IMG/VR virus record: IMGVR_UViG_3300022866_000322
Location: 124,001-188,000 of that record
DNA length: 64,000 nt
Strand: one strand, 5' to 3'
Shown here: positions 1 to 64,000 of the stretch, one piece after another
Position numbering within the stretch: the first letter of the stretch is position 1
Layout of the letters: each line of letters opens with the position of its first letter
Notes under the pieces: model-generated
The model's database searches: none
What the model was told of the DNA's origin: nothing
Seen by the model: the letters and a program-made list of their open reading frames with translations, nothing else
Program-made: the position numbers and the translations under genes

Positions 1-2
1 CA

Positions 3-302
3 CAAGCACACGTTTGTGGTGCTGAATACTTGGAGACAGCAAGACCAGATCCTGCTTGTCATATTTTTAACCTTGGTACCAATACAGGTATTAGCAATTG
101 GGAAATTGTAAACTTCGTAAAAGAAAAATACGGTTTACCAAAGTTTACTGTTAGCGAACGAAGAGCCGGAGATCCTGCTCAATTGATTGCTGATGCTACT
201 CGTGCAAAAGAAATACTTAACTGGGTTCCTGAATACAGTAACTTGGAAGACGTTGTATCTACTGCACATCATTGGTATCTAAACAGCCTTACAAAACACT
301 AA
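3..302 (+). CDS. galE: UDP-glucose 4-epimerase-like protein, C-terminal part (5' truncated by window edge)
   Basis: Frame open from nt 3 (QAHVCGAEYL...). IFNLGTNTG, RRAGDPAQLIAD and LNWVPEYSNLEDVVSTAHHW match the GalE C-terminus. Confidence 0.85.
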   Translation, partial: QAHVCGAEYLETARPDPACHIFNLGTNTGISNWEIVNFVKEKYGLPKFTVSERRAGDPAQLIADATRAKEILNWVPEYSNLEDVVSTAHHWYLNSLTKH

Positions 303-880
303 TGTTTGACAAAATATTTGAATTTGAACAAGCACTTGCAGAATACACAGGTGCTCCGTATGCAGTAATGACCGATTGTTGTACACATGCACTGGAACTT
401 TGCTTTAGATTAAAACAGGTTAAACGTGTACAGTTTACCTGTTACACATACCTGAGCATACCCATGTTGATGCACAAACTTGGTATCGAATATGAGTTGG
501 TTCCAGAGAAATGGACAGGCGAGTATCGATTTTATGGCACGGATATTTGGGATAGCGCACGTAAAGTAGAGCGTGGCATGTATCAAGCAGGACAAATGCA
601 GTGTTTAAGTTTTGGTTACGGAAAGCCTTTACATATAGGACACGGTGGTGCTATACTAGTAGATGATGTAGAAACTTATGATCAGCTATCGCAAATGAGA
701 TATGACGGTCGGGACTTGAACATTAGTCCATGGGAGCAACAGAGATCATTTAGGGTAGGGTATCATTACAAACCAGCAATTGAAGATGCTGTGCTAGGAT
801 TAGAAAAATTATCAGTACTGGAAGAACAGTCTAAATATCATCAATATCCAGACCTAAGAGAGATTGAAATACATGATTAG
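302..880 (+). CDS. Short DegT/DnrJ/EryC1/StrS-family PLP aminotransferase-like protein (~192 aa)
   Basis: FEQALAEYTGAPYAV..DCCTHALEL and CLSFGYGKPLHIGHGGAIL (SFxxxK Schiff-base Lys). ATG at 302 is coupled to the upstream stop (TAATG). Confidence 0.75.
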   Translation: MFDKIFEFEQALAEYTGAPYAVMTDCCTHALELCFRLKQVKRVQFTCYTYLSIPMLMHKLGIEYELVPEKWTGEYRFYGTDIWDSARKVERGMYQAGQMQCLSFGYGKPLHIGHGGAILVDDVETYDQLSQMRYDGRDLNISPWEQQRSFRVGYHYKPAIEDAVLGLEKLSVLEEQSKYHQYPDLREIEIHD

Positions 881-1556
881 CAAAACTATTAAAGACAGAA
901 TTGAACAAGCAGGCAAACGCTACTGGGCAGGCGATAACATCAGTGAGCATATTCAAGAAGGAGATCTGGATCAGCTGGTGGATGAACTTACTGGTAAGTT
1001 TTCGGGTGTGTTGGATAGTTTGGTTATTGACCAAGCAAATGATCCCAACAGCAAAGGCACAGCAAAGCGTCTTGCTAAGATGTATATACATGAACTTATG
1101 GCAGGGCGGTATGATCCAATGCCTCCGGCAACAGCATTCCCAAATGATTCAGATGATCGTTATGACGGTATGCTAGTAGTACGTAGCGAACTAAAGAGCA
1201 TGTGTTCACATCACCATCAGCCTGTTACAGGCATAGCCTATATTGGTATTATTGCCGCAGACAAACTTATTGGCCTAAGCAAGTATACCCGTATTGCACA
1301 GTGGTGTGCTAGACGTGGTACGTTGCAAGAAGAACTTGCAAACGACATTGCACGTGAGATTGGTAACGCAACCGACGCAAAGCATTTGGGTGTTTACATC
1401 CAAGCAACACACGGGTGTTGTGAAAATAGAGGCATTATGGCACATAGTAGTCTTACGCAAACTACTGTATTACGTGGATCTTTCAAAGATGATCCGGGCA
1501 CAAAGAAAGAGTTCTTTGACAACATCAAACTGCAACAGGAGTTTTCGCCAAGATAA
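873..1556 (+). CDS. folE: GTP cyclohydrolase I
   Basis: SMCSHHH, LIGLSKYTRI, LQEEL, ATHGCCENRG motifs. Start chosen at ATG 873 (ORF track gives 864). Confidence 0.95.
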   Translation: MISKTIKDRIEQAGKRYWAGDNISEHIQEGDLDQLVDELTGKFSGVLDSLVIDQANDPNSKGTAKRLAKMYIHELMAGRYDPMPPATAFPNDSDDRYDGMLVVRSELKSMCSHHHQPVTGIAYIGIIAADKLIGLSKYTRIAQWCARRGTLQEELANDIAREIGNATDAKHLGVYIQATHGCCENRGIMAHSSLTQTTVLRGSFKDDPGTKKEFFDNIKLQQEFSPR

Positions 1557-1561
1557 AATGA

Positions 1562-1590
1562 TTGACAAAATCATTAACTGAGTATATAAT
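1562..1590 (+). promoter_or_regulatory. Consensus sigma70-type promoter
   Basis: TTGACA (1562-1567), 17 bp, TATAAT (1585-1590), upstream of the lipoprotein gene. Confidence 0.85.
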
Positions 1591-1617
1591 AAGTACTTCT
1601 TTTCAACACTTAATGGT

Positions 1618-4056
1618 GTGATCATGAAGTACTTTTTTGTTTGTGCGTTGTCTTTATCTATTGTAGCCTGTGGTGGCGGAGGCGGGGGCGGAGGTCCAAA
1701 CGTTAGACCCACAATATCCAGCCCAACACTTTCGGCTTCTAGCAACACCAATTTTGTTGCACCAGTAAAAGCAGGCAGTTACAATCTATTTGTTAGTGGT
1801 AGCACAACTGCCCCTGTGCAGGACATATTTGTACAAGACCTAAACAATGACAACAAAGAAGAAATTGTCATTGCTGGACGTATGAGCCAGAGTGATACTA
1901 ACCTTGTAACTGCACCCGATCAAACAGCTAAAAATGCCGCCTGGCAGAACAGTCAAATTAGTGTATTTGGTTGGAACGGTAGCGACCAACTTGAAAACCA
2001 AACCAGCAGTTGGTTCACAGGAACAGAAAATCAAATAATAGGTGCCGAGCCAGGAATCGCATTTGGTGACTTCAACGGTGATAACAACACTGACATGGTT
2101 GTTGGGCATTCAACTGATATGGATTTCCTTGGAGATACTGTTGTGTTTACCAACAGTGGTACCAGTAGTTTTGGCAGAGATGATTATGCTACTAACCTTT
2201 GGACACATGATGTTGAGGTACACGATATAAATGGTGACGGATTAGATGATGTTATACTAGGAGGGTACGGTAATCCAGTTGTGATGTTAGGCGATGTATC
2301 TGGTACAATGACACAGATAACTACAGATCACTTTGGTATGAGCGGACTAGCCGCAGGAGATTTTCTAGGTGATGGTTCCACAACGTTTGTATTTGTAGAC
2401 AGTTCATTTAATACCACTTTGCCAGATAAAGCAACTAGGGAAATTGAAGATTCTAGACTGTTTAGTTTTACACAGACTGGTGCTAACACTGGAACATTCA
2501 CTGAACTAGCAAAACTGCCCAACCCCATATTTGAGTCCAGTGACTTTGATTCTTTGTTTGCTGTAGGTGTAGAACGTAGTCATGATATCAGAGCATTACC
2601 TTTCGACTTTAACAACGACGGTTCACTTGATGTTGTGGTTGTTAGCGTTAGCACAAATCCAAACGATGGTGTAAACAGAACTGAAGTACAATTTTTACAA
2701 AACAACGGTGGCGGTAACTTTGTTGACGTGACTGACGATGTGCGAGTAGGTTGGGATAATGTTACCAACGGAGATTATAATTCGCAGTTAAGAGATGTCA
2801 ATGATGATGGGTTGACTGACATATTATTAAGCGCACAGAACAGCACAGGTGACAGCACCAGAGTCTTACTGCAAACAGCCGAAGGCAAGTATGTGCAAAG
2901 TTTTGAAGAAATTTTTGATGATTTTGTGTCAGACGCTAGAGCAAATGAGTCTAATGCTACTGGCTTGTTCAACACTGTTAGATTCTTAACTGGACCTAAC
3001 GGAGATAAACTGTTGGTTACTGCTGTAACACTGAACGACGGAAGCAATGCAGTGTATACCAGTAGGCTAGGTGATGCAGGAGGTACCACAGCGGCAGCCA
3101 GCATAGCACTGATTCAGCAAGTATGGCCATATGTTACAGATGAAGTAGCCGCACAAATACTAGCAGGTACAGCATTCACAGACTTTGCAGGATTCGATCC
3201 TGATGTACACGGACTAGGTGTAATTGATATAGATCAGGCACTGTTGCCCGTGGGCGAACTGCGCATGCCACTAGACGGACGTGAAGGGACACGGGCCATT
3301 AACGGTGAGATCGCTGGTGTAAACTTTGGCAGTTTTGATAACGTTACAGCAGTAGACAGTACTGGCAGAGGATTTGACATCAACATCAACAGTATGCATA
3401 CTCCGGACATACAGAACAATTGGTATGATGTAGCTCTAATAGACAGCATAACCAGAATGGACTATAACTTCGAGCATGTGTACAGCGATGGTATGTTGAA
3501 CTACAGTCCAACTGATGAGTCTGGTAACTTCACCATGGGGCTGAGAGATATCAAACTTGCCAAAGGCTGGTACTTGCAAGGACAGTACACTACACTAGCA
3601 GATCGCAACCCTTGGTTCCACATGAGCGGTATGTGGGGTACAATAAACAGTTCCGAAACAATAGAAACTGTAGTGACCCACGTAAAAGACAAGTTTATGT
3701 TTAACATAGGCAACATGCACACAACTACCGACTTTGATGGTGGGTTAGTAACAAATGTAACCCCAATAGACAGTGTTTGGGGCGAAATCAGCTGGAGAAA
3801 TGACGGTTTACGACTAGCTGTGGGTAGTATGCCCTATGTTGTCAAAGGCGGTATAGATGTGCGTTTACCTAGCACAATTGATTCACAAGGCGTTGTACAC
3901 TACGATACATTCAACTTTGAAATTGAAAATCAGTTTGCCACATATTCGAGTGTAAGTTACGTTAACAGTTTCCGCAACATAAACTACACATTAGGTGCTT
4001 ACAACAACACATTAGGATTCTATCAAGCACAATTAAAACTAAATCTAGCTTTTTAA
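1618..4056 (+). CDS. Lipoprotein with FG-GAP/VCBS repeats and probable C-terminal outer-membrane beta-barrel (autotransporter-like)
   Basis: Lipobox SIVA-C then poly-Gly; repeated DxNxDGxxD motifs (DLNNDNKEE, DFNGDNNTD, DINGDGLDD, DFNNDGSLD, DVNDDGLTD); amphipathic beta-rich C-terminus ending LKLNLAF. Confidence 0.7.
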   Translation: MIMKYFFVCALSLSIVACGGGGGGGGPNVRPTISSPTLSASSNTNFVAPVKAGSYNLFVSGSTTAPVQDIFVQDLNNDNKEEIVIAGRMSQSDTNLVTAPDQTAKNAAWQNSQISVFGWNGSDQLENQTSSWFTGTENQIIGAEPGIAFGDFNGDNNTDMVVGHSTDMDFLGDTVVFTNSGTSSFGRDDYATNLWTHDVEVHDINGDGLDDVILGGYGNPVVMLGDVSGTMTQITTDHFGMSGLAAGDFLGDGSTTFVFVDSSFNTTLPDKATREIEDSRLFSFTQTGANTGTFTELAKLPNPIFESSDFDSLFAVGVERSHDIRALPFDFNNDGSLDVVVVSVSTNPNDGVNRTEVQFLQNNGGGNFVDVTDDVRVGWDNVTNGDYNSQLRDVNDDGLTDILLSAQNSTGDSTRVLLQTAEGKYVQSFEEIFDDFVSDARANESNATGLFNTVRFLTGPNGDKLLVTAVTLNDGSNAVYTSRLGDAGGTTAAASIALIQQVWPYVTDEVAAQILAGTAFTDFAGFDPDVHGLGVIDIDQALLPVGELRMPLDGREGTRAINGEIAGVNFGSFDNVTAVDSTGRGFDININSMHTPDIQNNWYDVALIDSITRMDYNFEHVYSDGMLNYSPTDESGNFTMGLRDIKLAKGWYLQGQYTTLADRNPWFHMSGMWGTINSSETIETVVTHVKDKFMFNIGNMHTTTDFDGGLVTNVTPIDSVWGEISWRNDGLRLAVGSMPYVVKGGIDVRLPSTIDSQGVVHYDTFNFEIENQFATYSSVSYVNSFRNINYTLGAYNNTLGFYQAQLKLNLAF

Positions 4057-4126
4057 ACGAGTAAATACAATAGCAATAAAGTTTCAAAGGAGGCACAGTA
4101 GCACAAATAACATTTAGGAGAACCAC

Positions 4127-4753
4127 ATGAAGTGGATATTAGCAATGTTGTTGGTATCAACAACATCAGTAGCACAAGCCCAAGAAAGCGATCCAGTTGG
4201 GTACTGTAAAGCAACAGCTTATTTGGCTTTGGATATTGGAAGACAACTTAGTCAAGGACTTGACCCAACCAGTATAAACTTTTCGTTTCCCAATGCACAA
4301 ACACCAGGAGACCAGCAAAAAGCGGAAGACTGGGGTCGATCGTTGGTCATAAGAGTAGTAAATGAATGGGCAAAGGATCCCAGCCCAGAGATAATTGCAG
4401 ATATTCTGCTTCAGGAATGCCTAACAGCATATGGTGTACTTAAACAATCACACTACCAAGATGGTAAGTTTATCAAGACACAGTCTGGCTACAATAAACA
4501 AAGTAGGAGAGCCGTCTGCTACGAGCAGATAACCAGATTTGATAAGTTACTTAAACTTTATCATAAAATTGGATACAATGGTGTGTTGAATACATTCCCG
4601 CCAGAACAGGAAGGTTTCCCTCGTGAGTACGCAATTGAAATACTAAATGAAATTGAAACCATTGATAACAAACAAAAACGAGATGCATGGATTGAAGAAA
4701 AGTGGTGGACCTGCATTGAGAAGTTTGGGGGAAGTCGTGAAACCGACGGTTGA
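4127..4753 (+). CDS. Secreted hypothetical protein
   Basis: AGGAG RBS; Sec signal peptide (MKWILAMLLVSTTSVAQA); 208 aa with paired Cys. Confidence 0.65.
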   Translation: MKWILAMLLVSTTSVAQAQESDPVGYCKATAYLALDIGRQLSQGLDPTSINFSFPNAQTPGDQQKAEDWGRSLVIRVVNEWAKDPSPEIIADILLQECLTAYGVLKQSHYQDGKFIKTQSGYNKQSRRAVCYEQITRFDKLLKLYHKIGYNGVLNTFPPEQEGFPREYAIEILNEIETIDNKQKRDAWIEEKWWTCIEKFGGSRETDG

Positions 4754-4835
4754 AGATACGGTTAACTGGACTGTTATAATTCTTGCAACTGTGGTGTGTG
4801 TGGTTTCCCTTTTGGAATTATTTGATTTATTATAA
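4734..4835 (+). CDS. Small single-TM membrane peptide
   Basis: GTG-started 33-aa ORF with hydrophobic stretch WTVIILATVVCVVSLLELF, filling the gap before the next promoter. Confidence 0.4.
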   Translation, partial: VVKPTVEDTVNWTVIILATVVCVVSLLELFDLL

Positions 4836-4850
4836 ACTTGATGTTATAAT
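4822..4850 (+). promoter_or_regulatory. sigma70-type promoter (extended -10), probably giving a leaderless mRNA
   Basis: TTGATT (4822-4827), 17 bp, TATAAT (4845-4850) with TGn extension. ATG at 4857 has no SD. Confidence 0.6.
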
Positions 4851-4856
4851 GCTAAC

Positions 4857-5393
4857 ATGATAAAGAAGAGACTTACCAATTCTACTGTGGAACAGCACGT
4901 ATATAATATGTGCCGGCAGATGGACCAATCCATGTGGCGTCCAGACATTGTAGTCGGATTAACACGTGGTGGTTTGGTTCCAGCAAACATGATCAGTCAA
5001 TACTTTGATGTACCATTAGAAACACTCAAAGTAAAACTACGTGACCTTCAGCCTGGCGAAGAAAATGAAAGCAAACATCATTTAGCGGGTTTAGCACATA
5101 CTGGCAAGCATGTACTAGTAGTAGACGATATAAACGATACTGGTGCAACACTGGACCATATATGTCGTGACTGGCAAACTAGTTTTTCCAACCCAAGGCA
5201 TTGGCGTTACTTGTTCAATAACAGTGTTAAATTTGCTATGTTGATTGATAACGAGTCAAGTAAATTTATGTACAACATTGACTACTATGGCGAACAAATA
5301 GATAAAAGTGTCGAGGATGTTTGGATTGAATTTCCTTGGGAAGTTTGGTGGGAACAGCACAGTAAATCAAGCTCATTTGTATTTGACAAATAG
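4857..5393 (+). CDS. Purine phosphoribosyltransferase (Gpt/Hpt-like type I PRTase)
   Basis: IVVGLTRGGLVPA, PRPP loop VLVVDDINDTGAT, WIEFPWE. Confidence 0.9.
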   Translation: MIKKRLTNSTVEQHVYNMCRQMDQSMWRPDIVVGLTRGGLVPANMISQYFDVPLETLKVKLRDLQPGEENESKHHLAGLAHTGKHVLVVDDINDTGATLDHICRDWQTSFSNPRHWRYLFNNSVKFAMLIDNESSKFMYNIDYYGEQIDKSVEDVWIEFPWEVWWEQHSKSSSFVFDK

Positions 5394-5924
5394 ATGGAAC
5401 TTAGCCCGTATGGTGGAGAAATAAAACAATTTTTTGATAACGAAACCTTGGGTTATTTTGCTCAAGTATTCAATTTGTTCACCCCTTCGAGAACAGAATA
5501 TCAAGCTATTTCGGATGCTCTGTGTGAAAAATTTAACACCAGTGGTGAAACCAGAAGAGAAGTACAAGAAGTCATCTTGCCGACAAATATTCTTAACCTA
5601 GTTACAGATAAACTGCGCACGTATTTTGGAAAAAACGCTTGTATTTCAGCCTGCTCATGTTGGCAAGATTATTCATATTATGAAAACAATCTGCACACAG
5701 ACGATGCTGACAGTGTTAACAATGTTCTTATTGTTGCAATAACAGCAGATCCATTTACAGGTACACAATTTTGGAGCGAAGATGAGCGGCAGTTTATATA
5801 CAGCATACTAGAGTACAACAAAGCATTTTATCTATTAGACAGCACAGAAATTATGCATGGTATGAAATTTTGGGTACCACTACATTTCCTAAGACAAAGT
5901 GTATATATTAACTTCAATAAATAG
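5394..5924 (+). CDS. Putative 2OG-Fe(II) oxygenase-like protein
   Basis: HxD (LHTDD), distal H (IMHGM), R (LRQSVY) spacing typical of DSBH dioxygenases. Confidence 0.55.
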   Translation: MELSPYGGEIKQFFDNETLGYFAQVFNLFTPSRTEYQAISDALCEKFNTSGETRREVQEVILPTNILNLVTDKLRTYFGKNACISACSCWQDYSYYENNLHTDDADSVNNVLIVAITADPFTGTQFWSEDERQFIYSILEYNKAFYLLDSTEIMHGMKFWVPLHFLRQSVYINFNK

Positions 5925-6002
5925 TTGCAACCGGCCTTTTCTGGCATTCAACCCGGTATACAAATTCTGCAAGCCTATGTTATAATAACTTTTAATATAG
6001 GA
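5925..6002 (+). promoter_or_regulatory. Structured 5' leader of queD (candidate cis-regulatory RNA)
   Basis: Nested pairings TTGCA/TGCAA, ACCG/CGGT, GCC/GGC, then CCTATGTTA/TAATATAGG covering the AGGA SD. Confidence 0.45.
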
Positions 6003-6010
6003 TAAACACA

Positions 6011-6511
6011 ATGAACAACCCAAGACAATACAAGTACGTGAGTACAAAAGAATATGTAGATCAGTTTCCTTGTGCATACAGGCAATGGAGAGCTGACAGT
6101 CACTGTAATCTGATACACGGCTATGCGTTTACAATGCGTTTCTTTTTCGGAACGGATGACTTAGACGTTAGAAACTGGGTAGCAGACTACGGTGGATTAA
6201 AAGAACTAAAAGGTGTACTACAAGATCAGTTTGATCATACGCTACTGGTTGCTGAAGATGATCCAGAACTAGAAATGTACAAGCAACTGCAAGCAAAGAA
6301 GATGGCTAAAATAACCATACTACCAAGACTTGGTTGTGAAGGACTAGCAGACCAACTGTACAAATATGTTAATGGTGTGTATATCCCAGACATGTGGGGT
6401 CAAGCAGAAGCAGACAGACTTTGGTGTTACCGAGTCGAGATACGTGAGACACAAAGCAACATGGCTTGGCGTGAAGGACACAGAGAATGGAACGAGGACC
6501 TGTTTGAATGA
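6011..6511 (+). CDS. queD: 6-carboxy-5,6,7,8-tetrahydropterin synthase (QueD/PTPS)
   Basis: SHCNLIHGY, DYGGLK, FDHTLLV, C-terminal ET motif. Confidence 0.9.
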   Translation: MNNPRQYKYVSTKEYVDQFPCAYRQWRADSHCNLIHGYAFTMRFFFGTDDLDVRNWVADYGGLKELKGVLQDQFDHTLLVAEDDPELEMYKQLQAKKMAKITILPRLGCEGLADQLYKYVNGVYIPDMWGQAEADRLWCYRVEIRETQSNMAWREGHREWNEDLFE

Positions 6512-6852
6512 GCTTGAAATATAGTTGGCATGACATTGGCGGTGACGTGGTTAAGGATACTGATGTTTATTTGCTTAAAGATAATAAAACTCTAAATAAT
6601 CTTGTATTAAGTTCTACAAAGTTATACAGAGGACAACGCACTAACGGACACAGGCACCCCGGTCAAGAAGAAGTATATGTATTTGTACAAGGCTGGGGAG
6701 AGATGATTGTTGGGGACGAAGACAGTGAACCATTTACTGTTGGCCAAGGTGATTACGTATTGATTCCAGACGGTGCATTCCACAGAGTCACAAACACTGG
6801 TGACATGAACTTGATATTCAATTGTATATTTGACGGAAAGAGAAATCATTAA
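6508..6852 (+). CDS. Cupin-domain protein
   Basis: GHRHPGQEEVY ... IPDGAFHRV cupin motifs. Confidence 0.85.
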   Translation: MSLKYSWHDIGGDVVKDTDVYLLKDNKTLNNLVLSSTKLYRGQRTNGHRHPGQEEVYVFVQGWGEMIVGDEDSEPFTVGQGDYVLIPDGAFHRVTNTGDMNLIFNCIFDGKRNH

Positions 6853-7703
6853 TGAAACTTAAAATAAGCGAACTGTTTTACTCAGTGCAGGGAGAAGGCC
6901 GTTACATGGGTGTGCCCAGTGTATTCCTGCGTACATTTGGTTGCAACTTCCAATGTGCTGGTTTTGGTATGCCTAGAGGCGAAAAGACAACAGAAGTGGA
7001 CGCTATTATTGAGCTGAACGATAAATTCAAATACAAAACCTATGGTGACTTACCACTGGTAAAAACAGGATGTGACAGTTATGCTAGTTGGCATCCCAAG
7101 TTTAGGCACTTGAGTCCTACATACGAAAACGACGAGCTGGCAGACATGATCGTGGATACACTGCCTTTTAAAGAGTGGCGTGAAGAACACTTGGTTATTA
7201 CAGGTGGCGAACCATTACTGGGTTGGCAACGTGAGTATCCTGACTTGTTGAATCAACCCAGGATGCAGAAACTAAAGGAAATAACAATAGAAACAAATGG
7301 CACGCAACCATTGCATGAGGACTTTAGGTATTTCCTAAGTGATTGGACCAGTCGCAGAAGTTCTAGTGCATTAACGTTTAGCGTAAGTGCTAAACTAAGT
7401 TGTTCGGGTGAAAAGAAGGAAGATGCTATTTGCCCTGATGTTGTAGCAGAGTATAGTCACTTTGGTTACACCTACTTGAAGTTTGTTATTGCGAACGAGC
7501 AGGATGCAGAAGAAGCATTAGAAGCAGTAAAAGAATACAGATTAGCAGGCTTTGACGGTCATGTATACTTGATGCCAGTTGGTGGCGACGAACATACGTA
7601 CAGGTTAAATAATAAAGCAGTAGCCAACCTGGCTATGCGAAATGGTTTACGTTATTCAGATCGACTCCAAGTTCCGTTGTTCAAGAATGAGTGGGGGACA
7701 TAG
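6852..7703 (+). CDS. queE: 7-carboxy-7-deazaguanine synthase (radical SAM)
   Basis: ISELFYSVQGEG, VFLRTFGCNFQC...GCDS, ITGGEP, IETNGT, RLQV; next to queD. Confidence 0.9.
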   Translation: MKLKISELFYSVQGEGRYMGVPSVFLRTFGCNFQCAGFGMPRGEKTTEVDAIIELNDKFKYKTYGDLPLVKTGCDSYASWHPKFRHLSPTYENDELADMIVDTLPFKEWREEHLVITGGEPLLGWQREYPDLLNQPRMQKLKEITIETNGTQPLHEDFRYFLSDWTSRRSSSALTFSVSAKLSCSGEKKEDAICPDVVAEYSHFGYTYLKFVIANEQDAEEALEAVKEYRLAGFDGHVYLMPVGGDEHTYRLNNKAVANLAMRNGLRYSDRLQVPLFKNEWGT

Positions 7704-7957
7704 AGTTGCCTATAAACCCCGGCCTATTATTTAAAAGTTTCGGTCACGTCAGTGGATTCAGACAGTGCAAGCACTGGGTCCCAAAGTTTTGCTTAATCCC
7801 CAAGCGATGCTATCTTAGTAATCGAATAATATTTTTAAAAAAAGCCTACAAAGGAACTGTTTCCTTATACAACTATAGAGGAAACGACAAGACAACTAGC
7901 ACGTATTGGGTGTCAGCTAACGAATTTATAATTTGGAAATTAAAAGGAAATCAATGA
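7691..7957 (+). CDS. Hypothetical phage protein
   Basis: 88-aa ORF overlapping both neighbours; ends WVSANEFIIWKLKG. Confidence 0.55.
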   Translation: MGDIELPINPGLLFKSFGHVSGFRQCKHWVPKFCLIPKRCYLSNRIIFLKKAYKGTVSLYNYRGNDKTTSTYWVSANEFIIWKLKGNQ

Positions 7958-8136
7958 GTAACACATGTGTCATCTGCAAGAAACCAATCGATGATAAATG
8001 TACATGGTCAGTCTGTGCTTTGGCAAATAAAATTAGCACTCACAGAACAGTACAATCTACCAATGATATACAGTATGATAGCAAGTTTAATCCAGAATGG
8101 AAACAAGAAATTGAAAAATACCCAGGGAGACATTAA
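7954..8136 (+). CDS. Small Cys-rich hypothetical protein
   Basis: ATGA coupling, AAGGA RBS, CVIC...C...C; TAATG coupling to next gene. Confidence 0.5.
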   Translation: MSNTCVICKKPIDDKCTWSVCALANKISTHRTVQSTNDIQYDSKFNPEWKQEIEKYPGRH

Positions 8137-8516
8137 TGTTTGACATGTTCAAGAAGAAAAAACCACAAAAGAAAGAAGCACCCAAAGCCAAGAAGACTGA
8201 TAAAGAAATAGCATCAGAAAAGAAAGAACCATGGGTAAATGTGTTAACAGTAGAAGTTGACCCAGATGATCCAGGCAATGGTGCGTTTGAACTTGATTGG
8301 AATGATCACTTTGTGGCAAAATTAGTTAAAGCAGGCTACCAACAGAAAAAAGAAGATACTGACGCTGTTATAGTCGATCGTTGGTTCCATGCAGTATGTA
8401 AAAATGTTCTAGCAGAAAACTACGAACAGTGGGAGGCTAATCAAGATCAGACAGAAGGCCGTGCAAGACAAAATACGCAGAATGACCTAGGCGAAGGCAG
8501 AACTGAAGTTTCATGA
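8136..8516 (+). CDS. Hypothetical phage protein
   Basis: 126-aa ORF, GGAG RBS; GAFELDWN motif. Confidence 0.7.
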   Translation: MFDMFKKKKPQKKEAPKAKKTDKEIASEKKEPWVNVLTVEVDPDDPGNGAFELDWNDHFVAKLVKAGYQQKKEDTDAVIVDRWFHAVCKNVLAENYEQWEANQDQTEGRARQNTQNDLGEGRTEVS

Positions 8517-9202
8517 TACTGTATGTAAATGGTGACAGCCATAGTGCGGGAGCTGAAGCAGTTAACGATTATTGTTTTGCAGAAGATGATCCTTTTTACT
8601 ATAATCTTGGACGTATACCTCATCCCGAGAACGAAAAGGTCAGTTATGGTTGTTTAATAGCAAACGAATTATTTGCTATACTGCACTGTGGTGCAGAAGC
8701 CGCCAGCAGTAACGATCGTATACTACGTACCACTAGAGCATACATTGCAGGTGGTAAACCTAATGCTGTTATTATAGGATGGAGTACACATGAAAGGCAA
8801 GAATGGTTGCACCATAACACTTATTGGCAAATTAATGCAGGTGGCGTAGGAGAAGACTGGCCTGAATTAGTAAAGGAAAAATACAAGTTTTATATTGCTA
8901 ACATAGACTGGATCATGTGCGAACAACAAGAACATGAAAAGATTTGGCAGTTCCACAAAGAACTACAAGAACAAGAAATACCGCATTTGTTTTTCAACAG
9001 TTTCAGTAACTTTCGACACATCCCATTGCAAGATCGAGAAGATTGGGAAGATTGTTTTATAGAGCCATACAACCCAGACATGACATACTACAACTATTTA
9101 AAGAATCAAGGACTTACAGCACTTCCAAGTTACCACTACAGAGCAGATGGTCATCGTAAATGGGCAGAATTCCTGTTACCTTACTTGACTAAGCTTCTGT
9201 AA
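8513..9202 (+). CDS. SGNH/GDSL hydrolase-like protein
   Basis: LYVNGDSHSAG, SNDRI, IIGWS, C-terminal YHYRADGH. Confidence 0.65.
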   Translation: MILYVNGDSHSAGAEAVNDYCFAEDDPFYYNLGRIPHPENEKVSYGCLIANELFAILHCGAEAASSNDRILRTTRAYIAGGKPNAVIIGWSTHERQEWLHHNTYWQINAGGVGEDWPELVKEKYKFYIANIDWIMCEQQEHEKIWQFHKELQEQEIPHLFFNSFSNFRHIPLQDREDWEDCFIEPYNPDMTYYNYLKNQGLTALPSYHYRADGHRKWAEFLLPYLTKLL

Positions 9203-9213
9203 TATGCTACTAT
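9185..9213 (+). promoter_or_regulatory. sigma70-type promoter, probably giving a leaderless mRNA
   Basis: TTGACT (9185-9190), 17 bp, TACTAT (9208-9213). ATG at 9220 has no SD. Confidence 0.6.
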
Positions 9214-9219
9214 TATTAA

Positions 9220-10209
9220 ATGAAATATCTTATTGTAGACACAGCAAACACATTCTTTCGCGCCCGACACAGCGCACACCGTCAAAGCGACACCTGGGAT
9301 AAACTTGGTTTTGCTGTACACGTTACACTATCAAGTGTAAACAAGGCGTGGCGTGACCATAAAGCAGACCATGTTGTGTTCTGTTTAGAAGGGCGTAGTT
9401 GGCGCAAAGACTTTTATGAACCTTATAAAAAGAATAGAGCAGTTGCAAGGCAAGCACTAACCGAAGCACAAGCAGAAGAAGATACACTGTTTTGGGAAGC
9501 ATTTGATTCATTAAAAACTTTCCTAGATGAAAAGACAAATTGCACTGTGATGCGTCACAGTAACTTAGAAGCAGATGATTTAATTGCAGGTTGGGTACAA
9601 GCACACCCAGATGACGAGCATGTTATTGTAAGTAGTGACACAGACTTCCATCAACTGTTAGCAAACAACGTAAAGCAATACAATGGTGTTGCAGACGAGC
9701 TACACACACTGGAAGGTATATTCGACAAGAGAGGTAAGTTGGTAATGGACAAGAAGACCAAAGAGGCCAAGCAAATACCTGATCCAGAGTGGATCTTGTT
9801 TGAAAAGTGTATGCGTGGTGATAGCACAGATAATGTGTTTAGTGCGTATCCGGGAGTGCGTAAAAAAGGTACAAAAAACAAAATTGGATTGCTTGAAGCC
9901 TATGCTGACCGAAATGCAAAAGGCTTTAATTGGAACAATCTAATGCTACAGCGTTGGACAGACCATAATGGTGAAGAACACAGAGTATTAGATGATTATG
10001 AACGCAACAGGATATTGGTTGATCTCACTGCACAACCCGAAGAAGTAAAACAACAAATTGCAACTACTATTACAGAAGGCAGTGTTACTAGAAAACGACC
10101 AATGGTAGGCGCACAGTTTTTAAAGTTTTGTGGCAAATATGATCTGGTTAAGCTCAGTGAACACAGTCAACAGTATGCAGAGTTTTTAGGAGCAGAGAAT
10201 CCACAATGA
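9220..10209 (+). CDS. rnh: 5'-3' exonuclease / T4 RNase H-like (FEN family)
   Basis: YLIVD, SWRKDFY..YKKNR, EADDLIA, VSSDTDF, GDSTDNV. Confidence 0.9.
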   Translation: MKYLIVDTANTFFRARHSAHRQSDTWDKLGFAVHVTLSSVNKAWRDHKADHVVFCLEGRSWRKDFYEPYKKNRAVARQALTEAQAEEDTLFWEAFDSLKTFLDEKTNCTVMRHSNLEADDLIAGWVQAHPDDEHVIVSSDTDFHQLLANNVKQYNGVADELHTLEGIFDKRGKLVMDKKTKEAKQIPDPEWILFEKCMRGDSTDNVFSAYPGVRKKGTKNKIGLLEAYADRNAKGFNWNNLMLQRWTDHNGEEHRVLDDYERNRILVDLTAQPEEVKQQIATTITEGSVTRKRPMVGAQFLKFCGKYDLVKLSEHSQQYAEFLGAENPQ

Positions 10210-10598
10210 TTGATCAATTGATGGTCCAACAGCAGGTATACAACGTGTGGCAACACATGGTTGGTGTTATATGTTTAAACTGTACAAATCGTAAACAGGT
10301 TAAACGTGTACTGCCTGAGTTTTTTGCTAAATGGCCAACGCATGATAAGTTATTGCAGGCATCGCCACAAGAGATTGAACAAGTAATTGCACCACTTGGA
10401 ATGAAACATGTACGGTTAAAAAGACTGTGTCGCATGAGTGAGCAGTTTGAAAACTGGGACGGAGAAGATGCCACTGCACTATATGGCATTGGCAAGTACG
10501 GCAGTGACAGTTATAGACTATTCTATAAACAAGAAATACCAGAGGATGTAGGGGATCACGAATTAAAAAGGTATATCCAGGAAGAACTAACGTTATGA
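10206..10598 (+). CDS. MBD4-like HhH-GPD DNA glycosylase
   Basis: WQHMVGVICLN, PLGM, LYGIGKYGSDSY, DHELKRY resemble the MBD4 catalytic domain. Confidence 0.8.
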   Translation: MIDQLMVQQQVYNVWQHMVGVICLNCTNRKQVKRVLPEFFAKWPTHDKLLQASPQEIEQVIAPLGMKHVRLKRLCRMSEQFENWDGEDATALYGIGKYGSDSYRLFYKQEIPEDVGDHELKRYIQEELTL

Positions 10599-11059
10599 AT
10601 GACCTAGTAGCAAGAACTATAATCAAAAACAAATATTGGGTGGTAGAGCAATCTGGTAACCAGATTGCTACTATACAAGCAGTAGAAAACGGCGGCTTTG
10701 TGTATGTACACGACGACCGAAGAGAAACATATTCTAACGTAAAAAATATAAAGTCCAAATACAACATACGATTTGCACCTAATGACCAATCAGGTGCCAA
10801 GGAAAATCAAAAAGAAGTTCATGGTTTTCCTGCTACCAGTCGGACATATAATGAAGTATACGATATAAAACACAAAGTTGCTATCTATACCAAGTTACCA
10901 AAAAGTCGAAGTCATTATTGTGCAGGATGGTACTTAATTAAGTCAAGCAACAAATGGTCAAAAGTATTTTGTCCCAAAACCATAGTTATCAAAAGGTATG
11001 AATACCGTGGCCCATTTAAAACAGAACAAGACATGTTAGAAAAGTTGAAACAATTATGA
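10595..11059 (+). CDS. Hypothetical phage protein
   Basis: 154-aa ORF with overlapping start/stop coupling. Confidence 0.7.
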   Translation: MNDLVARTIIKNKYWVVEQSGNQIATIQAVENGGFVYVHDDRRETYSNVKNIKSKYNIRFAPNDQSGAKENQKEVHGFPATSRTYNEVYDIKHKVAIYTKLPKSRSHYCAGWYLIKSSNKWSKVFCPKTIVIKRYEYRGPFKTEQDMLEKLKQL

Positions 11060-11430
11060 TAATTAAAAAATTTGCACAAGGTTTTATCCTGGGTGTAGTT
11101 ACAACAGGAGCAATCACAATCGGGGCAGAAATATTTGCACAGGAACTAAGCGACGACAGTGAAGAATCTGTATTGAGAAGTAAGCCAGTAGAATGCTACG
11201 CTAGCCAAAGTGTACTAACGATAGCAGAAGATCAAGGCTACGAAGTTTTTTGGCAGGGCGCAAACATCAAAGACAATTACCCAGACAACACGATTGCAAT
11301 TATAATTAACGCAGAACAAAATTCATGGATGGCGCTTGAGATGAACATAGAGGCGGCATGTGTATTAGGTTTTGGTGGTAACTTTTGGCTTTTTGATCAA
11401 TATTATTATAACGACGGAGACGCAAGTTAA
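11056..11430 (+). CDS. Secreted or membrane-anchored hypothetical protein
   Basis: N-terminal hydrophobic segment; ATGA coupling. Confidence 0.6.
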   Translation: MIIKKFAQGFILGVVTTGAITIGAEIFAQELSDDSEESVLRSKPVECYASQSVLTIAEDQGYEVFWQGANIKDNYPDNTIAIIINAEQNSWMALEMNIEAACVLGFGGNFWLFDQYYYNDGDAS

Positions 11431-11642
11431 TGCAAAAGATCAGTTTAGCAATCAAACAGTTTAACGATAAAGTTAATTTAATGAACCAGACCGGTAGTAA
11501 ACAATTGGCACTAACAGCACAAGAAGCACGTAATTTACATAGTGATGTCTATGTGCTGTTAGCTAATCTTGCTGAGACACAGGAAACAACATCTGCGTCT
11601 GAGCCTGTAAATTCAATAAGTGTAGACGGAGGTGGATTTTAA
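11430..11642 (+). CDS. Hypothetical phage protein
   Basis: 70 aa, TAATG coupling, ends DGGGF. Confidence 0.65.
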   Translation: MQKISLAIKQFNDKVNLMNQTGSKQLALTAQEARNLHSDVYVLLANLAETQETTSASEPVNSISVDGGGF

Positions 11643-11666
11643 TGATTATATACCCACTTTTTAGTC

Positions 11667-11673
11667 ATAAATA
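11667..11673 (+). promoter_or_regulatory. Putative late-promoter motif ATAAATA
   Basis: Resembles the T4 late promoter TATAAATA and recurs in several intergenic gaps. Confidence 0.45.
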
Positions 11674-11693
11674 CTGTATTCAAGGAAATAGAG

Positions 11694-11981
11694 ATGTCCA
11701 GACCAAAGCCGACGGTCTTGTTAGAGCATGTTAACAAGACAAATTATAAAAGCGATCAAGTTCTAAGTAGTGATGGAATTTGGGCAGTCTTTTATGATGA
11801 CCGTCCAATCAATCTAAAAAGTCACAACATACTATTACATTACCCAGGACCTAAGTACAAAAAGGTAAGTTTTAGTAATAGTGGGCATGCGATTAACCTT
11901 TGTAAAAAACTCAATGCGCTGTTTAAAACAGACCAATTCACAGTTGTACTGATGAAGCAAGGTGAGCAAGTCTTTCCTTAG
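11694..11981 (+). CDS. Hypothetical phage protein (MSRPKP-type)
   Basis: AAGGA RBS; 95 aa; GPKYKKVSFSNSGHA. Confidence 0.75.
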   Translation: MSRPKPTVLLEHVNKTNYKSDQVLSSDGIWAVFYDDRPINLKSHNILLHYPGPKYKKVSFSNSGHAINLCKKLNALFKTDQFTVVLMKQGEQVFP

Positions 11982-12324
11982 TCAATTAGATTACGCAAAA
12001 CTTTTCTTAGAAAAGGGCGGAGGTAAGTACTCCAACCTAGACCATTGGCTCCGTAAATGGTTTTGGAACCATACCGACCAAAATAAATTACGCCTAAGCA
12101 AAGACGGTTTCAAATACCTCAGAGGCGTAGAGTTTCCAGTATATCAAGTAAAACTTCCAGAAAAACTCAAAAATCGCACACTCATACAAATGAGTCGTCT
12201 GCTATCCTGTTGTTACTACATAGAAAATCTAAGTTCTGTTTGGCTTACAGGCGAGGACGAAACTGTGATGCTGAAACTCCATGCTGACAATCTGCAACAA
12301 TACTTAGATAATCTTTCTTTATAA
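11962..12324 (+). CDS. Hypothetical phage protein
   Basis: 120-aa ORF overlapping the upstream gene. Confidence 0.6.
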   Translation: MSKSFLSQLDYAKLFLEKGGGKYSNLDHWLRKWFWNHTDQNKLRLSKDGFKYLRGVEFPVYQVKLPEKLKNRTLIQMSRLLSCCYYIENLSSVWLTGEDETVMLKLHADNLQQYLDNLSL

Positions 12325-12353
12325 TTAACAACTTACACCGCCAAATAAACTGA

Positions 12354-12382
12354 TTGACATTTGGCCAGAAAGAGCTTATAAT
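12354..12382 (+). promoter_or_regulatory. Consensus sigma70-type promoter
   Basis: TTGACA (12354-12359), 17 bp, TATAAT (12377-12382); AAGGAG RBS before ATG 12415. Confidence 0.85.
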
Positions 12383-12414
12383 AGTATTTGATAAGTTGAT
12401 AAAGGAGAGCATAA

Positions 12415-13518
12415 ATGGCAGTTAGCGAAACAAGAACAGTAAATGTAGAAGAAGCCCGTGCTAGAATACAACGGTGCTTTAATCTTAAAAGACCTGTGTT
12501 TTTATGGGGGCCTCCGGGAGTAGGCAAAAGTGATATCATCTCCCAAATTACAGATGATCTAAACGGATACATGATTGATCTTAGACTTGGTCAAATGGAT
12601 CCAACTGATATTAGAGGTATTCCGTTCTTCAATAAAGAAGCTGAGAAAATGGATTGGGCTCCACCAATTGAATTACCAGACGAAGAACTAGCCGCAGAAT
12701 ACCCAGTTATCGTCTTGTTCTTAGACGAAATGAATTCCGCTACTCCGGCGGTACAAGCGGCGGCTTATCAGCTTATCCTGAACAGGCGTGTTGGTAAATA
12801 CTCTCTTCCTGAGAACGTGGTTATCGTAGCCGCTGGTAACCGCGACAGCGACAAAGGTGTTACATATCGTATGCCGACACCGCTGGCCAACCGCTTCGTT
12901 CACTTAGAAGTTAAAGCTGATTTTCAAACTTGGCAAACTTGGGCAGTTAAAAATAAAGTACACCAGGATGTTGTTGGTTACTTGAGTTTTGCTAAACAAG
13001 ACCTGTTTGATTTCGAACCACGTTCGTCGAGTCGTAGTTTTGCTACTCCGCGATCATGGGTGTTTGTGTCAGATTTCTGCAAAGACGCAGATATTACTGA
13101 CGGTGAACTTAGTGATCTAGTTTGTGGTAGTGTTGGTGAAGGCGTCAGTGGTAAGTTTATGGCGCACCGCAAAATTGCTGGGTCATTACCTAAGCCAGAA
13201 GATATATTAAGTGGCAAAACTACAAAGATGGAATCCAAAGAGATCAGCGCCATGTATGCTCTAACGACTAGTATGTGTTACGAGTTGCAGGACTTCTTGG
13301 AAAAGAACAAGGATAGTCTCCCAGCTTTCCACAAGCAGGCCGATAACTTCTTAAAATTTATGATGGAGAACTTTACCACCGAAGTATGTGTTATGGGTGC
13401 TCGTGTTGCTCTTACTACATACAATCTTCCAATGGTACCTGGCAAGATGCCTAGCTTTGATAATTTTCACAAGAAGTATGGCAAGTATGTAATTGCCGCG
13501 GCAAGTTCTAATAAGTAA
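12415..13518 (+). CDS. MoxR-like AAA+ ATPase
   Basis: Walker A GPPGVGKS, Walker B LFLDE, AAGNR, LANRF, TPRSW. Confidence 0.9.
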   Translation: MAVSETRTVNVEEARARIQRCFNLKRPVFLWGPPGVGKSDIISQITDDLNGYMIDLRLGQMDPTDIRGIPFFNKEAEKMDWAPPIELPDEELAAEYPVIVLFLDEMNSATPAVQAAAYQLILNRRVGKYSLPENVVIVAAGNRDSDKGVTYRMPTPLANRFVHLEVKADFQTWQTWAVKNKVHQDVVGYLSFAKQDLFDFEPRSSSRSFATPRSWVFVSDFCKDADITDGELSDLVCGSVGEGVSGKFMAHRKIAGSLPKPEDILSGKTTKMESKEISAMYALTTSMCYELQDFLEKNKDSLPAFHKQADNFLKFMMENFTTEVCVMGARVALTTYNLPMVPGKMPSFDNFHKKYGKYVIAAASSNK

Positions 13519-13534
13519 TTTACAAGGAGCGAAC

Positions 13535-14806
13535 ATGAGTGATTCAACAGTTATTAATAAGCAGGACAGTGTAGTAACTGAAACTGATCCTGCAATAGAT
13601 GCCAGGGCAAGAGAAAAACTGGTAACTGCACGAATTGGACTGTTGCTGAAAGCACCTTTCTTTGGACAACTTACATCACGTATGGATTTAGTTAATGCTG
13701 ATGCGTGGTGTCCTACTGCCGCCACGGATGGCAGGAAGTTCTACTACAACTCCGAGTTTATTGACAAGTTACCATTACGACAGTGTGAGTTCCTAGCAGG
13801 ACACGAAGTGCTACACGTAGTGTATGATCACTTGGGACGTAAAGATGATCGTAACGCTAAACTCAGTAACATTGCCGCAGACTATTGCGTTAACCAAGAC
13901 CTTATCGATCAAAGAATTGGTGAAAAAATTAACGTAGTACCAATACTTCATGACCCAAAGTTTAGAGGCTGGGCATACGAAGAAGTGTACGAGTACTTGT
14001 TCGACAATGCCGACAAGATTGATATAGAAAGCCTAGCTGATCAATTGTTGGACGAGCACCTCGAAGAAGAAGGTGAAGGTGGTGGCGCAGGTGACGATGA
14101 TCAAGATGGTAACGGTCGTCCTAGGATTAGTGCAGAAGAAGCCAAACAGATCAAAGATGAAATACGTGGTGCTGTATTATCAGCCGCACAGTCTGCAGGG
14201 TCGGGTAACTTACCATCAGGTGTAAGACGTCTTATTAAAGACTTAACTGCTCCTGTTATTGATTGGCGTGAACTGATCAGTCAGCAGATTCAATCTGTGT
14301 ACAAAGACGACTACAGTTTTGCCCGAGTTAACAGACGTGGTTGGCACTTTGATGGTATACTTCCAGGCATGAAGCCAGGCGAAATGATTGATGTGTGTAT
14401 TGCACTTGACCAGTCTGGAAGTATACTGGATGAAGATTCCAAAGCATTCCTAAGTGAAGTAAAAAGCATTATGGAATCGTTTGAGGAATACCGTATTACC
14501 ATATGGTGCTTTGATACTGGCGTGTACAATGTTAAAACATACACATCAGACAACATCGAAGACATACTAGACTATGAACTAGCAGGTGGTGGCGGTACTG
14601 ACTTTGAGTGCAACTGGGACTTTATGAAAGAAGAAGGTATCGAACCCAAACGTTTCATAATGTTTACAGATGGATATCCATTTGGTTCGTGGGGTGATCC
14701 GGACTATTGCGAAACTGTTTGGGTTATCAAAGGCAACGAAACATGTGAACCACCATTCGGCATTTGGGCCCATTACGAGAAAGAAGAAATGAAGAAGGGT
14801 CGTTGA
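13535..14806 (+). CDS. Metallopeptidase-like/VWA domain protein (DUF2201-type partner of MoxR ATPases)
   Basis: TAATDG, HEVLH zinc motif, MIDAS DQSGS, GGGGTDF, FTDGY; AAGGAG RBS before 13535. Confidence 0.85.
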   Translation: MSDSTVINKQDSVVTETDPAIDARAREKLVTARIGLLLKAPFFGQLTSRMDLVNADAWCPTAATDGRKFYYNSEFIDKLPLRQCEFLAGHEVLHVVYDHLGRKDDRNAKLSNIAADYCVNQDLIDQRIGEKINVVPILHDPKFRGWAYEEVYEYLFDNADKIDIESLADQLLDEHLEEEGEGGGAGDDDQDGNGRPRISAEEAKQIKDEIRGAVLSAAQSAGSGNLPSGVRRLIKDLTAPVIDWRELISQQIQSVYKDDYSFARVNRRGWHFDGILPGMKPGEMIDVCIALDQSGSILDEDSKAFLSEVKSIMESFEEYRITIWCFDTGVYNVKTYTSDNIEDILDYELAGGGGTDFECNWDFMKEEGIEPKRFIMFTDGYPFGSWGDPDYCETVWVIKGNETCEPPFGIWAHYEKEEMKKGR

Positions 14807-15387
14807 TGGGGGCCAGGGCACATCAGTTTATACTCAAGTACATTGATCAACTAGAAGGCGCAATAGTAGAAATAGGAGCAGGCAGAGGAGAAGGGTCAAC
14901 CGACTTCTTTGCTGGTCTTGTGGTTGGATGTACTCAGTTCACACACTATTCAGTAGACTTTGATTCTGAAGCATACAAGGTAATGAAACAGTACAGTGAC
15001 CGTATTGACAACTGTCATGCTTACTGCCTAACAGGTGAAGAGTTCTTGCGTAATCGCTTAGATGAAAAGATATGCTATGCTTATCTTGACAACTTTGATT
15101 ACATATATGATCCCGACAACTTGCCTTGGTGGGTAGAAGGACAAATAAAACGTTACCAAGAACTAGGTGTTGTTATGAACAACACAAACAGTCAACATGC
15201 ACACCTGTTACAGGCTCAACTATGTGTTAAAAAAGCACAAGATCGTTGTGTTATACAACTAGATGATACATTTAAACGTGGTAACACTTGGACAGGTAAA
15301 GGTGGTACTGCTGTACCATATCTTGTTGACCAAGGTTGGAAAATAGTTTATACTCATGAACAAAGTGTAGCGTTGATTAATTTCTAA
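14806..15387 (+). CDS. Class I SAM-dependent methyltransferase-like protein
   Basis: IVEIGAGRGEGST, SVD, YLD, LDDT...GKG; TGATG coupling. Confidence 0.6.
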   Translation: MGARAHQFILKYIDQLEGAIVEIGAGRGEGSTDFFAGLVVGCTQFTHYSVDFDSEAYKVMKQYSDRIDNCHAYCLTGEEFLRNRLDEKICYAYLDNFDYIYDPDNLPWWVEGQIKRYQELGVVMNNTNSQHAHLLQAQLCVKKAQDRCVIQLDDTFKRGNTWTGKGGTAVPYLVDQGWKIVYTHEQSVALINF

Positions 15388-15396
15388 GGAGCAACC

Positions 15397-15684
15397 ATGG
15401 AACTAACAGATTTTAAAACACTAAAAGCAACTAAGAAAGTCAAGATCATTATATACGAACTTGAAGAGCGTTTACTAAAAATGCAAGACGCACTAGACGA
15501 CATGGCTCGTGCGTGTGAAATAGCACAGATCACTAGTAACACAGACATGCTGAGTACTTTTGTAACACAGGCGCAAGACATATTAGAAGACAAACTGGTA
15601 CGTCCAGACAGCAGTATTGGTGCTGGTGACCATAAGTTTCAGATAATCACAGGCGGTAAGGCAGAGTCAAAAGATGTTACGTGA
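15397..15684 (+). CDS. Hypothetical protein
   Basis: AAGGAG RBS, 95 aa. Confidence 0.65.
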   Translation: MELTDFKTLKATKKVKIIIYELEERLLKMQDALDDMARACEIAQITSNTDMLSTFVTQAQDILEDKLVRPDSSIGAGDHKFQIITGGKAESKDVT

Positions 15685-16021
15685 TGGCGACCCCAATCCA
15701 TTAAACGTACACGGTACTAGACTGATTGAAGGAACTTGTCCGCCACACTTTACCCAAGTGATGTTTGACCTTTATGTGCATCAAACACATAAAGAATTCA
15801 CAGATTGGATTTGGGAAAATCTAGAAGGTCGTTTTTGGTTTGGTGATATCTATACTAACGACAATACCCATACTATGGAAAATGGTACACCACACAGCAC
15901 TTTAGTTAAGAACTGGAAAGCCGGAATACACATGTATGCGTGTGGCGCTTTTGAATTGCCCAGTGAAGCAACCATGTTTGCTATGTGTAAAGATCAAATA
16001 AGCAAACCTGATCGCCTATAA
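15674..16021 (+). CDS. Hypothetical phage protein
   Basis: 115 aa; PPHF and WIWENLEGRF motifs. Confidence 0.65.
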   Translation: MLRDGDPNPLNVHGTRLIEGTCPPHFTQVMFDLYVHQTHKEFTDWIWENLEGRFWFGDIYTNDNTHTMENGTPHSTLVKNWKAGIHMYACGAFELPSEATMFAMCKDQISKPDRL

Positions 16022-16078
16022 AAATTTTTGGTTTTTGTTACACAGTTAAATATATTAACAAATTGATTGGAGGAAAAC

Positions 16079-16336
16079 ATGGCAGAAACAAAAACAGCAC
16101 CCGATGATGAAAAGACACCACCGCAAGGCGTGAGTCTATCATTGCAGGATTTAGTTTTAATGATGAACTTGATCAGGGCAACCACAGAGCGTGGTGCTAT
16201 CCGTGCAGAAGAAATGACAGAAGTTGGAGCAGTGTATAACAAACTGGTTCAATTCTTACAAGAATCAGGTGCTATCCAGCAGTCTGCAGAACCGCAGGCA
16301 GAAACAGCACTAACTAAGGAGAAGAAAGATGATTAA
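16079..16336 (+). CDS. Hypothetical phage protein
   Basis: GGAGG RBS before ATG 16079; RGAIRAEEM. Confidence 0.7.
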   Translation: MAETKTAPDDEKTPPQGVSLSLQDLVLMMNLIRATTERGAIRAEEMTEVGAVYNKLVQFLQESGAIQQSAEPQAETALTKEKKDD

Positions 16337-16994
16337 ACACGTCGGTAAACACAATGATAAAAAGTGTGTTATTATTTTTAGACGCATACCAGATTTGGAT
16401 CACATGGCACTTGTAGTTTATAGTGATCTGTTACCAAGACTAGTGCATGATGAAGTAATGGCAGCATTGGAAGGTGCACCAGGACAAAATACCACAGAAC
16501 TAAATGAAGTGTTGTTTAGGACCATAATGGGTGACGGTACCAACTGTCTACACACATTGCACTCACAAGGATTCTTAAAGAAGGTTCCTACTAACCAAAT
16601 CCTTGTTACACCAACCAGCAACTCAAGTGTACGGTTAGACGAACTAAACGACTTACTTGATGAAATGGCCAAAGGTCAAAGCGCAGTTGACAGACTTGCA
16701 GACATTGAATCAAGCAAAGGCATGAGCGGTGCTCCGCGAAAAGCTCAAGCAATCGAAGTAGGCGAAACTAGATCACGTGAAGCTCAAGGCAACACCAGTG
16801 CAGAAGCATTAATTGCAGGCGCACTCACTGATGACGATATCAATGCAGGAAAGATATCCCAAGCAGAAAGAATGGAAGCAGATGCAAAGGGTATGCTTGC
16901 AGAAGCAAAGAGACTAAAAGCAGAAGCAGGTGTAGCTAAAGGGGCAAAACGTGGCGGAACAACCAAAAAAGCAAAGAAGAAGCAAACGGCTTAA
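16329..16994 (+). CDS. Hypothetical phage protein
   Basis: 221 aa, starts MIKHVG, basic C-terminal tail. Confidence 0.75.
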   Translation: MIKHVGKHNDKKCVIIFRRIPDLDHMALVVYSDLLPRLVHDEVMAALEGAPGQNTTELNEVLFRTIMGDGTNCLHTLHSQGFLKKVPTNQILVTPTSNSSVRLDELNDLLDEMAKGQSAVDRLADIESSKGMSGAPRKAQAIEVGETRSREAQGNTSAEALIAGALTDDDINAGKISQAERMEADAKGMLAEAKRLKAEAGVAKGAKRGGTTKKAKKKQTA

Positions 16995-17286
16995 TCTTAG
17001 TAAGAAAGCACAATGGGAAGCCATCCTTAAAGGTACAGAGAAAGATGAAGTTCCTATCCAGGTGCTCGATAGTATCAGTGTTAACCTAAAGGATGGCACG
17101 AGTGTAAACATCTATGTAAAAGAACTATTAAATGATGGCGAAGATCCACAGAGTTTAGAAGTTGAAATACAAAGACGTCTAGACGAAATGGATGACATTA
17201 TAAATGACGTAGACTTTTTCATTAGCGTACCGCAACTGTCAAAGACTGTTCAACCTGTTACAGATAAAATTCTAAAAGACTTATGA
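16951..17286 (+). CDS. Hypothetical phage protein
   Basis: 111-aa ORF, overlapping neighbours. Confidence 0.65.
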   Translation: MAEQPKKQRRSKRLNLSKKAQWEAILKGTEKDEVPIQVLDSISVNLKDGTSVNIYVKELLNDGEDPQSLEVEIQRRLDEMDDIINDVDFFISVPQLSKTVQPVTDKILKDL

Positions 17287-17798
17287 TATACACAATTTTT
17301 AGTATTGACCAATTGGGTGGATTTGGTCATAAAGGCAGTTTGCCTTGGGATCATGACCCAGAAGACATGGCTTGGTTTCGTGAGCACACATTAGGGCATA
17401 TAGTAGTAATGGGTCGCAACACCTGGGACGATCCTAAAATGCCCAAACCTATGCCGGACCGAGAAAATTGTGTTATCAGTTCTAGCCCATTGCATGCAAA
17501 GCACTTTAGAGTAAACCGATTCCACAAAAACTACAAACAACGTTTGGTGGAAATGAGTACATCAAACCCAGACAAAAAGATCTTCATACTTGGCGGGCCT
17601 GGCATTATAATGGACTGCTTGGATATTATTGACTGGGCGTATGTTACACATCGCAAAGGGTCAGGTTTCTATACTGAAGTCAATCTAAGCATAAACAGGT
17701 TTATGGATTCAATGACTATTAGAAGTAGTAGACCTAGCCTGTCAGGTATGTTAAACTTTTGTACATACAAGAACAACAATCTGAAGGAGAACAAATAA
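17283..17798 (+). CDS. folA: Dihydrofolate reductase
   Basis: GSLPW...EDMAWF..HT, VVMGRNTW, P.PDRENCVIS, FILGG. Confidence 0.9.
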   Translation: MIYTIFSIDQLGGFGHKGSLPWDHDPEDMAWFREHTLGHIVVMGRNTWDDPKMPKPMPDRENCVISSSPLHAKHFRVNRFHKNYKQRLVEMSTSNPDKKIFILGGPGIIMDCLDIIDWAYVTHRKGSGFYTEVNLSINRFMDSMTIRSSRPSLSGMLNFCTYKNNNLKENK

Positions 17799-18026
17799 TG
17801 TCAAAAATATATGCAAGCATGGACGAACTAGTAAAAGAGTTCATAGATAAAGCAACCAATAAGCAATGTGGGGAAAACACATCACACAACACTGTTCGAA
17901 GATTTGATGCCTGCTGATCTAGGTTATAGCAGTAATAAATTTATCGTTAAAGTACCAACATCGTATAATGTTGATTATATTGATTCGTTCCCAACAATCC
18001 AAAAAAAGCCACTTGACTACATATGA
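17798..18026 (+). pseudogene. Small (~75 aa) ORF split by a +1 frameshift, or an assembly indel
   Basis: AAGGAG RBS and TAATG coupling to DHFR. Frame 2 stops at 17917; the +1 frame is open 17847-18026 and ends in ATGA coupled to thyA. Confidence 0.45.
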
Positions 18027-18913
18027 AAACATACTTAACTGCACTAGAACAAGTACTCGACAGCGGCGTTAGGAAAAAGGACAGGACAGGCACAGGAACA
18101 ATAAGTGTGTTTGGCATGCAACAACGCTACAATTTACGTGAGTGTTTTCCAGCAGTAACCACAAAGAAACTAGCATGGCGTAGTGTTGTGTCGGAACTGT
18201 TATGGTTTATCGAAGGGTCTAGTGACGAACGTAGACTAGCAGAAATACTGCATGGTACACGTGACACAGACAAGAAAACCATATGGACTGCTAATGCGGA
18301 AGCAGACTACTGGCAACCCAACGCAAAGTTTGATGGTGACCTTGGTAGAGTATACGGAGTACAATGGCGGGACTGGCGCACACCAGTTAGCCTAGAGAAG
18401 AAAAACTTCAAAGGTATTGAATACACCCAAGCAAAAAACTCAGTGGATCAACTGGCAAATCTTATCGAAGGTATCAAGCAGGATCCAACCAGTAGAAGGC
18501 ATATACTAAGTGCTTGGAATCCAGGTGAGATTGATCAAATGGCTCTTCCTCCTTGTCATGCGTTTGCGCAGTTCTATGTTGTTGATGGTGAGCTGAGTTG
18601 TCAGATGTATCAACGTAGTTGTGACATGTTCTTGGGTGTACCTTTTAACATTGCCAGTTATAGTTTGCTAACCTGTATGATTGCACAAGTATGTGGTCTA
18701 AAACCAGGTAACTTTGTGCATACACTAGGTGACGCACACATTTACTTGGACCATGTGCCACAAGTGCATGAACAGTTGAAGCGTGAACCGTTAACTGCTC
18801 CAACACTACAACTTAACCCAGACGTAAAAGATATAAACAATTTTACCATGGATGATGTTAAACTAATTGGCTACGAAAGCCATCCAGCAATCAAGGCTCC
18901 AATGGCGGTTTAA
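18023..18913 (+). CDS. thyA: Thymidylate synthase
   Basis: [53 protein letters not shown]. Confidence 0.97.
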
Positions 18914-19192
18914 GTGACAACCAACCCTAACCACAAACTAATACACTGTCTCACAATGGGTGATGTAGAAGACCCATATCTATATGCGTCTTTTCCACTA
19001 GGTGAGTTCATGGACACAGAAAAAGGTCGGTGGGTTAAGGATAATGTTGTTGATCGCGTATTCTATTGTCGACCAAGTGATTCACCCCATCTAGGTTTCA
19101 CAGTTGTGGTGTATGGCGAATTCAAATCACCAGAAGCAGAAACTTATTTCTTATTAAAATATGCAGACAAAAAACATATCAGTTACAGGTAG
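18914..19192 (+). CDS. Hypothetical phage protein
   Basis: 92 aa; MGDVEDP motif. Confidence 0.65.
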   Translation: MTTNPNHKLIHCLTMGDVEDPYLYASFPLGEFMDTEKGRWVKDNVVDRVFYCRPSDSPHLGFTVVVYGEFKSPEAETYFLLKYADKKHISYR

Positions 19193-20144
19193 TTGTGGTT
19201 TTATAGGACACAATGTTGTTAGGATCCTATCCGAGCAAGGACACACTGTGCATGGTGCAGACTCACACACCAGTTACGGTTTTATACCCGAAGCAGAACT
19301 TGCGTATCTTAAAGAATCAAGAGAAACAGCGTCAGGGTATAAAAGTTGGCAGGCAGATATCGTAAGTCCATACACTGCCAACGGAGTAGCCATGGATGGA
19401 TCGGATGTGGTTATCCATCTTGCTAGTTTTCCAAGACAAAAGGTTGTAAATGATAACCCAATAGAAGCCAGTAGAACAATGATAACTGGGCTTATACATC
19501 TGTTGGAGTCAGCAGTAAGGTACCAAGTAAAACGTTTTGTTTACATAAGCTCTAGCATGGTATACGGTAACTTTGCAGATGATGTGACCGAGGATGCTGT
19601 GTGCTCACCACATGGGCAGTACGCCATTATGAAATATGCTGGTGAGAAATTAGTTGAAGATTACTATAGACGTCACGGTCTAGAGTATGTTATAATAAGA
19701 CCAAGTGCTGTCTACGGAGAACGTGATGTCAATGATCGTGTAGCCAGTAAGTTTGCCATTTCTGCGCTTAAAGGAGGTGATTTACTTGTACGTGGAGCAA
19801 ACGAACGACTAGATTTTACGCACGTAGACGACACAGCTATGGGCATTGCGCAAGCCGCAGTCAGCACTTCTTCCGCTAATAAGATTTACAACTTAACACG
19901 CAGTAATCAACACACACTAACACTACTAGAAGCCGCTGAACTAATGACCAAACTTGCAGGATCAGGCACAATCAAAGTAGAGGACAGGGATATGAATTTC
20001 CCTAGCCGTGGAAGATTAAGCATTGACCGTGCTAGGCAAGATTTTGAGTACGATCCCAAGATTGACGCTAACGAAGGTTTCACTCGTTACCTAAGTTGGT
20101 TCCAGACCAGCAAGTACTGGCGCAGTCAAATATATGGCTACTGA
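19161..20144 (+). CDS. NAD-dependent NDP-sugar epimerase/dehydratase (extended SDR)
   Basis: VTGSCGFIG, HLAS, ISSSMVYG, YAIMK (YxxxK), RPSAVYG, DFTHVDD. Confidence 0.9.
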   Translation: MQTKNISVTGSCGFIGHNVVRILSEQGHTVHGADSHTSYGFIPEAELAYLKESRETASGYKSWQADIVSPYTANGVAMDGSDVVIHLASFPRQKVVNDNPIEASRTMITGLIHLLESAVRYQVKRFVYISSSMVYGNFADDVTEDAVCSPHGQYAIMKYAGEKLVEDYYRRHGLEYVIIRPSAVYGERDVNDRVASKFAISALKGGDLLVRGANERLDFTHVDDTAMGIAQAAVSTSSANKIYNLTRSNQHTLTLLEAAELMTKLAGSGTIKVEDRDMNFPSRGRLSIDRARQDFEYDPKIDANEGFTRYLSWFQTSKYWRSQIYGY

Positions 20145-21249
20145 CCATATTCCTTTCTTTGGCATCAGGCGACAGTACCAAGATATTAAAGATGAATTAC
20201 TGGACGTTACTGATCAAGTGTACGCTAGTGGGCAAGTGCTTGATGGCAACTATACAGAAAAGTTTGAAAGAGAAATAGCACTCAGATGCAACCGTAGGCA
20301 TGCTATTGCAGTTAACAGTGGCACACAGGGACTATCCTTTGCTACCAAAGCATTAACGGATAGTCAAAACAGCCATATACTGTTACCCACACTTAGTTTT
20401 CCGGCCACACTAAATGCTGTTAACCAAAATAATAATTTTATTGATTTTTGCGACATTGATGATCACGGAATAATAGATTTAGACAGTTACAATGCACGAG
20501 TTGATCATACAACAGATGTTATTGTGCTGGTTAATCTTTTTGGCAACACTGTGGACTACGATCGTTTTAGAATGCATACAGAATTCTTTAACCAGGATGT
20601 TGCTGTACTTGAAGATGCCGCACAGAGTTTTGGTGCTAGTTACAAAGACATACCCAGTGGCAAAATGGGTGCTGTGAGTGTATTAAGTTTTGACCCCACA
20701 AAGAACTTTAACAGTTACGGATCCGGTGGCATGGTGTTGACTGATGACGAAGACATTGCGTACCACGTACTTAATTTACGTGACAATGGTAAAGCCAGTG
20801 ACCATGGCTATTGGGGCACCAATAGTAAAATGAGTGAAGCAGACTGTGCCCAAATGTTAGTTAAACTACAGCACTTTGATTCATGGCAGAAGCGTAGGTC
20901 TGACATTGCCCATTTTTGGATAGAAAACATGCCAGAGGAAATAATTGTGCCAATGCCCAGTACTGAGTTCACAGAGCATGCCTGGAGCAAATTTGTTATT
21001 CGAACATACCCTTCACGAGATAGGCACGATCTAATAGATTATCTATCCAACAGCCACATAGATACTAAGGTTCACTATACACAAGGACTATATGATCTAC
21101 CAACGGGCCTAGCGGCGTCAAATAATGTGTTTTTAAGCACTGAACGGTTCACAAAACACTGTTTAAGTCTACCTATATACCCTGAACTCACTGACATAGA
21201 GGTAGAACGTATAGTAGACACTATATACGAGTTTTATAGAGGCTCGTAA
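20134..21249 (+). CDS. DegT/DnrJ/EryC1/StrS sugar aminotransferase
   Basis: AVNSGT, EDAAQSFG, SFDPTKN..SYGSGG, NSKMSE, LSLPIYP. Confidence 0.92.
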   Translation: MATDHIPFFGIRRQYQDIKDELLDVTDQVYASGQVLDGNYTEKFEREIALRCNRRHAIAVNSGTQGLSFATKALTDSQNSHILLPTLSFPATLNAVNQNNNFIDFCDIDDHGIIDLDSYNARVDHTTDVIVLVNLFGNTVDYDRFRMHTEFFNQDVAVLEDAAQSFGASYKDIPSGKMGAVSVLSFDPTKNFNSYGSGGMVLTDDEDIAYHVLNLRDNGKASDHGYWGTNSKMSEADCAQMLVKLQHFDSWQKRRSDIAHFWIENMPEEIIVPMPSTEFTEHAWSKFVIRTYPSRDRHDLIDYLSNSHIDTKVHYTQGLYDLPTGLAASNNVFLSTERFTKHCLSLPIYPELTDIEVERIVDTIYEFYRGS

Positions 21250-23098
21250 AGTATTGTTGTAGCCAGTCCCAATCAAAACTTAACATGAGTTTGTTATAAT
21301 TACCCCCGACACTCTTGTAATAGATCACAGCATCGTTAGCCCCATTAATGCACCACTCAGCATGTTGGCCATGTGCTACTGTGGTCCAAACCTTAAGTCT
21401 ATGCTCTGTTTCTAGTGTGGGCTCTGTATCCATAAACAGTTTTAGTTTAAGCACTTCTCTAAATGCTGTACGCCACGTCATCCAAGGACTTTGGTTAAAG
21501 TGTGCTACGCCTGACTGTAGTGGTACTGACTCGTGTGGTTGGCTCAGTGTAAAGTCAATCCCGGGATCGTTGTTTTCTAATACCAAACGTTTGTTGTAGG
21601 CAATCATGCCTTGGTGTCCATACTCCAGCCCGTTTACAGGATTAACACTATTAAAAATATAATGCTTAGGCTCTTGCCAATAGTCCGGGCGCCAGTTAAA
21701 ATTAAATGCTGGACTAATTTCTAGTTTAGCAAACACTGCAAAGAACCACGGTGTAGTACTTTGCCTGGCCGCTTCCTGGTATGCGGCTGTTCTACCGTTA
21801 ACACCACGCACCCATTTTACTCTAGGACTTGTAGTAAGCCTATTACCTGACGCGGCAACATCAAATGCATAACGCAGTTCATCTGAGGTACAGTAAGTTA
21901 AATGGTTGTAATACTTGCGTTCGTCAGGCTCACCGTTGCTGATGTACACAATATCAAGATTCTGTTCCAGCACATGATATTCACCTTTGGTCTCTATTAC
22001 ATACGGGTAGTCATACATTTGTGTTTTTAAATCTACCTTCACATCCTTGGGTACTAAACTTGATGCACCACTTAGGCTAACACGTTTGGCTACACGATCC
22101 TTGGCATGCCACAAACAAAAATGGTAATTCATGTTTAGGTATTTTTGATTGGTAAACAGTGTATAGGGAAATTTAAAATCGTGATTTTTAACTTCTTCTA
22201 TTAGATTATCATGATCATACACAACTGTTGGTATTGGAAACCATCTCACAGTTTGGTCATCGCAATAGTTAATCACATTAAACCAGTCCAGCAGTTCTAG
22301 TTCATACAATTGTTGTCGGATGCTCTCTACACGAATATAGAATGTATCACCACGACGATTATTGCCACTAGGAAACACATGTATCATGTTACGTTGTGCT
22401 TGGTCCGGGTGCCAACTAAAATCAAACGTGCTGTAATCACACAGACTGCTGATAACCCACACATACTCTGTTGTGGCTAAGTTTATGATACGTTTAAACA
22501 CATTCAAGTGACTATCCACGTAACGTGTGCTTTTTATTGTAGGGTGTTGTTCACGCAAACTTTCCAGTTGATCTTTACTCTGTTCATTCATAAAGTCCAT
22601 GTAGAATATTTGCGTACTGTTGGTCTTAACTTTTTGGCTACTCATAAACTTAATACCAGCAGTGCCGCGATACACAGGTCCACCTTGTCGTTGCCACTGT
22701 GTAGGGAAATGGTATTCGTATTCTGGTTCTAGATCGTCAGGATGCCAACTGTAATCAAAGTCTGTATCATCAACCTCTTTGGGCGTGATCCAGTTTGTCT
22801 TATCTTGTATGCGTTTTATTTCACTGGTGTGGAAGTTGTATTCTTCGTTATGTGCTGTAAGTGGACTGGCCAGGTATGCTCCGCCTGTGCGTTGCCATTG
22901 CGTACTGAAACTGTGTACATGATCTGCTTCCCACGGCACAGGTACAAAATTAAAATTAAAATTTGAGTAATCATTGCCCCCATAAATATACCAGTAGAAG
23001 CGTGTACGACTTTGATCTGCCGCATCCCTAAGACTACTAGCAGGTTTCTCAAATTCAAATAAGTTGGGCTTTGGCCCGTAATAAAAAACATCAAACAT
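21221..23098 (-). CDS. Multi-repeat glycosyltransferase-like (GT-A) protein
   Basis: Four internal F[DN]F.W.P..W....H.F-type repeats. C-terminal domain (DIVYISNGEP...NGLEYG...WRTAFRE) is paralogous to 39631-40560. Confidence 0.55.
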   Translation of the reverse strand: MFDVFYYGPKPNLFEFEKPASSLRDAADQSRTRFYWYIYGGNDYSNFNFNFVPVPWEADHVHSFSTQWQRTGGAYLASPLTAHNEEYNFHTSEIKRIQDKTNWITPKEVDDTDFDYSWHPDDLEPEYEYHFPTQWQRQGGPVYRGTAGIKFMSSQKVKTNSTQIFYMDFMNEQSKDQLESLREQHPTIKSTRYVDSHLNVFKRIINLATTEYVWVISSLCDYSTFDFSWHPDQAQRNMIHVFPSGNNRRGDTFYIRVESIRQQLYELELLDWFNVINYCDDQTVRWFPIPTVVYDHDNLIEEVKNHDFKFPYTLFTNQKYLNMNYHFCLWHAKDRVAKRVSLSGASSLVPKDVKVDLKTQMYDYPYVIETKGEYHVLEQNLDIVYISNGEPDERKYYNHLTYCTSDELRYAFDVAASGNRLTTSPRVKWVRGVNGRTAAYQEAARQSTTPWFFAVFAKLEISPAFNFNWRPDYWQEPKHYIFNSVNPVNGLEYGHQGMIAYNKRLVLENNDPGIDFTLSQPHESVPLQSGVAHFNQSPWMTWRTAFREVLKLKLFMDTEPTLETEHRLKVWTTVAHGQHAEWCINGANDAVIYYKSVGGNYNKLMLSFDWDWLQQYFTSLYKTRI

Positions 23099-24356
23099 GT
23101 ATAATATATATAGTCATAATGAGAACATCTTAAATTTAGCTAAAAGTATTATAACAGAATGTTCCCTAATGTACCTACATCCTTTTGGATCAACTCAACC
23201 AGAAAATGTTGAAATAATAGGAGGTAACGACAATGGACCAATGGTTGTAATTTATGATCAAGAACCTCTTGACTTGTTTTATAACACACCTTTATTTAAT
23301 TACATTAACGATGTCCATAGAGATTTACAAGGTGAATTCAGACCAATGATTTTGCTAAGCACAGAAAGACATAGTGAGGAGAAAGAAAAGATACTTAAAC
23401 ATTACAATGCGGTAGATGTTAATTACTTCTTCCATGCGTTTTGTGCAAGTGATTGGTATAGAGGTTATAGATATAATGTTAACATTACTGATCCATCAAA
23501 AAGAAAACTGCAAAAGAAGTTTGTTTGTTTTAATAGAATTACTGGCAACATGCGTGTTTATAGAAGTCTGCTAGTAGCAGAATTAGCTGATGTCATCGAT
23601 CAAGGGTATGTTAGTTATAGTCACAACTGCCCAGTACACAACGAAACATGCCGTGATGCATTAGTTAACAATAATAAAAAGTTTCTCTTTAGCCGTGAAT
23701 ATATTAACCAAGTTGTAGCAAAAGTAAACAGTTTGCCGCGCTCATTGCGTATCGACAGTTCCGAAGCAGACATCCCCAATGGAAGTCAAAGTATAGGACC
23801 ATTACCAGAATTAATGTCAAGTTTCTTACATGTAGTAACTGAGACTATGTTCTGGGACGATCGTACACACTTAACTGAAAAAATATTCAAACCTATTGTT
23901 GCTAAACAACCGTTTGTACTTGTTGGTTGCGCAAACAATTTAGATTATTTCCGTAGTTACGGATTTAGAACATTCGGTCGTTGGTGGGACGAAAGTTATG
24001 ATGCTATTACTGATCCTGTACAGCGTTTAGAAGCCGTAAGTAATATTATAAAAAGTATATGCAAGAAATCATTGGGTGAGTTAGAGGACATGTTACAGGA
24101 CATGACAGAAGTGCTGGAACACAATTATAATTTATTTTACAGCACAGACTTTTTAGATAAAGCCTGGGCCGAACTTGCATCCAATTTTGAAAAAGTAAAT
24201 GATAAATTGATTGATTGGACTAAGCCAGACATAGGTGTTCCTCTGCCACCGATCGGGAGAGATCAGATATTAGAAATAAGACAAAATGCTACGAGCTATG
24301 AAGAGTCTCTCAAGACAATAGCTGAAGTTGAATCCCAGATTTTGTCAAAAACTTAA
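23097..24356 (+). CDS. Glycosyltransferase-like protein (GT10/GT-B-like C-terminal motif)
   Basis: HVVTET...LTEKIFKPI..KQPFVLVG..YGFRTF..WWDESYD, resembling the TEK motif of alpha-1,3-fucosyltransferase-like proteins. Confidence 0.5.
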   Translation: MYNIYSHNENILNLAKSIITECSLMYLHPFGSTQPENVEIIGGNDNGPMVVIYDQEPLDLFYNTPLFNYINDVHRDLQGEFRPMILLSTERHSEEKEKILKHYNAVDVNYFFHAFCASDWYRGYRYNVNITDPSKRKLQKKFVCFNRITGNMRVYRSLLVAELADVIDQGYVSYSHNCPVHNETCRDALVNNNKKFLFSREYINQVVAKVNSLPRSLRIDSSEADIPNGSQSIGPLPELMSSFLHVVTETMFWDDRTHLTEKIFKPIVAKQPFVLVGCANNLDYFRSYGFRTFGRWWDESYDAITDPVQRLEAVSNIIKSICKKSLGELEDMLQDMTEVLEHNYNLFYSTDFLDKAWAELASNFEKVNDKLIDWTKPDIGVPLPPIGRDQILEIRQNATSYEESLKTIAEVESQILSKT

Positions 24357-24771
24357 TACCGCTGTCATCGCGATATTCTTGCTCGTAGTAAACTTCTTTA
24401 ATACCTGCTTGATGCATGCCTTTTGCGCAGTCCAAACAAGGACTGTGTGTAATAAACATTGTAGCACCATTACCACTTTCAGTAGACCTTGCCAACTTCA
24501 TTAGTGCGTTCATTTCAGCATGAAGTACTTCTGGTTTACTTTTAAGCTCTATCACATGATGCTGATGTGGATTGGGATATTTCTTTAGGTGTTCATTTTC
24601 AACTTCAATTTCGCAATTGTTATCCCAACCACTAGGCATTCCATTATAGCCAATGCTAATGATCCTATTGTCTTTTACGACAATAGCGCCTACTTGTAGT
24701 CTACGTGCTGTACTACACTCCGCAAATGCATGCGCAGTTTTCATGTATGCTTTTATGTGCTTCTGTTTCAA
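24310..24771 (-). CDS. dCMP deaminase
   Basis: VGAIVV, GYNG, HAEMNA, PCLDC. Confidence 0.92.
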   Translation of the reverse strand: MKQKHIKAYMKTAHAFAECSTARRLQVGAIVVKDNRIISIGYNGMPSGWDNNCEIEVENEHLKKYPNPHQHHVIELKSKPEVLHAEMNALMKLARSTESGNGATMFITHSPCLDCAKGMHQAGIKEVYYEQEYRDDSGIKFLTKSGIQLQLLS

Positions 24772-25181
24772 AGTTTACCTTCTGCTCGTAACTGTTCTCT
24801 AATTTGTGTAGCACTAATCTGATGTATATCGTTGCCAAGATCATGTTCTGTAAATGTGTATCCAACACCTCTACCATAACTGATGTCAACAATATTAGGT
24901 ACTTGCGTTATAATGTATTCCTCACCATACGTAAAGCCTGCGGCAAACAGTCCTTGAGTGATGTTGTTTTTTACTGTGCCGAAGTTAAATGGATTATCAG
25001 TTTGTGCGCCCGTTCGTCCACCACCTGCGTCTTCACCCACAATGCCTCCAACATCACGTACCATAATACATACTTGTCCTGACTCCAGCAGTGCTTTTTT
25101 AAACAGTGCAGTGTGTCCGTCGTGCCAAGGTTGCCAACGACCCAACATTTCTGTAGTTGGTTTCTGATTATCAAATGCCAT
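24768..25181 (-). CDS. HxGH cytidyltransferase-like nucleotidyltransferase
   Basis: GRWQPWHDGH, NPF, YGRGVGY, ISATQIR. Confidence 0.75.
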   Translation of the reverse strand: MAFDNQKPTTEMLGRWQPWHDGHTALFKKALLESGQVCIMVRDVGGIVGEDAGGGRTGAQTDNPFNFGTVKNNITQGLFAAGFTYGEEYIITQVPNIVDISYGRGVGYTFTEHDLGNDIHQISATQIREQLRAEGKL

Positions 25182-25387
25182 TATTTTGTTACTCCATATT
25201 TTATGTGGTTGTACCATACACGTTCGTGTGCATAGTATAATATAAATTTAATTACCAAGTCTGCCGCAAATACCAATCCTACTGCCTTGGCAGGTAAACC
25301 AAACCACCATGCAATCAGTGCTGTTACAGTACTAGCAATTATTCGCCATGTAATTGCTTTTGCTAAGTGTCTACGTTTAGATATCAT
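25181..25387 (-). CDS. Small membrane protein (DUF2061-like)
   Basis: KAITWR, two hydrophobic segments, YYAHERVW. Confidence 0.75.
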   Translation of the reverse strand: MISKRRHLAKAITWRIIASTVTALIAWWFGLPAKAVGLVFAADLVIKFILYYAHERVWYNHIKYGVTK

Positions 25388-25841
25388 GTACGTTTATCTT
25401 TATCTTCTTATCATTGATAAAAGGCCACAAGTACTTGCTTACAATCTGCAAAAGTTCTTGGTGCGTATTTTCAAACCATTCCGCAACATGGTAGTCATAT
25501 TCATCACGTTCTAAAGGCTCAAACATTTTGTTTGTATCTTCAAACCTACCTTCTTTAATTGTGTCCATCCAGATAGTATAGTCTGCACCAAACCCTGCTC
25601 TTGCTTGTTTTGTGGGTGCAATAAAATCTGCTATACAGATCTTACCTGCCTTGACAATACCGTCTGCCAGATACTTCATGCGTAGTGCTTGTCGCATACG
25701 CCCTTCTGGGGAAAAGTCCCAGTCGTCGTATTCTTTTCTAATAGCGTCAGCGTTGATATGCACTGCTCCAATTAGTTTGGCAAATGGTTCTGCTAGTGTA
25801 GTTTTACCGCTTCCGGGTAATCCGCATATTAATATTTTCAT
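25377..25841 (-). CDS. Adenylyl-sulfate (APS) kinase-like P-loop kinase
   Basis: GLPGSGKTT, NADAIR, DWDFSPEGR.RQ, DFIAP, FEP. Confidence 0.75.
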   Translation of the reverse strand: MKILICGLPGSGKTTLAEPFAKLIGAVHINADAIRKEYDDWDFSPEGRMRQALRMKYLADGIVKAGKICIADFIAPTKQARAGFGADYTIWMDTIKEGRFEDTNKMFEPLERDEYDYHVAEWFENTHQELLQIVSKYLWPFINDKKIKINVHDI

Positions 25842-25851
25842 GCTATTCTTT

Positions 25852-26508
25852 CTAATTTAGTTGAAAATGATCCAAGTTGAATTCGTGGTCGCCTGGAGAA
25901 TAATCTGTAATTAGCTTGCATAATTGGGTCGCAATGACAGAATTATTCTCTTTACTAAAATGATTTAGTCTGGTGTCTTGATGCAATGTGTTAGGATGTG
26001 CTGTGTCCTTGTATATTTCTGCAATACTAATCGATGTTAAGTCTGGAAGTACTTGTACACCACCTAGTAGGTTTCGAAATGGCAACGAACTAGGAAAACC
26101 ATGTAAATGGACAGTTTTGATGTTAGAATATTCTTTATTGATTTCTTCAAACCATTTCTGCTGTGCCCATTCTGCAAAAGGTGCATTTTCTAAATACTTG
26201 TAATACAGTTTCACTGCTAGTCCTACTTCTGTTTTAGGAGTAGGATCAAATTTATTGATGTTTGCTATTTCATAGTTAGGGCAATCGAACGGGATTCTTT
26301 CTGCGAAACTGTGAACAAAAACAAGGGCATCGGTTTCTGTTGCCAACATATCTTTAATATATTTTTGATTCAAGAAATGTCGATAAGCCCACCATGGGTG
26401 TCCGCTATACCCTGCAACAACTAAATTTAAATTTAGTAATTGTGCTAGTTCCTGGGGCCAACCTTTACTAGCACAGAAACTGTCACCGACTACAACTAAA
26501 TTTTTCAT
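25852..26508 (-). CDS. SGNH-like protein
   Basis: VVVGDSF...W, C-terminal LNHFSKENN; AT-rich. Confidence 0.55.
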   Translation of the reverse strand: MKNLVVVGDSFCASKGWPQELAQLLNLNLVVAGYSGHPWWAYRHFLNQKYIKDMLATETDALVFVHSFAERIPFDCPNYEIANINKFDPTPKTEVGLAVKLYYKYLENAPFAEWAQQKWFEEINKEYSNIKTVHLHGFPSSLPFRNLLGGVQVLPDLTSISIAEIYKDTAHPNTLHQDTRLNHFSKENNSVIATQLCKLITDYSPGDHEFNLDHFQLN

Positions 26509-27998
26509 GATAGTACTCGAACTCCATATTCAGTTTCGAAACGATCAGCATCTGCACGATCGTTTACCATCGGTTCGCCCCTGATGTTTAAACTTGTATT
26601 AAGCAACATCGGGCAACCTGTTTTCTTATACCATGCTTCTAACAGTTTTCTAAATCCACTGCCGCTATCTGCAGGTACTGTTTGTACTCTACTTGTTCCG
26701 TCAGCATGTAGTATAGCAGGAAACTTGTCACTTGTACACCGTGCTACCACTTGCATGTAATCACTACGTTGCCAACCTTTGGGCATTTCAAAATAGTCAT
26801 GCACATGCTCTGCCAGTATAGCAGGAGCAAATGGCCTAAAGTGTTGTCTACGTTTAATTTCATTTACACGATCCTTTATTTCTTTGCCACGTGGGTCCGC
26901 TAGTAAACTTCTGTTACCCAATGCTCTAGGACCAAACTCTGCTCTGCCACTTGCTACACCTGCTATTTTATTCTTGGCTAATTCTTTTACCAGTGCCTTT
27001 ACAGGATACTCACCAGGTATGTTGTGACCAAGATAAGGATGTTGCCAATTTAGTCTGCCACCATGCACTAGTGCCGCGGCTCCTAAACTACTACCAGCAT
27101 CACCTGGGTTTGGCATAATCCAAAAATTGTCAAAGCAACTACCTAAAAGTCTATTGGCTAAACAGTTAAGTGCAACACCTCCCATGAATACTAAATTTTT
27201 ACTCCAATGAAAGTTTGCCGCATTCCACATAACACTGTTAAGCAATGTTTCTGTAACTGCTTGTATACTACCAGCCATGTCTGCATCGCTAATAACCGAC
27301 AGTTCGTTGCTCAACACACCGTCAAAGCCTGTGTGTAAATTATGTTTTAATTTTATATTAGTAAAGTCTGCTACAAGTTTGTGAGACAACTGATTAGAAT
27401 AATGTCGTACTTTTTCTTTGTCGGCATAAGCGGCCATTCCCATTAGAATATACTCTTCGTCCATTGGGCGTAGTCCTATGTGTGCAGTTGCGGCCGAGTA
27501 CATCAACCCGATACTGTGTGGGTAACGTCTGGTCCAAAGTTTCTTGTACACTGCACGACCATTCTTGTATTCAGCGCCCCATATGGTAATACAATCCAAC
27601 TCACCTATAGCGTCTACTACAACAACTGTTGCACGTTCAAACGGAGATGTTTGAAATCCAGCGGCAGCATGGCTTAAATGATGATTATGTGTGCTAACAG
27701 GAACATCAACAGGACGTCCGATTTGATCGAATATCAATTTATCAACACTGGTTTGCGTCCAGTTGAATCCTTCACCTGATATGAGTCTGCGTATTTGTTT
27801 CAACCAAGGACGCTCATAGTATGCAATATGATCAATACCGTGGCTCATTGCTTCTTGCACAATCCCCTCGCATAGATTGGGATCGTGTTTTTGTTTGCTG
27901 TAGCGTTCGCTATGACTAGCAAACAGTATGTCGCCTGCTGTGTTTATTACACTAGCACCAGCGTCATGAAAACCACTGCTTATTCCTAATATGTTCAT
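26505..27998 (-). CDS. Carbamoyltransferase (NodU/CmcH/TobZ family)
   Basis: GFHDA, SERYS..KHD, HHLSHAA, MGMAAY, GGVALNC, PGDAG, EFGPRALGNRS, RPFAP, HADGTSRVQT, LLNTSLN. Confidence 0.95.
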   Translation of the reverse strand: MNILGISSGFHDAGASVINTAGDILFASHSERYSKQKHDPNLCEGIVQEAMSHGIDHIAYYERPWLKQIRRLISGEGFNWTQTSVDKLIFDQIGRPVDVPVSTHNHHLSHAAAGFQTSPFERATVVVVDAIGELDCITIWGAEYKNGRAVYKKLWTRRYPHSIGLMYSAATAHIGLRPMDEEYILMGMAAYADKEKVRHYSNQLSHKLVADFTNIKLKHNLHTGFDGVLSNELSVISDADMAGSIQAVTETLLNSVMWNAANFHWSKNLVFMGGVALNCLANRLLGSCFDNFWIMPNPGDAGSSLGAAALVHGGRLNWQHPYLGHNIPGEYPVKALVKELAKNKIAGVASGRAEFGPRALGNRSLLADPRGKEIKDRVNEIKRRQHFRPFAPAILAEHVHDYFEMPKGWQRSDYMQVVARCTSDKFPAILHADGTSRVQTVPADSGSGFRKLLEAWYKKTGCPMLLNTSLNIRGEPMVNDRADADRFETEYGVRVLS

Positions 27999-28599
27999 AA
28001 ATTTTATCTGCTATTCGTTGATGTCCAAGTTCCAATGGATGTCCATTTGGGCCTAACGGACAACCATCCTGCCAATGCGTGAATCCCTCATGAGGCCAAC
28101 CCAAGTAGTGTTCTTTGTCTACTGCATCAGCCATATGCTGTAAACCAATATTCTTATAGTGGTAGTCGTCCCAGTGCCCGTCCATACTAACAAACACATA
28201 CTTTTGTCTACGCTGTTTTAAAAGATCTTGTAGTGCTAATACCTTTGCTAACCAAGTTTGTGTTGCGTGTGCTACATCATAGTGTTCTGCATAATACTGT
28301 TTAATCCACGGGAACCTAGTGTGGTGATGATAACTAGCACTGGTTATTTGTAGCTCTTTTCCTCCGAACATTAAATCAAGTCTTGACGGTTCAGTCCAAG
28401 CGCATATTACTAGTTCATAATTATTTTGTACAACCCGGTCAATAGTAACCCTAAACATCCTATCGTTACTACCCCCAGGTACAGCAAGGTTGTAAACTCC
28501 AAAGTCTAATTCTCTTCCCAATAGATACGGCCATGCGTCTTGTTCACGATTGTCAAGTTCTGCACCGTAGGTAAAACTGTCGCCTATTGTTAAAATCAT
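27964..28599 (-). CDS. SGNH/GDSL hydrolase-like protein
   Basis: TIGDSFTYG, NLAVPGGSNDR, CAWT, GHPLELGH. Confidence 0.7.
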   Translation of the reverse strand: MILTIGDSFTYGAELDNREQDAWPYLLGRELDFGVYNLAVPGGSNDRMFRVTIDRVVQNNYELVICAWTEPSRLDLMFGGKELQITSASYHHHTRFPWIKQYYAEHYDVAHATQTWLAKVLALQDLLKQRRQKYVFVSMDGHWDDYHYKNIGLQHMADAVDKEHYLGWPHEGFTHWQDGCPLGPNGHPLELGHQRIADKIYEHIRNKQWFS

Positions 28600-28697
28600 T
28601 TGTAAATAAAAGGATCTCGTTTTTTAAGTTCTTTGAGCTTTTTACGATAGCGTATTTCTAGGATGATTCTATTCCAAAGGTTCTTTAACCAGTTCAT
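28596..28697 (-). CDS. 33-aa basic micropeptide MNWLKNLWNRIILEIRYRKKLKELKKRDPFIYK (not in ORF track)
   Basis: Read manually. Fills the gap between two SGNH genes; its TGA overlaps the next ATG (ATGA). Confidence 0.65.
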   Translation of the reverse strand: MNWLKNLWNRIILEIRYRKKLKELKKRDPFIYK

Positions 28698-29481
28698 TGA
28701 ACTTGTCCTTCATAAGTTGATAAGCGGCATCGTGCGCTTCTTCTAGTGGATGTGTTTCTCCACTAGGGTATTTATTTTCCATTGCCCACTGGTAAAAACC
28801 TCTTGGGCCTGTTTCACCATCCGGAAACCAAAACCAGTTTTGTTGTCGATCTTTGATCTCCTTGACTAGCATGTTGATGTTATCATCACACATCTTCATT
28901 GATCTGTTACTAGCGTCATGTATCAATTTATTGCACAAGATACTGTTATCTGCACATGTGAACATGTACTTTATTCCGTTTGCAATTAAGTAGTTTTGCA
29001 GATACACTATTTCTTTTAACGATTGGTATGTGTCCCAGTAATCCCCACCTACATGTTTGTAGAAAGTTTCAGCAAAACCTGCCATACCTTTTTGCGTAGC
29101 TCTAGCAATGTGCTCGCTTTGCATTCTTGCTATAGGATTTTCTAATTTGATATCTGCGGTGTGCGGAGTAATAGCGTACCAATTACCTGTGCGTTGCCCT
29201 GTGTCGTAGTTGAATCTAAATTCATACCTGCCAGGGAATGTCCAGTTTACAATAACAAATAAATCACGGACCTGAGTGCCGTGCATGCGGTATACATAAA
29301 CTTCATCAATCACTCTACGTGCAATAGCATCGTTGCCTATACCGGGCCAGGCTGTGCATCTATATGTTTGTTTAATATCATGTGCCAACAATGCAGGAAA
29401 TGTGCTGTGACTATGCGCACGTATGCAGTCTTTTAATTCACTACCGTATACGAAACTATCACCCCCTGCTACTATGTTCAT
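28669..29481 (-). CDS. SGNH/GDSL hydrolase-like protein
   Basis: AGGDSFVYG, GIGNDAIAR, VNWT, THPLEEAH. Confidence 0.7.
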   Translation of the reverse strand: MNIVAGGDSFVYGSELKDCIRAHSHSTFPALLAHDIKQTYRCTAWPGIGNDAIARRVIDEVYVYRMHGTQVRDLFVIVNWTFPGRYEFRFNYDTGQRTGNWYAITPHTADIKLENPIARMQSEHIARATQKGMAGFAETFYKHVGGDYWDTYQSLKEIVYLQNYLIANGIKYMFTCADNSILCNKLIHDASNRSMKMCDDNINMLVKEIKDRQQNWFWFPDGETGPRGFYQWAMENKYPSGETHPLEEAHDAAYQLMKDKFNELVKEPLE

Positions 29482-30607
29482 ACCCTGGCCTCATCATGTC
29501 TATTTGCGTTTGTTTGTAGTTATGGTCACCCCAACAATAATCAAACGTATTACTCACGTCTCCAACTTCTATACGGTAAATGTCTAAGTGATTGCTAAGA
29601 TGTTGTAGTATTGCTTGGGGATGACATTGTCCAAAACTTTCTGTCAGCAATACTTGTCCAATTTTTGCATGCCCTAAACTTAACTGTGGATCAGTTGGGT
29701 CCATGCCGTTAAGTTCTAACCAATTAGTAAAGTCATCAATTTCTTTATTGTGCCACTCGTAACCATCAACATAGCGTATTGTTTTACCCCACTCTACATC
29801 AAACTCTCCCGAGTAGTATTGTAAATGAGTAATTGCTTCACATACCGTGTCAGTTAATTCTGGTGCATGCTCATCCCTAAACACTTCCATCAGTGTTTTG
29901 CCAATTTGTGTCCAGTGCATGTATACTCCACCAAACTCTCTGTCGTATCCGTTTGCAATAAAATCTTTCCTATGCTCGTCCGTTAGCTCAAAACGTAATG
30001 CTTGCAAGAATGTTGTAATCTGACTAGGACGTACCCAGTCTGGCACTGTTGCTTGTTTACGTTGACTTAGAATAAGCGTTTCTGATTCGTGACATAAGTT
30101 GTTTAGTTGCCTAATAGCGTATTTGGTTTCAAAATCTGCATGTTTGTAATAAGGACTTAGATTTTCTACAGTGCCTTGCAGTACTTCGAAGTAGTTATGT
30201 AGTCTATTCATTGCACCATGCTTGACCCCAAGGCCCAAGTTGTCACTATCATAGCCAACAGGATATTCATCACCGAATCGGACAGTGTCTGGCGTAAAGT
30301 AATCTTCTATTATGTAAGGTTTAAGTCCCGCTTGCTGCCAAATACCTGTGCGATTAAAAATATTAATACGGTATATCGAATCATTTATTTCGCGACACAG
30401 ATAGGGCAAGTTGCGCGGCGAATGGGGGAAGCCCATAAAGCAATAATTTTTTTCTAATAGTCTGTTGCTTCGTAATTCTACCTGCAATGCACTCGCCCAG
30501 TCCTGCGCCAATTGGGTATCTGTTAATTCTATTGTGTAGTCTAACTGATCTTTTTTGTCTAAAGGATTACGTAGTACTACCTTAACTGATTTGATTCCAC
30601 CACTCAT
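29459..30607 (-). CDS. Hypothetical protein within the radical SAM cluster
   Basis: ~380-aa ORF; NRLHNYFE, LNNLCHE, HWTQIGKT. Start uncertain (30607 or 30637). Confidence 0.7.
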   Translation of the reverse strand: MSGGIKSVKVVLRNPLDKKDQLDYTIELTDTQLAQDWASALQVELRSNRLLEKNYCFMGFPHSPRNLPYLCREINDSIYRINIFNRTGIWQQAGLKPYIIEDYFTPDTVRFGDEYPVGYDSDNLGLGVKHGAMNRLHNYFEVLQGTVENLSPYYKHADFETKYAIRQLNNLCHESETLILSQRKQATVPDWVRPSQITTFLQALRFELTDEHRKDFIANGYDREFGGVYMHWTQIGKTLMEVFRDEHAPELTDTVCEAITHLQYYSGEFDVEWGKTIRYVDGYEWHNKEIDDFTNWLELNGMDPTDPQLSLGHAKIGQVLLTESFGQCHPQAILQHLSNHLDIYRIEVGDVSNTFDYCWGDHNYKQTQIDMMRPGYEHSSRG

Positions 30608-31868
30608 ATACGTCTGGTCTCTTGGACAATATTTCATCCATTGTAGTTGATTGCGTTCTAATACTTTCTAATTGTAACACACGAGCCTTGCCTTTTGCAA
30701 GTCCTTGTTTGTATTCATTTGGCCATTGTTCGTCAAACGTAGGACGTGATTTAAGTTGCTGTAGTACATCATGCATTGCACCATGTGTGTCCGGCAACAG
30801 TTCGTCCACCCATTTATGTAAAATAGATTTTGGTAGTGCTAGTGGACTCAACGCAATATCCGGGCTAAAGCTGAAAACAACTTTAGCCAAGATATCTACA
30901 TTAAGCTCACGTGCTAGTTTGATTATTGGAACGACTTCAAACATACCCGGTAAGGTAAGCGTGAAGTCTATTCTCATTTGTCTTCTATGAGTAGCTGTAC
31001 TAACTCCTCGTTTAAAATTTTCAAGCCACTCCGGATAGTCAAGACCTGTTCTGACATACTCTCCAATTGTGCCTGTACCGTCAATGCTTGCGCATATTTG
31101 CCAGTCGCGAAGCCCAGGTAAAATATCACTGTAAAGATCGCAACCGCGATAAGTGATCCTACTAAGATTAGTGTTGTACCTTGCATAAACATTTTTTCCA
31201 TCTCCCAGTTCAATTATTCTCTGCATGTACTTCCAGTGTTGCTCGTACATGAGAGGTTCACCGCCTACCCAATAGACTTCCTCGACACGGTGGTCCTCTA
31301 CCGCTTGTGCAAACTCTTGTTCAACTTGAGTACTTTGGAAATGTTCAATCTGATTCTTGACCTCGGGGCGCATCCAACTGTTTTTTGGATCGTGCCAATT
31401 GACCATGTCATGCTGTTTTTGCTCAGTTTCCCATGCACTGGACAGCATGTCGCCGCACATACGGCATTTGAAGTTACATAGGTTACTGAATCGATAATCC
31501 CAGGAGATTGGCTCCATGGAGGTGTAACCTGTTTCGTCAGTTGTTTCTACTGCGTGTAAGTACTTATGCCCAAATAAACTGTTAAAATATGAGCGGTAAA
31601 CGTCAGTGTTTAATAACTTGTCATTGCACACTTCACACTCTGGTAACGTTTCTCCTGCCATCATGCGCTTGCGCACACTACGCATGTGTTCACTATTCCA
31701 ATGCTGTTCTAATGTAATAGGTATATAAGTACCAGTACCTGCTTTTGTATCTATGTACTGTTCAAAGTTTTGTGCTGGTTCACGTGATGCACAACATAAA
31801 CGTCTTTCTGTCTGTGGACTCAGATACGTGTGTGTCCACGGTGCCATGCATAATGTTTTTGATTTCAA
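30582..31868 (-). CDS. Radical SAM enzyme with N-terminal SPASM/Twitch-like domain (7 of 7)
   Basis: CMAPW..LCC..CEVC; CNFKCRMC; GGEP; YNTN. Confidence 0.9.
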   Translation of the reverse strand: MKSKTLCMAPWTHTYLSPQTERRLCCASREPAQNFEQYIDTKAGTGTYIPITLEQHWNSEHMRSVRKRMMAGETLPECEVCNDKLLNTDVYRSYFNSLFGHKYLHAVETTDETGYTSMEPISWDYRFSNLCNFKCRMCGDMLSSAWETEQKQHDMVNWHDPKNSWMRPEVKNQIEHFQSTQVEQEFAQAVEDHRVEEVYWVGGEPLMYEQHWKYMQRIIELGDGKNVYARYNTNLSRITYRGCDLYSDILPGLRDWQICASIDGTGTIGEYVRTGLDYPEWLENFKRGVSTATHRRQMRIDFTLTLPGMFEVVPIIKLARELNVDILAKVVFSFSPDIALSPLALPKSILHKWVDELLPDTHGAMHDVLQQLKSRPTFDEQWPNEYKQGLAKGKARVLQLESIRTQSTTMDEILSKRPDVYEWWNQIS

Positions 31869-33133
31869 TTTTCGGCCATTGGTAAATTAGCTAACTTAAA
31901 ATATTCTTTTAAATCGTCGTACAAATAATGTTTGCTATCATATACATTCATGTCATAAAAAACTTCTTTGTCCCAGGTATCCCAATTCCACATTTTTTGT
32001 ATATTCATCGACAATCCAAACTCTCTACACAGGTTAGCAAATAGAGGTAGATCTTTATAATTACTCTTTTGTACTACAAAGTCAGCAGATAACTTTGTTT
32101 TAAAATTATTTTCTTCTATTAGATCTTTAACAAATTTTACATTTTTTAATAGGTTGTCCCACTGTCCGCCAACTCGTGTTAGTTTATAGGTTTGCTCACA
32201 GCCTGCATCAAAACTTATACGTAACTCTGAGATATAAGGAAGTAACTTCAACACTAAGTCTTTCTTTGCAATAAGGACACTGCCATTTGTGTGTATAATA
32301 TTCTGTATGTTTGTTTTACCACTATCTATTATGTAGTCAAGCAGTTCTAAATAAACGTCACTTATAAATGGCTCGCCGCCAGCCCATCTGATAATTATAG
32401 GTTGGTCCTTGATTTCGTCAATTATCAATTTTTTAATCTTTTCAGATATCGTATCATTAATTGGTCTTATAATGAGATCATTGTTGTAATTTTGATATTC
32501 TACTCTACAACTCGGACACTTAAAATTACAGCTAATATCAAAATCAAAAACTAAATTTTTTGGTATTTGTGTAACACAAAGATTTGAATCATCTTGATCG
32601 TCTAACTCTAAAGGTATTTGATCTTTATCAGTGTACGTTTTTTTGTGCGATGCTGGGTTAGCAGACTGGAAAAACGTACATATACTAGAATTGCAGTAGT
32701 AATATCTATCTTTAAGAATCTCGAATCTAATTTTCTTTGCTTGGTTGCAATTTAATATTTCGTAAATGTTTTTTGAATCCAATACTGTGCCTAAGAAAAT
32801 AGGAATCCAACTTGAGCAAGCACATAAAAAAACATTCCCGTTTTCATTGACTCCCATTGTTTCCCATGGTTCCCTGCACCTGTTTGTTCCAGTATATGAT
32901 TTGTTATAAAAAACTTGATCCTGGCGTGTTTGAATTGATGTTGACAACTCTTCGGTTGACTTAGATGCTATATCTTTATAATGTTCCTCCATTACGCCAA
33001 CAAAATTACTTAATTCATTGTCAATGGTAGGAGAAACACTATAGTTGTCATTAATAAAATCGTCATACTGAGGCCAATCCGCCCCTTTAAATTTTCTGTA
33101 TGATTTACTATCTATTATTTTCTTTAATTCCAT
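31865..33133 (-). CDS. Radical SAM enzyme (6 of 7), divergent, with an extra N-terminal module
   Basis: CREPW..LCAC..C...C; CNFKCPSC; AGGEP; HTNG; SFDA. Confidence 0.88.
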   Translation of the reverse strand: MELKKIIDSKSYRKFKGADWPQYDDFINDNYSVSPTIDNELSNFVGVMEEHYKDIASKSTEELSTSIQTRQDQVFYNKSYTGTNRCREPWETMGVNENGNVFLCACSSWIPIFLGTVLDSKNIYEILNCNQAKKIRFEILKDRYYYCNSSICTFFQSANPASHKKTYTDKDQIPLELDDQDDSNLCVTQIPKNLVFDFDISCNFKCPSCRVEYQNYNNDLIIRPINDTISEKIKKLIIDEIKDQPIIIRWAGGEPFISDVYLELLDYIIDSGKTNIQNIIHTNGSVLIAKKDLVLKLLPYISELRISFDAGCEQTYKLTRVGGQWDNLLKNVKFVKDLIEENNFKTKLSADFVVQKSNYKDLPLFANLCREFGLSMNIQKMWNWDTWDKEVFYDMNVYDSKHYLYDDLKEYFKLANLPMAEN

Positions 33134-33140
33134 AGTCTTG

Positions 33141-34346
33141 TTAGTACCCCATTGCCTTTGCTATTTCCGGGTGTGTGTCTGAAAAACTTTCTTTACGATA
33201 TCTATCAGTTTGTTGCATCTTAAACACAAACTCTTCGCCGTCAGTTCCTGCACCATTTTCGATAAATTTTACAATGCGCATGATTTCTGCTTTATGTTTG
33301 GGCATGAATTTACCGTTAAGTAACTTCTCCACCACAATACGTTTTGCTACTGGTGTCAATCCATCAATACACATGTGCTTAGGATCGTGTAACATGTTAA
33401 AGTAATGATCATTGAACGTTTGTGTGTTTACCCACTCGCATAGTTCTTCTAAGTAATAAACATTTTGTGCGTTAATGGTCATGCACACTTGTGTGGTAAT
33501 TTTTCTTATGTTGCGATCACGCAGTTTATGAAAACGTCTTATGTTGTCTTCTACTTCGTTCCACTTAGCACCGTAGCGTTCGTATTCAAAACGCTTGCCT
33601 ACGTTGTCGATACTGAATGCAATATCCACACGTTTAAAGTGACTCCATAACTCATACGCATCTGGCCATTGTGTACCGTTTGTGTTGTAGTGTATGTCAA
33701 TGTCTTTGGCGTAGCCTTGATCTACTGCATACTGTAGCAATTCAAAGTGTTCTTTGATCATAAATGGCTCACCGCCAGTGAATTCTAGATACTTGATGTT
33801 GGGTAGTAGTTCACGTAGGTTGTCCCAGAAGGCTTGTGTCTTTCTTGGCCATTGTCCTTGTTGCAAGAACTTGTATGCCAAGTGGCTCTTTTTGTTCTTC
33901 AATTCGGGTATATAATCTATTTCTTCTTGTGCCCATTTACTACTGCTCCAACTTCCGCATATACGACACTTTAGGTTACAAATGTTCCCCAGCTTTAAAT
34001 CCACAAACCATAATTGGTCTGGTTTGTCGTTAGCATAGTCTACTTTGTCAACAAACTCTTTTAGTCGGATCCTACTGTGTATGCGTTTGCTTGCACGGCC
34101 TGCGGCTTCTTCTTGCCAACAGCGTGTGCAGGTCTCTGGTTTCTCACCATTTCTAAATTGTTGCCGTAAGTCTTGCATGTACTTGCTGTTGTATATTGTC
34201 TGCAAATTGTCTTTGTTTAAGTCATACTTTTCGCCTGACTCATCTGTTATTTCGTCTATTGCCAAACAGCAAGGTCTTGCGGATCCAATTGGACTAGCTT
34301 CTATGCTAATCCAAGGTAGCATGCATATTGTTTTAGGAAGTTCCAT
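33141..34346 (-). CDS. Radical SAM enzyme with N-terminal SPASM/Twitch-like domain (5 of 7)
   Basis: CMLPW..PCC..CTRCW; CNLKCRIC; TGGEP; YNTNG; FSID. Confidence 0.92.
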   Translation of the reverse strand: MELPKTICMLPWISIEASPIGSARPCCLAIDEITDESGEKYDLNKDNLQTIYNSKYMQDLRQQFRNGEKPETCTRCWQEEAAGRASKRIHSRIRLKEFVDKVDYANDKPDQLWFVDLKLGNICNLKCRICGSWSSSKWAQEEIDYIPELKNKKSHLAYKFLQQGQWPRKTQAFWDNLRELLPNIKYLEFTGGEPFMIKEHFELLQYAVDQGYAKDIDIHYNTNGTQWPDAYELWSHFKRVDIAFSIDNVGKRFEYERYGAKWNEVEDNIRRFHKLRDRNIRKITTQVCMTINAQNVYYLEELCEWVNTQTFNDHYFNMLHDPKHMCIDGLTPVAKRIVVEKLLNGKFMPKHKAEIMRIVKFIENGAGTDGEEFVFKMQQTDRYRKESFSDTHPEIAKAMGY

Positions 34347-35661
34347 TTAGTTCCTTGTACTCAGGGAATGTGTCCCAGAAGTTTTCGTTTCTTATAACAT
34401 CTAATTTTGCAATTTGTTGCTCAAACTCAGGCCACTGCTTGTTGTTATCTTGTCCTTGTAATAAACTCAACACACTCTCATAGCCATTAATGGCACGACG
34501 TAAACTGTCCTGCGGGTCTAACCATGCAATATGTTCTTTGTACTTGGGCGTTATAACATTCTTTTTAAATTCCGTTGTAAATATATCTGGTCTGTACCAG
34601 TCTGGTGACTGACATATATTAATATTCCAGTCTTTTGCTTCAATTAGCCCTAACTCTACCCACTCTTTGTGAAAGTCTGGCACGTGTAGCACGTTCATTG
34701 CACTCACGGTTGCGCTTACATAAAAGTCCACATGCGGTACTTCTTTTAACATGCGTTGTCTGTTCTCAACTGTTTGTTTCCAATCTGTGCCTTTGCGCAT
34801 AAGCTCTGCTCTAGCACCACTAGCATCTAAACTGGCGCCAACACTAACATTCGTAAAATGTTGCCAGTAATCGAATACATGTTTGTTTTTATAACGCATT
34901 TCGCTAAAGTTTGTATTGTACTGTATTCGCACATCTGTCTTACCGTACTCTATTAGTTTGTCTAATAGATAATAATGTTCTTTCATTATAAGTGGTTCGC
35001 CACCTGCAAAATACACCTGCTCTAAATGTGGAATATGCTGTTCCATTTGTTCCAACATACTGTCTTCGTTGCCCGCAGTATACTCTACTCGTGCCATGTC
35101 CCTACCCAGTACATCTGGCTTACGATTATACAGTTTTACATGGTCATTATACCAATTACTGCTAAAGATAGGACCACAACTTCTACAGCTAAAGTTACAC
35201 AGGTTACTGAACCTAACGTCCCAGTAGCGTATTTTAAAATCATCTACAGAACCATCTGCATTAGTCTGCTCTGCTTCTGCTATGTGATGACCGTAGTTTC
35301 TGTTTGAATCGTTGCGCATACTAAATGCACCGTGTTGTTCTTGCTCGTAACACTTGGTACATTCTTTACACTCTTTACCTGCAAGCATATTTGTACGCAT
35401 TGTTTTGTAATCGTCTTGATTCCATACCTCTTCCATAGTATGCTTGCGTAAGTCACCTACAGGATGCCAATAATCACTTAGACAACAAGGATATGCTCTG
35501 CCATCTGGAAATGCATGCATGTGCATCCAGGGCAACATGCAAAACGTTTTGCTGTCCATTAACAAGTCTGTTTGTTTCTCAGTCAAGTCTTCTAGTTCTG
35601 CAAAGTACGGCTTGCGACTCATGTAGTCGTAGCCTTTGTTGTAAAATTTTTTAGAGTCCAT
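34333..35661 (-). CDS. Radical SAM enzyme with N-terminal SPASM/Twitch-like domain (4 of 7)
   Basis: CMLPW..PCC..CTKCY; CNFSCRSC; AGGEP; YNTN; ASLD. Confidence 0.92.
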   Translation of the reverse strand: MDSKKFYNKGYDYMSRKPYFAELEDLTEKQTDLLMDSKTFCMLPWMHMHAFPDGRAYPCCLSDYWHPVGDLRKHTMEEVWNQDDYKTMRTNMLAGKECKECTKCYEQEQHGAFSMRNDSNRNYGHHIAEAEQTNADGSVDDFKIRYWDVRFSNLCNFSCRSCGPIFSSNWYNDHVKLYNRKPDVLGRDMARVEYTAGNEDSMLEQMEQHIPHLEQVYFAGGEPLIMKEHYYLLDKLIEYGKTDVRIQYNTNFSEMRYKNKHVFDYWQHFTNVSVGASLDASGARAELMRKGTDWKQTVENRQRMLKEVPHVDFYVSATVSAMNVLHVPDFHKEWVELGLIEAKDWNINICQSPDWYRPDIFTTEFKKNVITPKYKEHIAWLDPQDSLRRAINGYESVLSLLQGQDNNKQWPEFEQQIAKLDVIRNENFWDTFPEYKELNGTS

Positions 35662-36994
35662 TGTACCAATCTGCTAGTTCTGGAAAAGTCTCTGTCAAGT
35701 TCTTTCCTCTGCGTTTGTCATACTGTTCGTGAAACTGTTTAAAGTCGTTGTGTAGTTTGGGCATGTCGAATGTGTCTGAATGTGGTGTTTCTACTACATC
35801 CAAGTAATCAATTAATCGTATGATGTGGTTAATCTCATGTTCATGCAACAACTGCCCAATTGGTCGTGCCGTTTGATAATCCAACCATGTGCGTAAACGT
35901 TCTTTGTGTTTAATTCTAATTTCTTCAGGGAACACCAACGGACTTTGGAAACTAGGGAAGCGTAAGATATTAAGTGTAAAACTTACAGCATGTTTACCGT
36001 GTTTTGATTTCCATCCAACTAATAAATCTAAAAAGGCAGTCAGACTTTCCAAACACAATGCATTAATTGTACACATTACATGTAACCCACGCAATTTATT
36101 TCTATGTACTTTTAGTACTTTGTTTATGTTATCACACCACAGTTCCCATTCCAGGCCGTCACGTATATACTCTGCTTGTTTATCCCAACTTTCGTTGCTA
36201 GTATATAGGTCTATAGGTTGGTCTACACTGTCGAACAATCTATCTACATCTATATCCTTACCTAAGTTACTGTTAATCGCCAAGCGTGTTTTACTCTTGC
36301 CTTTGTTTTGTTTAAACCAGTCTATAAGTTTCCAGGTGTAGCCACTCATTAGTGGTTCGCCACCTGTAATGCGTAGTTCGTCTAGCGTTCGGTGTAGGTC
36401 TGATTCCCACCACTTGAAGAACGCCTCAACATAAGGATTTTCCTCGCCGAATTTGTACAACTGCGCACTGTCATGAGCATGGGTAAAATGATTACGCCCG
36501 TCAGAAACAAGCCCAGTATAACTTCCGTTTGATTTGATATCCTTAACCCATGTACTACTAAAAGCAGGGTTGCAATAACTGCAAGCAAATTGACAAGTCC
36601 TATCGAAACTGATTTCCAAAGTTCGTAAGTCCACGTCTCCTGTTGCATCTGATTGATATGCATCGTCTAATTCCTTTATAGTATATATTTTACTTTTATA
36701 CACACGGTCAGAAATGTTATCACGTTTGATATCTTCAATCTTCCAGCAGTACTCACAACCTGGCGGACGTTCTCCTGCCTGCATCTGCGCCCTGTCTTGC
36801 TTCTTTTCGGGCGTGTTGTGTATTGCTTTGGGATTACGCTTAACTTCTTCAATATCAACTTTGTGTGCTGGTGGATGATGACAACTGGTACTCATGCCAC
36901 TACCAAGCCATATAGTAGCGTTATACCATTTTGCTCCACAAAAGCTCGCTGACTTTGTGTCTAATATTTGTTGTTTAAATTCTAAATCATTCAT
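35651..36994 (-). CDS. Radical SAM enzyme with N-terminal SPASM/Twitch-like domain (3 of 7)
   Basis: CGAKW..SCHH..CEYCW; CQFACSYC; TGGEP. Confidence 0.92.
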   Translation of the reverse strand: MNDLEFKQQILDTKSASFCGAKWYNATIWLGSGMSTSCHHPPAHKVDIEEVKRNPKAIHNTPEKKQDRAQMQAGERPPGCEYCWKIEDIKRDNISDRVYKSKIYTIKELDDAYQSDATGDVDLRTLEISFDRTCQFACSYCNPAFSSTWVKDIKSNGSYTGLVSDGRNHFTHAHDSAQLYKFGEENPYVEAFFKWWESDLHRTLDELRITGGEPLMSGYTWKLIDWFKQNKGKSKTRLAINSNLGKDIDVDRLFDSVDQPIDLYTSNESWDKQAEYIRDGLEWELWCDNINKVLKVHRNKLRGLHVMCTINALCLESLTAFLDLLVGWKSKHGKHAVSFTLNILRFPSFQSPLVFPEEIRIKHKERLRTWLDYQTARPIGQLLHEHEINHIIRLIDYLDVVETPHSDTFDMPKLHNDFKQFHEQYDKRRGKNLTETFPELADWYNGL

Positions 36995-38253
36995 TTTAAA
37001 TTATATTTTCCAAATTCGGCAACTAGCCAAGGAAAGGTTTTCCTCCAATTTATGTTTCTTCTCAAATCAATATCATTTAAAAAGTGAAACAAACTTGTTA
37101 TTTCCTTGACATTCGGTTCTTTGCTGTTGCTTTGCTTTCTTAATCCATCTAAGTAGTCTTTACTAAGCTGTTCTTCCTCTGTGTCAACAGGCTTTAATGC
37201 CAATGCCTTTTGAAAGTCTTCTTCGAATATGTTTCCGAATATGTCTATTCTTTGATTAGTAGGATCATTTACAGAGTTTTGATACAAGTAAATCTTTCTA
37301 ACCTTAGACCATTCCCTAACTTTTTCAAGTAATATAGGATAAGTTTTTATAGTCATTGGAGTAAGTGTTGAGTTAATAACTAAGTTAATATACTTCTTAG
37401 ACAATATGTACAAAAAGTTTTCTTCCCATTGTTTTAAATCTAACGGAAATCTAACATACTCGGCTTCCGGCCCCCAATTGTCCAAACTTGCTGTAACTTG
37501 AAACCCACCTATTTTTCTTTTTGCTATTAATTTCTCTACTTTACTTATAATTTCAACTAATCTATCTTTCTTAACACTAAGATTGGTAAAAATTTGTAGT
37601 GTAAGTTTCGGACTGGGGTATTGATCAAATATATCCAAACATTCTATAAATTCTTTTTGAAATAAAGGTTCTCCACCTAAAAAGTTAAACTGGCTTAAAT
37701 TATGCCCTTCGTTCTTTAACCAATCGTATACCTTTTGCTTGTTGGCATCGAAGCTATTTGCATTCTTAAAAATTACGCCATGTCTCGAATAACTCCACTT
37801 TTGACTTGTGTATTGCCCGACATGCTTGAAGTTTTCTTCTGCCCACATAGAGCTGAAAAGTTCTGAACAGTATAGACATTTTTGATTACACAAGTTGCTG
37901 AAATAAACTTCCAACACTGTAGGTGTCACACTGGTTGCTATCGGATTGTCCTTGAGTTCAGGGGGAGTTGGGACGCCGGGCATTGCCAGATTTGTTGTTC
38001 TATCGCTCTCGCCTCCTGCTTGTTCTATGTCTCTGCAGTATTCGCATCCTTGGCCAGGCCACTTGCCTTCTAGCATCATTTCCCTTGATTTAACTTTCTC
38101 TTCTGTATTATGAAAATCAAATGTATCTAAATCAAATTCATGTCGGTTGCAACGATGACAACTTGCTGTTTCGCCTAAACTGAGATATATGGTGCTCCAT
38201 CCCCATTTCAGACGGCAAGCAGTTTCTGTTTTTATAGGAAATATTTTATTCAT
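36991..38253 (-). CDS. Radical SAM enzyme with N-terminal SPASM/Twitch-like domain (2 of 7)
   Basis: CRLKW..SCHRC..CEYC; CNQKCLYC; LGGEP; ASLD. Confidence 0.92.
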   Translation of the reverse strand: MNKIFPIKTETACRLKWGWSTIYLSLGETASCHRCNRHEFDLDTFDFHNTEEKVKSREMMLEGKWPGQGCEYCRDIEQAGGESDRTTNLAMPGVPTPPELKDNPIATSVTPTVLEVYFSNLCNQKCLYCSELFSSMWAEENFKHVGQYTSQKWSYSRHGVIFKNANSFDANKQKVYDWLKNEGHNLSQFNFLGGEPLFQKEFIECLDIFDQYPSPKLTLQIFTNLSVKKDRLVEIISKVEKLIAKRKIGGFQVTASLDNWGPEAEYVRFPLDLKQWEENFLYILSKKYINLVINSTLTPMTIKTYPILLEKVREWSKVRKIYLYQNSVNDPTNQRIDIFGNIFEEDFQKALALKPVDTEEEQLSKDYLDGLRKQSNSKEPNVKEITSLFHFLNDIDLRRNINWRKTFPWLVAEFGKYNLK

Positions 38254-39631
38254 TGTGTGCGTGGTACCTGCATTCTTCCCAAAACTCTTTCATTTGTGGG
38301 AACGTTGCTAAAAAGTTAGTCTTACTACGTTTGTCTTGCTCGTTAAAAAATCTATAAAAGTCTGCACGTTGCATTATAACATACTCTGGTGTTAATTTGC
38401 TACCTTCGCGCATCCAATCTAGAACTCTGTGCATACGTGCTATTTCATAATCTTTAAATCCAACATACATGTTTTCTTCTGTTTCGCGATGTAATTCCAT
38501 CCACTCTATAATGCCCGCTAACCTGTCTGCATACACAGGCGGGAGTATCTGCAAACTTTGCCAAGTTGGCTGGCGCAGTATGGGAGTGTCAAACCAAACA
38601 CGTTGGTATGTATGACTCTGAGTTGCTCGTAAACGCAATATTTCTTGCAATAGATCCTGTAAACCTAATATGTTTAGATTATTCATTGTTATAATAAACG
38701 TTAAACTATTTCGGTACGGAATCTGAGTAAGGAAACTGTCACACCGCTTTATAATCTTCTGATAGTCTGCACCGTATCTGATATAATGTGCATGTTCTGC
38801 TATGCCAGTATCAATACTAACATACTGCATAAAGTGTTCTATGTTGCTGTTACATAGTTTTTCTACATAATTTAAGTATTGGATCCACAACTTTTCATCT
38901 ACACTAAAGTTACTGGTAACATCTATGTGCAGATCAGGCTTGGGAAACGCCAACACATAATCAAACACTTTGAATGTGTTACGATCCATAAGTGGTTCGC
39001 CGCCAGTCATCCTAAAGTGTTTTAGTTTAGGATACAGTTCGGGCCACCATTTCCAAAATGCTTCCACATACGGATTCTCTTCGCGAGCAGGGATAGGTCT
39101 ACGTCTGCCTGCAAAGTGTTCCGGGGCATTGTGTGGTTTGCTGGTTGGGTATGCGCCAAATCTTTTTATTTCGTCAGCCCAAGTACTGCTAAACTGAGGG
39201 CTACAGTAACTACACTTAAGATTACAAGCGTTGTTAAAATTGACTTCCACATAACTCGGTATTTCATCTTCATCGCCAGTGCTCTCCATTATACGGTCAA
39301 AGTGTTCTGCGGCCCAAGGCTCGCCTGAGCGATAATGTCTATCACTAAGGTTACCCATGTCTTCTTGTGTCCAACAATAACTACATTCGTTTGGACGTTC
39401 CTGCTTGATCATTATTTTGCGTTGTTCTTTTTTGTGCTTGGTATTGTGCAGTGCGCTAGGATTATCTTTTAGTTCAGCGGCATCTATTTGGTGCAGTGGC
39501 GGATGATAACAACTGTTGTTCAACCCTGTAGGCAAGTGCAGACTTACCTGTTGCCATTTGGCAAGGCACATTCCGTTTCCAAGTTTGTCACGCATCTGTT
39601 CTGCGCTATTCATAAAAACTGATTTAGCCAT
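38246..39631 (-). CDS. Radical SAM enzyme with N-terminal SPASM/Twitch-like domain (1 of 7)
   Basis: CLAKW..SCYH..CSYCW; CNLKCSYC; TGGEP; VSID. Confidence 0.92.
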   Translation of the reverse strand: MAKSVFMNSAEQMRDKLGNGMCLAKWQQVSLHLPTGLNNSCYHPPLHQIDAAELKDNPSALHNTKHKKEQRKIMIKQERPNECSYCWTQEDMGNLSDRHYRSGEPWAAEHFDRIMESTGDEDEIPSYVEVNFNNACNLKCSYCSPQFSSTWADEIKRFGAYPTSKPHNAPEHFAGRRRPIPAREENPYVEAFWKWWPELYPKLKHFRMTGGEPLMDRNTFKVFDYVLAFPKPDLHIDVTSNFSVDEKLWIQYLNYVEKLCNSNIEHFMQYVSIDTGIAEHAHYIRYGADYQKIIKRCDSFLTQIPYRNSLTFIITMNNLNILGLQDLLQEILRLRATQSHTYQRVWFDTPILRQPTWQSLQILPPVYADRLAGIIEWMELHRETEENMYVGFKDYEIARMHRVLDWMREGSKLTPEYVIMQRADFYRFFNEQDKRSKTNFLATFPQMKEFWEECRYHAHNE

Positions 39632-40560
39632 TACCAGCCTTCCTGTTTCCTAATAACACTTATCTCTGTGGTCATTACCTCAGCATTGCGTAGTGTAGCA
39701 CCATAATGATGTTTGAAAAACTTGCTCTGTTGTGCATCTAGTGTAACAATAGGTAAACCTAGCCGTTTTGTGAGTGCTGTTTCTAAATTTGCGTTATGCT
39801 CCATTGGGTCGTTGTCTTTAACTGACTCCCATAACTTTTCTAATTCAGCAAAGTCTTGTACACGCTTGTAAGGCCAGTCTTCTAACATGGTCATGTAAGT
39901 ACCAAGTCGTGCGCCATACATTGCCCACACACCATTCTCAACATCCATGCCTACACTTTGCCAAATACACAAATGATCATAGTTGCGATTGTTTACTTTC
40001 TTTTCAAACTCTACCAGTGTTGGCTTTGCACCACGATCCAAACACATCTTTACACCTTCTCTAAATCCTGCTCGCCATGCTTGCTTGGGTGTGCCGTTTG
40101 GGTATGTTGTACTGTAGCAGTTGTGCATTGCTATGTACTTGGGATCAAAACAAAACTCCACTGCTGTGTCGTCACTGCCATCACTGGCTTCGTGTGTTTG
40201 CATGTTGTTAACAAATGTACGTGACCAAACACTTAGTCCGCCGTTGCCGTAACGTAGTCCATTGATCGTGTTCTTAGCTTTCCAACGGAATGCGCCACCT
40301 TCGAACGCAGGTTCTATTTCCAACTGTAGGTTAAAGAAGTCAGGATCAGGTAAGTTATCACCATCGATCAGCACAAACCATTCTGTGTTGCTCAGAGCGG
40401 CTGCGGCTTTGTGTGCGGCATCTGACCCTTCTACTCCGTCAACACGATCCGCCCAAGGTACCATGTTCTGTATTTGTATCCAGAACTCTTCCTTCTTTGG
40501 TTCGTCATAACTTAGATAGATGCAATCCAAGTCTGCTATGTCAATAATCTGTGTATCCAT
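39631..40560 (-). CDS. GT-A fold glycosyltransferase-like protein
   Basis: CIYLSYDEP, SDAAHKAAA, FVLIDGDN (DxD), NGLRYGNGG, WRAGFREG. Confidence 0.6.
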   Translation of the reverse strand: MDTQIIDIADLDCIYLSYDEPKKEEFWIQIQNMVPWADRVDGVEGSDAAHKAAAALSNTEWFVLIDGDNLPDPDFFNLQLEIEPAFEGGAFRWKAKNTINGLRYGNGGLSVWSRTFVNNMQTHEASDGSDDTAVEFCFDPKYIAMHNCYSTTYPNGTPKQAWRAGFREGVKMCLDRGAKPTLVEFEKKVNNRNYDHLCIWQSVGMDVENGVWAMYGARLGTYMTMLEDWPYKRVQDFAELEKLWESVKDNDPMEHNANLETALTKRLGLPIVTLDAQQSKFFKHHYGATLRNAEVMTTEISVIRKQEGW

Positions 40561-40900
40561 AATATTCTGTGTTGTTGTGGGTTTCATCTTGCTCTAACAA
40601 TAAGCCTGCGTGGTTCTTTACTACTTGAAAATCACCTTCACCGTGTACCAATTGTCTTTTATATCCTGGGTTGAACACTTTTACTTTTAGTTCACCATCT
40701 TTTACTCGTGCGTACTTGTGCATGTTTTCGTATTCGTCTTGTTCGACAACAATATAATCACCTTCAAGGTGCGGCTCAGTCATTGACTGGCCTACAATCT
40801 CTCCATTGAGATCATGGTATACTCTGTACTCCTTTACTATTTCTTTAGGAGTACCAACCAGTGCATTAACTTCTGCTAAAAACTTTTCAAGCTCGTTCAT
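40541..40900 (-). CDS. Hypothetical protein
   Basis: ~119-aa ORF overlapping both neighbours. Confidence 0.65.
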   Translation of the reverse strand: MNELEKFLAEVNALVGTPKEIVKEYRVYHDLNGEIVGQSMTEPHLEGDYIVVEQDEYENMHKYARVKDGELKVKVFNPGYKRQLVHGEGDFQVVKNHAGLLLEQDETHNNTEYYGYTDY

Positions 40901-41708
40901 ACTGTTCAATAAGTTCTGCTGTGCACCATTCTTTTACATGATAGTGTACAGGGTTAAGTTGATTAATGTTGTTGATCCTGATTACTGGTGGGTCTGTTTC
41001 ACACATAACTGTGTCTGTCCATTTACTTGACCCTGCCCATCCTTGTATGTGTGGTTTCATATGAACAAAGTTGAAGTAATCTAAACTGGGCATTGTGCAA
41101 TTTTCAACGCCATACATCTTAGCGGCAAGTGCGTATATAACATCAGTGCTAGGACGTTCTTCCCTGCAGTTTATCAACACGTTATCTCTAATATGATTAT
41201 AGTGTTTATACAAAGTGCGAGCAAGTTGGAAAAATTCAGTTGCCTCACGTGTAAATCTAAAATACATCATACCATTATAGATGTTTGGCAAGTCGTTGTC
41301 AACCCAGAACTTTCTGTATCCAGTGTCAACAACCACTTGATCCTGAAGATTCCTGCAATGCGTTGCAAGCACAACAGGTTTCAGTCTAAGTGCGTCCCAC
41401 CAGTGATCCACATTGCGTGTGAACAACAAATCCGCTTCTACCTTAATTGTTTCTTTAAAAGGTGAACATGAAAATAGGTCTGGTTCACGTTCCATAGGCC
41501 AGTCAGTCGCATTTACAGTTCTAACATAATCAAACACCAGGCTCTGCTTGTCTGTAATCAACTCTTGTGTAGTTGGGTCCACTGCTACACAATATCGTGC
41601 ATCGGGCATTACTAACTTTATACTAAGTGCTTGCAAGTATGCCATTTTCAAATAGTCTGCACCAATTGCCAGGGTCATGAACCCTTGCTGTTCTTTGTGA
41701 TCAAACAT
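40887..41708 (-). CDS. Nucleotide-diphospho-sugar transferase-like protein (GT8/GT-A-like)
   Basis: YLKMAYLQALSIK, SPFKETIKVEADLLF, YNGMMYF, STDVIYA, HMK, PVHYH; paralogue of the next gene. Confidence 0.6.
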   Translation of the reverse strand: MFDHKEQQGFMTLAIGADYLKMAYLQALSIKLVMPDARYCVAVDPTTQELITDKQSLVFDYVRTVNATDWPMEREPDLFSCSPFKETIKVEADLLFTRNVDHWWDALRLKPVVLATHCRNLQDQVVVDTGYRKFWVDNDLPNIYNGMMYFRFTREATEFFQLARTLYKHYNHIRDNVLINCREERPSTDVIYALAAKMYGVENCTMPSLDYFNFVHMKPHIQGWAGSSKWTDTVMCETDPPVIRINNINQLNPVHYHVKEWCTAELIEQYERA

Positions 41709-42525
41709 CAAGTATTTCCTCAACAAACTCTTCAAACGCATCACTGACTAAAAAGTTCTTGTCCATAATATGTACATTGTGCTTTGGTATGGTGATTGCT
41801 AAATCTTTGAGTCGCACAATAATCTTGTCTTTTAAATTTGTGTCCATGCGCACAACTTCTTGCACCACAGTAAACATCTTCCACGGAATAATGTTCTTAG
41901 ACGTGGAACAATATCCATTTAGTATTGTGTTAGCCATAGCAAACGAATAATCATTGCGATAACTTGTACCGTCTACCATAAACAGGTTTCTGTAATAAGC
42001 CCAGTTGCGCTGTATACGTCCTATTAGATTAAAGAACAGCTCACTGCGTGGGCATTTTCTAAACATTACCACAGTAGCCCACAAGTAAGGCAAACTTACT
42101 TGCCCCATACGTGCTGGCATGGTTTCTGCACTACTGTTGCTGTGTTCCATAACACGATAATCATAGTCCAGTTCCATTAACTTTAATAAACCGTCGTCTA
42201 ACACCAAGTAGTCTGTGTCTATCAGCAGTGTGTTATCGTATGGACTATGTTCGTATGCAGTATAACGACCGTGATTCTTCCACTGCTTTACTTCTTTAGA
42301 TATATGGTCGTTTCTAAAGTTGTTGCCTGTGTAGTTGACACGCACAACATTGTCATAATTATGCTTGGGCTGTGACTCTGTGTCAGTTACTAGCGTGATA
42401 GGCAAGTTGAGATGTTGTTCTACTAACCGTGCAGAAAGGTCTGCGATACGAACATAGTCAACATCAACAGTGTTATGAGCAAAAAATACTACACCTTTAG
42501 ACTCTGCGGAGTCGTCTGAGTTCAT
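41701..42525 (-). CDS. Nucleotide-diphospho-sugar transferase-like protein (GT-A, DxD)
   Basis: SPYDNTLLIDTDYLV, WATVVMF, RNDYSFA, HIMDK. Confidence 0.65.
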   Translation of the reverse strand: MNSDDSAESKGVVFFAHNTVDVDYVRIADLSARLVEQHLNLPITLVTDTESQPKHNYDNVVRVNYTGNNFRNDHISKEVKQWKNHGRYTAYEHSPYDNTLLIDTDYLVLDDGLLKLMELDYDYRVMEHSNSSAETMPARMGQVSLPYLWATVVMFRKCPRSELFFNLIGRIQRNWAYYRNLFMVDGTSYRNDYSFAMANTILNGYCSTSKNIIPWKMFTVVQEVVRMDTNLKDKIIVRLKDLAITIPKHNVHIMDKNFLVSDAFEEFVEEILDV

Positions 42526-42811
42526 TATATTGTTGATGCCAGTCATTCATTACCGCTTGATATCGTTGTTGAGCTAATTCTAAGAATTCTGTTCTGTCTA
42601 CTTTGATTGGATTCTCATATGTGTCTTCTAAATACAGTTCGTCACTGTTCCACGTTGCCACGAATGATATCAGGTCAGGCGTGATCTTAAACAACCCATT
42701 ACCGTATGTCATGTGCAACTCTGTTTGAATGTGTTCTCTTAGTGTGCGTCTGTTGGCTTGATAGTCCGTGGCCTGCTTGATTTCTGCAACTATGTTGTCT
42801 AATTCTGTCAT
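42497..42811 (-). CDS. Hypothetical protein, first gene of the modification cluster
   Basis: 104 aa downstream of a consensus promoter. Confidence 0.7.
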   Translation of the reverse strand: MTELDNIVAEIKQATDYQANRRTLREHIQTELHMTYGNGLFKITPDLISFVATWNSDELYLEDTYENPIKVDRTEFLELAQQRYQAVMNDWHQQYNELRRLRRV

Positions 42812-42821
42812 GGTATTATAT

Positions 42822-42860
42822 AAAAAGAATGGATAAGCATATTATACTGCCTATCCATTC
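42822..42860 (-). terminator. Rho-independent terminator after the structural genes
   Basis: Minus strand GAATGGATAGGCA-GTATAATA-TGCTTATCCATTC-TTTTT: 13-bp stem (one G-U) plus U tract. Confidence 0.75.
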
Positions 42861-42869
42861 TGTTGTCAA
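42841..42869 (-). promoter_or_regulatory. Consensus sigma70-type promoter driving the modification cluster
   Basis: Minus strand TTGACA (42869-42864), 17 bp, TATAAT (42846-42841). Confidence 0.8.
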
Positions 42870-42882
42870 CTACAATTAACTA

Positions 42883-43812
42883 TTAACCAATAGTTACTGA
42901 GCCCCAGACAGCAGACAAACCTGATGCTGTCTCTGGTGCTGTTACGTTTACTTTACTAACAAACTGTACATCAATGTTGTCATTGAAACTGCCGCCAGCG
43001 CCAGTAGCCGCGGCCTCAAGTGTTATTGTCCAAGTAATAATTGTGCCTACGTCACCATTTGCGCCTTGTGTACCATTTGACTTAACAGCAACTTGACAGA
43101 AGTCTGATGTGTATGGAGTGTATGCCGCACCTGACTCGTCGACTCTTGAAATTACTTGGTTACTGGTTGTTAAATCATAATAACCAATGGTTAGATTGTT
43201 TGTGGTCTCAGTTTCGCCTGTGCCTGTACGTCCGTTGTTAGTGGTTGCTCTAAAATCTGCAACACCCCCAACTGCTGTTACCATTGATAGTGCTTGTGCG
43301 CCACGTCCTGTACCACCTGTGTTCGCACCTGCCGTTAAATCTAAATTAAGTTCGCCGCCTGCGTTAAAAAAGTAACGTGCTTGGTCTGCACTAGCAAATG
43401 TTGCTGTGCGGGTAAATGTAAATGTTGCGATACCGTCAGCATCAACTGGATTGTGTGTTGTACCTGAATCTGTTGTGGTTGAGCCTTGTGCGTTAAAAAC
43501 CAAACGATTCGTGTATGCTAGGTCAACGCCGTCATCAACACCAAGTTGGTATGCAACAATGTCACCTGTCACAACCGCAACAACACCTGTGCCTACACCA
43601 GTCTGATGTGTACGCACAATGTTCAGTTTGTTGATTACACTAGCCCACTCAGTGGCGCTGACTGTGTCACCGGCACTTTTAGTGGTTATTGCTGTTTGTC
43701 CGTAGCCTGCATCGCCGGTTCCAACAGACCAAGTTGTGTTAAGTTTGTTTCCCCCATTAATGAGAGTGTTATAATCGGCTGCTGATATGATCCCACCGGA
43801 TTCGTATGCCAT
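42883..43812 (-). CDS. Virion structural protein (tail/baseplate-associated)
   Basis: G/T/A-rich; MAY..G..I.AADYN, GYGQ, ARYFFNAGG; structural gene context; AAGGA RBS. Confidence 0.6.
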   Translation of the reverse strand: MAYESGGIISAADYNTLINGGNKLNTTWSVGTGDAGYGQTAITTKSAGDTVSATEWASVINKLNIVRTHQTGVGTGVVAVVTGDIVAYQLGVDDGVDLAYTNRLVFNAQGSTTTDSGTTHNPVDADGIATFTFTRTATFASADQARYFFNAGGELNLDLTAGANTGGTGRGAQALSMVTAVGGVADFRATTNNGRTGTGETETTNNLTIGYYDLTTSNQVISRVDESGAAYTPYTSDFCQVAVKSNGTQGANGDVGTIITWTITLEAAATGAGGSFNDNIDVQFVSKVNVTAPETASGLSAVWGSVTIG

Positions 43813-43832
43813 GTTCTACTTCCTTATGCTAT

Positions 43833-45488
43833 TTAACTATTTAGTTTCACAATGGCCTCAACTACTCCTGCGCCATCATCTAATTTATTTTCTAATGATC
43901 TTCCGATCACATTAAATGCAGTAACTTCACTCTTTGTTCCTGCACGAGCTAATCCGTTTCCTGCGGCAACTAATCGTTGCCCTTTCTTGATTGGGCCAAT
44001 TACTCGAACTGGTACACGCCCGTTTACTGCAACTGGTGGATGTGTTGCATCACCACCAGCCCCACTGTTCATTAAGTATGCTGCCTTTGTACTAATAACG
44101 CCAAATACATCTTCACTTAATGCATCTGACGCCGCTGTAATTTCTTCTACACCACCTAGTGCAACAACTGTGCCTGCTGGGTATGCTGAATCACTAGCAA
44201 AACGCTCTGCCAAGTCAGCATATTGTGCTTGTAGCGAAACACCAAAAATAGTATTAAATCGCATACCGTTACTTCCCAGGTTAACAGTATTACCCACAGT
44301 TGGGAATACTGAATTGGCAATGTAAATGTCTGTTACGTTAGCTCTTGTAGTGGCTACATTAGCACTAAACAGGTTGCCTGTAAAGCTGGTTTGGCTAATT
44401 ACATTACTCCAACGGTTAGTTATGTTACCTAAAGTATATGTAACATTTGCGGACGGGTTTACATTTGCTGTAAATGTAGTTGTTCCAACACCACCACCTA
44501 ATCTTGTGTCAACATAATTCTTGGTTGCTATACTAAATCCACTGCTTGCGGCTGTTGGATTTGCATAAACTTCTGCAAGTCCTGATGTTGCATTACCTTT
44601 AAAGAAGTTAGTATCAACACTTCCTTTGTTTAAACTGAATATTACATCTTTGTTGTTTGTAAGTCCTTTGACATGCAATTGATCAGATGTAATTAAAATT
44701 TGTCCGTCGCTTCCTGCGCCAACTGTTAGGCCGGAATCGTTTGTTAATGATACTGCACCATTAATTGTTTGTGCTCCAACACCACCGTTTAGTATAATGT
44801 TATCAACACTAGTAGCTGAACTATCGCCTGTTCTAAATATACCCAAAGTCGAGCTTGCGTTGCCTTGGAATGCATTGTTTGCAATTGCTGTTGATAAGTT
44901 CAATCCAGGCTTAATAGTTGCAAAACCTGCAACTGCTGTTGTAAAGTCTGATTCCTTACTCCAAATAGCAACTAGTGTGTTATCGACATAAATTTTTACA
45001 ACAACATAAGTTGCACTAGGGCTTACTGCAACAATAGTATCTGGTATAGCACCCGAGTTACCTGTTGAGCTTGTTGCCGCTGGACCTACTGTAGTAAAGC
45101 TGGTTCCGTTATAAACTTTTAGTTGAAGAGTACTAGTATCCCACCACTGTTCGCCAACTACCGGACTATTTGGTGCGCTTGCACCGCTAGACATTGTTGC
45201 TAGTGGTTTAAATGCTTGACTTGCGGCACCTTTTGTGGTTGCTGTGTTAATTTGCATTAACTTAGTTCCGGTGTCCCACCATAGTTGTCCTGGCAATGGG
45301 CCAGTCGGTGCAGATCCGTTAGCAAAGTTTTCTACTATACGTACAACATTCTGATTTAAGAACGTGCCATATCCTGGGTAGTTTTTACCAACAAGTGTTA
45401 AACTGGTAGTTGTAGTGTCGATAGTTCCATCGGCTAAGCCTCCTGATATCAGCTCTGTACCGTTGGTTTGTGTAATATTGTATGCCAT
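43833..45488 (-). CDS. Tail fibre-like structural protein with C-terminal YADLAE domain
   Basis: N-terminal domain shared with 46998-48119 (GQLWWDT); C-terminal AQYADLAERF..GTVV.LGG..GRVPV. Confidence 0.65.
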   Translation of the reverse strand: MAYNITQTNGTELISGGLADGTIDTTTTSLTLVGKNYPGYGTFLNQNVVRIVENFANGSAPTGPLPGQLWWDTGTKLMQINTATTKGAASQAFKPLATMSSGASAPNSPVVGEQWWDTSTLQLKVYNGTSFTTVGPAATSSTGNSGAIPDTIVAVSPSATYVVVKIYVDNTLVAIWSKESDFTTAVAGFATIKPGLNLSTAIANNAFQGNASSTLGIFRTGDSSATSVDNIILNGGVGAQTINGAVSLTNDSGLTVGAGSDGQILITSDQLHVKGLTNNKDVIFSLNKGSVDTNFFKGNATSGLAEVYANPTAASSGFSIATKNYVDTRLGGGVGTTTFTANVNPSANVTYTLGNITNRWSNVISQTSFTGNLFSANVATTRANVTDIYIANSVFPTVGNTVNLGSNGMRFNTIFGVSLQAQYADLAERFASDSAYPAGTVVALGGVEEITAASDALSEDVFGVISTKAAYLMNSGAGGDATHPPVAVNGRVPVRVIGPIKKGQRLVAAGNGLARAGTKSEVTAFNVIGRSLENKLDDGAGVVEAIVKLNS

Positions 45489-45537
45489 TTTAAGTTTTCC
45501 TCAACTTTATTATTTATGCGTATTTAAAACTGTGGTG

Positions 45538-47001
45538 CTAAGAACTGTACGCTCTCACAACAGTGCCATATTCACCGCTTACTGCTGCCAATGCGCCTTG
45601 CGTTTGGCCAGCATCTTCTACTTTTCTCCATGTGCCGTCAACCTTTACTTGCACGTCGTTAATACTTTTCCATGCACCACTTACTTTAACAAAGGCGTCT
45701 GTGACCTGTTTCCAATTTCCACTTACTCTAGTAGAGAACAAGCCTACTGGTGCTATTTCTAAAACTATCAATCCATTTTGTCCGTTGCCGCCCCCGCGAG
45801 CACCTCCGCCTGCAAATCCTGATTTGTAATACAATGTACCAACACCGGTTGATGCACTGTTGGCTGGTAAGTTGCCTCCTGTTTTACCAGGGTTGGCTGG
45901 CACATCCGGAATACTGCCAGTGGGAATAGGGCCCTCGCGACTGGGACGAGAGAAGGTAAGTGTGTTACCGCTACCGCCTGTGCCACCAGGGTATCCACCA
46001 CCACCTGCGCCACCACCGCCACCATCGGGAACACCTTTATCTTGGCCGTTCATTCCCCTATAGTCTGATGGTGTTGCACCTATAACATTGTTACCAATTG
46101 ATGCATTAGGGTCGGTTGCTGGAAACAACCCTGCGCCGCCACCTCCACCACCACCTCCGGCTATTAATATAGGAGTATTGTTGAGAAGCACAACCGAGGC
46201 TCCCCCACCGCCACCTCCGGTTCCTGATGCTCCATTAAAGCCTGACCTTCCACCTGTGCCACCGTTGAGTGATAGTGTAGAATTACTGCTTATGTTTGTT
46301 CTAGCATCGCCGGCGGCGCCGCCAGGACTCTGACCTCTCGGCTGATTGCCAGGACCGCCTTTACCGCCTTCGCCAACTACTACTTCTAGTGTATCACCTG
46401 ATGTTGTCGTAAAGGTTAATGTATTGTACAGTCCCGGTGACCCAACACCACCGCTAACAGAAGCATCATTGCCGCCGCCTCCACCGGCACCACCCCATAT
46501 GTGGGCTGTAATAGTTGCCGCATACGGAAGGACGGCCTGATATCTTCCACTGGGAATCGCCGTAACAGTTAAGTTATCTTTAAGGTTAAAATTGTTTCCG
46601 CCTACAGGTGCTGTCACTGTTGCGGCAAGTCCGGCCGCTCCACTGGTATTAGTTACTTGCCAACTAAGCAAATACTGTGTGCCTGCAACAAATGTTACTG
46701 TGTCTGAAGATGTACTTTGTGGATTGCTACCTGCTAGAACTTGTTCACCAGTAAAAGTCCCGCCAGTGATTGCCCACGAAAAACTGTCATCGCATGATGC
46801 TTGTAATGTGTGTGTCCCGGATGTATTTGGTATGTAGTATCTTGAAATTGTATATGTTACTGTCGTGTTACTATAGTCACGCCATACTGCATTGTTGTTT
46901 AAAAATGTGGGCCAAGAAGCATCACTTCGTAATACCAGATTAGTACGGCCTTGGGGGGAAGGATCAACTACAAATTCTTTAACAGTTAACCTAGTACTCA
47001 T
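45538..47001 (-). CDS. Glycine-rich tail fibre/receptor-binding-like protein
   Basis: PA14-like segment (LQASCDDSF), WGGAGGGGG...GGGGG Gly-rich domain, C-terminal (V)KV.G.W repeats. Confidence 0.55.
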   Translation of the reverse strand: MSTRLTVKEFVVDPSPQGRTNLVLRSDASWPTFLNNNAVWRDYSNTTVTYTISRYYIPNTSGTHTLQASCDDSFSWAITGGTFTGEQVLAGSNPQSTSSDTVTFVAGTQYLLSWQVTNTSGAAGLAATVTAPVGGNNFNLKDNLTVTAIPSGRYQAVLPYAATITAHIWGGAGGGGGNDASVSGGVGSPGLYNTLTFTTTSGDTLEVVVGEGGKGGPGNQPRGQSPGGAAGDARTNISSNSTLSLNGGTGGRSGFNGASGTGGGGGGASVVLLNNTPILIAGGGGGGGGAGLFPATDPNASIGNNVIGATPSDYRGMNGQDKGVPDGGGGGAGGGGYPGGTGGSGNTLTFSRPSREGPIPTGSIPDVPANPGKTGGNLPANSASTGVGTLYYKSGFAGGGARGGGNGQNGLIVLEIAPVGLFSTRVSGNWKQVTDAFVKVSGAWKSINDVQVKVDGTWRKVEDAGQTQGALAAVSGEYGTVVRAYSS

Positions 47002-48119
47002 GGGGTATACTTAAACCAAATGTCTCCGTCGGCACCATCACTAACGGTTGGATCTGCTGTGCTTACAAACTTTCTACTACCGTCCCAAAATACACCACGT
47101 GTCATTACATATTGTGTTGTGGCAACCTGTGTGGTATTGGCACCAAATGTTGCTGTTGGTGCAACAGGAGTTCCTGTGAATGTTGGACCTGCTGTGTCTG
47201 CTTTTAGGTTAACATTTGCACTAAGTGCGGCAGTTTGTGCTAGGTTAACGCTGTCAAGTCTTCCGCTCAGTGTACTGATGCTAGTATTTGCACCAGTGAC
47301 GTTGTTGTTGATTGTTGTAATACTGGTGTTTGCATAAGTTTGGAATGCACCAACATTGGCATTTATACCAGGTACAGTTGTCCCTACTACTGTACCTAAG
47401 TTTGCACTTGTAGTTTGTGCTCTTGTGTTGGAAAATGCTTGGTACGAACCTATATTGGCCTGCGTAGTGTCTATTTCAACATTAGCCGCTGTTACGTTTG
47501 CTCTTAGTGCTGACTCTGCGTCAGTTCTAACTGCAAGATTGGCATTTATGGTTGCTACATTAGCAGTCATTGCTACACCAGCATCATACCTGTTTTGCGC
47601 ATCCACGCTGTCTACATATATCTTAGTAGTAACACCCATGTTGCTCGTAGCATTAGCAGATACTGTTGCTAGTCCTGTGTTGCCTTGGATGTTTAAAACA
47701 TTAGTGCTTGTGCCCGCAACATTAGCAAATACTGCAATATTGCCATTATTGTTTGTATTTGTTACGTTTACAAGTCCGGCAACTTCTTTTATTTCTACGT
47801 TGCCACCACCACCAACAGTTAAGTTGCCGGCTATGTCTACATTACCTGAAATGTTTGAGCCTACTTTAAACCAGGTCGTACCATTATAACTGTTTAGGTT
47901 GTTGGTACTAGTGTCGAACCACAGTTGTCCTGTAATAGGATTAGGTGGACTGGTACTTAATGCAAAGTTTTCCAGTATGTGTACAAAATTTTCGTTAGTA
48001 GCATCACCGTAGTTTTGAACTAGACGTCCAAAAAGCGTAATACTAGTACTGGTGGTATCCTTAGTACCATCAAGTACTACTATTGTTGTTCCATCTGTTT
48101 TATTTACATTATATGCCAT
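46998..48119 (-). CDS. Tail fibre/baseplate-associated structural protein
   Basis: MAYNVNKTDGT..NENFVHILENFA..GQLWFDT; coiled-coil middle; PTFTGTPVAPTA..TQVATTQYV fibre motif; GDIWF. Confidence 0.65.
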   Translation of the reverse strand: MAYNVNKTDGTTIVVLDGTKDTTSTSITLFGRLVQNYGDATNENFVHILENFALSTSPPNPITGQLWFDTSTNNLNSYNGTTWFKVGSNISGNVDIAGNLTVGGGGNVEIKEVAGLVNVTNTNNNGNIAVFANVAGTSTNVLNIQGNTGLATVSANATSNMGVTTKIYVDSVDAQNRYDAGVAMTANVATINANLAVRTDAESALRANVTAANVEIDTTQANIGSYQAFSNTRAQTTSANLGTVVGTTVPGINANVGAFQTYANTSITTINNNVTGANTSISTLSGRLDSVNLAQTAALSANVNLKADTAGPTFTGTPVAPTATFGANTTQVATTQYVMTRGVFWDGSRKFVSTADPTVSDGADGDIWFKYTP

Positions 48120-48125
48120 TGTTTA

Positions 48126-48788
48126 TTACCCCTGACTTGTCAAGTTGGTCAGTGTTTGTATTCTAACTGTGTAGTCAATCTGTATCAATCTGTTGAGTGA
48201 CTTTTGCACAGGGTGGAATACTACATGTGTTAACAACTTGCCTGTTGTTGCTAATCCACTTGTACCATCTGTGCTTCTTGCTTTAAGTCCAAGCTCGTCG
48301 AATGTGTATGTGTCGTCAAGGGTAGTTGAATTGTCAAATGCGCTTTGTCCTGTTGGTTCGCCATAATCAAGCAAGCAACTTACTACTATGTCTGTAAATA
48401 CCTTGCCTGGTGTGTGTCTAATTTCCATCTTGTTGCGTGTAGGATCAGTGTTAAGTGTACTGGTGTTGTCTACAATCTTAGCAAAAGTTGGGTTGTACAA
48501 ATTACTGTTGCTGGTATTGGTATTGCTTGGCAAATAGTTGATGACCCCTGTTGGATCAACACTAGTACCTCCGTTACCAAAATGCATTTCGTAAATGTAA
48601 CCTTGTTGTTTATTTGCAAGGTTGTATGCGATTGCTTCACTGATGTTTTCATAGTGAATAGCATTTCGCTTGTTAATAAAGATTTCCCCAGACTCTGGGT
48701 CAAAAATCTTAATGTGTCCTTGAACGTGTAAACCACCGTGCTCGTCTGGTTTTGGTTCAAGTTCTGAATTTTCAGGTAAGGTTTGCAT
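48126..48788 (-). CDS. Baseplate-associated hypothetical structural protein
   Basis: FGNGGT, FDELGL, LTHVVFHPVQKSLNR; between structural genes. Confidence 0.6.
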   Translation of the reverse strand: MQTLPENSELEPKPDEHGGLHVQGHIKIFDPESGEIFINKRNAIHYENISEAIAYNLANKQQGYIYEMHFGNGGTSVDPTGVINYLPSNTNTSNSNLYNPTFAKIVDNTSTLNTDPTRNKMEIRHTPGKVFTDIVVSCLLDYGEPTGQSAFDNSTTLDDTYTFDELGLKARSTDGTSGLATTGKLLTHVVFHPVQKSLNRLIQIDYTVRIQTLTNLTSQG

Positions 48789-48829
48789 ATTATTTTCTTC
48801 CGTGTCTAGAGTATTTATCTGGGGTTTAA

Positions 48830-51800
48830 TCATGGAGTATAACTCCTCTCTGCTTTGATGTATTCAGCCCACTCAGTGGTACTAGAATCCAGTGTATCAC
48901 CAGTTCCGTATGCCTTCCATAAGTAGTCCTGTTTAATTGTTTTGCCTGTTACACTAACATTACCAGTACTAAGTACTTCACCTAGTATGTTAAGTGCGGA
49001 AACATTAGCTGTTGTTGTAGTGCCATTGATACTAACATTAGCATTAGCAATTCTTAGGTTGCCATCAACAAAGTCTACAGCAACCACATTGGCGTTTGCT
49101 ACAGTTTCAAGTATTCTAACATTTGCTGTAGGACCAGTCTGCGTTATGTAATCACCAATGTTAGCACTGATTGTGTTGTTTAACGACACACGCCATGTAA
49201 CATTTGCGGCTACTTTCTTTTCACCCGTTAGTGAGTTGGTTGTTGCTAGTGCTATGTTTGGTAACTGCTGTGCCAATGAGCTATCAACTACACGAGCATT
49301 GGCATAGTGTACGTTTGCACCAGTGCCGTCAACTCCTCTGCGCAACTGTGAAATTGTGTTGGCAAATACCTGCTTAACGTTTGATGTGTTGATGTATGCG
49401 TTAGCATTAGCAAACACATTTCCTAATACTAGGAAAACATTACTGCTGTATGTAATCAAACTATCTGTTGCAAACTCAGTGTTGGCTGTCCAAACATCAG
49501 CACTGAGCATTTTAGCATCATCATACTTCTGGTAGTAGTAAATCAATTCACCGTTGATGAATACCTCACCTGGTGAACCACCGACTCCAGTGCCTGGATC
49601 TGGTAGCAAGGCAGCGTTGTCAACAAATATGTTAACATCGTCAAGAGCCAAGTTAGCAGTAAGTGTTGTTGTACTGTTTGCACTTATTCGGTAGTAACTT
49701 CTGTCACGGTCCATTGGTTCAAACACTCTAAAGCCATAACTTGCAGTGTTTGACGCTGTATTAGTAAACACACGCATTTCAAGTGTGTCATACATTCTAC
49801 CCGGAACTAGTTCTTCTGGTGCATGACTATTGTAAGCATCTAAGTAGAAACCACCAGCAATGTTAATGTCCTCTGGTCTAGTTCCTAGTGCGGTGTCTGT
49901 GTAAAAACTTGCAATGTTGCTGTCAAGTAAGTCGTCAATGTACAAGTTACTGATCTTAACATTAGCAGTACCGGAACCTAACACATCCATAACATTAGCA
50001 GTAGTTGCAACACCATTTACGCGAACAACATTAGCATCAAGTTCTAAGAAACCTTGCTTTTCTTGGATAACTGCAATTTCTTTTACACTAGTATAGTTGT
50101 TCAACACTCTTGCGTTTGCAGTTGAATTAGTCTGAGTAATGTAGTCGCCTTCGTTTGCACTTATACTTTCACCTAACGACAACGTCACAATACTTTCGAT
50201 CGGTTGCCCACTTAGCATCATTTCATCACGTGACACGCTTACTACTCTGAACGTTGCATTGTTCTCAAAATTGAAGGTTTCGTACATGCCCTCAATTTTA
50301 ATAGGATCATTTAGATTAAAGCCACGGTCAACGAAGTCTACCTGTTGTGTGTTTGCACTAGTAATCTTATGACCTGTGTAGTTGAATCCAATTACATTGC
50401 TCGTTAAGGTAAAGCTGTTAGATGTAAACGTCTCTCCACTTATTTTATTACCAGGATAACTTGTACCAAACATCAATTGATTGATGTCTTTGCCTGGTCT
50501 TCCAAAACTTGGAACATAGTAACTGGTTATTCTATCTGCGGCACTAAGCAATACATTACCGCTATCAATTTCTGTAAAGCGTGTAAAGTCAAACACTGTC
50601 TGCGAACTTACATTTGCGTTTGTAGCCAAGTATGCTGTGTTGTTGTAGAATATAATGTTGCCACTTGTGATATACAAGTTGCCGTCTATTTGTGTAATTC
50701 CGTTGCTGTTGAAATCATACTGTTGTACAAAGTTGCCTACGTCATCTGCTACAAACAAGCGTGTACCGTCGTGTCTCATGTACAAGCCAGTTGGATTAGT
50801 TGCATTCAAGTCTGCTGAATTATTAAGTGTAGCAGTTGAGATATCCCATGCCGTTGAAAGTGTATAACTCCATATCTTGTTATACTGCTGTCCAGTTACA
50901 AACAGTTCTTTACCATCTTCTCTGAAGCGCATACCTGTTGGAATATTTTCTTCGCTAGCCACGCTCTTGCTTCGTGTGCTGTATGTTGCACTGCTTGCTA
51001 ACCACGGAATGCTAAGTTCATATTCAAACACTGTGTCATTTGCTGTGCCTAACACGTACATTCTTGTGCCGTCTGTACTGAATTCAACACTAGTTGCACT
51101 TGTTTCTTGGCTGTTAATGCTTACAACACTGATGTTAGCGGCTGTATTAACAAACCAAGGAGTAGCAAGTCTGTACTCGTAAACGCTGTTACTTGTATCC
51201 CCAACAGTGTACATGCGAGATCCGTCTTCTCTAAAGAACAAACCTTGCACACTGGTGTCTTGAACATTAACATTAGCTACAGCAACGTTGCTTGCCGTTG
51301 TAACTTCCCATGGTGTACCTAGTGTGTACTCATACACACTGTTTGATGTGTCGCCTGCGATATACATTTTAGTACCGTCAGGTTTGAAAAATACATCTGT
51401 AATAGTAGTATCTTGTGGAGCAACATTTGCATTGCCGTCAAGTTCTATTCTGTTCAAGTCATAGCTGTTTGCAAAGTTGCCATTTACTACAACAGTATCT
51501 TCGTATGCAACATTCGCGGTCCATTGTGCTACATTACTGGTGTAGGTTATTCTATCAAATTTAATTGTGCTGTCTATGCTTCTAACAGTGTTGTATCCAC
51601 CTTGGCTATCAAACTCACTGTTTAACATTGCATACGCTGTTGCACCCTCACCTGTGCCGTTAATTACCACGTTTGGTGTAGTAGTGTATCCTGATCCTGC
51701 CTTTGTAACAGTAATACTAGTTACAGTTCCATCAGCGGCACTAATTGTTGCAGTTGCATTGGCTCCTGATCCGCCACCTCCTGTTATTTCGACGTTTGGT

Positions 51801-54800
51801 GCAATGGTGTAATTTTGTCCTATATTGCCTACAATAATTTCACCAACTTTAAGTTTATAGTTGTCTGCATATGGCTGGTACAAGTCAGTTGTAAAATATG
51901 TACTGTCAGATGTAACCTGGATGTTTGGTGAGCGGAATGTATTTTCTTCTGCATACCAACGTGCCGGGATGTCAAAGTCTGTCCAACTACCAGTTGCAGT
52001 ATCAGTCTTTGTGTAAACTGGAGTAAACTCTTTAAGTTGTGTTCTGTATGGCTTTACTTCATCTATATACTGTTTATAAAAATCTTGATTATCTTTGCTG
52101 TAGGTTGGCAATTGCTCGAGTGATCTAAGATTATGTAATACATCAATAAAGCTGGTTTTAAATATCCAGTCTGGATTTTTCTGTTCTTCAAACACATAAT
52201 TTATTATTGTAAAGAATAGCTTATTAAAATCTGTAGCCAAACTGTTAATAAAAATTTGGGTGTACAAACTATCAAAAATATTTCCTATTTCGCTGCCTGC
52301 TTGCTTATCGAATGCTACTGCGTCAAACACAGCAGTATCAAAGCCCAAAGTTATTGTGGTGTCGTACAATAAGCTACTTAAAGTTACTGTGGCATTTTCT
52401 GCCGCAATCAAAGAAAGCTGTCCTGTGGTTTCGTATCTATATGTGGACCAGTTTCCTGCACCATCATCTAGTATTTTTATGTAGTCGTTGTTTGCCAATA
52501 CTAATTTTTGAATATCACCATACGTATTAACAGTATGCGCTATTGCATTACCTGCAATGTAAGTACTGTCATACCATTCCGAAGGTGTCCACCACAGGTC
52601 TGTCTTGTAACTCTGGCTACGTATTAAATCAAACTCTCTTGACGTGCCGTTGAACTCAAGCAATGACCATCTGTTTTCGTAACGACTATCTTGCGGAATT
52701 AAAATTGTATACCCATCAGCAAAACCTGTAGTGTCGAGATATTCTACATCTGTATATGATGCTACTTGTGCATCATAACTAGCAGGGAACGGTTGTTGTA
52801 CATACAAACTTGTTGCTGTAGTTGTTAGCAATACTGGGTGCAGTGCTAGTAGCCTGTTGGCTTCATTTACAAAAACTTCCAAGGCAGCTGATCTATCCAA
52901 GAACAGTCCTTGTCTAGGTCTAGAAAGTATCCCTAGCCTGTCTTGTGGTTTAAGTGTAATGTCGGGCACCAATCTACCTGTGCTGTCTTCACCACGTAAA
53001 CTATCTCGCAGTTTGTCTATTACACGTTGAGGGATGGCACTTGTAGTAGTGCCTTGCTGAACTAATCCAAATTCGTTGTGTATTAATTGATCGTTATTCT
53101 CAACAGTCGTGGTGTCCAAATGCAAAATAACATCACTGCCTGTGGTCTTGTCATTTATGTTGTACAAGTTTACACTACTAGGCGAAGTTAATCCTAGGTA
53201 AGGAATATTTTGATCCTTTGGACTTCTTATATATTGTTCTAATAGAGTAGTGCTGATCCGACGGTTTGCAGTTACTGGATCGACACTAGTCTTTCCACTT
53301 ACCCAATAATAATACTTGCTTACGATTATGCCAGTGCCAGGATCAACAAAAGTTGATTGTGTGTAAGCAGAGTCATCTGCATTCTTAGGCACACCATCTC
53401 CGCCATTACCTACATATTGACTAGGTAAAACATCGCTTTCTACCCATTCGTAAATTGTTACTGTACTTCCCGGGAACAAACTACCCCAATTAATACTTCT
53501 GTACAATAGTGTACTCTGCTCGTAATCAATAAAGTTAGCTACACTAGTGTCCCACCATGTCTTACCAATTTGTTGGGTAGTCCAGTAAAATGAATCATTT
53601 GATATGCCGGTGCTTGCTGTTGTTGTATTATAAGAAGCTGGGTCAAATTCCTCAATGTAATCTAGTTCCTGTTCAACAGCACCTAGTAACTTGCCTTTGA
53701 CAGGATCTAATATATCTAAATAATTTATTATTGTTTCTGATGTCTTATTATAAATGAACGCTGAATTAATTGCATCAATTGCTACCCTTGGTTCTTTGTA
53801 CCTAAGCAATTCCCATCCAGGTTTACTACCTTCGTTGTAGTATGTGTATACACTTCCACCGCCTACTGTAATGTCTGAATCATTAGTAACACCAATTACC
53901 ATGATATCATTTACAATATCAATATCAGCACCATAATCATCACCTGTCTCGACGCCAGGTGCAGTTAGTTTTTGGCTGAATGCAAATATTGATGGATTGT
54001 CTTCTGACTCGTAAGGGTTAGCTATGAGATCATATAGGTAAACTGCACCTGAATCTTTAACTATCTTAACAAACGTAGTAGATAAACTATCAAATATTGT
54101 AACTGTGTCAGCTATATCAAAAGTCGTAGGGGTTGTAGTATCTGCGCCTTCGCTAGATATTGCCAACTTACCAACGCTTTGGCTAATGCCTATCGCAGTA
54201 CCAAACTTTTCTCCAATTTGATTAGGATGGGTTACAACTTGCGTATGCTTGTAGATCTCTATTCCGAGATCAGTTAATCCGGTACCTGTGCTTGCAGAGG
54301 TAATGTTAAGTTTTTCTGTAGCAACTTGTACATTGCTTGTAATTTGTAGCCTCCAATGGCTTTCTGTTTCTCCCGACGTTACGTTACTAATAAACACCAA
54401 TGCATTACTTGCTGTTACTCCCGGAATACCTGTTCCATTAATGTCATTGGCTACGTCTGTTATAGTAGTTCCGGTAAATTCTACTGGCCTATCGTTAATT
54501 ACAATACTGTCACCTGAAGTAACAGTGGCGTTGCTCACTGTGCCTGTTACGTTACCGTAAACTCTTCCTGTGTTTACCAGTCTATAGACTGCTCCCGAAC
54601 TATATTGATTTGCAAAGTAGGAAGGAGCACTTCCGTATAGATTACAGCCAGTACCGCATAACTGAATATCAGTTCCGAATCTTTGTCCGTTGATTCCTGT
54701 CAAACTAGGAGAGATAATCTGATCTTGGACGAAGTTATTGGTTTCAACTGTTAGCGTAAGCCCTGCTGTTTGGACATCGGGAAACTGTACAGTACTTGGT

Positions 54801-57800
54801 GCGATTATATAATAATCAAGATCTTGGGTCAGTTCTACACCATTCAATAATACTCTGTAGCTGTTAGCAAAAGCGTCCGGGGCTGTGAATGATGCCGATG
54901 TACCGTCTGTAGTAAACTCTGTAATTGTTCTATGGTACGCATACAATAGTCCGTCGTTGCCCTGTGTCCCTACAACTGCTGTGTCACTTCCAACAGTAAG
55001 TACGCTACCGTCTGAATTAGTAGCAAGACTTGATCCAAAGTTTGTACTAGCGTTTCCAGTTATTGTTGTAAGATTTGTGTAGAAGCTACCACGGGTGAAT
55101 ACCTGTATAACGTCGTTAGTTGCTGGTGGTGTTACAAATGTTATCGTTTCGCCGCTAACACTGTATTCGATGGTTGGTACATACTCTACTGCACGTAGTT
55201 GTGAGTACACAAAAACTTCGGTTGGATCGCTTGTGAGTATGGATACGTTACTGAATGTGCCTGTAGCTACAGACTGCGTGTCCGATACAATGTTGGCTGC
55301 AACGTTGGCTCCATTGATTGCAATAAGATCTGTGTCAGTGAATGCCGCAACGTTTCCTGTAATAATAACAACATTAGTGTTAGTCAAAACTCTGGTGCTA
55401 TCAAACACAACTGTACCACTTGCTGATGATGTTGTACCTGGACTTTGATACGTTATGGTATCGTTTACTGCAACACTAACATTAGCATCTAGTACTAGGT
55501 TATATCGTTCGACTGGCAGCAGAACTGGATCAACTGCTGTTCTCAGGTTCAATTGATAACAGAAAACTTTATTTGCACCACTAGCACCAATATACAAATA
55601 GTTTGCATCTCTACTAATTGCCAAACTAGATCCAAACAAATCACTTGCGCTACCTGCGGCATCAGTTAATATTTGTTGTATGATACCGTCTTTAAAGATG
55701 TAAACATAGCCTTTTCCGCTCGAACTGTCTGGTGCGCTGACTGCAACATATCCTTGTGCATTTACAACTTTGTATCCGAAGCTGTCTAGTCCTGTACTGT
55801 TTGCACTTAAAGCAAAACTTGCTGTCCAAGAATTAGTAACGGATCTGGTAAATGCATTAACTCTACCCTCGCCTGACCCTGGCGAACCTACATACATCAA
55901 CTGAGCAAGATTAGGTTCTATACTAACTGTTCTACCAAAGTTATCATTGCCGGATAGTTTACTAGGATCTAGCTCCGCTTTGCTGTTATATACCCACGGG
56001 CTTGTTTTATTGTATACACCCCAATTTCCATCGTTGTCTAAATTTTCTACCCATACCTTATCATTTTCTAACCACCCACTTACTGGCATCACTGATTGTA
56101 TGTCAACAGGATTGCTTATCTTGGCGCTGGACAATCTATACAACAATCCCGACCCACTGATTACTGCTTCTTCCTGCAATGCTTCTAAGTTTCTTGTTAT
56201 TGTAATACTAAACCTAGTAGTGTCTATGATGTTGCCTACTTTATACGCCCCGTCAAATCTATCATCAAAGTTTTTAATAACAACTACATCATCAACTGCT
56301 AGTCCGTGATTTTCATTAAACACAACTTCTGCAGAACCGTCATCTCGGCTTCGCAGTATAAACACCAAACCGTCTATATAAGTTGCTCTGAATACATTCC
56401 AGCTACCGTTAAAGTCTTTAGCTACCCAAATCTTGTACCCTGTTCCTATTTTATCAATTGATGCAGATAATGAATCATAGTTATTTAAATTAAACAGTGT
56501 AGTGTCTACGTCTGCTAGGTTTACAAAGCCTGCCACTGGCAACGGACGTAGTAACGGAAACTGTGTTCTGTCTTCAGTCACAAATACATTTGCGTTGTAA
56601 GTGCCAGATATCTTAAAGATATCGTTTTCTATAATTGCAACTGTTCCTTCTTGGGCGGCGTTGTTGTTATCTGTAAACTGTATAAGTGTAGGATTTTTAG
56701 TAATTGCAGTGTCGCTCAACGGTGTTTCAATGAACGCATTTGTATCCAATGATCCGTATTCGCCTACACGCATAGCCCAGTTTTCATACCAGTCAATATC
56801 TGAATCTAAGTTGCCAAATATTCCACCTTCTAAAGCATTAATAGAGTTAGGTGTGCCTTTTTGTGTAATTAATCCTTGGTAATACTTTGACTGGGTAGTA
56901 ACGTCTATACCTAAGTCAGTAAAGTACTGTCTTTCTCTGAACCCAGTGATACCGTCACTGAATAATTGTATTTCTTCGTTAGCAGGTTGATTGTCTATAT
57001 CGTAGAAACTAACACCAAGTTGTGCGTTTGATGCAAGATTTCTCAACATTCCGCTTTGTAATTCTGCCTTGTCAAACTGCTTCCATTTCGTAGTTTGGAA
57101 ATTAGGATCGGCGGTTATGTTTTCTAACGCTGTATAGTATCTATTTTTATGCTGGACAATAGATCCTTTAAGGTAATCAGTTCCGCCGCCCCACGCATCG
57201 ATGCTATCACTGCTGAACATGAATCCTGGCAGTTCTAAACTTCCGTTCCAAGAATCAGTTTTGTATCCAACAAACTTTAATCTATATTGTCTATTACCTA
57301 ATTCCGGAACGTAGATAACATCATTGAATTCAGTAACGTTATCTAATATCAACAAGTGTTCTGTTTGTACTAAGTTTAGTTCAGCAAAACCCACTGACTT
57401 TTGTGCGTTGGATTGGAATGTAAACAAGTTATCTTCTCTATAAACCGAAAATTCGTTTTTATTAATTGGTTTAAAGTTTAGGTCAAGTACTCTACTGCCA
57501 AACGGTGCATTTTTTATCTCGTCTACAATTGCTGTTTGTTCGAATACCTTTAAAGTATCGCTCACAGGACTTAACACAAGAATATTATTAACACGCCATC
57601 CTTGTGTTGTCCAATGTAAGAATTCCTTAACACTTAGTATAAAATCTTTTTGTTGCTTGAGAGAGTCGTCATTGTCTACAAAAAGAAATCCTTGACTCTG
57701 TAGGAATCGCTGATAGCCTACTAAAAAATCAGTAACTTGTTGACTGGAATTAAATTCAAAACCATAAGGTATTGTAATTTTTTGTTTTTTAAAGTCTCTA

Positions 57801-60800
57801 AAGATTACAGCACTGGCATCACCGTCAGTAACTTGATATGCGTTATTGTTAGGCTCGCTAGGTATAATAGTAAAGAATGGGCTGGTTATATCATACCCGC
57901 TTACTGTATACCCATTGGCTGTTCTTTGTACAATGACAGCACTATATGTAATCTTCCTAATAGGGCTACCTTTGTATATCTTTAATGCATAGTTGTCATC
58001 GGGAATAACAACACTGTTGTTTATACTACTCGGACTGCTCTGCTCTGCCAGTAGTTCAATGAATTTTTTATCGGTATATCCTGCCACTTTGTTTAACAAT
58101 TGAACATTTAGTTTTGCTAAATTTTCTTGTATTACTGTAGGCGCTGAACCTGCACCTAAGTTGGTTATGTAATCTGTTATCCAGTTTAAGTACCCAGCAG
58201 TGCGTTGTGTTACACCGTTTGCATCTACGTACCCGTTAACATGAAGTGAGGTAGGGGTAAGGTGCTGACTTGTGTCAGTGATTTCAAATTGTCCAGTAAA
58301 ACTATTTCTTTTGTATCTATGTACGTCTGCTTGTAGTCCGTAAAATCTAGCAGGTTTTGTTAGTGCCAACGCTAACATTAACGCATATGGATATTCACTA
58401 CTGCGTCTCCATGCAAGTTCAACAGGACCTATATCTCCAACTGCATAACTTATATTAGCTCGACTACCATCAAAATCAGTGACGAGCATTTGCTCAGGAC
58501 TACGTAAGTTACCGTTATCGTCTACTGGTATAAATTCACTTAGGTTTGGTCTTTGGTAACGTAGATCAATACCTTGTCTATCGCCACTGTGTATGTAGCC
58601 TATACTTAAATCACTCCATAGGGTGCTATTTCCGCCTGTGTACGGAGAAACTCCATATCTGGTTTCCCAGTAGTCTGGCTTTTTGCTAAAGCCTAGCATT
58701 TCCCATGGATGCGTATGTGGTCTATCAGTGTCGTAGAAGTATCTGTAAATGCTTCTCCAGGTTCCTGGTAAAGTTTCACCATTGACTATATCTCTAAATG
58801 CTTTGTAGTTCCAAGTGAACGGATCGCTTGCACTAAAATAACTGTTTGTAGAAAAGTCAACTCTATTTGTGCCTACCCAGGCCAAAAATCCTTGGCTTAA
58901 AACTTGTGTAAATTCTGCTCTAGTATAGTCAGTGTCTCTGAATTTGCCGGGCACGTAGTCAATGATGTTAAAAGTATCAGTATCATATTCAACCTTGACG
59001 TTGTTATAAATTCTACGCTCTAGTTCTAATAACAGATCATCTCTAAAGTCATTAAAGGCGGGAGTAATACTACCATCATGTCCTTGAATTACATTTGCTG
59101 GTGTACGCAGTGTATTGTCTAAATACTTCTCAGGAATGAACTTAGGATACATTCCCATCTTTGTAGGAGTTTCTGGGATGAAACTTCCGTCTGTATCACT
59201 GTACTCTACAATATCTATCTTGTCTTCAAATAACAATCTAAAATTACTTGTGAAAGTTATTGCGGCACGATCTGTATTGAAGGTATAATCTCTGCCTTTT
59301 ACTACTAAGGTCTTTGTTGTAACATCATCTACAGTTCTAGTCACATAAACTAAAACAGATTTGTTACTCGGAATAGTGTCGTTGAATATACTTGTGATTT
59401 CGTATGCAGTGATCTCTGGGTCAAGAACAGTGTAAGTAGGAATCAATGATCTATTGTCATCTCCATGTGGTATCATGTCACTACGGAACCACGGGAAACT
59501 ACTGTTCTTAACGCTGTGCATTTGCAGAAGCACTGCATCAAAACTAGTCTGCACGTTGTTTAAATCTAACTCAATCTTTCCTGCAACTTCTAAGAAATTC
59601 TTCCTGAATTTTGAGTATTCTCTATTGGCTAATTTAATGGCGTTAATCGAATCCATCGTTGGGTGATTTAAAAACAGTCCTGCATACACTGCAGGGGCAC
59701 TATGCTGAAGTATACTTCCTGATGTGTTTTTATACACAATGTCTCTCAGGTTACTACTTCCAGGTACAGTACCCACAACACGTAAACTGTTATTTTTCAG
59801 CTCTATTAGATGATTCCTCATTTGCCCTAGTGTAACTGTAGACAGATTTTTATTCAAAGTATTGATGTCTAAGTTAATAGGAACTTCGTAGTGTGCGTTA
59901 GCAGTGACCGGTATATCTTTATTAAAGATAGCAACAAACACTGCATCGTTTTTTGTAATCAGATCTGGATTAACCAATACTGCAAATTTATCTACTACTT
60001 TTGTAGTTGCAAAGTTACCCACGCTTACAATCTTGTTGTTGACGTAAACTTTGATATGCGGGAAATTAGTACTAACGTCAGGCAAATTATCAATTGGGAA
60101 TAAATTAGTTACGCCGTCGTATACAAAATCATAAATTTTAAATTGTTTACTAAAATTGGTTGCAATTTCCCATACGTTGTCTCTGGCACATGTTGTAGTT
60201 GACACGTTCTTCTGTAAATAACCAGCATTCACTTTTTGTGGAGTTACAACATTGTTGGTCCCTGCCAGGTAAGTGAATGTTTGAGAATCAAAAGTGTTTT
60301 CAAATTCAATATCACCTTGATTCGTAAAGTTTTTGTAACTGAGAGGGAAACCCAATACTGTATCGTTACTGCCAGTTCCTCGCTTATAAGAAAATATCTT
60401 AGATCCAGTGAACGTTGTTCCAGTGAATGTACTTGCGTCGGAATAACTTATGCCTTTACTGTCAACTACGTCAAATAACGGTTCTTGGTTATTTGCAGTT
60501 TTCTCTTGCGCTATAGTCCAACTGAAGCCATTGAAGTACCATTGTTTACCACCATTGGTTCCTGACAGGACCAGCACAGTATTGTTGTCTACAACTGTTG
60601 CATCATCTGCTTCAACTAAGTATGCCTTGTAAACATCACTCGGGTCGTCTATTGCTTTTTCAATAGTAAAATTGTAAATTTTGTTTCTTACGTTGTCATC
60701 TAAGTCACTTGCAAATATAACTCTATCGCCGGTTGTAAGAGTGAGTGTCCCTATAGTAAAAACTGTTGTGTCGACCGATACCACACCTTGCACTTGTTGA

Positions 60801-62989
60801 AATGCTCTGGTAATAGTAGTGTCTAAAATGTCGACAGGTAACTTAGCAACTGCTCCGCTATTATATAATTGGTAATCTGCGTCAAATTCAATAATTGGTC
60901 TGCTGGCACGTTGTGCTTGATCTAATAATACTTCTTGATCAAGATACCCTGCTGTCTTTTCTATAACATCTATGTGTACCCATCTATTGCCACGGCTCCA
61001 TGCATTTCTGTCCAGGCTAGATCTGTTTACTGTGATGTAATCTTGGTACTCTGGTTGTAAATATACTTCAAAACTTGCGCCTGAGCCCGACCCGCCTGTT
61101 ACCGAAACAGGATTAGTAGGTAATACTGTGTAGTTTCCTCGTTGTTTAATCTTAAATGTCTTTATTGATCCAGACTCCGGGGCTGTTACTGTAATTATAG
61201 GATTAGCCTCGTATCCACTGCCGCCACTTGCTAGTGTAACTGCTGTAACAACACCATTTGTCAATGTTGCTGTGGCACTAGCCAAACTTCCAAATGCACT
61301 TGATGGATTTGCAAAAGTTAACGTTGGCGTTGCTAAGTAACCGCTACCGCCATCTACAATAGTTACCGCCGTGACTGCCCCTGAAGAAGGATCTATAGTT
61401 GCTGACAATACCGCGGTATCTTTAGTTATGCTATCAACTACTGCTATTGCCGCAGTAGTAAAAGTTCCGCCTTGGATAGTGACTCTATCATTGACTTGAT
61501 AGTTTAGTCCTCCAGCTGTAACAAAACTATCGTTTAGAGTTTCCACACTGATTAGCTCGTCTTCAGGCACTAGTCTGATTCCTGTGCCTACACCTTCGAT
61601 ATAATAGTTTTTGTTTCGATAACTTGCTGTAACTGTACTGTCAAAACTAATTTTTAAACCATTTGTAAATACCACACCGTTAGGACTTGTGTAATTTATT
61701 TCGCCTACTATGTCCCTATCAGGATCTATAGTGTCAACTACAGCATCAACAATGTTTATGATGCCACTGGCACCTGAATCAGCTTGATTTTGGTAATATA
61801 AATTTGTTAATGGGGCAGTAATGTATGGTACAAGTTCATAAACAGAGTTTCTAACAAACCACTGTTTACTTGCGTATGTAGCGCCACCTTTAATTCTTAC
61901 TTTATTGTTTTCAGGCACAGCAATTTTACGTACCAAGAAAATTCTATCATTGCCGGCAGCGTCAGGCTGTATTGACACAGTGTAAACAGAAGTCCTTTCG
62001 GATAACGGAATTTGTACACTCTGATCCAAGTATACGACACCTTCCTCAGTTCTAGCAACATCAATCCAGAAACTATCATCAATGTAATTTCTATTAACGA
62101 ATACAACTGTAGCACCATCTAAATATGCAACAGGACCATCAATGCCGCCGTATGTGTCAATTAACTCCTGTGGCTTGGCTCCTTGCACTTGATTAAATGC
62201 CAAATCAGTAGCATAACTTACTGCTTCTACTGTAGGGAGATCTAAAAAGCTATCTTGCGCTGTTGCGCCAGGTACCGTGAAAGTTACAGTGCCCGAGTCA
62301 GTTCCATTATTCGAAACTCCCAGTACTCCCCTAGTTTCAACGTTACTCAGATCAGGATCTATACCGTCCTTGCCTGGCTTGCCTTGTATCCAGAAGTTGT
62401 TTCCTGGGTTATTAATTACAAACTCGTATACTCCGCCACGTGCTAGTGCAATACTTGGGTTAGGCACGTTGTCACTGCCAGTAAATTCAAAAGCGTTGTT
62501 TACAGGATTATATGTTACAGTAAACGTCTGGGGTGTGCTTATGCCACTGGATGTAATTTGTACTGGGTTAGGTCCTGAACTTAACCAATAGTACTGGCTG
62601 AAGTTTACAAATTTATCAAAACTTAACTTAGGATCATACGTATAAAACTCATTGTCGAACAATCTGTTGTGATTGTTTGTTAGGCCGCCTTCGTATCCAA
62701 TTTTATTAACAATGTCTACATAAGTTGTTGCATAGTCTACTTTGTTAGTTATTTGATCTTTAATTATCACGCCAGGTTCTAGCTGATAGTCTGCTCTCGA
62801 TGCAGTTGGTTCAGATACATAGCTATCAGTTGCTTTATAAGAAGGTGCTAGTTTTCTACCAATGTAACCATTGACTTGTTTAAGTTGTGGTTCATTAACT
62901 AGCTGATCAACTGTAGCGTTTAAAAACTTTTTATTAGTATCAGTTTGAAAAACGTCAGGTAAAAACTGGTGAGTTTTGAATGCTGCCAT
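48830..62989 (-). CDS. Giant (4719 aa) virion structural protein, baseplate-wedge-like, with beta-propeller and other repeats
   Basis: Uninterrupted ORF; FGxSxA (FG-GAP-like) repeats, GGSGY..P repeats, DGT[KR]MY propeller repeats; structural context. Confidence 0.75.
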   Translation of the reverse strand: MAAFKTHQFLPDVFQTDTNKKFLNATVDQLVNEPQLKQVNGYIGRKLAPSYKATDSYVSEPTASRADYQLEPGVIIKDQITNKVDYATTYVDIVNKIGYEGGLTNNHNRLFDNEFYTYDPKLSFDKFVNFSQYYWLSSGPNPVQITSSGISTPQTFTVTYNPVNNAFEFTGSDNVPNPSIALARGGVYEFVINNPGNNFWIQGKPGKDGIDPDLSNVETRGVLGVSNNGTDSGTVTFTVPGATAQDSFLDLPTVEAVSYATDLAFNQVQGAKPQELIDTYGGIDGPVAYLDGATVVFVNRNYIDDSFWIDVARTEEGVVYLDQSVQIPLSERTSVYTVSIQPDAAGNDRIFLVRKIAVPENNKVRIKGGATYASKQWFVRNSVYELVPYITAPLTNLYYQNQADSGASGIINIVDAVVDTIDPDRDIVGEINYTSPNGVVFTNGLKISFDSTVTASYRNKNYYIEGVGTGIRLVPEDELISVETLNDSFVTAGGLNYQVNDRVTIQGGTFTTAAIAVVDSITKDTAVLSATIDPSSGAVTAVTIVDGGSGYLATPTLTFANPSSAFGSLASATATLTNGVVTAVTLASGGSGYEANPIITVTAPESGSIKTFKIKQRGNYTVLPTNPVSVTGGSGSGASFEVYLQPEYQDYITVNRSSLDRNAWSRGNRWVHIDVIEKTAGYLDQEVLLDQAQRASRPIIEFDADYQLYNSGAVAKLPVDILDTTITRAFQQVQGVVSVDTTVFTIGTLTLTTGDRVIFASDLDDNVRNKIYNFTIEKAIDDPSDVYKAYLVEADDATVVDNNTVLVLSGTNGGKQWYFNGFSWTIAQEKTANNQEPLFDVVDSKGISYSDASTFTGTTFTGSKIFSYKRGTGSNDTVLGFPLSYKNFTNQGDIEFENTFDSQTFTYLAGTNNVVTPQKVNAGYLQKNVSTTTCARDNVWEIATNFSKQFKIYDFVYDGVTNLFPIDNLPDVSTNFPHIKVYVNNKIVSVGNFATTKVVDKFAVLVNPDLITKNDAVFVAIFNKDIPVTANAHYEVPINLDINTLNKNLSTVTLGQMRNHLIELKNNSLRVVGTVPGSSNLRDIVYKNTSGSILQHSAPAVYAGLFLNHPTMDSINAIKLANREYSKFRKNFLEVAGKIELDLNNVQTSFDAVLLQMHSVKNSSFPWFRSDMIPHGDDNRSLIPTYTVLDPEITAYEITSIFNDTIPSNKSVLVYVTRTVDDVTTKTLVVKGRDYTFNTDRAAITFTSNFRLLFEDKIDIVEYSDTDGSFIPETPTKMGMYPKFIPEKYLDNTLRTPANVIQGHDGSITPAFNDFRDDLLLELERRIYNNVKVEYDTDTFNIIDYVPGKFRDTDYTRAEFTQVLSQGFLAWVGTNRVDFSTNSYFSASDPFTWNYKAFRDIVNGETLPGTWRSIYRYFYDTDRPHTHPWEMLGFSKKPDYWETRYGVSPYTGGNSTLWSDLSIGYIHSGDRQGIDLRYQRPNLSEFIPVDDNGNLRSPEQMLVTDFDGSRANISYAVGDIGPVELAWRRSSEYPYALMLALALTKPARFYGLQADVHRYKRNSFTGQFEITDTSQHLTPTSLHVNGYVDANGVTQRTAGYLNWITDYITNLGAGSAPTVIQENLAKLNVQLLNKVAGYTDKKFIELLAEQSSPSSINNSVVIPDDNYALKIYKGSPIRKITYSAVIVQRTANGYTVSGYDITSPFFTIIPSEPNNNAYQVTDGDASAVIFRDFKKQKITIPYGFEFNSSQQVTDFLVGYQRFLQSQGFLFVDNDDSLKQQKDFILSVKEFLHWTTQGWRVNNILVLSPVSDTLKVFEQTAIVDEIKNAPFGSRVLDLNFKPINKNEFSVYREDNLFTFQSNAQKSVGFAELNLVQTEHLLILDNVTEFNDVIYVPELGNRQYRLKFVGYKTDSWNGSLELPGFMFSSDSIDAWGGGTDYLKGSIVQHKNRYYTALENITADPNFQTTKWKQFDKAELQSGMLRNLASNAQLGVSFYDIDNQPANEEIQLFSDGITGFRERQYFTDLGIDVTTQSKYYQGLITQKGTPNSINALEGGIFGNLDSDIDWYENWAMRVGEYGSLDTNAFIETPLSDTAITKNPTLIQFTDNNNAAQEGTVAIIENDIFKISGTYNANVFVTEDRTQFPLLRPLPVAGFVNLADVDTTLFNLNNYDSLSASIDKIGTGYKIWVAKDFNGSWNVFRATYIDGLVFILRSRDDGSAEVVFNENHGLAVDDVVVIKNFDDRFDGAYKVGNIIDTTRFSITITRNLEALQEEAVISGSGLLYRLSSAKISNPVDIQSVMPVSGWLENDKVWVENLDNDGNWGVYNKTSPWVYNSKAELDPSKLSGNDNFGRTVSIEPNLAQLMYVGSPGSGEGRVNAFTRSVTNSWTASFALSANSTGLDSFGYKVVNAQGYVAVSAPDSSSGKGYVYIFKDGIIQQILTDAAGSASDLFGSSLAISRDANYLYIGASGANKVFCYQLNLRTAVDPVLLPVERYNLVLDANVSVAVNDTITYQSPGTTSSASGTVVFDSTRVLTNTNVVIITGNVAAFTDTDLIAINGANVAANIVSDTQSVATGTFSNVSILTSDPTEVFVYSQLRAVEYVPTIEYSVSGETITFVTPPATNDVIQVFTRGSFYTNLTTITGNASTNFGSSLATNSDGSVLTVGSDTAVVGTQGNDGLLYAYHRTITEFTTDGTSASFTAPDAFANSYRVLLNGVELTQDLDYYIIAPSTVQFPDVQTAGLTLTVETNNFVQDQIISPSLTGINGQRFGTDIQLCGTGCNLYGSAPSYFANQYSSGAVYRLVNTGRVYGNVTGTVSNATVTSGDSIVINDRPVEFTGTTITDVANDINGTGIPGVTASNALVFISNVTSGETESHWRLQITSNVQVATEKLNITSASTGTGLTDLGIEIYKHTQVVTHPNQIGEKFGTAIGISQSVGKLAISSEGADTTTPTTFDIADTVTIFDSLSTTFVKIVKDSGAVYLYDLIANPYESEDNPSIFAFSQKLTAPGVETGDDYGADIDIVNDIMVIGVTNDSDITVGGGSVYTYYNEGSKPGWELLRYKEPRVAIDAINSAFIYNKTSETIINYLDILDPVKGKLLGAVEQELDYIEEFDPASYNTTTASTGISNDSFYWTTQQIGKTWWDTSVANFIDYEQSTLLYRSINWGSLFPGSTVTIYEWVESDVLPSQYVGNGGDGVPKNADDSAYTQSTFVDPGTGIIVSKYYYWVSGKTSVDPVTANRRISTTLLEQYIRSPKDQNIPYLGLTSPSSVNLYNINDKTTGSDVILHLDTTTVENNDQLIHNEFGLVQQGTTTSAIPQRVIDKLRDSLRGEDSTGRLVPDITLKPQDRLGILSRPRQGLFLDRSAALEVFVNEANRLLALHPVLLTTTATSLYVQQPFPASYDAQVASYTDVEYLDTTGFADGYTILIPQDSRYENRWSLLEFNGTSREFDLIRSQSYKTDLWWTPSEWYDSTYIAGNAIAHTVNTYGDIQKLVLANNDYIKILDDGAGNWSTYRYETTGQLSLIAAENATVTLSSLLYDTTITLGFDTAVFDAVAFDKQAGSEIGNIFDSLYTQIFINSLATDFNKLFFTIINYVFEEQKNPDWIFKTSFIDVLHNLRSLEQLPTYSKDNQDFYKQYIDEVKPYRTQLKEFTPVYTKTDTATGSWTDFDIPARWYAEENTFRSPNIQVTSDSTYFTTDLYQPYADNYKLKVGEIIVGNIGQNYTIAPNVEITGGGGSGANATATISAADGTVTSITVTKAGSGYTTTPNVVINGTGEGATAYAMLNSEFDSQGGYNTVRSIDSTIKFDRITYTSNVAQWTANVAYEDTVVVNGNFANSYDLNRIELDGNANVAPQDTTITDVFFKPDGTKMYIAGDTSNSVYEYTLGTPWEVTTASNVAVANVNVQDTSVQGLFFREDGSRMYTVGDTSNSVYEYRLATPWFVNTAANISVVSINSQETSATSVEFSTDGTRMYVLGTANDTVFEYELSIPWLASSATYSTRSKSVASEENIPTGMRFREDGKELFVTGQQYNKIWSYTLSTAWDISTATLNNSADLNATNPTGLYMRHDGTRLFVADDVGNFVQQYDFNSNGITQIDGNLYITSGNIIFYNNTAYLATNANVSSQTVFDFTRFTEIDSGNVLLSAADRITSYYVPSFGRPGKDINQLMFGTSYPGNKISGETFTSNSFTLTSNVIGFNYTGHKITSANTQQVDFVDRGFNLNDPIKIEGMYETFNFENNATFRVVSVSRDEMMLSGQPIESIVTLSLGESISANEGDYITQTNSTANARVLNNYTSVKEIAVIQEKQGFLELDANVVRVNGVATTANVMDVLGSGTANVKISNLYIDDLLDSNIASFYTDTALGTRPEDINIAGGFYLDAYNSHAPEELVPGRMYDTLEMRVFTNTASNTASYGFRVFEPMDRDRSYYRISANSTTTLTANLALDDVNIFVDNAALLPDPGTGVGGSPGEVFINGELIYYYQKYDDAKMLSADVWTANTEFATDSLITYSSNVFLVLGNVFANANAYINTSNVKQVFANTISQLRRGVDGTGANVHYANARVVDSSLAQQLPNIALATTNSLTGEKKVAANVTWRVSLNNTISANIGDYITQTGPTANVRILETVANANVVAVDFVDGNLRIANANVSINGTTTTANVSALNILGEVLSTGNVSVTGKTIKQDYLWKAYGTGDTLDSSTTEWAEYIKAERSYTP
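50712..51410 (-). repeat. Five tandem ~49-aa beta-propeller repeats inside the giant protein
   Basis: FKPDGTKMY, FREDGSRMY, FSTDGTRMY, FREDGKELF, MRHDGTRLF; the first four are followed by [EY]Y.L..[PA]W-type segments. Confidence 0.8.
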
Positions 62990-63000
62990 TGCTTATCTTC

Positions 63001-63999
63001 CTATACCCTATTAAGTTGTCCTGCTGTAATAGCAGAAATAATTTGTACATCATTAACTGTTGCCGCACTTATAAGAATCTCGTTTGGCTCTGTGTTAATC
63101 TGATATAAGTTACCAAAACTGTTTGACCCCGTATTAGGTACAATTATGATACTACTCACTGTTGGTGTTAATTCACTATGCAAATATGCACTTAGTTCAC
63201 TCATGTAAAATGATTCTCCGAAGTCCCAGTTGTTGATATCAAAGTAAGTGTTGATAGATTCAATTATTAAACTCTTTACTTCGTTATCACTTACGTTGGA
63301 ACTAGGATTCTTAACCACTTTAAATGTTGCTCGCAACTCTGTCTCTGCTTTGCTACCAAACAAAGGTTTGAACGTTGCCGCGTTGTATATTAAACTGTCA
63401 CTTACAGTTTTAAGATTTTCGATAGTGCTGTATGCTGTTTGTAAGTCTTCACTGGTTGGTGCAACCGGCTCTGGCAATGTTGCTGTTGTATCTGTAATGT
63501 ATGCAGTGTAGTCGTCACCATATGCCTTGGTTAATATATACAGATCTATTAGGTTGTTTGGACTAGGATCTATTCTATTATTGTTTGGACTATTATGCTT
63601 GTATTGAAATGATACCTGCTCTCTACCAATTCTGGCAATGTAATTTGTAAGTAACGTTATTGCAGTGCCGCTGGATCGGAAAAACTTATTGTCAGTGTAC
63701 GCATAAAAGATTGTATCAATTGCGTACAAAGATATGTTGTTTAGAACGTCGCTTTCAGTTGCATAACTAGAAACTATGTCTGTCTTTGCAACAGGATCGT
63801 ATTGCAGGAAGTTTACGGTATCTTGCGACTCTACAAAATATATATACTTGTTCTGTGGATTAACTGTAGGGGCAACAAACGTAACAAACAAGTCAGGATC
63901 GTCAGGTACACCATCTAAATTTTCATCTGGGAACGTAACTAATATTTTCCTATTATCAACAGTGCCATCTTCGGCGATAACACGATTGTCGATAGCCCA
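63001..63999 (-). CDS. Baseplate wedge-like structural protein, C-terminal part (5' end beyond window)
   Basis: Frame open to the window edge (WAIDNRVIAEDG...); RIDPSPNNLID, NWDFGESFY.SEL; next to the giant structural gene. Confidence 0.6.
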   Translation of the reverse strand, partial: WAIDNRVIAEDGTVDNRKILVTFPDENLDGVPDDPDLFVTFVAPTVNPQNKYIYFVESQDTVNFLQYDPVAKTDIVSSYATESDVLNNISLYAIDTIFYAYTDNKFFRSSGTAITLLTNYIARIGREQVSFQYKHNSPNNNRIDPSPNNLIDLYILTKAYGDDYTAYITDTTATLPEPVAPTSEDLQTAYSTIENLKTVSDSLIYNAATFKPLFGSKAETELRATFKVVKNPSSNVSDNEVKSLIIESINTYFDINNWDFGESFYMSELSAYLHSELTPTVSSIIIVPNTGSNSFGNLYQINTEPNEILISAATVNDVQIISAITAGQLNRV

Positions 64000-64000
64000 T

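What the first reader, a model, noticed from the sequence alone, without database searches (positions are those of the whole stretch)
30582..39631. Seven tandem radical SAM paralogues with inverted architecture (auxiliary Cys domain N-terminal) in two subfamilies
Seen: each has an N-terminal C-x2-[PK]W...C[CH]...CxxC-type segment before the CxxxCxxC/GGEP core, whereas canonical SPASM/Twitch domains are C-terminal. Genes 1-3 are 'KW..SC.H' type; genes 4-7 are 'PW..CC' type. Five share a C-terminal D..R......T[FH]P motif (DKRSKTNFLATFPQ, DLRRNINWRKTFPW, DKRRGKNLTETFPE, DVIRNENFWDTFPE, DRYRKESFSDTHPE). Inference: duplication and divergence into distinct steps or a hetero-oligomer, with the shared tail as a docking motif. 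Seven two-cluster Fe-S enzymes are a large cost, implying strong selection.
Basis: partly seen in the sequence, partly recalled or inferred. Interest (0 to 1): 0.8.

Follow-up and report, generated by a model that had tools for sequence, protein, structure and literature searches.

The report
Seven radical SAM genes, phage sugar operon
A large uncultured salt-lake phage carries seven different, well-conserved copies of an already catalogued but functionally unstudied type of iron-sulfur radical enzyme, sitting in one operon with sugar-transfer and sugar-decorating genes next to its tail fibres, so they most likely carry out successive steps in building an unusual sugar coat.

Summary
Seven back-to-back minus-strand genes (30582-39631) each encode a radical SAM enzyme with CX3CX2C and GGEP motifs and an N-terminal four-Cys domain.

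The "inverted architecture" is not new. It defines the curated NCBIfam family NF033640 (N-terminal twitch radical SAM). Six genes pass its cutoff and g6 is a divergent outlier. The C-terminal D..R...TFP motif is nearly invariant across the whole family, so it is not evidence for docking within this array.

What is notable:
- The window is a jumbo-phage contig (IMG/VR, 221 kb, salt lake).
- In about 45 related viral contigs, five of the seven (g1-g3-g4-g5-g7) recur as one-to-one orthologues in fixed order. g2-like and g6-like copies are accessory.
- dN/dS is 0.05-0.09, so the copies are old and non-redundant.
- They sit in a ~14 kb gap-free operon with three GT-A-like glycosyltransferases, SGNH hydrolases and a carbamoyltransferase, beside the fibre genes.
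- Relatives elsewhere, including the cultured Ralstonia phage RsoM2USA, sit among glycosyltransferases, DegT aminotransferases, sugar dehydrogenases and carbamoyltransferases.

Best reading: separate radical tailoring steps on a sugar or glycan. The chemistry is untested. No member has a solved structure, and I found no published function.

The parts
38246..39631 (-). g1: N-terminal-twitch radical SAM, core orthogroup, 'C..KW/SC.H' type
   Evidence: NF033640 306 bits against cutoff 170. CX3CX2C at residue 136, GGEP at 210, auxiliary Cys 22/41/83/86. Orthologue clade of 15-16 rows, SH-aLRT 99. dN/dS 0.055.
36991..38253 (-). g2: N-terminal-twitch radical SAM, accessory orthogroup
   Evidence: NF033640 218 bits. 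g2-like clade has only 6 rows and its position in arrays varies. dN/dS 0.090.
35651..36994 (-). g3: N-terminal-twitch radical SAM, core orthogroup
   Evidence: NF033640 295 bits. No Pfam hit at E<=0.01. 51% identical to RsoM2USA ORF202, which sits among SGNH genes and a carbamoyltransferase. dN/dS 0.059.
34333..35661 (-). g4: N-terminal-twitch radical SAM, core orthogroup, 'C..PW/CC' type
   Evidence: NF033640 410 bits. Pfam SPASM at residues 41-104, 48.8 bits. AF2 model pLDDT 92.4, pTM 0.91. Only generic radical SAM cores match in the PDB. More than 6,400 metagenomic homologues.
33141..34346 (-). g5: N-terminal-twitch radical SAM, core orthogroup
   Evidence: NF033640 357 bits. Pfam SPASM at 8-77 and Radical_SAM 48 bits. 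dN/dS 0.057.
31865..33133 (-). g6: divergent N-terminal-SPASM/twitch radical SAM, accessory. It has an ~80-aa N-terminal extension and CX4C in place of CXXC, and lacks the C-terminal tail region.
   Evidence: NF033640 only 92 bits, below the 170 cutoff, matching profile positions 4-326. Pfam SPASM at 86-148, 24.5 bits. Under 50 bits to all other paralogues. Separate 4-row clade. 100% amino-acid identity and dS 0.004 against locus L001.
30582..31868 (-). g7: N-terminal-twitch radical SAM, core orthogroup. TTG start overlaps the g6 stop.
   Evidence: NF033640 300 bits. Starting at the next Met (residue 8, the only 421-aa start, matching the 421-aa gene called for the L001 orthologue) would remove the invariant first Cys. 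All g7 orthologues keep 'LC[ML]A[PA][WF]' (W in 14 of 15) after a short leader.
39631..40587 (-). u318: GT2-like (GT-A, 'DGD' motif) candidate glycosyltransferase, immediately upstream of g1 and sharing one base with it (gap -1)
   Evidence: Present in 37 of 45 core loci at mean 67% identity. ESM Atlas neighbours include a 'Glycosyltransferase 2-like domain' cluster, score 0.99. 38% identical to RsoM2USA ORF350, which is also directly upstream of a g1-like gene. No Pfam or PDB sequence hit.
40887..41744 (-). u285: GT8-like (glycogenin-like) candidate glycosyltransferase
   Evidence: Profile against PDB sequences hits glycogenin-1, E 1.6e-3. Present in 37 of 45 loci. RsoM2USA ORF352 is 30% identical.
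41701..42546 (-). u281: second, weaker GT8-like candidate (DxD 'DTDY')
   Evidence: Glycogenin is the top PDB hit but only at E about 0.7. Present in 37 of 45 loci. RsoM2USA ORF353 is 29% identical.
42497..42811 (-). u104: conserved small protein, first gene of the operon
   Evidence: Present in 35 of 45 loci at 55% identity. RsoM2USA ORF354 is homologous. Function unknown.
42826..42869 (-). Intergenic control region: perfect TTGACA-17-TATAAT overlapping a 14-bp hairpin plus T-run, between the fibre-like gene and u104
   Evidence: It lies in the only gap (71 nt) between u309 and SGNH270. This is a consensus match only.
29459..30637 (-). u392: conserved orphan protein directly downstream of g7
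   Evidence: Present in 39 of 45 loci at 52% identity. AF2 model pLDDT 83, pTM 0.82. No PDB fold match, best E 0.4. No Pfam, PHROG or Atlas lead.
28669..29481 (-). SGNH/DUF6071-like hydrolase or acyltransferase, last gene of the gap-free operon
   Evidence: Weak DUF6071 hit. Present in 21 of 45 loci.
25377..28599 (-). Downstream tailoring block: SGNH/DUF6071 (27964-28599), NodU/CmcH-type carbamoyltransferase (26505-27998), SGNH-like (25852-26508), APS-kinase-like P-loop kinase (25377-25841)
   Evidence: Pfam Carbam_trans_N and _C, E 5e-52; DUF6071. APS_kinase. Carbamoyltransferase is present in 38 of 45 loci.
42883..48119 (-). Upstream fibre-like structural genes (u309, 551-aa, 487-aa and 373-aa proteins); candidate glycan acceptors (inference)
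   Evidence: PHROG tail-fibre and virion structural hits. u309 is present in 32 of 45 loci.

Best explanation
The seven genes encode non-redundant members of the N-terminal-twitch radical SAM family, NCBIfam NF033640. g6 is a divergent relative. Each should carry the SAM-cleaving [4Fe-4S] cluster on CX3CX2C plus one fully Cys-ligated auxiliary [4Fe-4S] cluster in the N-terminal twitch domain.

They are co-transcribed in a ~14 kb gap-free operon of a jumbo phage. That operon also holds three GT-A-like glycosyltransferases and an SGNH enzyme; more SGNH enzymes, a carbamoyltransferase and a P-loop kinase follow directly after a 69-nt gap.

Most likely each paralogue performs its own radical step on a carbohydrate substrate. 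The step would start with 5'-deoxyadenosyl H-abstraction, with the auxiliary cluster shuttling the electron, as in BtrN-type dehydrogenation, epimerisation or deoxygenation. The substrate would be an NDP-sugar or a growing glycan. The product would be a heavily tailored glycan, probably placed on the adjacent fibre proteins.

What is shown: family membership, motifs, conservation, non-redundancy, operon structure and sugar-enzyme neighbourhoods. What is inferred: cluster binding, the carbohydrate substrate, the reaction types and the virion as target.
For: Family and motifs: NF033640 scores of 218-410 bits for six genes. N-terminal Pfam SPASM hits in g4-g6 above the gathering score. Four N-terminal Cys, CX3CX2C and GGE are invariant or nearly invariant in 81 diverse members.

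Non-redundancy: one-per-contig orthologue clades for g1, g3, g4, g5 and g7 with SH-aLRT of at least 99. Fixed order in about 45 viral loci. dN/dS 0.05-0.09. 17 columns are orthogroup-specific and fixed.

Operon: no gap above 10 nt from u104 to SGNH270, with a perfect sigma-70 consensus in the single upstream gap.

Sugar context in the window: u285 resembles glycogenin GT8. u318 has a GT2-like lead. Carbamoyltransferase and SGNH genes. An NAD epimerase/dehydratase and a DegT aminotransferase lie at 19161-21249.

Sugar context elsewhere:
- A Flavobacteriaceae MAG polysaccharide locus.
- A triple-module protein beside GT1, GT2, DegT and transketolase-like genes.
- Family members interleaved with three GT2 genes.
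- A census of 122 neighbours in 15 divergent loci is dominated by GT2, GT7, GT1 and GT8 glycosyltransferases, DegT, UDP-Glc/GDP-Man dehydrogenases, PhyH, methyltransferases, carbamoyltransferases and SDRs.
- The cultured phage RsoM2USA keeps fibre-u104-u281-u285-u318-g1 synteny, and a separate g3 + SGNH + carbamoyltransferase block. That block lies next to virion proteins confirmed by mass spectrometry, ORFs 356, 359 and 361 (PMC8504454).

Four family-invariant Arg residues fit a shared anionic handle such as a nucleotide diphosphate. This last point is inference.
Against: - No member of the family has a known reaction or a solved structure. The model matches only generic radical SAM cores (viperin, anSME, MoaA, BlsE) at TM about 0.35.
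- I could not inspect model coordinates, so cluster geometry is untested.
- The glycosyltransferase assignments for the window's own neighbours are weak: E 1.6e-3, E 0.7 and an embedding lead.
- One bacterial g1+g3-like fusion sits next to a DNA_alkylation-repair-like gene and ClpXP, not sugar genes.
- SPASM/twitch relatives are often peptide maturases.
- The virion as the glycan's destination rests only on adjacency.
Confidence: 0.5

Rival explanations
1. Protein or peptide maturases. The seven enzymes would post-translationally modify the neighbouring Ser/Thr/Gly-rich fibre proteins or a small conserved protein (u104, u122). Possible reactions are epimerisation, thioether or C-C crosslinks, or formylglycine formation, as many SPASM/twitch radical SAM enzymes do.
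For: The weak secondary NCBIfam hits include several SPASM/twitch peptide maturases (StsB, WgkB, SkfB, AlbA, MftC), among cofactor, sugar-tailoring and viperin-like radical SAM families, as well as the anaerobic sulfatase maturase family for g6. The PDB fold hits include anSME, CteB, SuiB and EpeE. The array abuts fibre genes. Small conserved ORFs u104 and u122 travel with it.
Against: No RRE/PqqD-like recognition domain: the proteins begin directly with the twitch domain. u104 and u122 are not Cys- or Gly-rich precursor-like sequences. Bacterial and distant viral homologues sit among sugar enzymes with no obvious precursor. In RsoM2USA the g3-like gene is paired with SGNH and carbamoyltransferase genes, far from the fibre genes.
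Confidence: 0.15
2. Obligate hetero-oligomeric machine. The paralogues would assemble into one multi-subunit complex, with the shared C-terminal tail as the docking element.
For: Fixed gene order and overlapping stop and start codons. Natural fusions in the same order as the array: g1+g3-like P0122, g4+g5-like P0121, P0125, P0126, P0132, P0133 and P0137, and g5+g7-like P0124. Both modules in each keep CX3CX2C.
Against: The tail motif is family-wide and is present in single-copy loci. It lies in a well-ordered helix. Members occur alone in L007 and L065-L072. In RsoM2USA the g1-like and g3-like genes are about 90 kb apart in different sub-modules. P0121 and P0124 are each seen on one short contig and could be assembly indels at overlapping gene junctions. 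Copy number varies from 1 to 10.
Confidence: 0.12
3. Nucleotide or DNA modification. The enzymes would act on NTPs or on phage DNA bases, either viperin-like or as part of a hypermodification pathway, with the GT-like proteins glycosylating DNA.
For: Viperin is the top PDB fold hit and a recurrent weak NCBIfam hit. Four Arg residues are invariant. A P-loop kinase and a dCMP deaminase lie just downstream. The window encodes FolE, QueD and a QueE-like enzyme for 7-deazaguanine. QueC appears twice in the neighbour census. P0122 sits beside a DNA_alkylation-repair-like gene.
Against: The viperin similarity covers only the generic radical SAM core (TM 0.33). The deazaguanine genes are 23 kb away on the other strand. 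The recurrent neighbours are carbohydrate enzymes, carbamoyltransferases and SGNH esterases, which are not known DNA-modification parts. ThyA scores as a canonical thymidylate synthase at 364 bits, so no hydroxymethyl-pyrimidine route is evident.
Confidence: 0.1
4. Redundant or decaying duplicates with a single function.
For: All seven match the same family HMM.
Against: Pairwise identity is only 20-31%. Each core copy has its own orthologue clade. dN/dS is 0.05-0.09 and all catalytic motifs are intact.
Confidence: 0.02

Closest known systems
NCBIfam NF033640 (N_Twi_rSAM, 'twitch domain-containing radical SAM protein')
   Same: Full-length matches for g1-g5 and g7 at 218-410 bits against a cutoff of 170. 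They share the N-terminal four-Cys twitch domain, CX3CX2C, GGE and the C-terminal D..R..TFP element.
   Different: The family is a bioinformatic subfamily model with no assigned reaction. g6 scores only 92 bits. I found no paper describing conserved arrays of 5-10 paralogues in phages.
BtrN and other carbohydrate-tailoring twitch radical SAM enzymes (named from my own knowledge: BtrN, NeoN, HygY; BlsE came up)
   Same: They combine a radical SAM core with one auxiliary [4Fe-4S] cluster in a twitch domain and act on sugar or aminoglycoside substrates within glycosyltransferase, aminotransferase and carbamoyltransferase clusters. From memory, the C-x18-C...C-x2-C spacing resembles BtrN's auxiliary ligands; I did not verify this here.
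   Different: In those enzymes the twitch domain is C-terminal. Sequence and fold similarity is limited to the generic core: BlsE E 2e-4, TM 0.34. No shared reaction has been shown.
anSME, CteB, SuiB and PqqE-type SPASM peptide maturases
   Same: The auxiliary-cluster domain is homologous, with Pfam SPASM hits in g4-g7. They also appear among the fold hits.
   Different: Those enzymes have a C-terminal SPASM domain with two auxiliary clusters and usually a peptide-recognition domain. Here there is a single N-terminal cluster domain and no recognition domain.
Radical SAM genes of cultured large phages (Vibrio phage KVP40 'MoaA/nifB/pqqE family protein', Vibrio phages K566/K567, Ralstonia phage RsoM2USA ORF349 and ORF202)
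   Same: Same family by profile and fold: KVP40 Q6WHP4 TMq 0.60, four members in K566, and RsoM2USA proteins 36% and 51% identical to g1 and g3 with conserved neighbours.
   Different: Those phages have 1-4 copies. All are annotated as hypothetical or generic, and none has been studied (PMC8504454 does not mention them).
Phage virion glycosylation by phage-encoded glycosyltransferases (mycobacteriophages; recalled from my own knowledge, not checked here)
   Same: Glycosyltransferase genes lie beside structural genes, and the expected product is a glycan on virion proteins.
   Different: As far as I recall, those systems include no radical SAM tailoring enzymes. Glycosylation of this phage's virion is untested.

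Membership tests
Radical SAM superfamily | CX3CX2C cluster motif and GGE SAM-binding motif in a partial TIM barrel | tested here: met
   All seven have CX3CX2C and GGEP. Pfam Radical_SAM hits at E<=0.01 for six of the seven, none for g3; four (g1, g4, g5, g6) reach the gathering score. The g4 model has alternating beta/alpha elements and matches radical SAM cores in the PDB.
NCBIfam NF033640 (N-terminal twitch radical SAM) | Whole-protein HMM score at or above the curated cutoff of 170 bits | tested here: met
   g1 306, g2 218, g3 295, g4 410, g5 357, g7 300 bits.
NCBIfam NF033640 (N-terminal twitch radical SAM), gene g6 | Whole-protein HMM score at or above the curated cutoff of 170 bits | tested here: not met
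   g6 scores 92.1 bits and covers only profile positions 4-326. It has CX4C instead of CXXC and lacks the C-terminal region. It is a divergent relative, not a certified member.
Twitch/SPASM auxiliary-cluster domain | Homology to PF13186 with conserved Cys ligands and a beta-hairpin between the first two Cys | tested here: met
   PF13186 scores above the 21.5 gathering score: g4 48.8, g5 27.0, g6 24.5. g7 scores 20.1 and g1-g3 give no hit. C41, C60, C101 and C104 are invariant or at least 90% conserved family-wide. The model has strands at 47-50 and 55-57 between C41 and C60.
Twitch/SPASM auxiliary-cluster domain | Actually binds a second [4Fe-4S] cluster | not testable with these tools
   Needs reconstitution with EPR, Mössbauer or iron and sulfide analysis.
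Carbohydrate-tailoring radical SAM enzymes (BtrN-like function) | Acts on a sugar, NDP-sugar or glycan substrate | tested here: inconclusive
   Gene neighbourhoods are dominated by carbohydrate enzymes. No biochemical or structural evidence exists, and one bacterial context is not sugar-related.
RiPP/peptide-modifying SPASM maturases | Peptide-recognition (RRE/PqqD-like) domain and an adjacent precursor peptide | tested here: not met
   No extra domain precedes the twitch domain. No Cys- or Gly-rich small ORF lies in the operon, which has no intergenic space.

The most novel reading that the evidence does not exclude
The N-terminal-twitch radical SAM family would be a large, mostly virus-borne 'dark' enzyme family. 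Jumbo phages of marine, salt-lake, freshwater and soil hosts would use a conserved five-enzyme core plus swappable accessory copies (up to 10 per locus) as a multi-step radical pathway. That pathway would build a highly unusual, possibly enzyme-resistant glycan on their fibres or on the host envelope. This would be chemistry with no characterised precedent, and a new class of virus-encoded glycan tailoring.
Probability: 0.3. Interest if true: 0.75.

Novelty: new member of a known kind. Interest (0 to 1): 0.55.

Why it matters
The data here show four things:
- The family is very large: 6,481 clusters at 50% identity with E<=1e-30.
- Its nearest large clusters in the ESM Atlas are almost entirely viral.
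- Phages keep five or more distinct copies under strong purifying selection.
- The copies travel with sugar-transfer and sugar-decorating genes next to fibre genes.

This gives radical SAM enzymologists a defined, ordered set of candidate steps. It also gives them a cultured system, Ralstonia phage RsoM2USA ORF349 and ORF202, in which to assign a first function to the family. For phage biologists it gives a testable hypothesis for elaborate virion or envelope glycans in jumbo phages.

Tried and rejected
- Megablast of the array and of the first 20 kb against 50,697 phage records found nothing.
- Literature searches for N-terminal twitch or SPASM, NF033640, jumbo phage plus radical SAM, and SPASM plus phage plus glycosyltransferase found nothing relevant.
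- Sequence search of g4, and of its twitch segment alone, against PDB chains found no relatives.
- Foldseek of the g4 model against the PDB found only generic radical SAM cores, so the fold gives no functional transfer.
- u392 gave a good model but no fold match, and no Pfam, PHROG or Atlas lead.
- u318 and u392 profiles against PDB sequences gave nothing.
- The search for related loci with the seven-paralogue alignment failed because the alignment was too divergent. The single-protein scan of GTDB genomes returned only 4 loci, so it is not a fair measure of how common the family is in bacteria.
- The T4 late-promoter motif TATAAATA is absent, so late timing cannot be argued that way.
- I initially read the in-order natural fusions as Rosetta-stone evidence. 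I downgraded this because P0121 and P0124 each occur on one short contig.
- RNA-library contigs 85-99% alike cover g3-g5. The tool warns that DNA may be present in such libraries, so this is only a weak sign of expression.
- Redundant or pseudogene copies were rejected on dN/dS and orthologue clades.

Full report
**1. What is in the sequence**

One search lists seven consecutive minus-strand ORFs that tile 30582-39631 exactly:
- g1 38246-39631
- g2 36991-38253
- g3 35651-36994
- g4 34333-35661
- g5 33141-34346
- g6 31865-33133
- g7 30582-31868

Six of the seven genes overlap a neighbour by 4-14 nt; g5 and g6 are separated by 7 nt. Every protein has CX3CX2C and GGEP. Upstream of these, each has a Cys set spaced C-x18-C-x37..51-C-x2-C.

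There are two corrections:
- g6 has 'C.C' and CX4C rather than 'CC' and CXXC.
- g6 and g7 lack the tail motif.

Pairwise identity is 20-31%. A profile of the seven finds exactly these seven ORFs in the window.

**2. The architecture is a catalogued family**

All seven hit NCBIfam NF033640, 'twitch domain-containing radical SAM protein' (N_Twi_rSAM). Six exceed the curated cutoff of 170 bits: g1 306, g2 218, g3 295, g4 410, g5 357, g7 300. g6 reaches only 92 bits over profile positions 4-326.

Pfam places a SPASM domain at the N-terminus of g4, g5 and g6 above the gathering score. g7 falls just below it, and g1-g3 give no hit.

In an 81-sequence alignment of diverse members, these positions are invariant or at least 90% conserved (g4 numbering):
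- C41, W45, C60, C101, C104
- C155, C159, C162
- G220, G221, E222
- N251, S277, R289
- D421, R424

Two conclusions follow.
- The N-terminal domain has four conserved Cys. That is one auxiliary cluster, fully Cys-ligated, so it is a twitch domain rather than a full SPASM domain.
- The 'D..R......TFP' tail belongs to the whole family, not to this array.

An AlphaFold2 model of g4 is confident (pLDDT 92.4, pTM 0.91). It shows a beta-hairpin between the first two Cys and a well-ordered helical C-terminal region containing the tail, with pLDDT 97-98.

No solved structure belongs to the family. Foldseek finds only generic radical SAM cores (viperin, anSME, GDGT-MAS, CteB, MoaA, BlsE) at TM about 0.35. 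Sequence searches of the PDB find nothing. I found no paper on the family or on such arrays.

**3. Where the window comes from**

The window is phage DNA. The evidence:
- A baseplate wedge subunit, fibre-like proteins and a 4,719-aa structural ORF.
- ThyA, DHFR and dCMP deaminase.
- g4 is 100% identical to IMG/VR contig UViG_3300022866_000322, which is 221,342 bp.
- The sequence occurs in at least 14 salt-lake metagenome runs.

No cultured phage is close. Among 50,697 phage records, only Vibrio phages K566 and K567, Ralstonia phage RsoM2USA and one marine single-cell virus carry relatives.

In metagenomes the family is very large. It has 33,656 clusters at 50% identity with E<=1e-3, and 6,481 with E<=1e-30. 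The nearest ESM Atlas clusters are 93-100% viral. BFVD holds many full-length structural matches from uncultured Caudovirales, plus the KVP40 'MoaA/nifB/pqqE family protein'.

**4. The copies are old and non-redundant**

I scanned 75 fetched loci with a profile of the seven and classified each hit. About 45 related viral contigs carry orthologues of g1, g3, g4, g5 and g7. These are 60-78% identical to the window's copies and always in that order.

g2-like, g6-like and other divergent copies are inserted at variable positions. More distant contigs carry 4-10 members, and a few carry one.

A maximum-likelihood tree of 117 modules shows:
- One-per-contig clades for each of the five core genes, SH-aLRT at least 99.
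- Small accessory clades for g2 (6 rows) and g6 (4 rows).
- A deep split {g1,g2,g3} versus {g4,g5,g7,...}, support 99 and 95.
- g6 lies outside both groups.

Against the closest relative (L001), dN/dS is 0.049-0.090 for g1-g5 and g7. Seventeen alignment columns are fixed within every core orthogroup but carry three or more different residues between groups. Twenty-four columns are shared by all five groups.

**5. Hetero-oligomer or pathway**

Some 50%-identity cluster representatives are fusions of two or three modules in the same order as the array. They include g1+g3-like, g4+g5-like and g5+g7-like fusions, and both modules keep CX3CX2C.

P0121 and P0124 are each seen on one short contig. 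They could be indels at overlapping gene junctions. P0122, which has a linker and sits in a bacterial contig, and P0123, seen on two records, are more credible.

Three observations argue against an obligate complex:
- Members occur alone in several loci.
- Copy number varies from 1 to 10.
- In RsoM2USA the g1-like and g3-like genes lie about 90 kb apart in different sub-modules.

I therefore favour separate enzymes, perhaps loosely coupled, over a fixed complex.

**6. Context points to sugar tailoring**

From u104 (42811) to the SGNH gene ending at 28669, no intergenic gap exceeds 10 nt. The single 71-nt gap upstream holds a perfect TTGACA-17-TATAAT match overlapping a hairpin plus T-run.

Gene order in this operon is: u104, u281, u285, u122, u318, g1-g7, u392, SGNH. 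After a 69-nt gap come an SGNH gene, a carbamoyltransferase, an SGNH-like gene and an APS-kinase-like P-loop kinase.

Assignments for the neighbours:
- A u285 profile hits glycogenin (GT8), E 1.6e-3.
- u281 hits glycogenin more weakly, E about 0.7.
- u318 has a 'DGD' motif and GT2-like Atlas neighbours.
- The C-terminus of the 625-aa ORF at 21221-23098 is also u318-like.
- An NAD epimerase/dehydratase and a DegT aminotransferase lie at 19161-21249.

These neighbours are conserved with the array: u318, u285 and u281 in 37 of 45 loci, u392 in 39, and the carbamoyltransferase in 38.

Contexts elsewhere:
- A Flavobacteriaceae MAG homologue lies in a polysaccharide locus with ABC-2, PhyH, GDSL, UbiA, GT1, an epimerase and UDP-Glc dehydrogenase.
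- A triple-module protein sits with GT1, GT2, DegT and transketolase-like genes.
- A 31 kb contig interleaves four members with three GT2 genes and an SDR.
- A ten-member viral locus keeps GDSL, SDR and carbamoyltransferase genes.
- A census of 122 non-redundant neighbours in 15 divergent loci is topped by other radical SAM genes (three with B12 domains), PhyH, GT2, GT7-like, methyltransferases, DegT, UDP-Glc/GDP-Man dehydrogenases, carbamoyltransferases, GT1, GT8 and SDRs.

In the cultured phage RsoM2USA the module is split:
- One block is fibre-like ORF355, then u104-, u281-, u285- and u318-like genes, then the g1-like ORF349.
- The other block is SGNH, the g3-like ORF202 (51% identical), two SGNH genes and a carbamoyltransferase.

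The first block adjoins ORFs 356, 359 and 361, which were confirmed as virion proteins by mass spectrometry (PMC8504454).

**7. Most likely mechanism**

Each enzyme would cleave SAM at the CX3CX2C cluster and abstract a hydrogen from a carbohydrate substrate. It would use the fully ligated N-terminal auxiliary cluster for electron transfer. From my own knowledge, this is the role proposed for twitch clusters in BtrN-type dehydrogenases.

Four invariant Arg residues suggest a shared anionic handle such as a nucleotide diphosphate. The orthogroup-specific residues would set which position is attacked. Glycosyltransfer, carbamoylation and SGNH-type acyl chemistry would complete the product.

The product's destination is inferred from adjacency only. 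It could be the virion fibres or the host envelope.

Contigs in marine and salt-marsh RNA libraries match g3-g5 at 85-99%. This is only a weak sign that relatives are expressed.

**8. Rival explanations**

The rivals are peptide or protein maturation, an obligate complex, and nucleotide or DNA modification. Each is weighed in its own section with evidence for and against.

The nucleotide rival deserves a note because several small facts point that way:
- Viperin is the top fold hit.
- The window also encodes a FolE, QueD and QueE-like 7-deazaguanine set.
- One bacterial fusion sits beside a DNA_alkylation-like gene.

Against it, the recurrent neighbours are carbohydrate enzymes.

**9. Verdict**

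The finding is real but its headline claim, a novel inverted architecture, is already catalogued. The docking-tail idea is not supported.

What remains interesting is a conserved, ordered and strongly selected set of five core and two accessory uncharacterised radical SAM enzymes in a phage sugar-tailoring operon. The family is very large, its nearest ESM Atlas clusters are almost entirely viral, and its function is unknown. A cultured phage is available for testing.

Noticed in passing
window 864-7703 (+ strand): A 7-deazaguanine (preQ0-type) gene set: GTP cyclohydrolase I (864-1556), phosphoribosyltransferase (4857-5393), PTPS/QueD-like (6011-6511), cupin (6508-6852) and a QueE-like radical SAM (6852-7703). 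The phage probably modifies its DNA guanines. This would be an eighth radical SAM gene in the window, unrelated to the array, but it scores 28.6 bits, just under the 29.5 Pfam gathering score.
   Followed up: partly
window 48830-62989 (-): A single 4,719-aa ORF with FG-GAP and beta-propeller repeats lies between the fibre genes and a baseplate wedge gene (63001-63891). It is a giant structural or fibre protein. A second FG-GAP protein lies at 1618-4056.
   Followed up: partly
window 42826-42869 and 41274-41302 (-): Two perfect 12/12 sigma-70 consensus promoters (TTGACA-17-TATAAT) occur within 20 kb. One lies in the only intergenic gap ahead of the operon and overlaps a 14-bp hairpin with a T-run. 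The other lies inside u285. Perfect matches should be very rare by chance.
   Followed up: partly
window, whole: The T4-type late promoter core TATAAATA is completely absent: 0 matches against 5.5 expected from shuffles. There are no tRNA genes in the 64 kb.
   Followed up: no
window 30582-34346 versus L001: Mosaic divergence from the closest relative. dS is about 0.85-1.2 for g1-g4, 0.42 for g5, 0.004 for g6 (100% amino-acid identity) and 0.16 for g7. This suggests a recent recombinational exchange centred on the accessory gene g6.
   Followed up: partly
window 29459-30637 (-): u392 is a conserved partner directly downstream of g7, present in 39 of 45 loci. Its AF2 model is confident (pLDDT 83, pTM 0.82), yet it has no PDB fold match and no family hit. 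It may be a new fold or enzyme in the pathway.
   Followed up: yes
L081 and L082 (Ralstonia phage RsoM2USA MG752970, ORFs 348-355 and 199-203): A cultured soil jumbo phage has the same module split into two blocks about 90 kb apart: a GT block with the g1-like gene, and an SGNH and carbamoyltransferase block with the g3-like gene. All of these genes are annotated 'hypothetical protein'.
   Followed up: yes
window 21221-23098 (-): The C-terminal ~200 residues of this 625-aa ORF are homologous to u318, the GT2-like protein upstream of g1 (E 1.7e-15). This makes it a second copy of that domain outside the operon.
   Followed up: partly
window 12415-14806 (+): A MoxR/CobS-like AAA ATPase (phrog_1297) is followed by a phrog_1314 protein. 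The pair's role here is unknown.
   Followed up: no
L063 (IMGVR_UViG_3300005805_000064) and L055: One distant viral locus packs 10 family members into about 15 kb. Another combines six members with a B12-binding radical SAM and a DegT fusion protein.
   Followed up: partly
L083 (ENA ERZ650271 contig): A bacterial 950-aa fusion of g1-like and g3-like modules sits beside a DNA_alkylation-repair-like gene, PadR and ClpXP, with no sugar genes in view. This context does not fit the sugar-tailoring reading.
   Followed up: no
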